Source: Sphagnum compactum (lineage: Eukaryota). From it: a stretch of DNA of 64,000 bases. Where the stretch lies: the NCBI GenBank assembly GCA_965153455.1, contig OZ234493.1, positions 31,238,213-31,302,212 of the forward strand, read 5' to 3'. Of this stretch, positions 1 through 64,000 are shown piece after piece. Position 1 is the stretch's first letter. Each line of letters starts with the position of its first letter. The notes under the pieces were generated by a model. It saw nothing but the letters and a program-made list of their open reading frames with translations, had not been told where the DNA came from and did not search any database. The position numbers and the translations under genes are program-made.

Positions 1-35
1 GCAAGCTCCTCCTGGTCGACCTTCCTCTTCTCCAT
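1..35 (-). CDS. Probable start of an unidentified protein-coding gene (MEKRKVDQEEL...), truncated by the window edge
   Basis: ATG at 35-33 in a GCCGCCAC-ATG-G context, with an in-frame TGA upstream (71-69). A CAG-rich leader and a telo-box (AAACCCTA, ~141-148) lie upstream. Only 11 full codons are visible. Confidence 0.4.
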   Translation of the reverse strand, partial: MEKRKVDQEEL

Positions 36-537
36 GTGGCGGCGGAGCTGCTGCTGCTGCTTTTGTGGTCAAAAAAAGAGTGAGATCTTGCATATGGCAA
101 CTGAACTCGCTGCACTGATGATGAAATTGCTGCTTCCCAAAAACCCTAGGCAATCGCTCTGTCTCTCTCTTGCTCCGCACAATCCAAGAGCATTCCAAGC
201 AGACCCAAATGCAATTCCCTCTCAAGCGTCCAACCCAAATGTCATCTGTCTCACACCACCACCTGCGGATTTGTTGGTGGGACAATTCCGGAGTGAATAT
301 AATCAGGCCGGTTGCCATGGCCCTAAAACCCCTCCAAAACCGTGGCACCCTAAAAAGGATGGCTCGCACGCCAGTAACCCTAAAAAGGGTGGAGCACCAG
401 GAATGTGTTCCTACTGTTTGGTAGGGGAATATGGGTAGAGAACTCATAAAATAAGCTCCAGAGAACCAATGGTGAAATCAGTTTTGGAAACGAAATTACA
501 AAGTTACAAATAGTACATTAGAGCACAGTGGCTTTTC

Positions 538-1010
538 ACTATACAAATTCACTTACAATTGGGCTGAAATTTCTCGTATGAAATGTGAGATCCTTGCGAG
601 ATGCAGCTCAATTTTGGAGAGAATATACCTATTTTGAGCATGGTGACCTACAGTTCGACTGAATTTCTCAAGAGTGAAATGTGAAATTTCTTGTGAGTTG
701 CAGGCTCAGTTTTCAAGAGACTTGTGAGAGCAAATGGCTGAATTTCTCCAGAGCGAAATGTGAGATCCTTGTGAGGTGCGGCTCATATTCAGAGATAATA
801 AAGTTTGAGCATGGTGACTTTCAATATACACATTCACTTACAGTTCAGCTGATATTCTCAAGAGTCAAATGGGAAATCACTTGAGAAGTGCCGCTTTGCT
901 ATGCTTTCCAGAGACGTGTGAGAGAAAATGGCTGAATTTCTCAAGAATGAAATGTGAAATCCTCATCTGGTGCAGATCAATTTCCAAGAAGCTTGTGAGA
1001 GAAAATGAAA
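538..1010. repeat. Degenerate tandem repeat, ~5 copies of an 80-110 bp unit (core CTGAATTTCTCAAGAGTGAAATGTGAGATCCTTG)
   Basis: The core motif recurs at ~563, 659, 738, 848 and 931. Confidence 0.7.
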
Positions 1011-2115
1011 GCTTGTGACTGTCCTTGGATATTAATGACCCTTCACAGGTCCTATGGTGGATTCAGGTACCCTTAACTGCTCTACAAATAGGTCAGGTTC
1101 TCAAATCACTCCCAATTTAGTGAAATTGCTCTATATTGGAATTTTGGCAACCATCCAATCCCAGCCTGGCTGATTCTTAGATCACATTGGAACATTGGGA
1201 ACATCAGTCAATGGTACATATACCAACCCTTTACCCTCTTGTCTCTTCCAAAAAAAAGAGAGAAACACTGAATTCAACACCCCATCAGACCATATGCTTG
1301 GTAAAACCAGATTTCTTTCAGCCATTGAATCATTTGACACTACAGGGGAAGAGAAAACTGACACCTTTGGATCCATTTTGAGACCTTCAGCTATGGAAAA
1401 CAGGTGGAAGAATTTGCATTGGATGAAACCCAATGCAATGAGCATGCTGATGGTGTAACTCAGACATGAAGTTCAATCTCTGCAGTCAACAATTGAGCAC
1501 TTCAGACTAGCAAATGTGCTATCCAGATGCAGCCTCCAAAGCATGTGTGTGATTTTGTTCATTGGCAGAAATCTGTTGATCCAAACTCGAAAAGCTCTAC
1601 CACTTATAGACATGGAATTGCTAACAGATCAAAAGCCTTGAAACATCTGCAACATTCTTGTGCATGAGCATCTTTAAGTGCAGAGGAGCTATTACATTCC
1701 ATGATTCTTAAGAACCAATGCCCTCCTGAATCAAAACAGCAGATTCTATACACAGAAAATCTAACTTTCAAATTGGCCAACTCCTGTCACTCACAATCAT
1801 CAGATGTGAAGGTTGTATTGAGTAACACAACTCCCATCTTAGTTGCATCTTCACCACATTGTCTAATATATGTACTTGTCCCTTTGTGCTATTTCTGATC
1901 TTAAGTGACATAGCTTAAACCTGTCCACTGTTTAAGTACAGATGATCTTCATTAAACTGCAGTTGGTCCACAAATCAAACAAGTTCTGACGCTACTTTTG
2001 CTGTCATGATGAGAACCATTGGTGTCAGCTTGACAATGAAACACAAGAATCTACTGTTTTTGCCTCGTAGACATAGCAAAGCACAGATAAACTACTGAAG
2101 ACATGGAAGGTAAGA

Positions 2116-5100
2116 CTATACAGGAGAAAGTGATGGAATTGGAATGGAGCCACAACAGTGGTAGTACCCATTTTCATCATAGACAAAACGCTGTGATAAC
2201 TGTACTTCAGAGATTTGGTGCTGACCCCAGTCATGGGCTCCATATGAGGCAACTATCTCCCTAGCATCAAAAGGAATTCACCCTCGGAATGTCTGACGAC
2301 CTCCCCTGCCAAATCATTGACAATACTTAGCCTCTTCTGGCAAACATATATCTCCCTAAAAGACTATCTCTCAAAAAGCCATCAACCTGTCACCCTATCT
2401 CTTCATGCCTTCTGAGTTACCCCTTTTGCTATTGTTTCCCTTGTGAACAAAACTCACCTGTAGTTCCACAGCAGATAGAAAGTGCATACCTATTACGACG
2501 TTGTGTTGTATTCATCAGCGTTGCATGCAACTGTAACACTCAAAGTTTCCACAATTAGAAACAAAACAAGTAATTTGCATTGTTCAATTGAAGTGTTCAA
2601 TAAGCCAACAGAAATGCTATTAGCAGCAAGATCTCCTTCTCTTGCTCCTGGTCCAACATAGTCTTCCCTGTACACCACAAAGGTCCATAGACACTCAACT
2701 GAACCTCACCTTAAGACTGTGTTCCTGATCTTTCTGAAGAACAAGGCCCGACTCCACAAATGCTCCAGTAAGAACATCTACAATAGTGTTAAAGAAGCCA
2801 CTTGATTGTAACCCAAGGCAATGCCTTGATCCAGTAGTGCAAGGCATGAGTGCAACTGAATTGGTAGTGCCCCACTCCCCTCTCTCACCCACCCTCCAGA
2901 GGGGAAAGATGCATCACATCTGAAGGTCTGACATTGTGGATACTGCAGATTTGAAGAAGACAACTTGCTTGCTCATCAGCTTCTACTCTTGCATACAATA
3001 CATGCGCTTTCTGAAGATTGCCTTGCATGCACTCCTGGAGTCAGGAAAAGAGCACAACCACCGTCAAAGAGACAAACATTACAGCTTATGGTTACAGCTA
3101 TGCAAGCATTCTCGTTGAAAAAGATTACACATATGATCACACATACAATCACAGAAACAAAATGCAATTACCACGCCTGCAAGTTTCACTGCAAGTGGAT
3201 GACCCTTGAGTGCCTTGTGTATATCAGGCATCACTCTCTGCAAAAACCATCAAACACTTACTGTTAAGGTCAGCAATTATCTCTGTCACCAAAACTTTCC
3301 CCACAGAAATTCCTGAATCTTAAAGAAGCTGCAGGCAGAGAGAGGAGATGTCATACCTGCAAGCAGTCCTGGGCCATGCACACACGCTCCTCATTCCATA
3401 GTTTCAGCATTAACAGTGTCAAATGAAATGTGGCAGGCTTAACAAATATAGACTCATCCACACCTCTGTATGCTGGAGCAATACAAGCAATTCAGACACC
3501 AAACCTCATAATTCTGTCAGCACACAAGACCAGCAAACATAATTCCTCTGGAGATTGTTTGAATAGAGTCTATGTTTTTTTTTTAAATCACTCTCTTTCC
3601 CATCTTCTTTTAATCAACACTGGGCAGATTCACCTATGGAGTGGATATTCTTGACCTATGAGATGGGTAAACTGGTCATGAGATGAGGTGACCTCAAGTT
3701 GAAAACCCTCACCGTCAGAGGAGGCATCAGCAGATGTCAAAACAGATTCACAAAAGGATTTCACCCTTTCCACCAATGTCAGGTTGGATGCCAACGGTAT
3801 TGATATGAAATGTGAGTATTGCAATCTGGGACTTTGGATCGTCTGTCAGAAAAGACAACCACCTGTGTCAACACTCACAAATAGATCGATGAAGTTGCAG
3901 AGAAATCTCCACAACAACAATTAAAGGTAACACGACAATGAGTGCAGTCATAACCTCATGAGAGTCGCTCACAAAGTGACAGACCATCACCTTCATCACG
4001 AACGGCAGTGACGAGCTGCCATGACCAACACTCACAAATTACTAACTGTCCATGCAATTCTGCGGAAAGTAGGAGGATATGGTCTACAGAAATCGAAGTG
4101 AAGAATTGACCTCCTCCAAAATCTGTTTGATTTGGAGCACTGCAGCATCTACAGCCTCTTGTGATGGCCCTCTCACCACTGTTCAATGATCCAACCATAG
4201 AACCCATTAGACCTTCATTCAAACCCATGATGGGCTCTGCATTTCTTATCAGTAAAGACATTAGCAAAAAAAAATTTAAATAAGGATTTGGCTGAGAGTT
4301 TTGAACTCGACCATACCAACAGGATTATGACTCTTTGCCTCATCTCGACGTGGAACACATAGCTCTGCACCTGTATCAGCTTCTATTTGCTTCTTTGTGC
4401 TTGCACTGCAACCACAGAATTGGAAATTTAATGGTTAGCCAGATGTAAGTCTCAGGGTATCTACTGGAATCCTTCTTAGTCACCACTTTTCACACAGATA
4501 TGTCATATCGTGAGGGACTGGAATATGTAAAACCAACAGAATGCCCCAACATGTGGAAGTGCAGTTCAAGTTGATCCATCTCCTCTATGAGCTCAGAGAG
4601 AACAACTTGTATGCATATGCATAACAGGGTCATCAGAGAATATTGAGATGCAAACCAAGTGACAAGAGAATACAGCCCAGAAATAGTACCCCTTTCCAAT
4701 GATGAAGCCCATGAGTGCCTCATCCACCTGTTCCCAATTTAACACTGCAACTATGAATTGCTTAACCAGACACAACCTTCCATAACACCAAGATATAATG
4801 AACCAAGTCAAGATTCAGCAGCTCAGAGGAGTGTCAACTCGTTTTTGCTATGAATCAAGAATCTAATATTTCGAGTGGTTGCAAGAACATACATGCATAT
4901 GACAACCAGAACTTCCAAACATTATAGAGCATAAAATCCAGACCTGAACTGAAGCTGAATGCATTTCTGTACCATCAACCACGGCAGTGGTACTACAACA
5001 CCTCCATTTTGTAACTACAGGTGCTCTTTCTGCAGCCCTGTCCCCTATCACTCAAGACAAAAGCAGTTGCAGTTCACCATGAGATAGAGGCACGACCTAG

Positions 5101-6452
5101 GAAGCATGGCAACATGTGTAAACCGAGTACCTTGCAGCCATACCATTCCCATACTCCAAAAAAATTATACATATCTCCATAACTACTGAGAAATTCTCCA
5201 TGCTTACACTTTATTTCAACCTGAAAACAATTCAGAGAGGACCTAAAAATTAGGTTATAGAGATTTCAGAGGCAACAGCGTAGCAGCAAACATGAAACAG
5301 AAAAAATGGGAACAGGGAGACTCAACCCTTGAAACCAGAGAAAAGACTGAGGAACAGTTCTGGACAACAGCAAGTCACATGCACCACATGCATCACTCAG
5401 TAACCTTCAACTGAGTCCCAGGAAATCAAATTGTGAAATGCTTCTGTTGGTTTCCCAAAGCTTGGGAAGCATGAAACAGCAGAAACAAACTGGGTTGATG
5501 TGCACAACCCACCTTGAGACAACTCAGGATCCTGAATGTCTTGAGAATCTTGAGAAACCTGATCTTGAGAATTAGCTGGGTCAGCCATGGGCATGCCACT
5601 CAGCTCATGCCTTGCTCTTCTTCTTTGTCTTGTCTCACGAACAAAAGCTAAGGCCGCTTTGAAATCCAGACCTGTGCGTGCGAAAGAACAACCAATTGTT
5701 TCCACACTACCAGATTGACCTCTTCGCACCTAGACATCAAGGAGTACATCAACACACAATAACAGGGCACAAAAAGATGTATAATAATTTCACCACAGGT
5801 GTAACAAGCTTACACTTGTAGAGCATTCGTTCAGAAAAAACTATTCGTGAAATTGAACTTCAGGAGCAGCTTGAGCAGCAATTCACTTTCGCCTAGCTGA
5901 GGGTCCAAAAGTGGAACTGAGCAGGATGCTACAATAGTCAGCAGGATTCAACAACAGTGAGAGCCATAGCTAAAGAACCATGTGGTTTAGGGTTCAGGGT
6001 TCAGGGTTTAGGGTTTACCTCTGCAGACAAGGCAGTTCTCACGGACCTCTGGGGTGCGGAGCTTCTGCTTCCAGTTTGGTGGCCTGCCCACACACCAATT
6101 GAAGAAATCAAATGCAATTCTTTGTTGAGCTACATCCTACAGCGTAAGAAAATTGCGCAACCCAATGCTTCAAGACCTGAATCTTCTGGTAGCTAACTCC
6201 CCCACAACATTATTTTATTTTATTTTGCACCCGGATCTGCCGCATGTCGAGAAATGGAGAAAGGAAGACAACGGATCAAGACAATCTTATTCCCATGATT
6301 TGGAATCCAAATACTCAGTAACCTGAACCAAGTGAGAGAAAAGTTCACTCACCAACACGAATGGGTCGCCAGAGCCCAAGATCGAAGACGTATGAAGAGC
6401 GGGAATGCTTGTAAAAGGGCGGCACACTACGACACAACAAACCCACCACCAT
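2116..6452 (-). CDS. ASCC1: ASCC1-like / eukaryotic LigT protein (KH domain + AKAP7-type 2H phosphoesterase), 14 exons, ~459 codons, with an in-frame TGA in the last exon
   Basis: Phase-consistent GT-AG exons: 6452-6353, 6083-6019, 5729-5513, 5044-4944, 4727-4690, 4405-4317, 4178-4111, 3842-3713, 3472-3357, 3237-3172, 3034-2944, 2777-2710, 2530-2490, 2305-2116. Translation gives KH (VDEALMGFIIGKGASTKKQIEADTGAEL), YSHFISIPL, FHLTLLMLKLW (first HxT), LHATLMNT (second HxT) and C-terminal IPFDARE...LSQRFVYDENGYYHCCGSIP. Exons 1-3 are less certain. Premature TGA at 2280-2278. Confidence 0.9.
5986..6017 (+). repeat. Short interstitial telomere-like tract TTTAGGG-TTCAGGG-TTCAGGG-TTTAGGG-TTTA at the start of ASCC1 intron 2
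   Basis: Read directly; it overlaps the GTAAAC donor on the minus strand. Confidence 0.8.
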
Positions 6453-6643
6453 CCTCTCGAAAGAAGCGAGAAAAAACTCGTCACAATCGGCAGAACCTCG
6501 CAGCTCGACGACCGCCGCGAGGCCCACGGTCGAAGCTTGAGCCCAGCGTTTGGCTGCAGCCTGCCGCCCGGGATGTGGCGGTGGCGGGCGGGGCCGCTCA
6601 CCAGCTGCCGCCACCGAGTCGCTGCTCCAACAGATGACATTAA

Positions 6644-6858
6644 ACTAGCCAAGGGTCTTTAAATGCATCCAGTACCAAAAGTACTTCTGCGATTTTTTTC
6701 CCGAGTCTGCCCTTTGCCCTGTCATTTTTCCATCTTGTGATGTCTAGCCTGTTTTGCGATACCAGGCACATGTTTCTCTCATACCCTACCATGTTTTACA
6801 CTCGTAACATACCAGAAGTACTTTTGGTACTGGCTGCATTTAAGACCCTTTGGCTAGT
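6644..6858. mobile_element. MITE (~215 bp) with ~46 bp terminal inverted repeats, flanked by TTAA
   Basis: Left ACTAGCCAAGGGTCTTTAAATGCATCCAGTACCAAAAGTACTTCTG; right CAGAAGTACTTTTGGTACTGGCTGCATTTAAGACCCTTTGGCTAGT. TTAA at 6640-6643 and 6859-6862. Confidence 0.85.
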
Positions 6859-6949
6859 TTAATATCTTCTCGGTGATTTGTGGTCACCAACTTGTGTCTT
6901 CCCGACGTTATTTCACTGACAAATCATAAATGTGTCACAATTCGATGCG

Positions 6950-9900
6950 TGGGTAATGTGAGTCCCTTGAGCAAACTGACAACAAAACATGTCATGTTTT
7001 GATGGCAGTTCGGCATTTAGCTTTGACACCCAAAAACAATGGGCCTCAAGACATAGCCATCATCAAAACATGGCAACTTTCGAGGCCCACCATCACATGT
7101 TTCGATGCTCGGGCAGGGAGACACCCGAAACCTACCCCCCATAGAAATATGTCAAGTTTCGACAAGCGGCTTGACATAAATTTCAATGCTTGGGCCACTT
7201 GAGACTCAAAACACACCACCCATCAAAACATGTAAAGTTTCAAGATTTATGTTTTGGTGTCATATGCCCATGCTCCATGCAAAACCCGGCCATGCCCCAT
7301 CAATAGTGTTTTACATTTTTTTCCACTTTCGCATCGTCTTTCATTTTTCTCTTCAAAACATAGCATTGTTATGCATGACCATTCTTAAGAACCTATAGCA
7401 TGTATTGTTTTACTTGTTGAAGCTTCTTGTTGTTGCAGGTTCACGATGATTTGTATATTGTTTTCTAGTGATTAACACATGTTGTTCCAAAGGTTGCAAA
7501 CTTGCCCACCGAATGTTTGCTCTCAAAAAAAATAAGTTGTCTCCTTCTATCGTGTTCATTCCTATGTTGTTTGTTTGGGTCTGTGTTATCTTGTTGTTGT
7601 TCATAAGAAAACTTACTCAAGGCTTATATTGGGTTCCTATAAAAATTAGATTCTTATACATTACAATTTGTCTCACTTAGCTACAGCTAGTTCTTATAAA
7701 CAAATATAGACATTGTTACATGTCATGTTTTCAACTTAAGCTTCCTAAGTTTGAGTCCCATATGAGTTCACAATATACCACTTTAAAAGTTTTGATGTAA
7801 AGTTCCAACATAGAAGTTTATGTTGTTATGTTTTGCTTTCCAAAAATTAAACAATTTATTAAAAAGTTTAAAGTAGATAAAGCATTACAGAATGTTTGTT
7901 TCATTTTCTAGTTTATTTGTGCCTGCATGTTCCAACATTATATGTTACAATCCAAACATTTTTGTGCATGTTTTTGTTGAGGTAGAAAGTTTCTAAGTTA
8001 CATGTTTCTTATTTTTGTGCAATAAACAACTGACCTGTTTAGAAAACTATGTTTCTTGAGTACGGATAGTTGTTTAGCTGAGTTAGATCTTGCAATGCTC
8101 CTCCCACAACTCATGGGTGTTCCTAGATAATGTTTCAAAGTTATCCCAATGTTATTTTTGAACATCCAAGTGCATTGGATGAAGTCTCACAAAAATGTGA
8201 CTCTTCAATGAACTTGTGACATTCCTAAACAAGGGTTGTATGGTTTTTTTTCATGATTCTAGTTAAGCAAGGTGATCCGAGGGATGTAACACTCAAAACA
8301 TGACATTAAGAAGCAACTACACTAACATGTATATGTTACAGAATAGTTTAAAATTACATGTTTTTACATGTTTTTAGATTATTTTTCTCTAGACATGTTT
8401 CAACTATTGAATCGCACGATAATTTCAGAAATTATCAAGTCCAAGTTTTCAAAATGCATGTTTTAATTAGCTTTATGTACTTACATCTGTTATGTTTCTA
8501 ATTCTGATAATCAACATCAATCATAACAACCCTAAAGTGATTGATCAAAAGCAAGTGAATGTTTGAAGGAAATGTTATGGTGTATCCCATAAATTGCTTT
8601 TAAACATTCATGTATAATCAATTAACCCCTATTTCTAATATATTTTTGGTGAAGTTGACTTGTTATGTTATTATAGTGTTTTTCCCACATCCATTGGGTG
8701 TTTTTAGATAATGTTTGAAGGTTACCTTGATCTTACCCTCAAACATCCATCGGCGTTGGGTGAAGTTTTATGACTTGGTTGCGTTAGTGACTCTTTTGCA
8801 TTGATACACAAGGGTTGCTTTTGTTCATGTTTTGGGTGAAGCAAGGTGACGAAAGCAAACATACCCCTAGAATATGACATAAAGAAGAAAATAAACATGT
8901 TGCAAATAAACATAAGCTCTAAAACATGATAGAAACATGTGTTTTGAAACTACATGAATAACAAAAATTAAAAACGTACGAAACATGACAGAAACATGTG
9001 TTCCAAAACTACAGGAATAACAAAAGTTAAGAATGTATGAAACATGATAGAAAGAAAACTTGAAACTAAAAACATGACAATTGTGTGTGCAAAACTTAGA
9101 TACTAAAACATTATGTTTGAATTGCATTGCATAGAAATTTTTGAACATAACATCAAATGAAAAAAATCCTAGACATCGTTGATTTCCTATAAACTTGGTA
9201 TCATTCTGTGAAACTTGAAAACAATCTTGGAGGTCGTAGTTTTCCTTAAAACTAGGTATCACTCTCTAAAACCTATATTAAACCATCGTTTGTCGCATCT
9301 TCACCATCCATCAACAAACATTCCAAGGGGACATCCTCTATATAAACAAAAGCTTGATTATCTTGATAATGCCCACATCACAGTAGTGTACATCCATCTC
9401 ATTTGAGGTGGGTATTTTTGTTTTCTTCATAAGCAACACACGATTGATAAACATGTAAATTTTTAACTAGAAAATCGATCAGGCATGCAATTATAATGTG
9501 GCATAGTTCATCGATCAGGCATGTGATTGTAATGTGGCAAGTCTTTAGTCCTCTTGCAAGTTGTATTTTTTAACAACCACATCTCTTACAATTGATAGAT
9601 GTAACCACATTACGAACCAAACATTTGATAATCAAGAATTTCATTAGTGAAGAGGTCATGCAATTCGATTTAAAAACTACATAGGACCTAAGACAATGAT
9701 CAAGCATATGATAAATGTAATGTTGCTCCAAGAGATTTTACTTGATGAATAATTTGTTTATTATTTTATGATCACAGTGAATGGGGCTCATGAATGGATG
9801 ATTCATACATTGAATATTGACAAGATTTTGGTTGTTTCTTCAATTGCCTATCTTCATCATTCATGGATGGACTTTCCTATAATGACACGAGTGAGCAAGT

Positions 9901-12900
9901 GGGTGAGCCTACTCAAGTGAACATGAAAGAATCTTAAAACATATTCCATGCCATGTCATGGAAAATTTTTAATATATTCATCTACAACATGGAAACACCA
10001 AAGTGTAACAGTTGTACCCTTGCAAAGTTATAATAGCTTATGCTCTCTATCAGAGAACATGATCCTTTGTAACCCTAAAAGAATCGTGAAGCAACATTTT
10101 TTTAATTCTCAAAATGTTGCCAAAAAATTAAATAAAAATGTAATAGTTTCAAATTTTAAGGGTTTGAAGGTTCATATTATTGTTTGTTTGTTACCAACCA
10201 TTCATACTTGAAAAATAGCTCTGAAATGGAAATGTTTCTACAAACATGGAACCCACAATTATACATAGATTTAAATATAACAAATTGAAAGGCATGTGGT
10301 AATAATGCATTGTTCCATTTGAAATGGCCCCCATGGCTTTTATTTTATTATGGAAATGTTTTTCTATGGTCTCATTCACATTCATTTAATTGTTGTCAGG
10401 TAGTATGTTTGGTTGTGTCTCTTGGAGAAGATCTATTCTAGATTTTCACTTATGCACACACACCCCTTGGATGTCTTGTGCAAAACACAAGACAAAAACC
10501 CTTTCAAGTCTAACAATTTGCTCCCCATTAATTAGCAAAGTCCCTGAAACAATTCCTTAAAAGAAACATGTTGCACACTTCATGTTTCCCAAAAACACAT
10601 TCCACATTTATTTTTAATCAACAAAGAGTAGCTCATAAATGATCCAGAAGTTCTAAAACAGATGACACCATTTTAGCACAATGTAAAAAAATTCCCTCTT
10701 GTTTCAATTTAGGTTAAAAAGGGTAGCTCATAAATGATACACAAGTTTTAAATATATTATGTGAAAAGCATGTCAACATAACAGTACAACCAAAAAGTTA
10801 TATCATCAACCTTAATCCTTTTGTGTCCAAATATTATTCATCCCATGTCTTATCCCCAATGCTAAATGAACTCATTTGTAATGTAGCTCTACAAACCTTA
10901 CAACCTTGTCTTGTGGAATTCATTCAAATATACAAAAGGAGCTTGGACTAGTCCTTCTCCATGTCGATAACTTGATACAACAATTCTCCATATATCCATA
11001 GTCCGAGATGTTGTTTGTCATTTGACAATTAAGAACCTGACTAACTTGATAAGCACAATTTACACACTGGTGTTATACATACAAAGCAAAATGCACATTA
11101 ATATTCATTTACAAGCTTAGACTTGGAGAGAAAAATGTGAATCTCGACCACATGTTTAGTTTGTTGGAGTTTGGGCAACGGAGGTTCTACCCTTGAACTT
11201 TCTAAATTTTGATTATTATGCCAATTTCATACACTGTACTTAATGCAAGGCATCTTGGGAAGGTTCAATAACCAAATCTTCCCTTCCCCATCAAGAATTT
11301 AGCTAAGTAAAAATCACCTCCAATGGGTAAGACAAAATGATAATAGAATATGAACGTGTAAAGGTATAGATCACACAAACATACTTTAGACACACCTATG
11401 TTTTCCTACATGCAAACTCAACTATATGTTCCCAGTTTGATTGAGATTTAGTTTCACAAATCTATGGACCCTATATCAAGGTAAGAATAATAGATTTCAA
11501 GATTCAATAATATTATTAGTTTATATACAAACTTAATTAAGAAGCCATATATCCATCAATAGCTAATAGCTACAAAATGTACCTAGAACTGTAAACCCAA
11601 AACATAATCTTTAGCCCAACAGTGAAGAGAACAAACTGCTTGCAATGTTCTAACCACAACTAGGCCTAGGTTAAAAGCTCAATATACATTTTGTATTACT
11701 ATCCTTAAGCGGTTCCCAATTCCTGGAGTTTGAACTACTAGCATCTTCCATAAATATATGGGTCTAAACTTTGAGTTTAAGCTTGTTCCCACATCTTTCA
11801 AGCACATGGACATCACCTTGCATCGCATCCTCTATTGGTTGTGTGGAAAGAAAATCTTGAATGTATAAGGGAGGAGTGTGCACAAGGGGTGAACCTAGGG
11901 AATAGGATGAGCTTGGAAAACTCAACAAAGAAACATGTTGAGGGCATGATAACATGATTTCAACACATGTTTCCATCTTTTTTGTTGGTGTTGATCTTGT
12001 GAACATAGTGTTAGTCACCAATTCTTACAATGGAGGTATGCAACCAATTTCTACCAGAACTTGTTGTTTACAAGGGGAACAAGTGAAATGGCATTTTGTT
12101 GGGTGCTATTTGGGATGATATGAAATAACTAGTAAGCATTTTGTTGCTTGATGTTTACTACTCAATAAGGTGTTCACATGCTCTGGAAGGTTAGTTTTGG
12201 TTGCGTGTGGAGAATCACAATGTGTGGCCGACTCATGTTTGATTGCCAGTTCCAGACCTTTAGCAAAAATTAATTCCCCATTTGTGTTGTAAGGCAATGG
12301 AAACCAAGCTAGAAACATCTACTTCATCATGGTGGCAACCACATCTTCCACATCATTGTAGCCCAATTTATTTTATACTGTGTCAACATAGGTTGATTAG
12401 AACATGCAAACATCAACTCTCATAGCTCCCTCAATTCTGAACATAGATCATTCACTTGACCTTCTAGTTTATACATCCGCATTTGTAGTGTAAGCATTTC
12501 CGTTACATCGGACTATTTGCCAAATGTTCAAGATTTCAATACAAGCTTCTACTTGTTTGGAGTAAGAAACAGTTTATGTTTGGGTGTGGGAAATTGTTTT
12601 TCTGAGAATGTTAGATCCATTGTTTCAACTAGCTTGGAACCCAATCGATGAAGGGCATATTGTAATGTAGTAGCTAGTCCTTTGCCCAACTTAGTACCCA
12701 CATGTTGAAGGGAAACTTCTAACACATTTGTAGGAACTTCCACCTCCATTGCATCAAGGGCATCATGATTTCAAGTACCCATTTTAGCTTCATGGGAAGC
12801 TACAATGCATTTGCAACAACTTCCACCTCCATCACATCAATTGCATTCAAGTGTTGGTTGCCCATTTTAACCTCACAAAATCTAGAACCACTTTCACTTC

Positions 12901-13240
12901 GATCGATGTTTGGTCTACCCTTTTTTACAAACACCACAAACAAAATCATTGTAATTTATGCCTATCTTCTAGAGACACATTACAAAGAAGAATATACATT
13001 GTGGTTGAGGCTCAAAAAGAAAAGCACAAAATTAAGCATACATGGCAATGTTACACTTTGGAATGAATGACTATAATAGAAACCAAAATCCAAGCATTGC
13101 ACCCGCCCACTTGAATGTGAGATTCAAGATTAAGCTATTACTCATGTCATGTAAGTGTGCACATTTATTGCAACAAGATCCTCCATGGACAACATCTTTT
13201 CATTGGCAAACCATAAGTTACGACATAGTTATAATTTAAT
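6950..13240. mobile_element. Highly degenerate repeat region, probably DNA-transposon derived (superfamily not assignable)
   Basis: No long ORFs; dense AACATG/CATGTT motifs; internal duplications (~8100-8330 vs ~8680-8900, 9476-9540, ~12730-12850). Confidence 0.4.
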
Positions 13241-14694
13241 AGGGTTTTGTTTACTAGCAAAATAATTTTGCCAAATCTCAATGTGAAAAAGTATGATCTT
13301 GACCAAAAAAAGGTCTTAACTTGGAAGAACTAAAATCAAAATTCCTAATTTTTATAAGAAGTTACAATAGGTAACCAATATTATTAAAGGAAACCATTTC
13401 AACTTATAGGTAGCCATACGTAAAACCTAGCCAAAATTGGCATAATTATTTAGTGGATTATAACCACTTTGATTACGTTGGAAAATCCTTAGGAAGAAAC
13501 ATCGTCCTTAGGTGAGGGTATTTGTATTTTGTAAAAAATAATGTCTAGGCTTAAACCCATGCCCAAAATCTCGGATGGGTGTAGGCCTACACCATTTTCA
13601 TTTGTACGAAAAGTCAATCAAATGTTTTTGAACATGCGTAGCTCACAAATTGTAAGATCTCGTTGAGTAGTTGACTAGCATTTTACAAGTTTGTAAATCC
13701 CAAGGAAATCATTCTTGAGAAGTAACCTAAAACTAGTTGCAAAATATGGTTGGTTATTTATGCATGGTAAATTAATGTGGGCCAATAAATCTTGATTAAA
13801 AAAATATGTGCATTAACTTTGTTGTGTTTTAAATTTTGGGAATAAATGTTAGTATTTAAGGCCTCTTAACAAATTATTAAGTAATTCCATGCTACCATTT
13901 TGGGTTAGGGTTGACAATTATGGATGAAAATCCTAGTTTAGGACCATTTTTAGCCATAGTTGGACTCAAACCATTCATAAAGGAAAGAGAATCAAACATG
14001 TGATTCAATTTGCATTGTTGATCGTGGGTTTGCAAATTGGTGTTGTATTTGTGGTATGTTGCCTTTGAGATGCAGCATGAAATCACCCAATGGAACAAAA
14101 GAAACATTTTCCATAAAATTTGTTAATTTCATAAGCAAATTCACATCATAAAAACTAACATGAAACCATCGCATGATATCAATCCCCATAAATGGGCCTT
14201 GAATATCATCATGTGGATCTAGATACAAAATACTCAATAGTTCTACGTTTCTTTCAAATTGTTCAAAATCTGCTTTCCAATTTCCCCCCATGTATTTTGC
14301 CATCCTTATGCCTAATGTTGCCAACAAAAAAAGGAATGGAGTTAATAAAACCATTGTCATCACTTTCATCATGAATGGATGCAATTTTGTTCCATTATGC
14401 CTTTTCAATTCCACATCCAACCTATAGGAAGCTTCACAACATTTTATGTTCCATGCCCTATGAGCCCCAAGGTACAAATAAACATACAAAGAGGTAGTGC
14501 ATGTGCAACAACAATCGATGATGCAAAATCCCCTCACCCTTAGTTTGCAATTGTCCCCTAGTTCGAGTTGATTTTGTGCATCAATACAAATAAACAAATA
14601 TGCCATTCATAAGGCCCTAGTTGACTCCCTTTTGCAACTTTGTGTAACTTTGTTACAAATGAGGACACCCCTCTTCTTGCAAGTATGACATTGT

Positions 14695-15490
14695 TGTCAC
14701 AAGAAAAGGAGAAGAAGAAATGAGGAAAAGAGATAAAAGGGGCTGGAGAAGAAGACCTTCCATCCATTTCAACACAAAGAAACAAGAAATGAAAGAAAAA
14801 AAAAAGAAAAAAAAAAGGGGATCAAATAAGAAGACTTTTCATCTATTTCAACACAAGGAGTCTCTAGAAGGGAAAAAATAGAAAGAAGGAAAAGAGACAA
14901 AGGGGGCCAAACAAAAAAACCTTCAATCCATTTCAACATAAGGAGAAGAAGAAGAAAAATGAAAGAAAGAGAAGGGGCCAAACAAAAAGAGTTTTTGTTT
15001 GTTTCAACACAAAGAAAAGAACACAAGGAGAGAAAGAAAACAAGAGAAAGAAGGAAAAGAGACAAAGGAGGCCAGACAAAATACCTTCTATCCATCTCAA
15101 CACAAGGAAAAAAAAAAAAAAAAAAAAAGGAAAGAGAGAAAGGGGGTTGAACAAAAAGACCTTCCGTCTATTTCAACACAAGGAGGAGAACACAAGGAGA
15201 AGAAAACAACAAGAGAAAGAAGGAAAAGAAACAAAGAGGGTTGAACAAAAAAAACTTATGTTTGTCTAACACAAGGAGAAGGAAAAGAAAAAAAATAAAG
15301 GAAAGAGAGAAAAGGGGCCAAACAAAAATACCTTTTATTTATTTCAACACAAAGGAGAAGAACACAAGGAGAAGAAGAAAATAAGAGAAAGAAGGAAAAG
15401 AGATAAAGAGGGCCGAACAAAAAAAAACTTTTGTCTGTTTCAACACAAGGAGAAGAAGGAAAAAAAGAAAAAGAAAAAGGAAAGGGGGCT
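14695..15490 (+). repeat. Purine-rich minisatellite, ~9 units of ~70-95 bp (TTTCAACACAAGGAGAAG...GGGGCCAAACAAAAA)
   Basis: CAACACA anchors at ~14770, 14848, 14934, 15005, 15098, 15174, 15267, 15344 and 15441. Explains the K/E/R-rich and F/L/S-rich spurious ORFs here. Confidence 0.85.
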
Positions 15491-16704
15491 TAGAATAACC
15501 TAGCGTATATTCTTGGTTTAATGTGGTTAGAACTATAGTAGGGTGTGATTTTATGATGTTTGGAATTTTTCAAAATTTTGCATTATACTCCTTTTTGGTG
15601 ATTGGTACCATCTTTCGAAATAGAGCTTCTAGTTTCAGAATGAACACATCATAACAAAACATGTAATCTTTTGGCAATTTGTTTAAAATTTTTAGAAAAC
15701 TTTATGCAAGGTAAGATAACTTTATTTTTGGGCAAATATAAAAAACCAAGTTGCAAGAATAATAAGCTTAAACTTGCCAAATTGCAAATGGAGTTAAAAT
15801 ATTGAAAATTGCACAATTTATACAATGAGTTCCAATACATAGCCCAAAATATCACACGTTTTCAATTCTTCCTACTTTCATATCTAATATGATCTGCCTA
15901 TTTAATAGAGATTGAAATAATAATTTCATGACCAATGTAATTCCATGTTTAAATTATTCACTAACTACTAGCTACATTTCAAAACATATATCATAGTAGG
16001 GAACCAAATTTAAATGTGTGGAAAAAGTCAAATTAAAAAAAATAGGTTTGGAATAAAAAAAATTTAAACAATAGGAAAATTTGCCATCCCATGTGTCTTA
16101 TTCTATGGATGTCCCACACCCATGGGCTTATATCTCATTATAAGGCACAAGGCAAACATTATCGTGAACTTAAACATACTTAAATGATGAAACATATGAA
16201 AAGAAGGATATATATTGTGTGTATGAATAGGCACAATTTTGATTCGAATGTTAAAAATTAGGCATTCCAATAGTGCTCAATATGTGGCCTTGCATAATAA
16301 ACTTGGAACAAGAATAGAAAAAACGTGTTGAATTTGGGTAAGTAAAATGGATTTCACCCACCATTTATGCATAGCTTTCTGAAACTAGTAAAACTCACTA
16401 TAAAGCTTAAGAATTGTCAGGTCAAAATGTAGTATGGCCTATCCATAATGTGCCCATACCTTGGCCCCCTAGTGGAATTCATTTTCCATTATAAAACAGT
16501 ATATCATTATTTTCCATGTGTGTTCCCTCTTTTATGTTTTTCTCACCACTTACAATCACTAACCATCCCCTTTAGACACACTACTTTGTTGGCAAAGACT
16601 TTCATAACCGAAAAGAATGGGTTAAATTCAATTTGTAGTTTGAAGTTGCTTATTTGTTGTTTCTTTGAATTAATTGGGAATGCCTTCCAAGTCCAACCTA
16701 TTTA

Positions 16705-17295
16705 TTGTTTGCAATGAACCATTTTGATTCGCCTCATTATAACAAAAGGTGTCCCTATACACTAAATGATTTCACTAGATTTTGAGTGAATTCACTAATT
16801 GTAGTGAACGGGACCTAGTGGGGAAGCAGTGAATTCATTGGTTTGGTGAACAAGGACTAATGAACTACACCCACATTTTATAGTAGTGCCCATCACAAGA
16901 AGAAATTGAAACTAGGGACCCCCCCGTAGAAGATTCCATCAATTGAAAGATGGAGGTTTCCCCCTTTGGGCCATAGGTATATAAGTGAAAAGGGGATGAC
17001 TTTGGCAAACATATGGGTTTAAAACAATGTGCTATAGGGAACAAATATTTGAAAACCTAGCAATATAATAAAAACTTGATGGTAACCTATTGGGAACTTT
17101 GTGAAAACATAATGGGAACACGTTAGGGATTTTTAAAAAAATGAGAAATCATTCCCCCCACCCCTCCCCAAAAGGTGGGGCCTTTAGTGCATGTTGCACC
17201 TTCCCATTGGCTGCATGAAATTCCTATTTCCAAAATGATTCATCACCATTTTTGGCTTGGGCTAATACCTTTGTTAAAAACTAAGGGTACTAATT
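16705..17295 (+). mobile_element. Dispersed non-autonomous repeat, copy 1 (homologous to ~44060-44475)
   Basis: Colinear shared blocks: GAAAGATGGAG, ACTTTGG..AAACATATGGG, GTGCTAT.GGGAAC, CCTTCCCATTGGC.GCATGAAATT.CTATTTCCAAAA and CACCATTTTTGGC.TGGGCT. Confidence 0.75.
16735..16888. mobile_element. Miniature CACTA-like element nested in the dispersed repeat
   Basis: Ends CATTATAACAAAA...TTTTATAGTAGTG; internal TTCACTA/GTGAA repeats; 3-bp flanks CCT/CCC. Confidence 0.5.
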
Positions 17296-18729
17296 ATTAC
17301 CTTGGACTTTATGACCAATTAATCAACAAGATTTTACAACTTTGTAATTAACTACTTGTTTTCATAAAATATATAGCCATTTCTTCATGTAGGTGAAGGT
17401 TTAGGCCTTTTAAAAAAATTCAGCTCCTCCAGTCAACTTGGCTACTTCATAATGAGGCCCCAATTTTTGGAAGGCCCTAAATCTTAAACCTTCTCTATTA
17501 CATATTGTCCTAAATGATCAAGTATGTAGGATTGTTGTTGGATTTTAGTTTGTCAAATGCATGTTGTTTGGGTTTTTTTCCCCAAGTTATTTCAACAGTA
17601 AGTATCCATACAATTTGATTGACATTAGTGAACCCCATAAAAAATATATATCAAAAAATGTATGCACTTTAAACATTTGGAAAATGGACATCATGCGTGG
17701 TAAACATTCTTCCCATTTAGCTTTTGCCTAAAAACATTACAACTTGTTATGTTGTTTTCATGCTCATAATTAACATGAAATATTGTGCATATTTTGATAA
17801 TACATAACAATATCAAAAAAAGTTTTGCAATAAAATAATTGAATGTGCCCAAAGGTTGAACTTCTTGCAATGGAAACAAAAGTCAATTGAACCAATGTAA
17901 AAAATTTCCAAGTGTATTTTAAGGGCACCTTATATTCATCCATGTCCTAAAAAAAAGGACGGATCTTATGCCTATGAGTAGTAGGCATAAGATATAACAT
18001 TTGTGTCCATGTAAGGATTAGACCTAATTCCATTCTAAGGAGTAGGAACCCTCCCCTTTATGCTTATAGGTTGGTGATGACTTTTGCTCAGGGCTTTTGT
18101 TGCAAGTAAAGCCCAAATGGCGGGGGGGGGGGGGGACTTCATGACTCTGGCAATGTCTTGAACATAATATTTTGGAAACTCCTCTACCTTAAAGCTTTAC
18201 CCTACACTTAAAAGCTCAATATTGTGATTTACCATCATATAATCATGTAAGTTTCCATATTGCTCAAAGGAAATTTTTGTTTTCCCCAAAAACCATAATT
18301 TGTTATTGTGACTTTGTCCATGATCTACTATGGTATTCTTATATGAATAGTGAAATTAGTCAAAGTGGAGTTTTTTAAGGGATTTTTTTTCTAATTTTTT
18401 TTTTTTTGGGAGCATAGAGTAGAGAGAGCGCAAAGTAATAGTTTTTAGAGATGTAGAACAATTTTGATGATGAACACATAGTTGTTGAACTATGTTATTT
18501 TGTCTTTTTTTTCTATACTTTTTCGTGATTTGTTGTTTTTCCTTTATATTAATACGAGAAGTAAAACTATGGCAGAATTATGATATATTCATAACTACAC
18601 AGATACTTTAGGTGTGGAAAATGTTGTTTAAAAACATTTTGGATTATTTAGGGATTTTGGATACAAATTTTATGACTGAAATTGAATGTTACAAGAACAT
18701 AAACTATAATTAAAATATTGTTTGAATAT

Positions 18730-20560
18730 TAAGATTTACCAGAGTTCGTCATGGAATGCTTAAAGTGACCAAAAGAAAGTTCCTCAAAACACAAACTGAT
18801 AAAGAAACTTGGCAAGCCAAATCCATGAGTTTGGAACCGATAGTGTAGCTTTTGAAAAAAGAAAAGTAGACCAATATGAAGATTAACTAGGCATGCAAAA
18901 AATCTCTTTTGGAAAAAATATAGAATCTTGAAAAGTAAACTTAATGTGTGACTTTCAAGGAAAAGGAAATAACTGTGTAAAAGGAAGTAGGGCATAAACA
19001 TGAAGTGGAGACTGCCAAACATAAAGCGCTAGTAGTGGGGCATTTAACTAAAGTTGTCATGTATGATCAAATGCTTCAAAATCAAGATGAGGAGCTCTTT
19101 ATTGGGTTGAATGAAGCCCAGTCGTTGATGGTGCAACTATATTACTAAAAGGAGCATGATATGGTGACAAAGTTCAATGCCACGTACATGTGTGCCTTCA
19201 AGAGCAAGAAGAATCCAAGGAAATATAGATAGAGGAAGAGGAGTAAGATCAAGATGACATGTACGAAATCTTTGGTATGCAATTTACAAAGCGGGTTGGA
19301 AGAAAGGAACAAGTAAAAGGTGGCAAGTGTGGAGAGAAAAGCCACAAGGAGGTAGGGAACGTGGAAGAAAATAGGAGCCCACAATAAGAACTTGATGATT
19401 TCCACAATGTGAACATTTTCCGATGATGGATCATCACCGAACTCGTGCTTATTTTTCGATATGCAATGAACAAATGAAGATCATTCCCCTATATCGGATG
19501 TGAATGTCATCAAACTCAAGCCATGTAGTTTAAGCATTGTGCTGCACATCTTGAAGGAATTGGAATGCGCTTTACCAATCATCCCCCATCTAGAAGCATA
19601 CTTTATCTATCATTTGCAAATGTGCATTTTGATAGGATATGCCCTGCCAATGCTCAACACCCGCATCATGGTTGATGACATTGGGGTCCAAATTCTTTAA
19701 GGTGTACCACTAAGGAAAAAAAGGACTTAGTCCTTAATGGAGTCCATTTTTGTACTATATTCTAATCCCCATCAATATTAATGAGTCAAAATGTGTCAAA
19801 TATTTTATAAGTACCATATTTTAAACCATTAAAACTCCAAATTCCATCAATTTCATTCATTTTGTGTCTTTACATGGTGAAGTAGGACTATGTAAAGGAA
19901 TACAAAAAAGGGTGACAATGTGACATTATTTTGGTACTCCTTAAAGAATTTGGACTTTTTGAGCACATGTGGAAAGTACATGATGAAAAATTTCATGAGT
20001 ATCTCACCTACAACATCCTTTGTGGGTACATTATCCTTAATGATGGACACAACTATGGATTATTGGAGCATCTTACAAGATGTCTTGGAGTGTACATGTT
20101 GCAACATTACTATTAGTTAGAGGTCACGTACAACAAGTATTATCTCAAGCATACGACAATGGTAGTCATAAACTAACCTTTGTCATGGCCAAAAAAGTTC
20201 CCATACTAAATACCATCCAAAAAAGTTTTAAATGACACTATCAAAACACGGCAGTGGACACATAAGTTGTGAGACTTACAAGAATGGTGCGATCAAAGGT
20301 TTATTGCACGAAACAATGAATTTGACGAGTTGGTACTACATAATGAAGGGACCAAATTTGCATGTGGTTCGAGTTCACCTTGGTAATAATCCAATGGTAT
20401 TGCATGCATCTATTTGTCGAGCATACCACTTAATTAGGTAGCTTAAAAAAAAACCCAAAAATTTATCAACACGCTAGTTCCAGCATTGCTACCTACATCC
20501 ATTCATGTCTAACAAAAACAAGATATACCGATACTCCTTTCAGGGAAATTACTAAACGAA
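18730..20560 (+). mobile_element. Decayed Mutator-like (MULE) transposase relic
   Basis: Fragments RIMVDDIGVQI (MULE second-Asp region), FEHMWKVHDEKFHEYL and WYCMHLF (SWIM-like CxH), with many stops and frameshifts. Confidence 0.4.
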
Positions 20561-22779
20561 AGTTCCAAATTAGAGGTGGAGTCCAGTGATGAGATTAACA
20601 ATTTCTTGATTCTAGTCGACATCTCTCAATCTTGGTTAATATTTCAATGAAAGGGATCTAACGTGAAAGTTCAGGAAAATGAAGACCTTGTGAGGACACT
20701 ATAGTGCTAAAAGGGGGATAATGTTCGGAAGAACTTTTTTTTTGTAAAAAATGTACAAGGGTTAGGAGTTTACCGAAGTATAACTTACCAAAATCTTGTA
20801 GCAATCTTTAGAGATGGGTTGAAATTCTTTAAGGTGTACCAAAATCTTGTCATAACATCACCTTTTTTTTGTCTATTTTACCTAGTTATTTTTACCATGT
20901 AAAGACACATTTATGGATGATTGTGACAGAATTTAGAATTGTACTGGTCTAAAATATAGTCCTTTTGAAAAATTTGATAACTTTTGATTCATTATTTTTT
21001 ATGGGGATCAAAATATAAGGTAAAAAAAGGAATGTAATAAATACTAGGCCCTTTTTGTTGTGTGTGGTACACCTTAAAGGATTTTCACTCGGATAACCTA
21101 TTAAAGTGTGGTTGTGACCTTATCGGACATAATAAGATGATTTACCAATTTGTGTTAATAATTTAACTAAAGCTAAGTACTCATCTTACCAAATCTTGTG
21201 TAGCTATTTAACACTTGCCAAAATGGCGAGGATTACTTATATGTTATAATGATTTAATTGTTTGAGAAGAGTGAATGGGTAGGAAAAAAAGATATTATAT
21301 GAGGATAATAAATGATATATGTGTGCGTGTGTGTATCTTGCCCAACATGCATTTGTTTTAAGGGGTTTTTTTAATAAAAAATGCCTCATACTACCTAGGA
21401 TTACTTTTTGCTAGATATGCATGTAAATTCTCACCTTGTAAACTTGGACTATATATGTGGCTCCATGTAATTTTAAAAAATTACTTAGGTATGTGGTATT
21501 ATGTGTAGCATGGTAGACAAGAACCTAATAGCGGTGTAGAACCTGATTACTGGAAATCCATTGTTAACATTAGCTTTGAGGGTGATTCAAGCGAACCAAG
21601 TTGCGAAGAAGGTAAAAAATCTACAACAAAAGTATAATAATTTAAACCAATTCAATTAAAAGACTTAGAATGATTTGAAAGCGTTATAGAACAAGCATGA
21701 GCGGATAACTATAGACTACAACAAGATGGAGCAATCTAGTATGGAGGAGAAAACTATAACATGTTTGGAACAAATGTGTCAAGAGTTAAAGGAATAACTT
21801 GTCTTTGTTAACATAAAGGTAGAAAAGAACCAGACTTTATTGGGTGAAAGCATGGTCAAAGGAGCCAAGGTGCTAAGGTAAAAGTCTTTTTCCAAGGATT
21901 GTACATGACAAAGTGTTGTTTTTGTGTTGGTTTATAATTTTATAACTTGTATTTTGAGTACCCCCTTTAACACTACATTTTAGATATAGATACATTTTGA
22001 TAATTATAATTTTTTTAATATCATGTACGTTATGTATTCATGCCTTCTATCACATAAACATGAATCTTTTGTTTAAAACACATTTTCAAAATCCATAATT
22101 TCAAGGTCAAAAACACTTTTGAGCCAAATGTGCTCAAATTGATTATTTAAAAAAATCATCATTTCAAGTCTTTTTACCCTTTTAATCATTAATGTTAAAA
22201 TCCTCTTCAATTTTTAAAAGGAAATTTGGTAGAAAAAAAGAACGTCTAAAAAAAACTGAGGACTGTCCATTTTCGACGTTTGAGTGCTTTGAACATGTAA
22301 AAAAAAAATTGATTTGTGTCAAGCTTTGAGCATATAAACTATGTAATTAATGGAAAATATTCGAAAAAAATAATGATAATCCAAACTATTATGTTGCACT
22401 TATGATCTTTCAAACATATAAAAATGCAATTTTAAGGAGTGGCTCCTTTGACTATGTTTTTACCCTTGTGTGTTCAAATTCAAAATTGGAAGGAGTAATT
22501 TAAATTGGCAAAAGTAGAATTGAGCCAACCAACCCAAACTTTACATGTTAAAATACTTATAAGTTGAAAAACTTAGAAGAATTGTTGCTAGGTAATACAT
22601 TGATTAAGGTCCAAAAACAAGTTTTTGGAGATAAGAATCTCACATGGAAAAAAATGGTGGCAAACATTGTAAGATTTCATAGAAAAACAAATCTAGGAAA
22701 GTATGGTTCATACCGATGCGTCTTAGTTAGTAATAGGGGTAATACTTGCCTAGAATCCAATTGGTAAATTTGATCAATC

Positions 22780-24250
22780 GATTATGTATTCTTCTAAATT
22801 ACTAGATTTAGTTGAGAGAAATTATACCACTAATACTAACAAAGAGGCTTTAGCTATGGTCTATGCCATGCAAAAGTCTAGACAAATTACCTAATAGGTA
22901 ACAAGTTTGTATTTTACGTTAATCATATGGCTTTAATGTTTTCAATTAACAAACCATATGTTTTCGATAGGTTAACTAGATGGTTATTGTTGTTTTTAAA
23001 ATATGATTTCAAGATTGTATACAAGTTTGATAGATCTCACGTAATGGTAGATGCCTTAAGCCAATTACCCAATAACTTTGAACATGTTAGAATACCTGAT
23101 CAAACCAATGGTGTTCACCTGTTCACATTACAACCTGAGTGGTTATAGAATCTTTATGAGTACATGTTAAAGGGAGTGATGCCAAAGAGATTTACTACCT
23201 CATAGAGGCAAGTTATCGCATGAGCTTAGAACCTAAGCCTAAAGCCTAAAGTTGGAACTTGGGATGGTAAAATGTCTTTTCCCCTAAACAAATGCAAGTA
23301 AAACCCAAGAATTTAAGCACAAAATGAATGTTGTACCAATAAACTTATAAGCAAACATGGGGATGAATGTGAACATTCATTTTCATTATGGATGATTGAT
23401 TTTTGTTCATTCATCTAATGCATGGATGAAAAAAATGCATTTACATGTTTTTAATAAATAGAAATTCCAACAAAATTATGGTTGAATGTTTTATTTTATC
23501 ATTAAGTTTTTATGGATAATTTTTTTCCATAATTTTAATTAATTAGAGCTTCAAGAAACACAATCTAATTTTATACGATATAACATTTGTTGAACAATAT
23601 AATGTAAATTCCACTATAGATTCCATGTAGGTGGATTAAATCACATTAAACTTTAAGTTCCAAGCTCAAAGCTCCAAGTTCAAGCTTTACATTCATGCAC
23701 AAACCATCCTCCTATCTCATAAAAACTATATTTAGCCCAAAGAGTTAAATTTTTATTTCAATGAGTGTTATATTGATTTGGACAAGATAATAGGTTCCAT
23801 TGAGTTTTCCAATGAAAATAGGCACCCACAATGTTGCAATAGTTGCACATGGAGGAGTTGTAGGAATGCATTTTTTTTGCTTCATTATGCTGTGAAAAAA
23901 ATCTTAAATGTTAGTTACTAATGGCCCACTATTAAATCAACATGTTCATGAATATTGTAAAACTTGTGGTCAATGTCAACAAACATGTAACCTATTGACA
24001 CAAAACCTAGCGAAATTGATTACCACTTTATTTGAAAATCGATTTCAAAAATAAGGCTTTGGCTTCATTGGATTAATCAAATCTATAAATAGATTGATAA
24101 GGAAGTCATATATTTTAATAGCCATTGATTATGCAACAAAGTGGGTGGAAACACAAATGTGTCACATCAACACTACTATTATGACTACTAAGTTTCTATA
24201 TGAACATATTTTGACCTAGTTTAGATGTCCATTGGCGATTGTCACTAACT
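22780..24250 (+). mobile_element. Ty3/gypsy LTR-retrotransposon pol relic (RNase H then integrase), interrupted by an insertion
   Basis: ERNYTT..KEALAMVYA, FVFYVNHMAL and RLTRWLLLFLKYDFKIVYK..SHVMVDAL (RNase H). After ~23728: EYCKTCGQCQ (HHCC finger) and YILIAIDYATKWVE...KFLYEHIL..F.CP (integrase core). RH-before-INT order is gypsy-type. Confidence 0.9.
23211..23727. mobile_element. ~0.5 kb non-autonomous insertion (MITE-like) splitting the gypsy pol
   Basis: The pol reading resumes across it. Short repeats AGCTTAGAAC/CTAAAGTT on the left are inverted relative to AACTTTAAG/GTTCAAGCT on the right. Confidence 0.55.
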
Positions 24251-24585
24251 AAAGAGTTAGTTCGAATTGATGAACATGTCTACCAATTGGAGTTACAAGC
24301 CTATCAAACCACCTTTCCAAATTTTAAATATGATCCACCAATTTTTGTATTTGTGGAAATAAGAACTAGCATGAAAACAATAGCTACAACATCATCCACC
24401 TTTGCATCTGATCAAGGAAAGCAACATGTAAACCCCAAACTAGCTAGTCCAATTGGAGGAGGAACATGTTTAGAAATCATACCTAGTGGGTGATATGTAG
24501 GTATTCAATTAAACACCTACTGCCTACATATTTACATACGTATTAAACATCAACCTACCTACCTATTAGGTTTCCTACCTACTAA

Positions 24586-27500
24586 CATTATGCCAAAACA
24601 TGGTTTTCGTGACTTGGATAATTTACGACTACTATTTGATTTTAGTCATGTAGTCATATTTGGATTTCAATCATTATCATTTTTTTGGCTACAACCATTA
24701 TTAGGATTACATGACTATAAATATGATTATACATAATTATATGATTATAATTATGACTAGTAAACATGTTGAACATACTTGACCTTGTTGACCAACTATT
24801 AAAAAAAATAAAATTATGAACATATGGCTAGGTATAGTATAATTTGGCCTAGGTTTAGCCTACTTTAACCTCTACATTGAATTTAAACCTCTAGAATTAA
24901 CTTCAGTTTATCTTTTGAGATTAACCTATATCAAATTTAGTTTATAAATATAATTTTAGTAATTTTATATTGTCCAAGTAACATTGTTTAGTTTAAGTAT
25001 AATCATTAACTTAATTTAACTAGTAACCTAATTTTGCCCTAATTTTGTCGAGGTCACCTATTTTAACCAAAGTTAATCGTAATAGATTAGATTAACCTAG
25101 TTTAGCCTAACCTAATTTAGCCTAAATATTTTAAATTTAACCAAGTTTCACCTACTTTAGCCTTAGTATCCAAGTTTTGCCAAGTTTAACCCAATTTAAC
25201 CCAAGTAACATAGTATAGTATAGTGTAGCCAAATATAGCCAACTTTAACATAATTTAGATTAAGTATACAAACTTAATTATGCCAAGTTTAAATAAATTA
25301 AGCCTAAGTTAGCCTAGGTAACTTAGTTAGCCAATGTGAGCCAAATATATATTATTTTAGACATGCCATCTGCATGTGAAGTTAAACCAAGGTTAGTCAA
25401 AATAACCTATTTAGCCTATATTGCCAAGTTAAACTTAAGGATTCAAGTTTAATTAAGTTTAGCCAAATTTAACCTAAATAACTTAATTTTATTTAACTAT
25501 AGTCAAATTGAATGTAAATAACATAATTTAGCCTAGTTTAATTTATTTAAACCAAGTTTAGCTTAGTAAACCTTCATTTTGCCAAGTTTTGTCTAATATA
25601 ACTTAATATAACTAATTTCAACCAAGTCTAATGTAAGTAACCTACTTTAGGCAAATTTTTTGTTAGTATAGCCTAGTATAGCCAAGTTAAACTTAAATAA
25701 CCTACTTTAGTGAAGTTTAATTTAATGTAAATTAATTTAATTAAACATAGCCTAGTATAGCCAAGTTTAACATAAATAACATACTTTAACCAATTTAGCC
25801 GAACATAGCTTATTTCAACTTAGTATAACCAAATTTAGCTTAATATAGCCTAGTTTAGCCATGTTTAGCTTGGTATAGCCTAATATATCCAAGTTTAACC
25901 TAAATAACATATTTTAGCCAAATTCATTTTAATATAGCCTAGGTTAGTTTAGTTTAACCAAGTTTAATTTAAATAGCCTACTTTAGCCAAGTTTAGTTTA
26001 GTATAACCTAATTTAACCATGTTTAGTTTATAATACCCTAATTTGCATAATATAACCAAATTTAACTTAAATAACTTACTTAAACCAAATTTAGTTTAAT
26101 ATAGCTTAATTTAGTCATGTTTAATTTAATATAACCTACTATAACCAAGTTTAGTCTAGTGTAGCCTAGTTTAGCTAAGGTTAAACCTAAATAATTTAGT
26201 TTAGTCCAAATAACCCCAAGTTAAACTAGGTTACCTAGGTTTAGCCTAGGAAGATCTAGATTTGTTTCAAATCGCCTATGGAGGCCTAGGCTGAATTATT
26301 GGGTGGACTAGGTCAACCTAGGTCAGCCTAAGGTGACGTAAGGTGACTTAGGCAAAAAAAATGTTATATTGTATATGTTCAAGTGATAATTACATTTGTT
26401 ACAAAAAAAATGTGGTGGTGCAATGGTAAAGGATTTGGCCCCTCAATGTAGAGGTGAGGGGTTAAAATCCTTTTACCTTTGTCTTATATACTACCTAAGT
26501 TCCTAAGAGTATAATTGGGTTAATTTCCCCAAGAATTTTGTGGTTAATTTAGCCAGGGTTGCTTTTTAATCTAGGTTAGGTCCCAAGCGTTTTTATTTGA
26601 TAAAAAATTGATTGGCACGTGGCATCATATAATTGGTAGGAACCATGGTTTAGTACGTAATATTGTATATATTAGTAATTAGTATTATAAGTATCAAATT
26701 AGGTAAAATATTTCATATTTAGAAAAATTATTTTGTTAAATATTATTATAATCGTTTATTATAATAAAAATCTAAATTTTTAATTTAAAAATGAATATGA
26801 TTAAAAATAGTTTAAAAAATTTACTTCAAAAATTACATAATTTAAATAAAATTTTAAATTATGATTTTAGATTATAAATAAGTAACCTATAAATATGTAT
26901 TTCAATTTATAATTATTTAACTAAATATATTTATATTTTAATAATAAAATTATAAATAACATCAATTTTATATTAAATACATTATGTTTTCCTAGATCAT
27001 TCAAGAATTACATAATATTATAAATATATAAAACTAAAATTAGATACAATGAAAATAAGGAATTATTTATTTTTAATTATAAATTTATTTCAGTAAATAA
27101 TAATATTAATTTCTTGATTATTAACTATTTAATTAATAATTTTTAAAAATATTTGATATCAATTTGATATTAAATATATTATGTATTGTCTAATAATTTT
27201 AACATTAAATATTTTTGTATTTAATAAATATTATATAGATATTATATCATAGATATATACTTAATAATAGGTACTACCTACTACATACTAATTATATTAA
27301 GGTATACACCTAATATGTATTTATACACTTGGTAAATACCTATTAGGTTTGTTTTAGATAATAAACTAGGTTAACTATTGGAAAGCAAGTTAGGTTAATT
27401 TAGGTAGTAGGTTAAGCTATGTATAATTAATAAGTGGATCCTAACTTAATAGTTAATAAGTTAGTTGATAGATAGTAGATTAGGTTAAGTATTAACTCAT

Positions 27501-28503
27501 ATGTAATAGGTAGTAGTTGTAACTAGGTTACAACTAGGATTTTTATCTCATATTGTTTGTTTTTCATTTCAATATTCTAGAACATATAAAGAAATGCACT
27601 AAGAACATTGAAAGAACATAAAAAGAAATTACAATGGGATTGCTATTTGGATGAACCAATCAAATAATTTAACCTTAAAGTTAATATCAAAATAAAAAAA
27701 TGGGATTGTTTTAATTAATAGCTTAACCATAGACTTAATTATGTGCCACATGGCATAACCTAGGCATAGGTGCACATGGCTTCATATTGGTCATTGGATT
27801 ATTTGTCACATGTAACAATATTCCATAGTCATAAGTACAATTGTAGTGGTAGTATGTGAAACCCCAATCCGATGATGATCATTGATGCATGTGGCACTTT
27901 TTGGTGCACACGATCATTAGTTGGCATGATCACAGATGTGCTACCATGTGGCAACACATGATTCCTTGTTAAACCTAGTTGCATAAGTAGTAACAATGTA
28001 CTTACAAAAGTGACTGAGATATGTACACATATGGTGGATGGATATGTATTTGACTATGAAGTACATCATTTACAACTTGTGACTCTTTGTTGTTTGTGAC
28101 TTGTTTGTAACTATAACCATTTCGATTATAAGTGTCACTTGCTATTGAAAAATAGTTGCAAACAATCATAAATTCACGGTTTTGTATTTCTATTAGTGTA
28201 GGTACTTTGGTAGGTTTAGCCACCTAGTTAAGGTAGGTAAGTATGTACCAAGGTACATACTTATGTAGGTACCTACTAGTAGGTAAGTATGTAATTGGGT
28301 AGGTACATATTTAAGGTAGGTACCTATACCTAGCTAATTACTACTAGCTAGGTACCTACCTTGTAGTCATGTAATCACAAAATAACCACAATGTAGTCGC
28401 AAAGATGACTTAACGGTGTATGATTAAAAGAGATACGATTACATGATTAAATTAGGACATGTGCAAAATGTCGTGATCATGAAAAACATGTTTTGGCATG
28501 TTA
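24586..28503. mobile_element. ~3.9 kb non-coding TIR element (CACTA-like) with long imperfect terminal inverted repeats
   Basis: Left CATTATGCCAAAACATGGTTTTCGTGA...GATTACATGACTA is inverted against right TAGTCATGTAATC...TCATGAAAAACATGTTTTGGCAT (~130 bp arms). Confidence 0.65.
24830..26350. repeat. ~1.5 kb degenerate 10-bp-period tandem array (TAGCCAAGTT / TAACCTAAAT / TAGCCTAGTT variants)
   Basis: Continuous 10-mer register, for example TTTAGCCAAG TTTAACCTAA ATAACCTAC. Confidence 0.85.
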
Positions 28504-28511
28504 TGATACAT

Positions 28512-29130
28512 CACTAGAAGAAAATTGAAAAAAATATTTACCATTTGTAACTATATTATAGTTGCAAAGGATATTTGCTACTAAACAGTATCTAGTTGCA
28601 TTAGGAAGTTGCATAAGACATTAGTTGTTAGTGTGAATAAAATCAATGTTTGAGCAATATTTCACCATTTGCATACTATTATACATCATCCATATATTAC
28701 TATAAAAATTAACAATTTACATAATTACACATAGCAAATGAAAAAGGTTTGGGAATCTTTGTTTAAAAAATAACTAGCGGATTGTCATCATTTATTTTAA
28801 ATGGTTTGAGATTGTGACACACACGACATCATACAAAATGCCACTTGCTAGAAATAAATTAAAATCAATATTTATTTACTAGGTATGAAGGATTAAGAGG
28901 TCGGTAGGTAAGCTTGAGGGTTGGTAGGTAAAATATCTTTAATTTTTGTCATTTAACCTTTAGGGTTATGTTCCTTTAATTAGCTCATCCCAAATGGCAT
29001 GTTTTTCCAATATAAAATTGTAGGATAAAGTTTCACCATTATATAATTCTCAAGATGGAAGTGAAGGACAAAACATATGGGATAAAATTTTAATTTGCAT
29101 TTTAGTTACAAACTACATTGTAATTAGAAA
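28512..29130 (+). mobile_element. Truncated CACTA-like non-autonomous element, same family as 53818-56615
   Basis: Starts CACTAGAAGAAA; AGTTGCA subterminal repeats; shares ACCTTT.GGGTTA, CATCCCAAA and GACAAAACATATGGG with ~55340-55510. Confidence 0.6.
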
Positions 29131-29539
29131 AAAAATTCATACCCTTTGTCTTCCTTTTTAATTTTGTAAATTATATAACTAAGTAGATAAATAAGTAAAG
29201 TTCACTACTTAGCTAACTAACTAATTATTAATTACTACCTATATGTAATCAATCAATCAATCAATCAATTAATTAAATTATAGTTTATTAATCAATAGTT
29301 CATAAATTTAAAAATGAATATCTAAAATATTACATCATTAGTAATTAATATCTAAGTAATAATTAGCAAAAAAACATTTTTTTTATGAATTATTAATTCA
29401 TAATTCATAAATAAAAACTGATTGACTAAAATGTTGATTAAATAATAACCAATTAACCAATTTATTAATATAATATTTTACATAGTAGTTCATAGTTATA
29501 AAAGAGAAATAGTGAAATGTTTTGGCTATCAATTAGGTC

Positions 29540-31187
29540 CCAAAAAACTAATCACAAGGGAAAATATGTCAAGTACACCTTTTAACATCTAAAGAATAAA
29601 ACTTGTTATTGCATAATTACATTCTTCCAAAGTTGGTAAAACATATAACTATTTAGTTTTTTCCACCAAATATTTGTTTCCACTTTTCCTCTCAAAGGAT
29701 TATTCACTTCCTCCTCAATCATTTTTGTAGTAATAGAATGGTTTTCATTATATGTCTTTTCAATGTTGTTATTCCATTTGTTATATTATGTAAGATTAAT
29801 CGTTTGCTTGCTTGAGTTTTGAAGTTACACATCAAGACTAGACTATTGTAACAAAGAAGACATATCATTGCTTGAAAACATTTCACATCAACATCTTTTT
29901 TATCATTCACACCAAAAACACCCAACATAAAGTGACTTCCAAATTTGGATGTGAATTTCTACCATGTGATTTCCAAATTGTTCTTTGAACATGCAATTTT
30001 TTGATATTTTCTTTCATTATGTTTTCTTGACTTTTTGGATTTTTGGTTGCTTTTTGTTTGAATAATGAAGTTTATTTCACATTCTTGGAAGTATTCTTCC
30101 TCCATTACATCATTCATGAAAATTTCACATGCATTTTCATTTATCATATTTTCATTTTCATAAGACTATGCCATTTTTAGTTTTCACAAGAATATGCAAC
30201 TTTGAAATGGAGAAGAAAAACCAAACAAATGTATGATAAACCAAAATACCAAAACTTGCCCCACAACTGAAAATGCAAGTATTTACAAAAGATAAATTAT
30301 TAAAATCTCTTTTCAACTTTTTGGAAACATATGTGAATAAAAAATGAATATGTTTATGTTAATGTTCAACTTTTTTGAAAATTCCTGCAAAAAAAACACA
30401 AAGTTGTTATTAAACAACCAAAAAGAAACTCTTTGGAAAAAAAATCAAAAAAAGAAAGAAAAAAAGAATTAAAAAAATGAAAACAATGAAAAAATGGAGA
30501 AAATCCAAGAATGTTATTTCAAAAGAAAAAAAGTGCAATTTGATTTTCTTTATGTTTTTGCTTGTAGTGGAGTTCCACCACTTGCATAAGGCGATGGGTG
30601 ACAGTATTATTTCACCATGGTAGCAGTAATAGCAAAGTGATGGAGCAACAACAACAACAACAAAGGGGGATGCCAATGGTGGGTACTTGGTAGTATGAAA
30701 TGAACAACAATGCAACATACCAACAATACACCACCTACAAGGCAATGTTGATGGGATTAGTACCTTAGCATAACACATGCAATTTAATGGGAGTAGCAAT
30801 TGCAACTAGCTATGCAAATTAAAAGTAAGAAGCCAAGAAAAATGTAAAGAGAAAACTTTAATCAACATTATAGAATGTTAAACCCACAAGGGTTTTTATA
30901 TGTTTGGGTGCCACCTCCCAACACTTGTTGCCTCCTCTTCAGTAAAATAACCTAATTCAACCCTTGAACCTTGAAAACTAAAATTTAATTTTTTCATAGA
31001 ATAAACTTGGTTCTAAATTTTGAAAAAAACAAAGTAACCGATTTTCAACAACCCATTTCTCACTAGAGTGAAAATCATTGATATGGTTTTCAAACTGATT
31101 ATTATCATCAAATATGATACAAGTCAGTTCTCATTGTGATAATTGATCTAAGAATTGGAGGATCCCAATGAGAATCGCCCAATGTTG
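29540..31187 (-). mobile_element. hAT transposon 5' relic with BED-finger-like N-terminus
   Basis: ORF 29719-29928 reads VNDKKDVDVKCFQAMICLLCY...NGITTLKRHI (CxxC...H). TIR-like end TGAGAATCGCCCAATGTTG at ~31169-31187 with subterminal repeats. Confidence 0.6.
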
Positions 31188-34100
31188 TTAATTATTATTA
31201 AAAAACATTGGTTACATAACATTAAAAATGTTTTTTGTGTACTTTTTATCCTCTAGATGGTTTTAATTTTTTTGGATATGTATACCAATATTTTGAAAAT
31301 AACATTATATAAAAACAAGTTCATTTGTAGTTTTTTTTAAATTACAATTCAAAATACAGAAAATTAATTAGTGATCATGACTATTAATGATAGGTGTTAG
31401 TGCGATTGCATCCTCCAACTTAGTTTGTTATTTCAACACCAAGGAAATCAAAGTAAGTTATTTATAATTTTTTTAGTTTTTTAATTTTTCATTAACCAAA
31501 GAAATTCCCAAAAAAAATCATTTGATAAGGGAAGTTCCATTTAATATTGTTGGGTTCCAAATTACATGATTTAAGCTCCAAATACACCATAAATTTTCAA
31601 AAACAAATCTTAAGGAAATTTAAAAAGCAATATAGTTGATGTCATTTTAATGTAATTATTGTAATAATAAGGCAAGTGGGAATTTACTTTAGTAGAATAA
31701 ATTTTAACTTTGCCCACCTACTTATAACTAATTCTAAGAAGGATTATTGTGATAGTAAGGGAAATAAGGGTAGGAGAATTGAAAGTAGAATTTGGCTAAG
31801 GGTAACCACCATTTATTTTGGTAAAGGGGGCTAGTTACCCAAGGTAGGGGGTATTTTGGATAGAAGGAGGATTGTTTTCTATGTATGTGTGGAAGGAGAT
31901 ATGCATGTGTGAGGACAATGATGTGAAATTGTTGGCTTGCAACAACAGAGTAAATAGGAAAGATAACTTTGTATCTAGTTTCAACCTTAATTTATGGTTT
32001 TTTTGGGGGTTTTGAATTTGGCATGGAAGTTGTCACTATCCCCCTTTACCTTGATAGTTGTGTTTCCTGTTTTTCCATTTTTTCAACTATTTGCTAAGTT
32101 AATAGTACAAAATCATATCTGGTTTTTAAATTTTCGTTTATTTCTTCAACTTTTTCATTCAATTTTTATTAAGTTTTTTTTGTAGTAATCAAAATGTGTT
32201 TTATAATGTCCATACGAATCATTATAAAGTTGTCCCAACCACTTGTAGATATGTTTTTTTAACACTTATCATTCCATGTAGAGCTATAATAACTTTAGTT
32301 GTTTCATTATGTCCCAAGAAATAAGATTTTTCTAAGGACGATTATGAGGTTTTTTCATTAGATTTTTAAAAATTATTATCCATAGGATGTGACATTCACT
32401 TGTATGTTATCAAATATTTTCATGTGGCCGAGGTGACTTACCAACACCTACTATAATTTGATGTAATTAGACTATTACCTATGTAATTATTTAATGGTTA
32501 AGTTTGGTGATTTCCTCGTTAGTTGGATTTCATAGTTTAATTATGATTTGGTCATAGTTTCAATTAATGTGATTGATTTTCACATGAATTATCATGTGAA
32601 TATCAAACACATTTATGTGAAAAGTCTTTGCCACTTTATTATGCATGTGAAATCACATGGGGAACCATGGGGAACCATATGATGTGTAGACTTTAGGAAA
32701 AATTTCTTGTTTAGTTTCCTTTTGGTTAATATATAAGTGGGTGTTTGTGACCTTTGGAAACACTTCACTTGATAAAAACAAGTTGTTGGATGAGTGTAAT
32801 ATTTCATGGAATAAAATTGTGTAGGGAATTAATATTTTAATTTTGAAAGGTTTCAGTATAGTTTATGGGAAGTCTATGGTAGGAAAATGGTGTGGCATAC
32901 TAGTTATACATAAAGAATAGAAAGGAGAGAAAATATTGTTTTAAACCCATTTATGATTTACAGCACTTTCACTTTTTTGAATGAAGTGTTTTAAAGCTAA
33001 TCCAATTAAACACCAAATATGTGGGCCTTTACAAATGCGCACCACATTCAATATAATGTGCAAGTTATTTCCCCATCCCCACCATAACCATGAAACATCG
33101 GACAATGTAAAATTAAAAATCATTAAATGCCACCATGTGTGTCATGAGCCAATTGTCATGATTGCGAATGAAAGTCAATCATATTTTTATATTGACCTTT
33201 TGGATAGCCTTAATATATCTTGTGCATATTTACAAGTCTAAATTCAATTTCACATTATTTAAAGCTTGAACTTCATCCAAATTACCATATTTACAAACCA
33301 TCTTTCTACTACTAATGGAGATGCTCTTAAAGGCCATATTTAAGTCAAGAAATGTTGAAATTGGACCCATAGACCTTGATTTCATTTAATATCTATAATG
33401 GTTAAAAATAACAAAAAACAATTTGGGCATTTTACTAATGTTGTGTTGTATATGGTTTAAGATATACATAACATGTAAATGTATAATTGTGTGAGGATGT
33501 TTCATGTTCTTTAAAACATTAAATGTAGATGTAAAACAAATGTAGTTACAATAGTGTAAAATCATGTAAGTGAATAAATGAAAAAAGAAAAAAGAAAAAA
33601 AAGATGGGATGAGTGAAAAAAATGTGTTAGATACAACTTTCATTATCATTGATGATTACAGATACATTCCTACGCTTATCAAGTGATATTTAAAATAAAA
33701 AACTTGTCAATCCAAGTTTTGTAGCAAAATGCAAACCTAGGGCATCATACTCTTTAGCTCCTAAAAAAGGGGGGGGGGGGATAGGAGCTATGGGATGGTA
33801 TTAGTATAAACTTTGTATTTAAGTTAAAATCAAGGTGAAATCAATATGCACAAGCCAAGAAACAGCATGACTAGTGCAAATTGAAATTAAATTGGCGCAT
33901 GGACGAACCACAAGTTAACATATTGATTCACAAGGCACACCACAACCTAGGTATGGGAGGAATCACCATTGTCCTTATAGTTTGCTTTGAAAATAGTAGT
34001 AGGAGCTACATCAAATTAATGACAATTGTTTTTGCGATTGTAGGATTTTGAATTACCAAGTTATGAGTCTTGTCATTTTGTGAATTTTCATAATCCTCTC

Positions 34101-34261
34101 ATATGAGTGTCAAATCAAGAGATCTCAATAGAAAATTATGATATTTGAAAAGAGCTTGAAAAAAAGAAGTAACAAGTTCCTTAATTGGAGTTGGTTTGAT
34201 CCCTCAAAAGGTCAGCTATTTAGATGTCATTTACACTTACATGCACAACATTGTTTTTTAC

Positions 34262-34970
34262 CTTGGCACCAATGTCAATAATGGTTCACCCTATACCTTT
34301 GATGCTACCCCCATGGAGATGCAACAGGACAACCCTAAAGGAGGTGAACTTTGAGCCCCTTAGATATGGACCCACATGCACCTGCAACTTGGAAGATTGC
34401 GTCTAGTTCACGGAGGATCCATTGTTCCACCTGGGACCATCAAATTTTTTGAACGTGCTTGCATGATCATATCAAATTGTTTCTTTCTAGGGAGGCATGA
34501 TCATATAAAATTGTTTCTTTCTAGGGAGTTGGTGTCACGCAATCCATTATACACCACGCATCCAAAGTACAATTTTAGTCACCTTTCGTTGCATGTAAAG
34601 GCTTGAGAACATAGTACAGAATATTGCTGCAGAAATATAATCCAAAGTATAAACTCTCCTTTGAATTGAGGCGAATTCGGATATGACAAAACTGGGATTC
34701 AAATGTCAAAAGTTGGATGCAAGCCACCAATTTCCTTTCCTACCTGTTCAAGAAAAATACTCCATTTTGTGGAAGTTGAATTTTTTTGCATATATGCCAA
34801 AATATGATGAGCTCAGAAAAGTTGGTGATCATAAAGGTCAGGGAACCCTGCAAACTAATTCTCACCTGGACCAGTCGCCCAACAAAGGAAGGAAGACCCC
34901 CAGGATCGGTGGGGGCCTGCCGCCTGCTTACATTGAAAATCGAGGGTTGCAGCTGGTCTGCCACCAAATG
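34262..34970 (-). pseudogene. Pseudogenised exons of an unidentified gene, copy 1
   Basis: GT-AG intron 34865-34744 joins GLPSFVGRLVQ to VGKEIGGLHPTFDI*IPVLSYPNSPQFKGEFILWII...GLRDTNSLERN. Contains stops and a 34-bp tandem duplication; homologous to 47480-47870. Confidence 0.5.
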
Positions 34971-37900
34971 CTGACATAATTTTGACGTTTCAATCTATTG
35001 TCCGTTAGTGGGGGAGCTCAGTTTTTATTATTCTACAGTTTGACTTTGCAAATGTAATGTTGCTCTTGTTATGTGTACACTGTGGATGCAGGATTCTAAG
35101 GTCATAATAGGAATGCTTATATGCAGCCAAATATGCGATCATCCTCCGCGGGAAGATGTAGAAAAAGTGATGATCAATCCCTATTAAATGTGGATAAATG
35201 AAGCTTTATCCACACTAAGAAGATTTTACTTTCTATTTTGGGAAGGAAATAGACCAAGCCCATCATGTCAATCAATACCTCTCCATGATAGCACCCTCAT
35301 TGTCAAATCTGCTTCGGCTTCTAGCTAGGAGTATGCTGGAACTTAGTCAAATTAATTCCGCATCTATGACGATGTGTGTGGAGATGTTTACCTTGATATA
35401 TTCTCTCGAAGTGGATGGCTATGAAATCTAAGGGCTGTGACAACATGATGTTGGATTTCAAAGAAACCCACATGCTGGGAACCACACGAATTCAAATGGA
35501 TTCCGGTATCACTGATCAGTACTAGTGCGAAGCCTCCTTCCAAACACCCCAAACTCAAGTGGAATGTGAGAAAAGTGTGGATTCCACATGTAGCCCGCAA
35601 CTGTCCAACATCCACAACTGGATATTGTCTGTGTGAAGAATGCAAGTTCACTCACATCACTAGACAGTTACCAGACATTCAGATTTAGGAATTCTGAAAT
35701 TTTCCACCTTGGGATTTGAGTTCAGATGATCGACCTAGCCTAGGGTCAGTTTCCACATGGACACCAAGAATTCTTAAAATTTTCAAAAAAAAAATTCGTT
35801 TTATAAATTTGAATTTATTACTTTTTCACGATCTACTACTATATTGGCAGAGTGAAATTACTCAGATTGTAGCTATTCATAAAATTATGATGGTTTTCAT
35901 CGCGTCAGCTTCATGTTTTCATGAAAATTCGTTTCACTATTTTAAAGATTCTTTAATGACAAATCTATCCTAAGGAAAAATTGTTAACGTGTATTTTTTG
36001 CACCCAAAAATCAAAGGAAATGTGTGAAACAAGCTGGAGCCAACATGTTTTTTTGCGGTGGATTTTTGCCACTTGGTGACAGAGAAAAGGCAGAGAGAAT
36101 GGGACAAAGGAATTTATTTTTCGAAAAAAAAAGGGTCGGAAGTGGCCATATTTTGAGGAAAGCAAAACTGAGAACACCATATTTAGACAACAAGTTCCAC
36201 CAACACATAGCAGGGATCCTAAATTTTTCTAATGTCCTCTCTGACCTGTAGCCAAATATGGCTAACTCTTCTTGTGGATGCTAGCCAACCCACCGACCTC
36301 ACAAAATTGAAAACAAAAAGAGTCAGGTGTCTGGGAACTGATTCCTTATGTCGAAGGTAATTGGAACTGATTCCATTTGTTGGATCTATCAGTGTTTACA
36401 GTTTTGTGATCTTGGGATGTCATCCATCCCAAAATTACTTCAACTCTAGGGTCCTTATCTTGAATTTTGGAATAGCAATGAGAAAAATTAGGAAATATCT
36501 ATTGAGAGAGGATTACTTCTCAAATTGTCAATGATTTCATGAGTAGGGTAGATAGGTTGGTGAACGAACACTTAAGAACTCAACCAAGGTCAAATTGTTA
36601 CACATTGTTCCTCTGATTCTGAAGCTCAGTGAGCATTCAGAATAGCCAACACTGCAAAAATCTGTCAATTCAATAAAGGAATGGGCAAGATATGGGGTGT
36701 TTGGTGTAAGGGGATTCAGTGTTTGGTGATGGGTGACTTAAAACAGATTAGGATTTTGAGCTTAAAGTCTTGGATCATTGCATCTTTGCCTTTGAAATCC
36801 AAAGAACTTTTGTAAAGCCCTAGTTGGTGCACCTATCAGATTTTAAATCACTCAAAACAGAGTAAAAATGAGGAAGCTATAGGGCTGGAACTAAAGAGGG
36901 GATTAGAGCTATTTTTTTAAAAAATAATTCAAGCAGACTATCACTCATCCTCTTCCTGTGTTTTCTGTGTTGCTCCTTTACTTCTGATGCTCAAAGAACA
37001 TTTGAAGCCCTCCACTCTGCACATCCAATGACACAAAATCACTCAATTTGGCTAAGGAATTAAGAATATATTGGAAAGTGATTGGTGATAGGTACGTGCT
37101 CAATGATGGGCGGTTCTACTCTAAGAAGAGAAGGATACATATCTCCTGTAAATCTATGATTGATCATAAATGACATATTTTATCTATTTAGGGCCAAGAG
37201 AGGTAACTCATAACAAGAGGCTTCTCAAAGCATCTTTTAATATGTCAATTATTGATATAGAATTTGATAAGTTGTGCAACTAATAATATAGTAGGGAAGT
37301 AAAAGTCTACAATTCAGGGTTCCCATTCAATATATATTCAAATGAGTGTGATGGAATCTATATATTAATAGATGTGTTTGTTTTGTTCTGGTTTTGTTTG
37401 TGACCACACCTTAATCCACCCAAATTGTGGGTCCCCCTTTTCTCTGTTGGTATAGTCAAAAAGTTCTTAAGAACGTGATGTGCACGATGGTCATTTTACA
37501 AATTTTTACACCAACATAGCAAAAGTTACTTAATTTAGAACTTTTTTTGTCATTGACATTTAATGTAAATTTACACAAAATGGTTTTCTCTACATATCAA
37601 TAGCTCTTTACCACATTGGCTTGTCAATTTGCCTTTTCACATCTCAAACCTTAACAAGACTTGGGGTTTTGTTTACACAATTTGCTTCACAACTTGGTGA
37701 ATAACACTTTGGTTTTTTGAAAAGTTGTGTCTCTTGCAGAGTTGAAGAGGTTTTAGCGAAAGTTGCAACACTGGGAGCTTTGAAGAAATTGTGTGGGAAG
37801 TTGTAACACTTCAAACCTTTGGACCAATGACACAAAATTGGCCCAAAGCGTGCATTAGTAATAATGAAAAAATAGAAAATATGAATTTAACTTACTACTT

Positions 37901-39819
37901 ATGTTGGAATTAACAATGTAACCCTAGACTTCACACACCAATAGGCCTAATTTGAATAGGATCAGAGTCAAAAATATGTTTGAACTCACTATACAATCTT
38001 CCTCTGTTTGGTACCTCGCTGGATTTTGCAGGTCTTGGATGAAGCAGATACTATGATAAAAACCCAAAAGGCCCTATGAAAACTAGAAGAGTCATTAGCC
38101 TTGGATAACACCTATACTTTGTGTATCTTCTATTCCTGGTTCCCAGAGTCATTCCTGACTATATTTGGGTCTCCTCCATCTTCACAAACTCTCCTTCCTA
38201 TGCCCCCACCATCTTGTAACACTGACCAGGGATATCCCCAGTACCCATCATGTTATAAACATTTGCAACACCGACCACTTTTCTGGATGTAAAAAAAAAT
38301 GGAGAAAATATTTGAGATTGCTATTGACCCAGTGTTTGGGAAAAAAAACTCACCTCAAAGGTGCCCTCACATTTTACTATAGTAAATATTTCAGACTTAC
38401 CTTATCTTTCGGTCTGTTTTAACTTGGGGCGTGTAAATGAATTCAGGGTGGTGGGTATAAAGATAGTACATAGAAAAAATTGTCCAATATCTTTATATGC
38501 AATTTCACATTTTGCAATGCAATTGGTTAGTGACTTACTCATAAATATTCTTTTCATTATTTCACATGATAATTACTTTGGGTGATCTTATACCCTTGGA
38601 AAACTTTTCAGATTGTGCTAAACATTTTCCGTTGTAGGAATGCCTTGCATGTAATACTAAAAGTGTGTACAAAGCTAATCACTTCCTTTAGGATGCTTTT
38701 AAAATCATGTGCTCATGTTCACAATGGTTGTTGCACAACTTATTCCCATTTCCCATTTCCAATTTGCCCATCCATGCACACATTGTATACATATTTTGAT
38801 TTAACATACCATTTACACTAAATTTACATGTTTAAATAATACATGTGTACCTCTAGGTTCTCCATTTTCAAATGTCAGTTTTGAGAAATGTCCAATACAA
38901 GAAAAAACCCTCCAAAGGTCTCAGAAGGTCCCAATTTTTGAACGTCTGTTTTGACAAAGTGATCAATAGAGAGCTCTTTCAACTATGAGTAATGGTAATA
39001 GTTTGCATGGACCTGGAGGGTGAGGAACACATGTGAGCAAATTGCAGTTAGACATCTCATATAAGTACTATGTAGAGTGATGCAGAGGAATGCAAGGGTA
39101 TGCAAGGGTATGCTTCAGACTAAAGAGTTGCCCTCTAAACTTATTAGTCACCCTTATAATTACATGCTCTCTTTCATTCAAGTGTTCCTCCTATGTACTC
39201 AAGAATCTGTAACTTGGTCGAGAAAACTAGTATATAAAGGGCACTTTCATGTGGTATGTTGTAAATAGAATGTCATAGTGTCATAGTGAAAATAAAATGT
39301 CATGTCATTATGTCCTTATGTCATTTTTAATTACATTAATTAGAATATGACATAATGAAATTACATAATTACATAAGTACATAATTTTGTCATTATGTGC
39401 AATTTCATTAAAGTATGCATGTTTATATTTGTGTGATGACATTATTTGTCACAAGTTGAATGGGGTGGATTGGATGGTCAAAAACTTGGTTTGGATGAAA
39501 AGGTGAGGAGTTCAATTCTTTCCAATGGCATTGACCTACATGATTACATAGTAAAATTGATGTACATGACTATGTGTACAAATTGACATTGTGTACACAT
39601 GGTAGACATACATATGAATATGATTATTTTTAATAAATAATATTAATATTGTTGCCATCCCACATGGATGTAATTGTATATGCCATATCCAATGTGACAA
39701 AATCAAAGTTTACTACATAGTCATATAGTCACCGTTGTCAACTAGTAACTTAGTCATGGATACATATTTTTGGCGTATTGCTAGTTCACTTCAAACTTTT
39801 ATTGCCTCCTATTTACTTA

Positions 39820-40260
39820 TTGATGTGTTTGACCACACATTGAACAAAATGTATCATTTCTTTTGTTTTTGAATGTAGATAAAACGAGAGCTATCTTGTT
39901 TGTGGAATTTGCATTTAGTTGTAAAATTATGTGAAGATCCATTGGAATGTTGGAAAGTGAACAAGGACACAACAATGAAAAGTTGTTGGTACTTAACTTG
40001 ACAAATCTTGGGTATTGTAGGCAATCATATTGAAGTCAAAAGGATATGTTTCATTATTGGGATTGTGATAGGGCTTCACAAATATTGACTTGGAACTCAA
40101 AATTTTAATAAACTTGTGCTGATTTCCAAGAACTAATCAAATATTTGCACTTCAATTGTGAAAAAATTGTAGATGATTCCCTTGATGACTTTGGTGACAT
40201 TGAAACACTTCTATTGGAACATATGACAAGGAATTTGAAAATCAACTTGATGAGTTTGTT
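39820..40260 (+). mobile_element. hAT transposase C-terminal dimerisation-domain relic
   Basis: EDPLECWKV...YLT*QILGIVGNHIEVKRICFIIGIV...LGTQNFNKLVLISKN matches the PLxWW...LARxxLxIxxSxxxxERxFS pattern. Confidence 0.7.
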
Positions 40261-43022
40261 GAATTGAAGTTGATTTGTGAATGATGGGCATCATGTTTAA
40301 CAAATGTGAGTATGTTATAATTTTGGTCAATTTTGCATGTTCCTAAAGTTGGCTTTTTTGACTTTGTTGTATCATGTTTTCATGATGGCTAGGTGTTACT
40401 TGTTAACGTTAGCTAGGAGTTGTTTGATTTGTAGCTTGTGGTCTTCATTTTTGTTAATTTTCAACATCTTCTAAAGGCAAAAGATTCTAATTGGTGGACT
40501 TTGCTATATTATTAAACCATCAAAGATCCACATTGTAGGCATTCTAGTTATTTTAGAATAGTATATCCTTGATGAATTAAGGTATGTGGATCTAAGTTTA
40601 ATTTAGTTGATGCACTTTATCATTTGCCAAAGCTAAAGTGGAACATGTTGCCATGCCATGTTGTGAAAAAACAATTCAAATCGCAACTTTACAAGTGGAT
40701 TTTATAGATTTGAAATGGAAAATAAAGGCTCCAAAAGATTGTGGGAAAAATCCTATTGGATTTTTTCTTTTTATTTTTTCTTAATGGATTCAAAATCTAA
40801 ACAAATTTTTTAATTAAATAAAACTTTTAACACATATTTTTTTTTACGCAAAAACAGTTTAATATGATAGAAGTTATGTAGATCTTACCTAGATTCACAA
40901 AACTATAACCTTATGTATCCTTGTAACCTATGCTAATGGAAAATTTTGGATGGTATTTAATACCATTATATGATGGGTAAATAAATTGACATTTCACCAT
41001 AATGTTGCAAATATGTTAGCCTTTATTGGAAAATGTTGTAAAAAATGTCTAAAGTGGAGTAAAGACTAAAGACAAATTTGTTTTTTAGCTGTTCATAGTT
41101 GGACATAATTGCCAAACCCATTATGAATTTGCAATTTTCAAAGATTATATTGTAGAATGATATGGATAAAGTACTTTTGAATCTTGTTCAACATCATATA
41201 GTTGTCATACACAATGAAACATGCAATATGAGAGTTTTAAAATATTTTAATTATAAATATTAACATAAATGGTTTGGAAAGGTTTTACAAAATTTTACAA
41301 AGGTATGTAAAAAAACCCATAACAAAATAAAAGAGGGCACAAACAAGATAAAAACAAGCCAACAACGTTAATTTAGAAAAGGACTACATGCTTTTTTGCC
41401 CAAATGTTTTTTTTTCATACGAATAGGTTTTTGAATAATGTTTTTTGCAAATTGTTATGAATAGATGCATATAATTGTTCAGGTAGGTAACATGTTTTTT
41501 TGTTTGGATTTTTGAATAAATATGAAAAATTGAAAATGTTTGGATTCCTTGTAAATTTTGTGTTTCATCTTTAAAAATGATAACAATTTCAAATCATAAC
41601 CAAAAATTGATTTTTAAATTTTTTGTGTTTTCTTATATAATAAATTAAAAAAATTTCTTAAAACATCATGTACATTATATTTCATTTATATGTGATAAAA
41701 GACTTTTGAAGTTCTAAAATTTTGTATCAATTTTGGAAAGTTCTTTGAATTTTTAAACTTTTAGATTTTCACATTTTTTAGGGTATGAATGCTTTTTGAA
41801 TGTGGTTAATAAGTTTTTATTTTCTTAATTTTTTTTCCATTAATTTCTTTTTATTATATGAGTCCTTTTCGTAATCCTTTGCAAAATTGATTCAATTTGA
41901 CATAATAGGTGTTCATTCTCAAAGGTCTTAAATCAAAATTCAAACTTAAAATTTTATCAAATGGATATTTGGTTTGAATTTTTGGGCATTGATATGAATA
42001 AGAAAGGACCAACTTGCCATGATTGTCATGGTTTTAAATGGTAAAACATTAATATTTTTCCAATTTTGATTGTTTTTAAAGCCCATTTGACATCCTTTTT
42101 TATTCGTTTTATTGTGACTGCACACAAGGTTTTAAAAAGTTCTAAATGATTAAACTTCTAAAAGATTCTTTAAAAATATAATATATATGTAAAGAATATA
42201 GCCTTGGTGGTCTCTACTGCTAGTGTTGCCAACAAAAATTGTGATGTGTATTTATTTTTGATTCTTGAACTTTGTTTTTACATAAAATATGGAATGGTAT
42301 TAAAGTTCATTCATTGCCCTTTGTCATCAAGTCATGTAAGCAATCATAATCACACACTAATTTCAAACCATATATAAACATGCATTACGGGTTAGATATG
42401 CATAAAACTATATCCTATTTTTGGTTGTTTTCTCATATATTCTGGCCTATAGGTAACAATAATATGCTTATGTGTATGTATATTCACCCTAAGTGACTAC
42501 TTGAAATATGGACATGTCTATTGTAATTTTTTATATGAATCACATTGGATAGGTATGTCCCGCCCTTTGCATATCTTTTATTTTTTGTTTAGGGTTATAG
42601 ATATGCATATACACAACTAATATTAAAATCAATTGGTTTAAGGTCTTCTAGATTTTTTGTTTCTCCTTTATGAGCAATGAATTACAAGCTTTCTTTATAT
42701 CACATCACACTTTGTCATAAAGGATTTTCAGCATTCCCAAACACTCAAATACCCAAGCATTTTGGAACATTGAATTTCATGTCAAAAGGACCTGAATTTG
42801 CTTTTCAATTTGAGGTTTGAGTTTGAGAGAAGGTTGAACTCTATTTTTTGTGACACGGTTTCAAGTGTAAATTTAATGAAAGAGGTTTAAGTTTTGAAAG
42901 AAGTTCAAGGTCTAAGCTTTGTAAAAGAACTTTGAATTTTGTGGGATGTCCATATTTTGGGCTCTAATTTCACACCTCAACTCTATAGGAGCCCCAAATG
43001 CTTATATGGTAATAGGACCAAT

Positions 43023-43076
43023 CTTTTTATAAATTTTTTTTTAGGCACACAACAGCAGACCCCACTGACAAGCTGT
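43023..43076 (-). mobile_element. 5'-truncated non-LTR retroposon (SINE/LINE tail) with 16-bp TSD
   Basis: TGGTAATAGGACCAAT is identical at 43007-43022 and 43077-43092. The minus-strand insert ends in an A-rich tail (...GTGTGCCTAAAAAAAAATTTATAAAAAG). Confidence 0.7.
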
Positions 43077-44059
43077 TGGTAATAGGACCAATTTTACAAA
43101 ATTTTGGTGTCAAACACCAAGCATTTATTACACAAAATTACTCAAGGAATTTCTTATAGTTGTAGCAATATTGATAGCAACAGATTAAATTTAGATTGAA
43201 ATCAATTTTATCACAAGTAATGAGACAAAAAGTGTTTCACACCCCCATGAAATGTCAATGTTGTTTTCAAAGGTATATTTTTGATCTCAACCCACTTTGT
43301 GATCAAACTGGCTTCATTGTTGTCAAGTTTTCCCTTCATTTATGGATAACTCTAATATGTCAAGAAAGTCCAACCCAAGAATATAAAATTAAGTGGTTCT
43401 TACAACATAGTGTGATGGGCAAAGGGCATCACCAGATGCATGCCCACACTTGCATCAGTCACCAGACTGCGATAAATTTACTTGTTGCAACTTTAAGCTT
43501 CTGATATTCCCAGCCTACCCTTCTTGTTGCAACACTTAATAGAAACGGGGTGCAACCAAAAGTTGGAATTGTTTAGTGGAATGCTAGTTATTGGTTTGTG
43601 GTCTAACCAGCCATTCACCCAAAATTCTTTGGAATATCTCTCTTGCAACAAGCAGCTAGTAGCATAATGCCTCTGCCCTAAGAAAGGACCCAGACAAAAA
43701 AAATATAAGGACAAAACCAAGTACATATCATTGTGTAGTCCCTCCCCTTAAGCTCAGAGCCAATAAACAAAAATATTTGATTTGGCAGTGGGCCGGATGC
43801 AATAGATAGATTGCCAAAAGCACAACCTGCTGAATCCATTGTGATCAAAAGCAACAAACACATATGCCAAGCAGTTTTGTTCCATTTTGCGTTGTTGGGG
43901 GGAGGGGGGTGGTGGACGTTTGAACATCAGGCTGCAAAGGGACACTTATGAACTTTCACCACACGTCCCAAAACATATATAACTATACTAAACTGGGGGT
44001 ACTCATTGTGTTTCATATTAATTAGTGGGGGGTGCATCACAAAGTCCAACTGTTCTTTT

Positions 44060-44475
44060 TGCATAGTTTATCCCAATAGCAAAAAAAGGTTGAAATTATG
44101 GAGGCTCCTCAAAATAGAAGATTCTATGGAAAGATGGAGTGCCTTCCCCTTTGGCCCACCTATACAGGTGAGAAGGGGAGGACTTTGGGCAAAACATATG
44201 GGATTAAAGTGAGGTGCTATTGGGAACACCTTTGGGGAACATATTGGGAACCCATTGAGAACTTGAAAGGGAACATGTTGCGAACGAAGGAAAAATGAAA
44301 AAAATCCCCGCCCCCCACGCAACCCAACCCAACCCAACCCAAAACTTAAAAGGAAAAAAATCAAGGCACTTTTAGTGCATACTGAGCCTTCCCATTGGCA
44401 GCATGAAATTTCTATTTCCAAAACCGTTAATCACCATTTTTGGCCTGGGCTTATAAACTGGGGGTACTTATTTAT
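44060..44475 (+). mobile_element. Dispersed non-autonomous repeat, copy 2 (homologous to ~16705-17295)
   Basis: Colinear similarity to copy 1; internal TTGGGAAC repeats; ends TAAACTGGGGGTACT. Confidence 0.75.
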
Positions 44476-44819
44476 TAGTGACCAAACATAAACTTGATGG
44501 CAGCTCTTTTGGCATTAAGAAAAGATAAGCGACACAGAGTCAAATTCCTAACTGCCATTTTGCCCAACTTTCAATTTGACTGTTATCAGTTTCTAAAGGG
44601 GCCCAGCTCATTGAAAAATCCACCCTACAAATATAGGGGCAGGCTAGAAAGGGCCCACTATAAGCTAAGTAAAAGGCCCTGGCTTCATCCCTTCCTTACA
44701 CACCACGCACTAGTCTTAATTATACGTGAATGCAACTTGTCCATATATTCTATAGAAGTGTATCTACGACATAAACCTGACCTACGATGGCCCATAACCC
44801 AGAGCCTCCACAAAAGTCA

Positions 44820-47800
44820 CACGCGTAGCCAAGGACTACTATATTTAGCAGGGTGTTGCGACGAGAATGTAAGCTGAACAAGTCTTAGTCTTACTCTTTG
44901 CCTATTTAAGAAGAGGAAGAGCTTTATGTCGTTGCACAGTGGGAGGAATTTCCTTTCTTTGACAACGTTGAGGGATGTTGCACGACTTGACTTGGGGTGT
45001 ATAGTCTTGCTTTCACAACGTTCCTTTCTGTTCTCCAGCTTGTCAGAGTTGCTTTGGCATTCCATGTCGCCACTTTTTCTCTTCTTTCTCACATCCTGCA
45101 CTGTTGGCTCCTTGTATTATTCTGAACAATTCTGATTTTTTGAGCTTTTTCTTTGTCTCTCGCTTGCTGTAGCTTTTCACTCTTGTTTCTTGGACATTTT
45201 ACACCCTTGGAGCACGTCGGCGCCTGTTTTGTGTGTTTGTAATAAATTGATTAGATCTGTCTTGGCGAGTGGCTATGAAAATCCATTCTTGTATGTAGAC
45301 AAATCACTTTCTGGTTTTGATAGCTCGGTGGAGATTCTATGAAATTCGTCCAACTGTGGTGTAGGTTCTTGAATGCCTCGTGTGAATTGGTGTCCTTCAA
45401 CTCTGAAATGAGCACTGATCACGAGTAGAATGTGTTCAATTTTGATCCAGTTAGCCTACAATATTGAAGATTGCTAGGATTTATGCTTTGGACACAATCA
45501 TGTACGCGAGTTTCGTCAACGATCAGATGGGATCCATCAAGACTGGTAAGGAGTGGTTGGTGACAACGAGAGAGAGCACGCTCGAATGCATGTATTCTGG
45601 AATTCGCATACCTGTGTTCTTGCGTGTTCTCTCCCCTTGTCACCAAGTTCTTTTCGATTTCTAGCTTTTGGTTTTCCGCTTCAGGTACTACTCTTTGAGT
45701 AGTAATTTATGCTTCAATGTAGTCATTAAATTTTTTTAAATCCCATAATGTTCATCACCTTTGAGCATTTGGGAGAACTGGTTTGTGGAACTTTTACAAA
45801 ATTGTTCAGGTTTGCTCATTGGTACTTGAGCAATGCGTGATACATTTGTAGGTCAATTTCTGATCCATCCATTTATCTGGACATGTGTTGTACTACAAGA
45901 GGCTAGTTATTGTGCATTTGGTCGCTAGTGCTAACCATTACGAGAACCTATTTCATGAATTACATTGACCATCGATGTTAGAAGCATTGTATGCGAGCTG
46001 CGGTATGAGAATTTGTACATAGCACACCCCGGAAAGTCTGACATAGTATGTGGGCAATGCCTTGCTAAATTTATAAATTTCATAAGTAGCTATTTTCTTC
46101 TTTTTAGATTGCAACTCTTCCTGCTTGGAAGTTTGACCATGATCTCAATAACAAGGAACTCTACAAGACTTGCAAACTATATGAATATGGCGTTGACGAG
46201 CTAGATGTTTTCATAACATGTTTTCATCACGTTTTTTAACATAGACTTGTCCACAATTGGTTCATTCTTGGGTACTGATGTATAAACACCATTTGCTGAC
46301 CTGTTTCCCATACTTGGTGGTTGGTGTTGTATACTTAAAATTGGACATGAGATTTCCATTGGAGGAATTTTGAAACTTTAAATCAGAATCAGGAATGCAT
46401 CTTTTACTGCTTTTTGGATTGGAGTCTAGAATGTATCTTTTAGTCCTTTTTCAATTAGAGTCAGGAAAGTATGTTTTCCTCCTTTTGCAATGGGTTGCAA
46501 TTGGAGTTAGGAATGTATATTTGAGGCTGTTCTCAATCAAAGTTTGAAATTGAACTTCAAACGTTTATGTTTCACTTTTTACCACAACCATGATCGCTGA
46601 CATCAGTAGTGTTCGTGAACCGCGGTTATGGCATAACACAGTATATCTTCTTGAAAATGAATGGTCTGACAATGTGTGCCTACACAATTTGTTCATAGCA
46701 TGCGTTATTATGCATGTAATTTCTAAGTCCTAGCTCCATAGTTGATGTCTTTAGCACAAATGTTTGTGTACTTGAATTTGAGTGTGAATTGGCAGGTTGA
46801 AGACAAAAGATTGGACTAGAATCCTTCAAGTTTCAATTCAGCAAACTTCAGCAATGTCTACATACATTTTGTTCTCCATTTTATCCAAAAAGGTGATCAC
46901 GTGCAATACTATATATGAACAGCTCCACTGAGAACTTCATTTGTTCTCTTGGGTGACCCTTGGAGCCTAGGGCCAAAGAAAGAGTGTGGAACTTCAAAGT
47001 AGGCACCTGCAGATTGGCAGTATTCTTTTGGTGTGTTGTAGCTTATACGTTTCCTTCTTTCTAGCATAGCCTAAGCTTCTAGCCCTGGCAATCCCTATAC
47101 ACAGTAATGTGTCTGCAAGTATAACTAGGAAAGTGCATGGGAAGAAGCATTTTGTAGAGCTAATCCTGCAGGTTAACTATGGTCCAATAAATCATTGAGA
47201 TGGATGTTGAGATTTGAAGAAAAATGTTTTTTAGGAGATTGGTACGAGTGCTGGTTGAGATACCTTCACATCCTGGATCGCTATTTGCAAGTATATATGC
47301 TCCTTAAGTTCTCCATGGGTGGAGCATCAATCTCTTGACTTATGTTCATGATATATGTGGATTGATCTTCTCAAGTACCTTTCTGAAATATTTGTACACT
47401 ATAACAAATCTACAAAAGTATTGCACCCATACTAATACATATGGTGTGAGTGTCTAATGAACTAAATTTTATTTGCAGGGTCTCGTCATGACGGTACTTG
47501 GAGAGATCCCCCCATGAAGATGCAACATTACAGGCTCTAAAGGATCTGATTAACTTTGAGCCCCTTGGATGGTGGACCCACATGCATGTAGAACTTTGAA
47601 GATTGCATAAAGTTCACGAGGATCATCCCTTGTCAAAACTAGATTGTTAAAATTGTTGAGCGTTCTTGCATGATCTTATCAACTTGTTTCTTTCTAGGGA
47701 GTTGGTGTCACGCAATCTATTTATTAACCATGCATCCAAAGAACAACTTTGGTCTCCTCTCATTGGGTGGAAAAGATTGAGAATATAGTACAGAATAATA

Positions 47801-47870
47801 CTGGAGAGGTATAATCCAAAATCTAAACTCTCCTTTAAATTGGGGGGAATTCAGATATGAAAAAATAACG
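44820..47870 (-). pseudogene. Decayed multi-exon gene of unknown family, including copy 2 of the duplicated exon (47480-47870)
   Basis: 47480-47870 translates PQFKGEFRFWIIPLQYYSVLYSQSFPPNERRPKLFFGC...LRDTNSLERNKLIRSCK. Downstream, higher-GC coding-like tracts with stops and a GT-AG intron (45611-45403) lead into a K/E/S-rich frame. Linkage of these parts is inferred. Confidence 0.4.
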
Positions 47871-49123
47871 ACTCAATCTTCATAATAATGACATGGCATG
47901 CTATATGCCAACAAAAATTATGTGGTCCTATTTGTCAACATCATGATTCATGTGATTGATTTGGTGAATTAATTTCATTTATTAGCTAGTTGAAAATATT
48001 GTTGTCTTTTGTAACTAATAAAGACTTGATTTTCCATGTGACGATGACATGGCATTTGGCAACAAGGTGTCACAAATTTTCATGACAATTCATGTTTTTT
48101 TGTGACACCACAAGTTTTTGTGTCTCGAATTTATGGCACCAATATTTGTCATGGCATGCCATAAATTTTTGTGGGTCATGAAGTTTTTGAAGTTATGAAT
48201 ACAATGTAATTGACAAATATTACAAGTGGTTGAATTTACAAGAAACTTGCATATACATATTACACAAAAACTTATACAAGAAAAAATAACTTGTAAAATA
48301 TGCAAATTACATATACACATTTTAAGTTTGTTCAAATCAAATTCATGAATTGGCACAAAGAAATAAAATATTTTTTATTCATCAAGACAAAATAAAATAC
48401 CCATATGACATATACTTGAAATGTGCAACTTGGCATAAAGGGATTGAAAGGGTTGAAAACACACATAAAATAAAAAACATAAAACTCCAACATGAACACA
48501 ACAAGGAACTTATGTATGGTGGCTTGAAACAACTTTCCAATCTCAATAAGCAATGTAATTACTTATTTAAAGAAAAGTTGTACCTATAAATCTAACTGTT
48601 TTTACACCAAGGCAAGTGCATATTCCCAACAACATTTGTGCATTTAATTATAAATGAACACAAAAAACAAAATGGAAAAAATTAATTTTAATCTACTAGT
48701 TTATTAAAAAAATCATTTATTTGGTGACCATTAATGACATGTCTAGCAAACTTAACCTTTTTTGGGTCATGTGAATTGAATACAACCCCAATGATTTAAT
48801 GAATAAATTTGCAATTTGATCTTTTTCTAAAAATGTATATCAATTTTATTTTGTCATTTTAAGTTTTTTTTTAATGTCCTGATGTTTCATATGGGTGATT
48901 GCACATTAAGTAGTTCATTTTTTGGTGTCACAAGGGGTTATATTCAAAAATCGTACTAGTATGTAAACTTTTTTAACATATTGAAATGATAATGTTTCTA
49001 ACATGTTCTGAAAACATGTGGAATAATTTATAACATGACTTTAATGAAGATAGAATATTCAAAAGCACTCATCTTACAATTTTTTATTATTTAATTAATC
49101 TTTTAAATGGACTTAATAATGGG

Positions 49124-49529
49124 ATGAAAACACATTAGGGAAGGCCAAGATTATTGTCACATTGTATTTTTTTCAAAGGTACCATGTTTGAACTTCAACC
49201 ATGTCATTATTATGAAGGATTTTTACAATGTTTTTGCATACCATGGTAAATCAAAACCTAAGAAGTCAAATGCCAAATATATTATTTTTCTTATTTCATC
49301 TGATGTCATGTTAAAATATATTTGTGCAAAAAAATATATCATCACAATGTACTAAAAAAATCCAACATATTCAAAAGATGATTGAAATGATTTTTAATCT
49401 TTATGAAATGTGTAGTATGTACTAAACATTGGGATTTTTAATTACGGGGATAGGTTTGTGAAGCATGTGAAAAGTTTGGTAATTATCATATCACAAATGG
49501 ATTTTTTCAAAGGTGATGACCATAAGTAT
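49124..49529 (+). repeat. ~400 bp direct repeat, copy A (copy B at 52838-53225)
   Basis: Shared CATTGTATT, CCATGTTTGAACTTCAA, CATGTGAAAAGTTTG.TAATTATCATATCACAAATGG and GGTGATGACCATAA. Confidence 0.8.
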
Positions 49530-50259
49530 CAATACACAACATGAAAATCTACAAGTGCATAAAATTAGCATTATCACTTGTCACTTAACAAACATGAATA
49601 TTGCATCCATTTCCATTATCTTATAACAAAGGTTTCAACATATAAATTGCAAAGTTTGGCACTGATGGTATTCAAATTTAAACGTTGTAATAATGTTGAG
49701 TGCCATCATGTAATAATGATAAAAGTTAGTGAAATTAATTATATTTTTCAAACAATGTTGTGGCAATTCTATTTGTAGGGGTAGCACACTATGAATTTGT
49801 TGCAAATTAATATAACTATTTGGAGAAATTTACAATATTCATTTTGTTTGCAAATAATAGTTTATAGAATAAAATCCCTTGGTTCAAGTTTTCTACAAGA
49901 TGAATCCATGTTTGACTCAATTGTTAATTGAAGGTTAGAATTTGTTTAAAAACAATTATTTATCAAAGTCATAATTCCCATTAGTTGTTCCCGGTCCAGG
50001 TTGCTTAGGTCCCAACTGATTTTTGGTCATAGACCCATGTCCACATGGTGACCAAAATCAGTCGCATGTTGGATAAGGTTCAACGACTGAAATCACTAAT
50101 GAGCTAGATAGGGTTGAGTGCACCAATAAATTTTAAAAAGATAATGTGAACTCCAAACTTGAATTAAATTGAAATTTGTATGCACTTTATTATAGATTGG
50201 GAATGTCCATATAATCCATTCTTTCCTATGTTACGATTATTGAAAAATGTCATTAAACC

Positions 50260-51000
50260 CTAACCATTATAAATCGTAATCACTATGCTGATCGCCAACA
50301 ACATTCTTTTGGTGGAATCCAATTGTCCATAGGTATAAAAGAGCTCCGGTGCCACCCACCATCGAAGTCGTCATTGAGTTGCAGTTTCTTCTTTTATCGC
50401 ACATCCATATGGGGATGGGTTATCCTCCCCTAGCTTCCTAGCCTCCCCCCAATCACACACACCAATGTATATAGCAGAAAGGTTGTCCAATGGAAAATGC
50501 AACATGATGTTGTCTTGTGATAAATCATTATGCAATGTCCTAGATTATTGGATTACATTCATGATGCACAAAAGTGCCCAAGCTAGTTTCACTCGTGTTC
50601 GTCTAAATATCATGAGACATTGTCAAGACTCAAAATCCAACCCTCCCCCTTGCAAAAGCCCCCAATTGTCGAGGGATTGATTTTGGCTATTGTGGTACCC
50701 CAACATCTTCCGAAGTGTGCTTCCGTTCCACCACAATTGGTATGCCTCCATGGTTTTTGCATGGATGGCATAAAACTTTATGACACCCGGATGATCAATG
50801 GAACAAGCCAATGCCTCCATAGAAAATTGACACCGGGCCTCATAATTATCCTTAGTTTTTAATTTTTTGCCAACAAACTCAATGTACAAAGGCACCCAAT
50901 CATAGTTCTTAATCCACACTTCGCGAATTTTGCCATTTCCACCTTGCTAACTTAGACCATTCAAAGCAAGCACAATGGTGGCAGATGATGGCACCCAATT
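50260..51000 (-). pseudogene. Intronless divergent protein kinase domain relic, transposon-embedded
   Basis: One frame carries QGGNGKIREV (G-loop), EFVGKK (beta3 Lys), SMEALA (alphaC Glu), HPGVIKFYA, LHNDLSQDNIM (catalytic loop), GVCDWG (DFG equivalent) and WWVAPELF. Four in-frame stops; no frameshift between the G-loop and APE. Confidence 0.85.
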
Positions 51001-51904
51001 ACCCTTCGTCCTTGTGCTTGGCTCAAGTTTGCTTTTGCCCCTTCTCTGCCCATGAAAGCAATCATGTTTTACTTTTGGCAAAACTTTTGGACCAACCCAT
51101 CCACCATTTCACCTTCTCATGCAACAAACAAATTTAGGGGGAGGAATCTTCTTTCAATGGGTAAATTATTGACACCCATTGCACCAAGTTGAAAGTAACA
51201 TCCCTTAGTTTCAAGTCCTCCCATCCTGAATAGTCCTTGCAATTACGATCCTCTTCAAACTCAGGGGCTTTTAAATCTTCCTAATTTTTTTTTTGCATGG
51301 TCATCCTGTATTGATCAATCCCTTCCAATTGAAAATTAGCATATAACATTGTCAAGGTAGCTTATCCTTCTCTAAGAGGAAGTTCATCATAACATTTTGC
51401 ATTACCATAGTGGCCTTTGGATTGGGTTAGTTTTCCTTTGCAACCTTCTACTTCTTATGAGAAGATTCTTTAGAAATTGACCCAATTCCAAACTCTTTCT
51501 CCTTTGAAGATTCTTCTCGGAGGCACTTGGATGAATGGTTTCAAGAAAATTCTTGGGTTGGATGTTTACAAATTGAATCATACATGTTGCCCATTCACCT
51601 TGACTCCCTTCACCCACAACCTTCACCTTGGAAGCAACAATTGGTAGAAGCAATCACAATCTTGCAAAGTTGAAGCAATCAGGCAAAGGAGCCTCGTAGT
51701 ACGTTGTGTCCTTAGCCTTCTTTCCCAACTCTCGTGTTGCACCCAAGTTCGTCACATTGATGCAAAGAGCAACCAAAGATTAAGAACCCACTGTGGCAAA
51801 CATAGAGAGGTGGAAAAGATGATACAATAAGATGGTAAAGGCCAATTTATATTCAGGTTTGATTCTATTGAGGAACTAGAGTTTACACTTTCCCATCATT
51901 CTAA

Positions 51905-52550
51905 TGCGATCGAATTTCAATCGCAACCTTTCCACAAAACAACCAAAATTTGGCCAACACCACTTGGACATGCCTAGTTGTTCAAGGGGTTGACCAAAAT
52001 TCGGTCACACTCCTTGGACAAATTGATAGTTACCTGGATAGGGGTGGATAATTTCGATCATTCTTGGATAGGGGTTATCACTCGCTAGGGCGATTGAAAG
52101 TCAATTGCATTCCTTAGTCAATGCTGATCATTACCTAAACATGGGTGGACAATTTTGATTGCATTCTTGGACAAGATCGATCGCTTGTCCAAGTGACTGA
52201 AATTCAGTCACATTCATGGATAGGGGCAATCACTACTTGGACAAAGGTGGACAAAGTTGATCGCATTTGTGGATAGGGGTGATCGTTTCATGGACAAGGG
52301 TGGATAAATTTGGTTGTATCCCTACACCTAGACAAGGGTAATCTCTACTTGGACAGGGGTGGACAAATTCGGTTGCATTCCTGGACAAGGGCGATTGCTA
52401 CTTGGATAGGCGTTGACAAATTCGGTCCATCCGTGGATAAGGTTAAGTATATTGCAACTGAATTTCAGTTGTGATTTGGATGGTTGATATTAGTCACATG
52501 ATGTAACAAATCGTTGAGGTCAATGTAGTGGATTAGATGGGCGACTAAGA
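51905..52550. repeat. Subterminal-type repeat array (~35-55 bp units: GGACAAATTCGGTCGCATTCCTGGACAAGGG / GCGACYGAAWTTCRGTCGC palindromes)
   Basis: More than 10 TGGACAAGGG/TGGATAGGGG motifs. A related motif cluster sits at ~49990-50095, on the other side of the kinase. Confidence 0.75.
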
Positions 52551-52837
52551 TCTCTCTATTTATAAAAAAATCCAACAAAGTTTTCTCATTGTGGCATTAA
52601 ATGGTTTCATCATTTAATGTTCTCTTAATTCTTCAACCAAGAGTGCATGTGTTGGCTCCACATGGGTTTTTTTAACATAGTCCACACATGTTATGTTGGC
52701 AATAGTAACTATTTTACCCTTGATACAAAAATTATTGTACTCAATATAGGTTGACCCTAAACTAATGTGATGCAGGGTTGCGTCGATGTCTAAACAAACA
52801 TGACTAACATGACGTGACAAGGCCAGTGTTGATAACC

Positions 52838-53225
52838 ATGAAGCACATTATGGGGGGCCCAAAATGTTGTTGCATTGTATTGTTTTCCAAAGGTGTCCAT
52901 GTTTGAACTTCAATATGGTAATTTTGGAGCATATTTTGCCCAACGTTTTACATCATATGGTAGAGCATAACACAAAGAATTCAATTGAAAAGAAAATTAC
53001 TTTTTCCAACTTATATTGTGTGATTCCAAAGTATATTTGTGGCTAAAAAAATGTCACTATGTACAAAAAAATGCAAATATACTCAAATTAGTCTTTATGA
53101 TATTTGTTTGGTATCTATTAAACATTGTGATTCTGTATGATTGGAATAAATTTGTGAACCATGTGAAAAGTTTGATAATTATCATATCACAAATGGGTGT
53201 TTTTGGGGGTGATGACCATAATTAT
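52838..53225 (+). repeat. ~400 bp direct repeat, copy B
   Basis: Colinear with 49124-49529. Confidence 0.8.
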
Positions 53226-53817
53226 GTGATAACTTAACATTTTGAGAAACTATCACTTTCAAATGGAAGATGACAAGATATGTGAGGTGGGCCATTTTTT
53301 AGATTTTCATTTCAAATTTTTTTTGGCTGATTAATATATTCAAACCTAAATTTAGTGTAATCCAAAAACAAAAACAAGTTTTATTATATTGCATATACCA
53401 TAAATAGACCCATTATTCCTTGAATTTAATTTTTTTAAATTTATTTCTTTTTTTCAAATAATATTAAATATCATTAACTTTGTGAAAATCAAAATATCAA
53501 GCCCAAACACCAAAAGTGTAACCCAAAATTACATACATACATTACATACATGTCGTGAAAATGCCCAAAGTGGCCCCCCTATAGTGTGCTTTCATTTAAT
53601 GTGGGTTGAATTTCCATAGTCGTATCTTGGGTTTTGGACTTCATACGTTTGATCTCATTTTGATTTCACATCTTAAGCACCCTAAACCTCTAAAGTCACA
53701 TGTTTAAAATTTATGAAGATGTTTTCCAAACCATGGATTATATGAAAGTTTTTCAAAGTTTAAAACATCAAAGGTTAATGCACATTTTGGTGGAATCATT
53801 TTTCTTAAATATAACTA

Positions 53818-56615
53818 CATTATGAAAAAAATGGGTGTTTTACAACTGGCCTTGCAACTCATTGTATTTATATGTTATGAGTTTTAATGGACAAGTTGTA
53901 TGAGCTACAAAGTTGCAACTCACCGTGTATATAGTGCAATTCACTTCAACTCAATTGCAACTCAATCAAAACAACCCATTTTCAACTATTATTCAACTCC
54001 ATTATAACTACACCCACGATGTCATGTTGATGTCATTAATTGTCATCCATTTATTAAAATTTAACTCGTGGCATTATGAAGATTTTTGGACATTAAAAAA
54101 ATTTCAAAATATTGATCTCCATCATCCGTTATAACTGTTAATGATAGTCCGAAATTACAACACGTGGCATAATAAATTTTTTTGCCACATGGCATATTAA
54201 TTGTATTTTGGAAAAAATATAAACTATAAAATACTTATTTTAATAGCTAGCTAAGTCATAAATAACCATAGGTGTCGCAACCCTAGCCTTGGGCTCGCGA
54301 CCAAAGCAAGGGGTTGCAAGGTTGCGGGCCAAGAGGCAAACCCGGGAGTCACGTCGCATGCTCCTGGGAGTGCAAGAGAGTGTGAGGGAATAGACCCTCA
54401 CACTCCCAAGGGAACTCCCACTTTGGGAATTAAAATTTCAGTGGACTCCCGAATGTTCAGAGAGCGATTGCAGGGGTCAAAACCCAATGGATTGAAGAGT
54501 TCTTTATATCATTAGAAAGCTATTGAAACTTAAATATCTAAAATGGGCTCGCATGACCCATTTGGACATTTGAAACACAAGTTATGGCCAAAAGAAAGGC
54601 CGAGAGTCAAGACCACTAAAAGTCAGGAATCGACCTAATTTCCTTGCGTGTAGGTCAAGTGCGACATACTATTGGAAAGCTCTCAACAAGGGCTATAACT
54701 TTTCCTCAGACCTCATCTCAATCGAAGGTTTGCACACAAAGTTATGAGCCCCCAAAGTCGCAAGAGTCCCAACTTTGGCAATTTGGGGACTCCCACTTGG
54801 GAGTCTCGGGACAAAATGTCATTTGGATGTGGGCCTCGTGGAGAGGCACAGAGTATACTATAAGGGGGAAGGTGGTGGTTTCCCCCAAGTCAGGCCGTGG
54901 TGAATTTTGTGAGTTTGAGTTTGCCCGTGTCTTGTCCTAGCACCAAAAGTGCTTCAACTATGCACTAACCAACTTGTTGTTTGGTTTGTGCAGATCCATG
55001 TGAGTGATTAAGTGCTTGTCATTCTTCTTAGTCCCATCCCAGAGCTCCAGCATGCCCCTCTACCCCCAAAGTGCTGCAAGCTAGGGAACGTGCCCCAACT
55101 CCTTACTCTTCTGTTGTTTTCTATTTGGACTCACATTTGAGTCCCTCAAGGAATTGGGAGTGCATCAATAGGTGGGTAGGTTGGTAGGTTTTAAAACCGA
55201 CATACCTACATATTTACCTAGGACCTACCTACCTACTTATTTAGGTATAAAAGTAAAACCTACTTACTTACCTAGGTAGGTAAGGAAGTAAGAAAACACA
55301 AGACTAAGTGCATAAAAGAATAGCCATGAAAGTTTATTTTTTATTTTATGTTTTACCTTTGGGTTAAACTGTTTTCAATTCATCCCAAAATGACACATGT
55401 ATTTTAATGTGAGAACATAAAAGAACAAACTTTTTTTATATAGTTTGTAACATGGGATTCGAAGACAAAACATATGGGTTAAATTTTTTAATTGTTCATT
55501 AGTTGCAATTGAATTACAACTATAACACTTAAGCACTTAAGGTCGGCCGAATCCAAAGGGAAGGTTCCATTATTTTTGGCTTTGAACAAAACTTGAACCC
55601 CTCTTATTGGTGCATCTAATGCACTAAAAATTGTCAAAAATGGAATAGAATTGAGAAAGTTATGGTCCTTTAAAATAGAGGGGTCAAGAACTCAAAAAAT
55701 AAACTTCCAAATGCTACAAAGGCTGAATCCCAAACACCCACAAAATTCCTTGTATGTCGTTTTATTGTTGGTAGAGTTCAAAAATAATTTGTAAAATTTT
55801 AGGCAGTGCTCCTATAACACTTTAAATTGTTTTAAATGAATAAGAAATAAGAAAGTTATGAAGTTTGAAAGTATGAGGTGTTTCAAAAAAAAAAAAAAAG
55901 GTGTTTTGTAAGTTGGAAAATTTACTTATTTTCTTGTTATTTTTTCATTACTCATTTTCCTTTGCACTTCAAAACAGATTTCTAGAACTTGAAATAATGT
56001 TCCCAGAACATTTTAAATCACTCAAAATGAAACACATGTGATGAAGATATAAATAACTAATGAATATGTATCCTTATTAATTTATATGTAGTTGTTTTAT
56101 AGTCATAACATAGTTGAACATTAATACTTTAGTGGTGGTGCACTAGTGGCCATACTAATTGTATCAATGGGAATCAAAATCAAAACTAGTTACAAATGTA
56201 TCCCATAATGGGTGGTGGAGATGTGGACACGTGGCATAATCGCATGTATGTACATTGTACACTAGTTGCAACATAATTATTATTTTAATGACACATTTAT
56301 AATATTCTAAAATAATTACTTCATGCAATTGTAATGCAACTCCTAAAAAAATCAAACATGGTTGACTACATATGTATATACGATGTGTATAAATTACCGT
56401 ATAGAAGACCCATTTTCAACTCACTTGCAACAATAATACAATTAACCGATTTTCTGATGTGGTAATTTATTTACTAATACAAAGTATTTCTAAGGGGATA
56501 ATTGCACAATAGTTGTAATACCCAAGGGATAGTTGCATAATAGTTGTATACTAGTTGTTTTTTGAGTTTTAGTTGCAGGGTAATGTGGTTTCAGCGGACG
56601 CGATTTCTCATAGTG
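53818..56615. mobile_element. Non-autonomous CACTA-like element hosting a solo LTR
   Basis: Ends CATTATGAAAAA...TTTCTCATAGTG; TGCAACT repeats on the left and AGTTGCA/AGTTGTA on the right; 3-bp flanks CTA/CAA. Confidence 0.65.
54273..55167. mobile_element. Solo LTR (895 bp) with perfect 5-bp TSD
   Basis: Begins TGTCGCA and ends TGCATCA (TG...CA). ATAGG at 54268-54272 and 55168-55172. GC is sharply higher than the flanks. Confidence 0.9.
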
Positions 56616-58019
56616 CAAATGCATCTGGATTTTATAACCAAAGACATTATGTTGTTATATATAATATATATATATATAGACATGACATCCATAAAAGTCC
56701 ATTATACTATGTTTTCACCCTAGAACTATTATACAAGTTGTAAACACTTACCCAAATGTAAGCTATTCACCATCTAGCATTAATTGCATTTTACAATTTG
56801 ATGTTTTACTGCTTTGATAGATCCTGTTTTTATTTTCCTCTTTGTTTGTTTATTTTAGTGCTTGCCATTTTATTTTTCTTTTATCAAATTTTGATTTTTT
56901 GTTTGATTTTCTTTTGGGTTTTGTATTTAGATTCATAATAGAGTATAATAGTTTAATAAAATTTGGCCCCTAGGTATTGGGTCTATTTTTGTATGTAGTT
57001 TTTAAAAAGATGATGTTTTGGCTTGTTTTGAAACTTGAAATTAGTTATAGAGTAATGATATCTTGAAGATTTTAGTTTCTTTTAGAGGAATTTTTTGAAG
57101 ATTTCTGCATGGTGAAATATTTGAATTTCTATAATTCTTTTTTTGCTTTAAGATATTTTTAAATGTAAATGGTAAGGCCACAGTGTGACATACCCTTTGT
57201 TTACATTCCTTTGGTTTTATTTGTTAATGCTTGGTCAAGATCATGATTGAATTAAGGATCATTGTTTATAAAATCATGATAGAAACTAAAGATTCAAAAC
57301 TTTGTACAATAATTCCCCAAAACATTTGCACCCATGTACATTAGAAAGTGATGCAAACAATTGAGAGAATTTTGGTGTTGTTATAGTTTGTGTAAGTTAG
57401 ATGCATTTGTTTTGTAGTTGTGGGCAAATGAATTTCTTTTCTTAAAAAGTTTCAATGGAGAGAAGACTTTGCAATCAATAATTTTGTTAAGTTTGGGGGT
57501 GTAAATGTTATGTATCATAATTATCACATGCCAACATATGTTTTGTTTATTGGGATTACATCAACTTTAGTAAAGGGTTTTTTTTTGCCATGTCTAAAGG
57601 TATTGCATGATCTTCCATTTCGAACCGTAGATGATGTAGTTGACTACATTGTAATGTGACCTTGGAGACAAGTTTGTTCATATTTATAAACATATGTGGT
57701 ATCTAATATGCAAAGTGTAGTTTAGATTCTATCATCATACTTTGTCCAACATTGTGACTTATGCAAATGTTTCTAAACATTTTGGGTTGCAATTTGTGTG
57801 TATGCATGTATTTCTAGAAGTTGATTTGGTGTTTATTTTTAGCACATACTTGTTGTGTGTATGTGGATGAACTTTCATTTTGGCTAGTGCAAGGCCTATA
57901 CATATAATACAATATTCTAAAGTTTAGGTTGTACAAATTATAGACAAATCTAGTTGATGGTAATGCCATGTCATCTTACATATAATCAATGAATCAAGTT
58001 AGTCATATCAAACCAACCA

Positions 58020-58940
58020 TATGACACCCATACATAATCTACAATTGATTTTGTAACATTTGTGAGTTGATGTTTTTAGTCATCTCGATCTTGAGTTTCT
58101 TAATTTCCTTCACACTAGTAGAAAATTCTTTGATAACATCAACAATAATGTGTTAGGTCCAACATCCATTTTCATCTTTTTCTTTTCCAACTTTCTATTA
58201 TGTGACCTTAAACACTAAACAATTTGCACACCTAATCCTTAATGTATCAACATGGAGGTACAACTTCATCTCCAAATGTAAAAAAATGCATCACAAGGGA
58301 TGTAAGAATCTTTTGAGTTTGATGAACTCTCTAATCTTCATAAAAAAGACTCACAACATTAGTCTTTTTATGAGTAGTGCATACTCTTTGATCAACACCA
58401 TGGGGCATTCCATCCATTTTAGTAGTACCAACAAACAAGTAATTGAATTTCTCATACTAAAGCTAGTTTGAAAGTGGAACTTGTGACAATGATTTTTTCT
58501 TTTCAACATTGTGCTTGTCCTCCATTTTGTTGAATTTGTCTTTACATTGGCCCGAGGTACATTGGACATCAATTGGGAGTGTTGAAGGATGTAACAAAAG
58601 CTTCCCGATTCTGTTTCTTGATGGCCTTCCTATTAGACTCCCCATTTTTTTTTTCAAACTTGTGCAACAAAAATGCAAATGTTACATTGTTCCAAAATCT
58701 TCATGTGGAATCTTTTTTTAAAGCTTGGACTTCATCTCTTTCTTAAGCTTGAACTTCATCTCTTTCATACACGTTGGCAATTCCATTATTCGCATCAAAG
58801 AGCATGTGTAGAAAGCTAGGATGTTGTAGTCCAAAAACCTCTTCTTCTTGAAATCCCTCCATTGTTACAAAGAAACTCATGGGTGGTGCAACTCTAAACT
58901 TGTTCTTTGGTGTGATTTTGGAGCATGGGGAGACCATAAG
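58020..58940 (-). mobile_element. Myb/SANT-like (trihelix) ORF relic, probably the PIF/Harbinger accessory gene
   Basis: DVQCTSGQCKDKFNKMEDKHNVEKKK matches the xTxxQCxxKxxxL helix of Myb/SANT-like domains; frameshifted and intronless. Confidence 0.6.
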
Positions 58941-59329
58941 AAGGTGATAGGATTTGTAAATTTGTTAATTATAGTGTATATAGTTATGATAAATGATTCT
59001 CACCATCAATGGTAAGTAGAGTAGGCTAAGCAAATGTGGAGGCTCTTGGGCTACCCACAAATTTGCTTTGTTGTGAGAAGCATGTTAGGTTGTCAATGCA
59101 TTTTTTGATGTAGCTTAATAACCAACTAACAAAAGTTCATCAACCTCAAAAATAGTCATGTGCCCATGGCTTATGCTTCTGAAAATAGTATGATAATGTA
59201 TAATTTCATGCTTGTTTTGCTTCAGTGGAAACATTTCAAAGTACACACAAGGAACATGAGGACCTTCACCCAATTCATGAGGCTAGTAGAAAGCTCCCAT
59301 GGTTTTCTCACAAGAGAAAACTAGAAACT

Positions 59330-59633
59330 AATGTTTCCCAAATCCTAGAAAATCTGAAAAATGATATTCCCAAACCCAAAAAAATGTTGTTCCCAAAGCA
59401 AATAAACCCTGTAAAATGTTGTTCTCAAAGTTTATAAACCTTAACAACATGCTATTCCCAAAGCCCAAAAACCCTAAAAATAGTTGTTCACAATGCCAAG
59501 AAACCCTAAAACAAAAACCCCTGATAATGCTGTTCCCTAAAGCCAAGAAACCCCAAAGCAGCTGTTCCCAAACCCAGGAAACCCTACAAAATGCTATTCC
59601 CAAAGCCTAGAAACCCTAAAAGAGCTGTTGCCT
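59330..59633 (+). repeat. ~32-bp tandem repeat x9-10 (ATGCTGTTCCCAAAGCCAAGAAACCCTAAAA) in the ACP promoter, containing telo-boxes
   Basis: Units at ~59330, 59361, 59384, 59416, 59449, 59481, 59527, 59560, 59591 and 59622; several contain AAACCCTA. Confidence 0.85.
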
Positions 59634-59864
59634 AGTTGCGTTCCCTTAGAAAGATTTGGCTCGTCCACAAGATGCCGGCTGCCACCCTTTTGCACCTGTT
59701 AGAAAAAGGGCGGCAAGCGAATCCGATAAGTCTCCCCAGGCGCGCAGCTGGCCTTCTTTTCCCTCTTCGCAGTTTTGGTCCACAGTTCTGCTCGGAGACT
59801 GTCTTCTGCGTCCGCTGGGGTGCGCGCGGTTCTTGTGGCGACGGTCTCTTCACCCCTCTGCACC

Positions 59865-61372
59865 ATGGCAACGGTTCAGGCCGTTCTGTATTTGAATGCC
59901 GCTGCCGTCAGCGTTCCATTCCCGACGCAAGCCTCACAGCAGTTGGTAAGTCGGCGCTGGTATGGCTATCCTCTGCCCTCTTCTTCGGGCCGAGTTTCTT
60001 TTTCATGTTTTTTCCCCCTCCTATTCCAACACTCACGAAAAGTGTATAGTCGCGGCATACTTTCTTGCTGAACTCTGTGGCCTTAAAAAGGTGAGATTGA
60101 TCTAGTTTAGTTCTTTGATGCATTGAATGCAAAGAATACGAGAGCGTGCCATCTGTTCAGAAGGTCGTGAATAGTAGAGATGATGACTGTAATGTTTGTT
60201 TGAAGTGTGGCGTCTTTGGAGGTTTTTTCGGTAGTGATAGATCCGAATCTCAGTGGATTCGTGAGCTTAGAGTATATTGCCTTTGGATGTTTGTCGTCTG
60301 TCCAAAGGTGGCTTGTTTACCGTCCTTCTAAGAAGAAGGAGCTGCGTCTTGTTGTGTTGTTGTTGGGTTTTTTTTTGTTGTAGCGTGTCGCTACTTTCAA
60401 CGGAATGAAGGCATTTCCAGTGCTCAAGAAAAGGCCAACTGCGCTTGCACTAAGGCTAATTGCCTCTAGACGCCCTCTGCGCATCTCTGCGGCCGTGAGT
60501 AAAAGCTTCTCTTTTTAATCTTTGTGAAACTTTGATAGCCAAGGCCAGTGTTGTGGGCGGATGTTGTGCAACTGATTCTAGCTTTAGAATAGAGAAACTC
60601 TGACAATATCAGTAAGGATGTTGTGCACATTTCGATGTTCAGGGTTGTGAAATCACATGTATGGAACCATGTTAACTTCTCAATTGTAGCAGCTCCAGTT
60701 GAATATGGCTTACACAAGGTGCCTTTGTGCTGCAGGCTGATCCAGAGACTTTGCAAGTTGTATCATCACTGATTGCTGAGCAGTTGGCCATTGACATAGG
60801 TCAAGTGAAAGCTGATTCTAAGTTTACTGATCTTGGGGCTGACTCCCTTGACACGGTAAGAGTATTATGGTGAAAACTCCTAAAGTTTCTTGGTCTTTGT
60901 CAGTGACACATTTTTTGCTGGAATTGTGCAGTAGATTGTGGGTCCAGGTTGCTTCAACATTTTCTTCAGTGATGCCAGATGTCAAGGCTGCCCAGTTGAT
61001 TTGTACTTTTAGAACCTAAATGGTTTATGCAAACTGCTGTATGAAATTGGTTGGTGACTACACCTTCATGTTAGTCTACCTCATGAAGAGACATTTACTT
61101 TTGTGGATAAGTATGCTGTGCATGGCTGTAGGTTCTTTGTTGATCAGCTGGTCTATGTTGTTCTTTCCTGTTTGGAAGAAACTCTTTGGCTCCATGATTT
61201 GAACCAGCCCCTTCTAACCATAATGCATTGGGGCTGGATACAGGTGGAGATCATGATGGCCCTTGAAGAGAAATTTGAGATCCAACTAGATGAAGATAAT
61301 GCAGAACAGATTGTAACAGTGCAGCATGCAGCAGACTTGATCCAGGATGTTGTGGCTGCTAAAAAAGCCTGA
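59865..61372 (+). CDS. ACP: Plastid acyl carrier protein precursor, 4 exons, 146 aa
   Basis: Exons 59865-59945, 60384-60494, 60736-60855 and 61244-61372 (all phase 0, GT-AG). Transit-peptide-like N-terminus, then ADPETLQVVSSLIAEQL...KFTDLGADSLDTVEIMMALEEKF with the DSL phosphopantetheine serine. Confidence 0.95.
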
Positions 61373-63651
61373 ATCGTGAGCCTCATTATTCCTGTAGAGG
61401 CTTTTTTGCTTTTGAGGTGATTCATTGTAAGGCTTTTCAGCCTATTATGTGCAACTAAGGGAGAATGACAACATTTAATATCATTTTTGTTTCTTACTGC
61501 CTTGTACTACAAATGCTGTTATAGTGTCATTCAACTTGATGCAAAACTATGGGGATGGATTTTGCTTGTCTTTGCTGTCTCTTTATGTTCTTTCTTTGCA
61601 GACACAGTCTAATTTTGTTCTGCAAAAGCTGCCATCGGCATTTTGATGGAGGGGTCAATTGGTACATTGAGTACATGAACTATACATGGCAGGAGACTCT
61701 GGAATACAAGGTGAAGATAGAAGTCAGACTTCATGTATCACACTTTCCTAGTCACTGCTACTCATGGTGCCGGTGATACTTTGTGAATGATTCTTGTTGC
61801 ATTAGGTTGGCTTTGCTGGAGCTGCCAAAATGGGTACTGTCAAGTGTTATGGTGGAGTTTCTTTGCACATATATACATATATATATTCTAGTGGCTGTAG
61901 CAGACATAATGCTTCCAAGTAGTCACCAGTAGTGTGCTCTTAAGGGTATTCTCTGTGTGCAGGAGGTCCCATGCACAACCTTCTATGCAGGCTTCTTTAT
62001 GTCTATATGTGTGCTGGTAATGCACACACTGAAAGGTTTGAAGCTTCTTCTCATAAGCGTTTTCCAGCTTGGATGAGGGTACTATAGATTTTGTTTATTA
62101 GCTACTCTCGAGGGCTGTCTATTTTCAGTTCTAGCCAATATAACAACCAAATCTTCCAGTTACTTCCAGAAATGTAGTAGAAATTAAGGATGTAGATTTT
62201 GTGTAATGGTTTGCACAACATTTTGGGCAGACAGATTCTTATATGCTTATCTGAACCCACCATAAGGAGCTTATCAAGTGAGTAGGGACTCATGTCAGCT
62301 AGTCACTGCTGTTCATGGGGAAAGGTGATGCTGGAGGCTGATGGTCTGATACTTTGTGGGTGTCCCGGACTAATTCTTTTCAGATCAGTTTTAGCAATGG
62401 TCTACAAAGTTCCTAATGATGTTGATTCTTTCCATGGACCAATTATCTGAGATAATGGCTAACTTGGTCTAAAGTCCTCTTTAGTTCTGAGCTTGTACTC
62501 AAATTAGGTAACACTACCACTTGCATTGATCCCTGTACTGCAGTTCCTGACTTCAGTACTGACACCATTTGGATGCTGATGCTCATTCACAGTTGATGGG
62601 TGACCACCTTCACCAAGCCACTGGTTGCATCATGGAGTTCCTTAGGGATCAAAAATCTCCAAAATTGGTACTGTTCCATGAGCTAATTTTGAGGCACAAA
62701 ACAACTTGACAACAAAAGTCTGAAACCTATGAACTTAGTGACTCCAGTAACATTTGTTTGAATTCAAAGAAACTGAAATTTAAAGGTGAAATTTTGCACA
62801 TATGCTTATTGGTGTGGGTGTCCATGCAAAAGCAAGCATCTAAACCTAAGGCTCCAGAACAATGTTTCTGAAGGTTAACTCTTCTGTCAGTTCTGGCAAA
62901 ACCAAAACTAACTCAAAAGAATGAGTGTGGTTCCCCCCAGTAGAAGCAAGCAAGCATCTAAGAAGCCTATGGCATAGAGAGACCTACATAGAAAGAGGGT
63001 AGTGGTTGAGTGTTCGCAATCCTGAACATTTCCTTCAGGCATGCCACTGCTGCCCAATTGGATGCACTTACATCTGCCAAAGTTACTAAAAACAGATTGT
63101 AGAGACTGCAGAAGAAATTCCCCAACCCCACTTTCTATGTAATTGTTCTTTTTGTTCAAGCTAAACCAAAAACCTAACAAAACAAAAATGTGTGCAGTCA
63201 TGACCTTGCAAGACCATGAACATGTCTGTCCAACAATGAAGAGGGAATGGTTAAAGACAAATCCCACTTTTGGTGTACAACAAAGTAGAACCGAACAACC
63301 CCATGCAAGTCAATAGCCAACAAAGAAGAATGAAACTTTTGTGCTTTACTTCTGCTTGATATTCTTGCTCACCCAACTGAATACCTGCTGATATTGTCAC
63401 TCTGACAACTGAAGTTTCTTAGTTTTCCCTATGTAAAACAGCAAACATGCAGAAAGAAGCTGGAAAACTGGATCCACTGCTAGAAAGATGCAGCCAGAAT
63501 TCAGTCTCCATCTGCACTTCACTGGTGAATCACTCTGCTCTTTGGTTGATGAGCTTCCAAAAGGGAAGAGAACAGAACCTGGAAGAAGTGATTCTTCCAT
63601 CCTGCCACATACGAGGTCCTTGATCGGATCTGTGAGGTAGAGAGAGAAAGT

Positions 63652-64000
63652 TTATGACTCCTCTGTTGGCTGAGTGATGCCAAATTTGAGAAGCAACTTG
63701 TTCAAATCATCAGCAGAACAGACCTGATACTTGACATCTCCTAGTGGGCTCAGACTGATTTCAGCAAGCTCCAGTTTCTCAGAGGAGAGAGTGGTGCTGT
63801 CCATGGTTTTACTAAGGACCTTGAGCGCCAACTGAACTGCTTCCTCTCTGCTGATATCATCTTTGTAGTCCTGTTTCAGCATGGATTGTGCAGCTTGATT
63901 GTTTGCACCTATGGCTCCTGCTTTCCAGCCACCATAATTCCCACTAGGATCACTCATGTAAAGCTGGAAACCGAAGTTGTTGTCATAACCTGCAAACAGG
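63652..64000 (-). CDS. PAC1: 20S proteasome subunit alpha type-4 (alpha3), 3' part; continues beyond the window
   Basis: [46 protein letters not shown]...[22 protein letters not shown]; stop at 63654-63652. Confidence 0.96.

Follow-up and report, generated by a model that had tools for sequence, protein, structure and literature searches.

A decayed protein kinase gene in Sphagnum compactum lies within what is probably a transposase-less copy of a hAT-type DNA transposon family

To our knowledge, few DNA transposons keep selected genes beyond the transposase. Each of the known ones is informative about the dealings between element and host. VANDAL elements of the Mutator superfamily encode the anti-silencing protein VANC, and the TBE1 elements of ciliates carry a zinc-finger/kinase-like ORF. 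CACTA elements typically carry arrays of repeats, both direct and inverted, near their ends. The family described below resembles VANDAL and TBE1, as these are generally described, in that a DNA transposon codes for a protein, other than the transposase, which presumably serves the element, and TBE1 would provide a precedent for a kinase-like ORF; both belong to other superfamilies and live in other hosts.

A hAT element of fungi bears DUF659 and carries histone H3-like copies, a passenger that was amplified together with the transposon (PMC6710886). The present family would share with it a DUF659-bearing hAT element and a passenger gene. However, the passenger there is a captured housekeeping gene, whereas the kinase here has diverged under constraint across subfamilies. 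With hAT elements in general (Ac/Ds) the family has in common short terminal inverted repeats, subterminal regions dense with short repeated motifs, a transposase with the RNase H-like domain DUF659 and with weak BED and hAT-dimerisation signals, and many internally deleted non-autonomous derivatives. In contrast to Ac/Ds it adds two conserved genes that encode a RING-finger protein and a kinase, its subterminal motifs are palindromes of about 19-24 bp plus a 53-bp tandem array, and an 8-bp target duplication is unconfirmed. It is like CACTA elements (En/Spm) in having subterminal arrays but differs in lacking CACTA termini and TNP2/Transposase_21. We found no description of a kinase-carrying hAT element in full-text searches of open-access literature. 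A hAT-type family in which an atypical, catalytically complete kinase and a RING protein persist across many subfamilies would add a new case to the transposons with accessory genes.

The window analysed here is a stretch of 64,000 nucleotides of Sphagnum compactum (contig OZ234493.1, positions 31,238,213 to 31,302,212); positions below are those of the window. We consider that it probably contains a dead copy, internally deleted and without a transposase, of a three-gene DNA transposon family of the hAT superfamily, in a land plant whose genome is AT-rich. The features of this copy are as follows.

52827..52840, minus strand: 5' terminal inverted repeat, CATGGTTATCAACA in this copy; similarity to four independent sister loci halts exactly here
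52476..52826, minus strand: 5' subterminal unique region, aligning with sister copies
51900..52475, minus strand: degenerate tandem array of units of about 53 bp with palindrome-type motifs, e.g. GTGACTGAATTTCAGTCAC
51035..51361, minus strand: remnant of the N-terminal helical domain of the kinase family (tblastn, P0010 residues 15-126)
50263..51108, minus strand: frame of the kinase domain with four stops; tblastn homology spans 50997-50308
50949-50947, 50625-50623, 50547-50545 and 50373-50371, minus strand: stop codons in the kinase frame
50326..50333, minus strand: site of a deletion of about 250 bp, by which the end of the kinase gene was lost (241-271 additional bases in L041, L011, L010 and L060)
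50122..50325, minus strand: conserved 3' non-coding stretch, 84-86% identical to L041, L011 and L060 and 80% to L078
49998..50117, minus strand: 3' subterminal palindrome region with GCGACTGATTTTGGTCACC and ATGACCAAAAATCAGTTGG and a strict motif at 50050
49885..49898, minus strand: weakly supported candidate for the 3' terminal inverted repeat, TTGTAGAAAACTTG, aligned with seven 3' ends of a sister subfamily
56921..57194, plus strand: solo fragment of the sister subfamily's 3' region (block "S"), matching at about 77-82%

One minus-strand frame (51108-50263) reads through a kinase-like domain with exactly four in-frame stops and carries the motifs HNDLSQDN, CDWG and WWVAPE, in agreement with an earlier note on this DNA. 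It also contains GGNGKIREV and EFVGK, which we take to be its glycine loop and lysine motif, respectively. The window kinase has real protein homologues, 33 of them at E<=1e-3, with a top match of 1.4e-65, and PF00069 is precomputed on many of its database homologues. In the profile search that the earlier note had recommended, Pfam Pkinase (PF00069) matched the window copy at E 1.4e-5 and 25.1 bits, which is under the cut-off of 31.7 bits. The same note took about 750 bp ahead of the domain for decayed N-terminal coding sequence. This holds for 51361-51035, where EDLKAPEFEEDRNCKDYSGWEDL corresponds to the GDEW.EDR..W stretch that is conserved in the kinase family; the remainder is putative coding sequence. 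The N-terminal remnant lies in a frame other than that of the kinase domain, and thus the window copy has at least one frameshift. Comparison with sister copies additionally revealed two deletions unmentioned before, namely the one that removed the end of the gene and another of about 410 bp at 50117/50122 relative to L042.

The element, placed earlier at 49990..52550, is larger. It occupies about 49885/49998-52840 on the minus strand, with its 5' end at 52840 and its 3' end at 49998 or, less certainly, at 49885. The 5' 14-mer opens the element with at most two mismatches in L042, L029, L019 and L054. The alignment of 49885..49898 with seven 3' ends is a non-independent test of the 3' repeat of the window, and the 8-mers flanking the element, compared by eye, do not match. 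The palindrome-type repeats seen before on both sides of the kinase gene are indeed there, and they are part of the element. The 3' subterminal palindrome region matches L078 at 5627-5745 and L042 at 6639-6716. The array at 51900..52475 is based on repeat families D1 and D3-D5 and on inverted pairs I1, I13 and I14, and in the sister copy L019 the 53-bp array is clean. A loose palindrome pattern gave four strict matches in the 64 kb (50050, 51908, 51992 and 52195), all within the element, against 2.3 expected across the whole window. TRF recovered two small pieces of the array, scans for perfect palindromes, a criterion too strict for decayed copies, gave almost nothing, and in a sensitive self-comparison the stretch 46500-49130 showed no convincing match to the element.

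The segment 50122-52840 recurs in independent plant-like contigs at 77-86% DNA identity, and sister copies have non-coding flanks in common with the window element. The related loci number 80 and form 49 dereplicated groups, 38 decayed and 11 intact. GC content is below 0.40 in 33 of the 38 decayed groups and in no intact one; the 11 intact groups lie without exception at 0.43 or above. The view of the locus as one dead copy, among many, of a mobile element that encodes a kinase, put forward in the earlier note, is supported by copies in independent contigs with shared non-coding flanks. Terminal inverted repeats, for which that note advised testing, are shared as well. The common 5' end is CAAGGTTATCAACA, which L067 and all five copies of the window's subfamily possess. 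At the opposite end the 3' terminus, ...TTTTGACAACCTTG, occurs in 10 dereplicated loci, and in seven of these the flanks are unrelated. Read as its inverted complement, TTTTGACAACCTTG corresponds to the 5' terminus, so that the family has 14-bp terminal inverted repeats, summarised as CAAGGTTRTCAAMA, with palindrome-rich subterminal arrays inside them. Both ends flank a kinase-only element in L046 (7159-11811).

A second, sister subfamily with a sharp 3' end includes at least 12 independent loci; its 3' terminal block, sought in loci of the window's subfamily, gave palindrome matches only. Target duplications of 8 bp, a hallmark of hAT elements, were not seen in the copies compared, with 2/8 matching positions in L046 and 3/8 in L056. 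The 8-bp flanks of L067 agree at 0/8 positions for one choice of ends and, by eye, at 4/8 or 6/8 for two others. The copies are old, being about 20% diverged.

The earlier note saw no transposase at this locus, and Pfam scans of ORFs together with six-frame reads of the flanks likewise revealed neither a transposase nor a RING remnant in the window. The linked transposase that it advised looking for is found in related loci. Among the 18 testable low-GC groups, i.e., those in which 7 kb or more of upstream DNA is available, four have decayed hAT transposase remnants upstream of the kinase on the same strand, and six have RING remnants, the RING-finger gene being positioned between transposase and kinase. 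Against a cut-off of 34.7 bits, L058 reaches 80.9 (E 1e-22) and L067 54.8 with DUF659, and the signal in L062 is weaker. This domain is described as the RNase H-like domain of hAT transposases (PMC3985635). A weak zf-BED signal lies where it is expected, upstream of DUF659 (L067:1409-1615, E 0.024, 15.1 bits, cut-off 20.6). Dimer_Tnp_hAT (PF05699) is weakly matched, under its cut-off, in L035:1433-1756 (E 0.0019, 18.4 bits, cut-off 21.4), and this stretch is kept in L058, L062, L039 and L067 at 51-73% amino-acid identity. The domain order in L067 is BED, DUF659, hATC. A protein search with the DUF659 piece for longer members returned fragments of 220-328 aa only.

Thus the family appears, by its sequence features, to resemble hAT rather than CACTA elements: DUF659 is present in related loci and lacking in the window, and short terminal inverted repeats are present in the family, the 3' repeat of the window being a weak candidate.

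The union of transposase, RING and kinase genes has a competing explanation. The kinase cassette could be a self-contained element with terminal inverted repeats, or a repeatedly captured gene, moved by some other mobiliser, and the upstream hAT and RING remnants would then belong to neighbouring or nesting elements. Transposase remnants are lacking in 14 of the 18 testable loci, and the four that have them are all decayed. The core of the sister subfamily meets three different classes of upstream flank at one junction. Internal inversions, by which the long copies differ, and nested insertions are common, and an R-type repeat occurs within the 3' end of L056 and beside L078 and L024-26. However, in L067 the transposase remnants follow the 5' terminal 14-mer of the kinase-only copies, and the 5' end of this transposase-bearing element also aligns with the first ~115 nt of the window's 5' subterminal region. 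The order, strand and spacing of the genes recur in L058, L035, L039 and L067; L058 and L035 are collinear, with 1320 and 1301 bp, respectively, from the transposase to the U module and 2406 and 2452 bp from U to the kinase unit. Nor were transposase or RING remnants found downstream on the same strand in related loci, or anywhere in the window. We therefore regard a self-contained cassette as unlikely, though it is the best of the alternatives. Since transposon-rich DNA can juxtapose unrelated elements and the long copies contain internal inversions, the single three-gene element is something we infer.

The full element of the preferred hAT family would be about 11 kb long, with the 14-bp terminal inverted repeats and short-palindrome subterminal arrays inside them. 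A hAT transposase gene would come first, followed by the gene of a small RING-finger protein and then by that of a kinase protein of about 450-500 aa. The kinase protein combines a basic N-terminus and a helical N-terminal domain with a kinase domain that is divergent yet catalytically complete (HND...N, DWG). Derivatives with the kinase alone, of which the window copy is one, would retain both ends and the kinase cassette, and would have been moved in trans, probably by cut-and-paste, by the transposase of full copies. The subterminal palindromes are presumably binding sites of the BED-type transposase. The architecture of intact relatives also speaks for this reading: in L014, L023 and L032 repeat arrays lie just ahead of the TATA box, and in L013 they occur on either side of the gene. 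More speculatively, the kinase, perhaps with the RING protein, might aid the element, e.g., by phosphorylating its transposase or factors with which the host silences or repairs DNA.

The kinase resembles eukaryotic protein kinases (PF00069) in fold and in the catalytic residues K, E, D, N and D, namely the VAIK Lys, alpha-C Glu, HxD Asp, Asn and DxG Asp. It differs from them in having HND for HRD, LSPxN for LKPxN and DWG for DFG, and in its own helical N-terminal domain of about 150 aa. Fifteen intact members show no variation at K215, E234, H330-N331-D332 and D355-W356, and conservation is 90% or more at N337 and G357; the window copy retains EFVGK, HNDLSQDN and CDWG. The intact relative L013 reaches 36.1 bits with PF00069 (cut-off 31.7) and others 27.6-28.5 bits, most members of the family being under the cut-off. 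The fold of an AF2 model (pLDDT 76) is that of a protein kinase, with Foldseek matches to PINK1, FGFR2 and ULK1 at E ~3e-7. The N-terminal domain folded alone (pLDDT 73) gave no informative structure match, the best being a VIA-align Z of 4.7 to helical bundles and a Foldseek E of 2.5, a result that does not make the fold a new one. Comparison of substitutions among copies, likewise suggested in the earlier note, gave pN of 0.33-0.44 and saturated pS of 0.74-0.81 across subfamilies, in protein-guided alignments of pseudogenes that bias pN downward. Synonymous sites being saturated at such pN, the kinase seems to have long been maintained as a working gene.

It is possible, though we hold it more doubtful than not, that the kinase, rather than being chance cargo, is the founding member of a long-kept lineage of "transposon kinases" in hAT-type elements, which together with a RING E3 partner serves as a counter-defence or regulatory module. 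Such a gene would have its own promoter arrays and a nuclear N-terminal domain that might read the palindromes of the element, and the module would phosphorylate and ubiquitinate the transposase or host silencing and repair factors. If this were true, the intact relatives in GC-richer organisms would be active elements. A kinase-carrying hAT family would in turn be a testable system for kinase targets (transposase, host silencing and repair proteins) and for palindrome binding by the N-terminal domain.

A descent from an endogenous large DNA virus or virus-like element, with the repeat arrays as viral promoters, is very improbable. In its favour, the genes lack introns, and each comes with a separate promoter made up of a repeat array plus TATA. 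In L014 the same array type also stands ahead of a second, unrelated ORF; this 361-aa ORF and other flank ORFs have no copies in the other loci. A giant-virus kinase cluster appears at rank 10 among feature-based look-alikes, which is a lead only. Against this, no relatives were found in 2.9 million viral contigs and no viral hallmark domain in the flanks scanned, and the units, at a mere 3-5 kb, end in inverted repeats and are linked to a transposase.

Scarcely credible is the assignment to a CACTA/CMC element with a kinase passenger, which the earlier note had proposed: subterminal arrays in both orientations would suit it, but the linked remnants carry DUF659, and no Pfam match to Transposase_21 (TNP2-like) was obtained in window ORFs, six-frame flanks or the upstream regions of four related loci. 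CACTA/CACTG termini are absent, the ends reading CAAGG.../...CCTTG; no matching flanks of 2-3 bp were seen, such duplications being too short to judge at decayed ends. Equally hard to credit is an ordinary processed or duplicated host-kinase pseudogene beside unrelated repeats, since the window kinase is indeed intronless and decayed but non-coding 5' and 3' parts of about 1.7 kb in total are common to independent copies up to one terminus, and the 80 loci, with intactness split by GC content, contradict the single-copy, intron-containing host kinase without repeats that the earlier note had named as its refutation.

All known contexts of the kinase family are element-like and multi-copy. Among the best 150 database representatives listed, 130 are shorter than 380 aa. 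Several DNA sequencing runs contain only about a third of the sequence words of the window. The family explains "orphan" intronless kinase fragments called in plant genomes by gene predictors. The "S" block, of which the window holds a solo fragment, is located 0.4-2.3 kb downstream of the kinase in 20 dereplicated loci, at about 0.5 kb in most of them.

The minus-strand kinase frame with four stops and unusual motifs that the earlier note had described was borne out. The features of the window considered here are:

51108-50263, minus strand: kinase-like domain frame with four in-frame stops
~51900-52475: degenerate array upstream of the kinase gene
56921-57194: solo fragment of "S", the 3' part of the sister subfamily
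63655-63999, minus strand: proteasome subunit exon (E 8.7e-20)
13995-14606, minus strand: weak GYF-domain ORF (Pfam scan)

The motifs GGNGKIREV, EFVGK, HNDLSQDN, CDWG, and WWVAPE lie along the kinase frame. Its match to Pfam Pkinase is weak (E 1.4e-5; 25.1 bits, under the cut-off of 31.7 bits), and the top matches in a sequence search against solved structures were MAP kinases at E 0.04. A word-indexed search gave 33 homologues (best E 1.4e-65); the full-length ones are 390-500 aa long and have the common motifs HNDLSPxNIMLHFP, IGVCDWG, and WVAPELF. Using homologous proteins in tblastn, we found a single kinase copy within the 64 kb. Part of the family N-terminal region matches 51361-51035 in a different frame from the kinase domain, and thus the gene is also frameshifted.

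A scan of metagenome contigs yielded 80 related loci, which were dereplicated to 49 groups. Intact copies do exist: 11 of the 49 groups hold intact ORFs, all on short contigs with a GC content of 0.43-0.51. The other 38 groups are decayed, and 33 of these have GC below 0.40. Plant genes (LOB, TAXi_N, bHLH) are present on the low-GC contigs, and the closest ESM Atlas cluster is for the most part Streptophyta. The window sequence 50122-52840 shares 77-86% DNA identity with several independent loci, and the similarity ends at one point, 52840, in four independent contexts. The element starts there with CAAGGTTATCAACA, the window version being CATGGTTATCAACA. Compared with sister copies, the window copy lacks ~250 bp at 50326/50333, the end of the kinase, and ~410 bp at 50117/50122, past which homology picks up again across the palindrome-rich 50117-49998. 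In the sister copy L019 the degenerate array corresponds to a clean 53-bp tandem. Strict matches to a loose palindrome pattern number four across the window, all of them within the element; 2.3 would be expected over the whole 64 kb. The gene was correctly described earlier as bracketed by repeats; these repeats are the element's own parts, not its neighbours. The copy in the window is a dead derivative that has the kinase only.

A direct repeat of ~420 bp (73-80% identity; 49124-49545 and 52841-53260) also brackets the element. The first base past the 5' inverted repeat is where its upstream copy begins; ~340 bp separate the candidate 3' end from the other copy. A target duplication would not be this long, and the related loci lack the repeat. 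In L019, the kinase copy, which belongs to the window's subfamily, is enclosed by a large inverted repeat (646-2933 versus 14634-11981; 72-87% identity) rich in tandem sub-repeats.

The 3' end was determined from the sister subfamily, which is commoner than the window's subfamily and has a core of ~3.3 kb and at least 12 independent loci. Downstream of S it has GGTGACC-A/T-GGTCACC-type palindromes, and ~180-240 bp beyond them lies a sharp terminus, ...TTTTGACAACCTTG, found in 10 dereplicated loci with unrelated flanks in 7. In reverse complement this terminus reads CAAGGTTGTCAAAA, a match to the 5' terminus found in the window's subfamily; therefore the element has terminal inverted repeats of ~14 bp. 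Both ends enclose a kinase-only unit of 4.65 kb in one related locus (L046 7159-11811), where palindromes begin immediately past the 5' repeat. A weak candidate for the window 3' repeat, TTGTAGAAAACTTG (49898-49885), aligns with the sister-subfamily 3' ends.

Another repeat, "R", covers ~900 bp (54273-55168) and starts TGTCGCAACCC. Compared with the related locus L066, in which 53840-54209 adjoins 55176-56615, it is inserted in the window. R elsewhere lies inside or abutting kinase-element ends: ~97 bp away from the 3' end in L056, and as inverted pairs in L078 and L024-26. Such ends may thus be preferred targets of R.

The intact relatives have a similar architecture. In three of them (L014, L023, L032), GC-rich CCGTCCGATCGG-type repeat arrays stop at a TATAAGG or TATAAAG box, which is followed by GGCGGACGGCTCACTTTTT ~150-200 nt upstream of the ATG. 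In a fourth, L013, GTCGACTGC...GCAGTCGAC palindrome arrays flank an intact 544-aa ORF on both sides. Thus the arrays accompany the kinase gene across deep divergence. They may have two functions, as promoter elements and in protein binding. The 7.7-kb L014 contig has two genes with one promoter type: an CCGTCCGATC array precedes a 361-aa ORF with no Pfam family (array 113-520, ORF 692-1774) and recurs at 4819-5038, before the kinase ORF 5239-6729. In another intact relative, L003, positions 1-128 are repeated at 3175-3302 (98% identity, period 3174 bp) and the kinase ORF spans the junction, which hints at copies in tandem or at a circular form.

Between 3 and 8 kb upstream of the kinase lies DNA that 5-10 other groups share. 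Stop-to-stop ORFs from upstream regions of related loci were scanned against Pfam. DUF659 was matched in L058 (E 1e-22), in L067 (E 1e-14), and more weakly in L062; a RING finger was matched in L058 and L035. The matches to Dimer_Tnp_hAT in L035 (18.4 bits) and zf-BED in L067 are weak and under the Pfam cut-offs. DUF659 is described as the RNase H-like domain of plant hAT transposases, frequently found together with the hAT dimerisation domain (PMC3985635). The order in L067 (BED, DUF659, hAT C-terminal region) is that expected of a hAT transposase. Transposase remnants placed by tblastn lie upstream of the kinase, on its strand, in L058, L067, L035, and L039. These are 4 of the 18 low-GC groups whose upstream sequence extends for 7 kb or more; 6 of the 18 have RING remnants. 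In L062 the transposase remnant is reversed and downstream of the kinase. L058 and L035 are collinear with almost identical spacings. A ~1.45-kb RING-ORF module (L056 7153-8603 and counterparts) lies between transposase and kinase, forward in L039, L062, and L067 and reversed in L058, L035, and L021, which points to inversions within the element.

Transposase, RING, and kinase would then form one element of ~11 kb, of which the window copy would be a deletion derivative. The main reason is found in L067: TAAGGTTGTCACAA lies ahead of the transposase, at position 1002, and the ~115 nt after it can be aligned to the 5' end of the kinase-only subfamily to which the window copy belongs. However, only a minority of copies have transposase remnants, every one of them decayed, and internal inversions distinguish the long copies from one another. 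No transposase or RING remnant was found in the window. The earlier note's idea of a kinase-encoding transposon is supported by the dispersed repeat, the shared ends, and the linked remnants.

CACTA membership fails on the termini, which are CAAGG rather than CACTA, and on the Pfam scans of the window and of the upstream regions, which gave no Transposase_21-type match; we correct that assignment to hAT-like. hAT transposons are expected to produce an 8-bp target duplication. None was seen in L046 (2 of 8 positions matching), L056 (3 of 8), or L067 (0 of 8 at one end; for two alternative ends, comparison by eye gave 4 or 6 of 8), and the window flanks, read by eye, do not match either. Because of this, of the few and decayed remnants, and of the sub-threshold Dimer_Tnp_hAT and BED matches, we regard membership in the hAT superfamily as no more than probable.

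Invariant positions among 15 intact members are the lysine, the alpha-C glutamate, H-N-D, and the D-W of DWG; conservation of the asparagine and of the glycine in DWG is 90% or higher. In the AlphaFold model of the L014 ORF (pLDDT 76), a disordered linker joins an N-terminal helical domain (27-143) to a protein kinase fold, which matches PINK1, FGFR2, and ULK1 at E ~3e-7; the N-terminal domain modelled alone had no informative structural match. Basic N-termini such as MPKGKKHK and KRPSKRPR may be nuclear-localisation-like. When 1.84 billion representatives were searched with a profile, 812 matched at E<=1e-3, of which 362 reached E<=1e-10 and 84 reached E<=1e-30. Among the best 150 of the 812, 20 are at least 380 aa, the rest are fragments, none exceeds 647 aa, and thus no kinase-transposase fusion was seen.

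Selection was estimated by Nei-Gojobori counts on tblastn-guided codon pairs, which favour conserved stretches, so that the values are rough. The window copy has pN 0.32-0.45 and pS 0.61-0.81, mostly saturated, against other subfamilies and intact relatives; inside its own subfamily dN/dS is 0.53-0.65 (0.31 for L078). This fits subfamilies whose kinases would have been functional while they diverged and would have decayed following insertion. We favour a putative accessory role of the kinase for the element.

Besides the proteasome exon and the GYF ORF, no host-gene signals were found among the 29 window ORFs scanned (the longer ones of 49 ORFs of at least 90 aa). Tandem repeats with periods of ~80-160 bp form two blocks, at 14699-15489 and 25524-26211.
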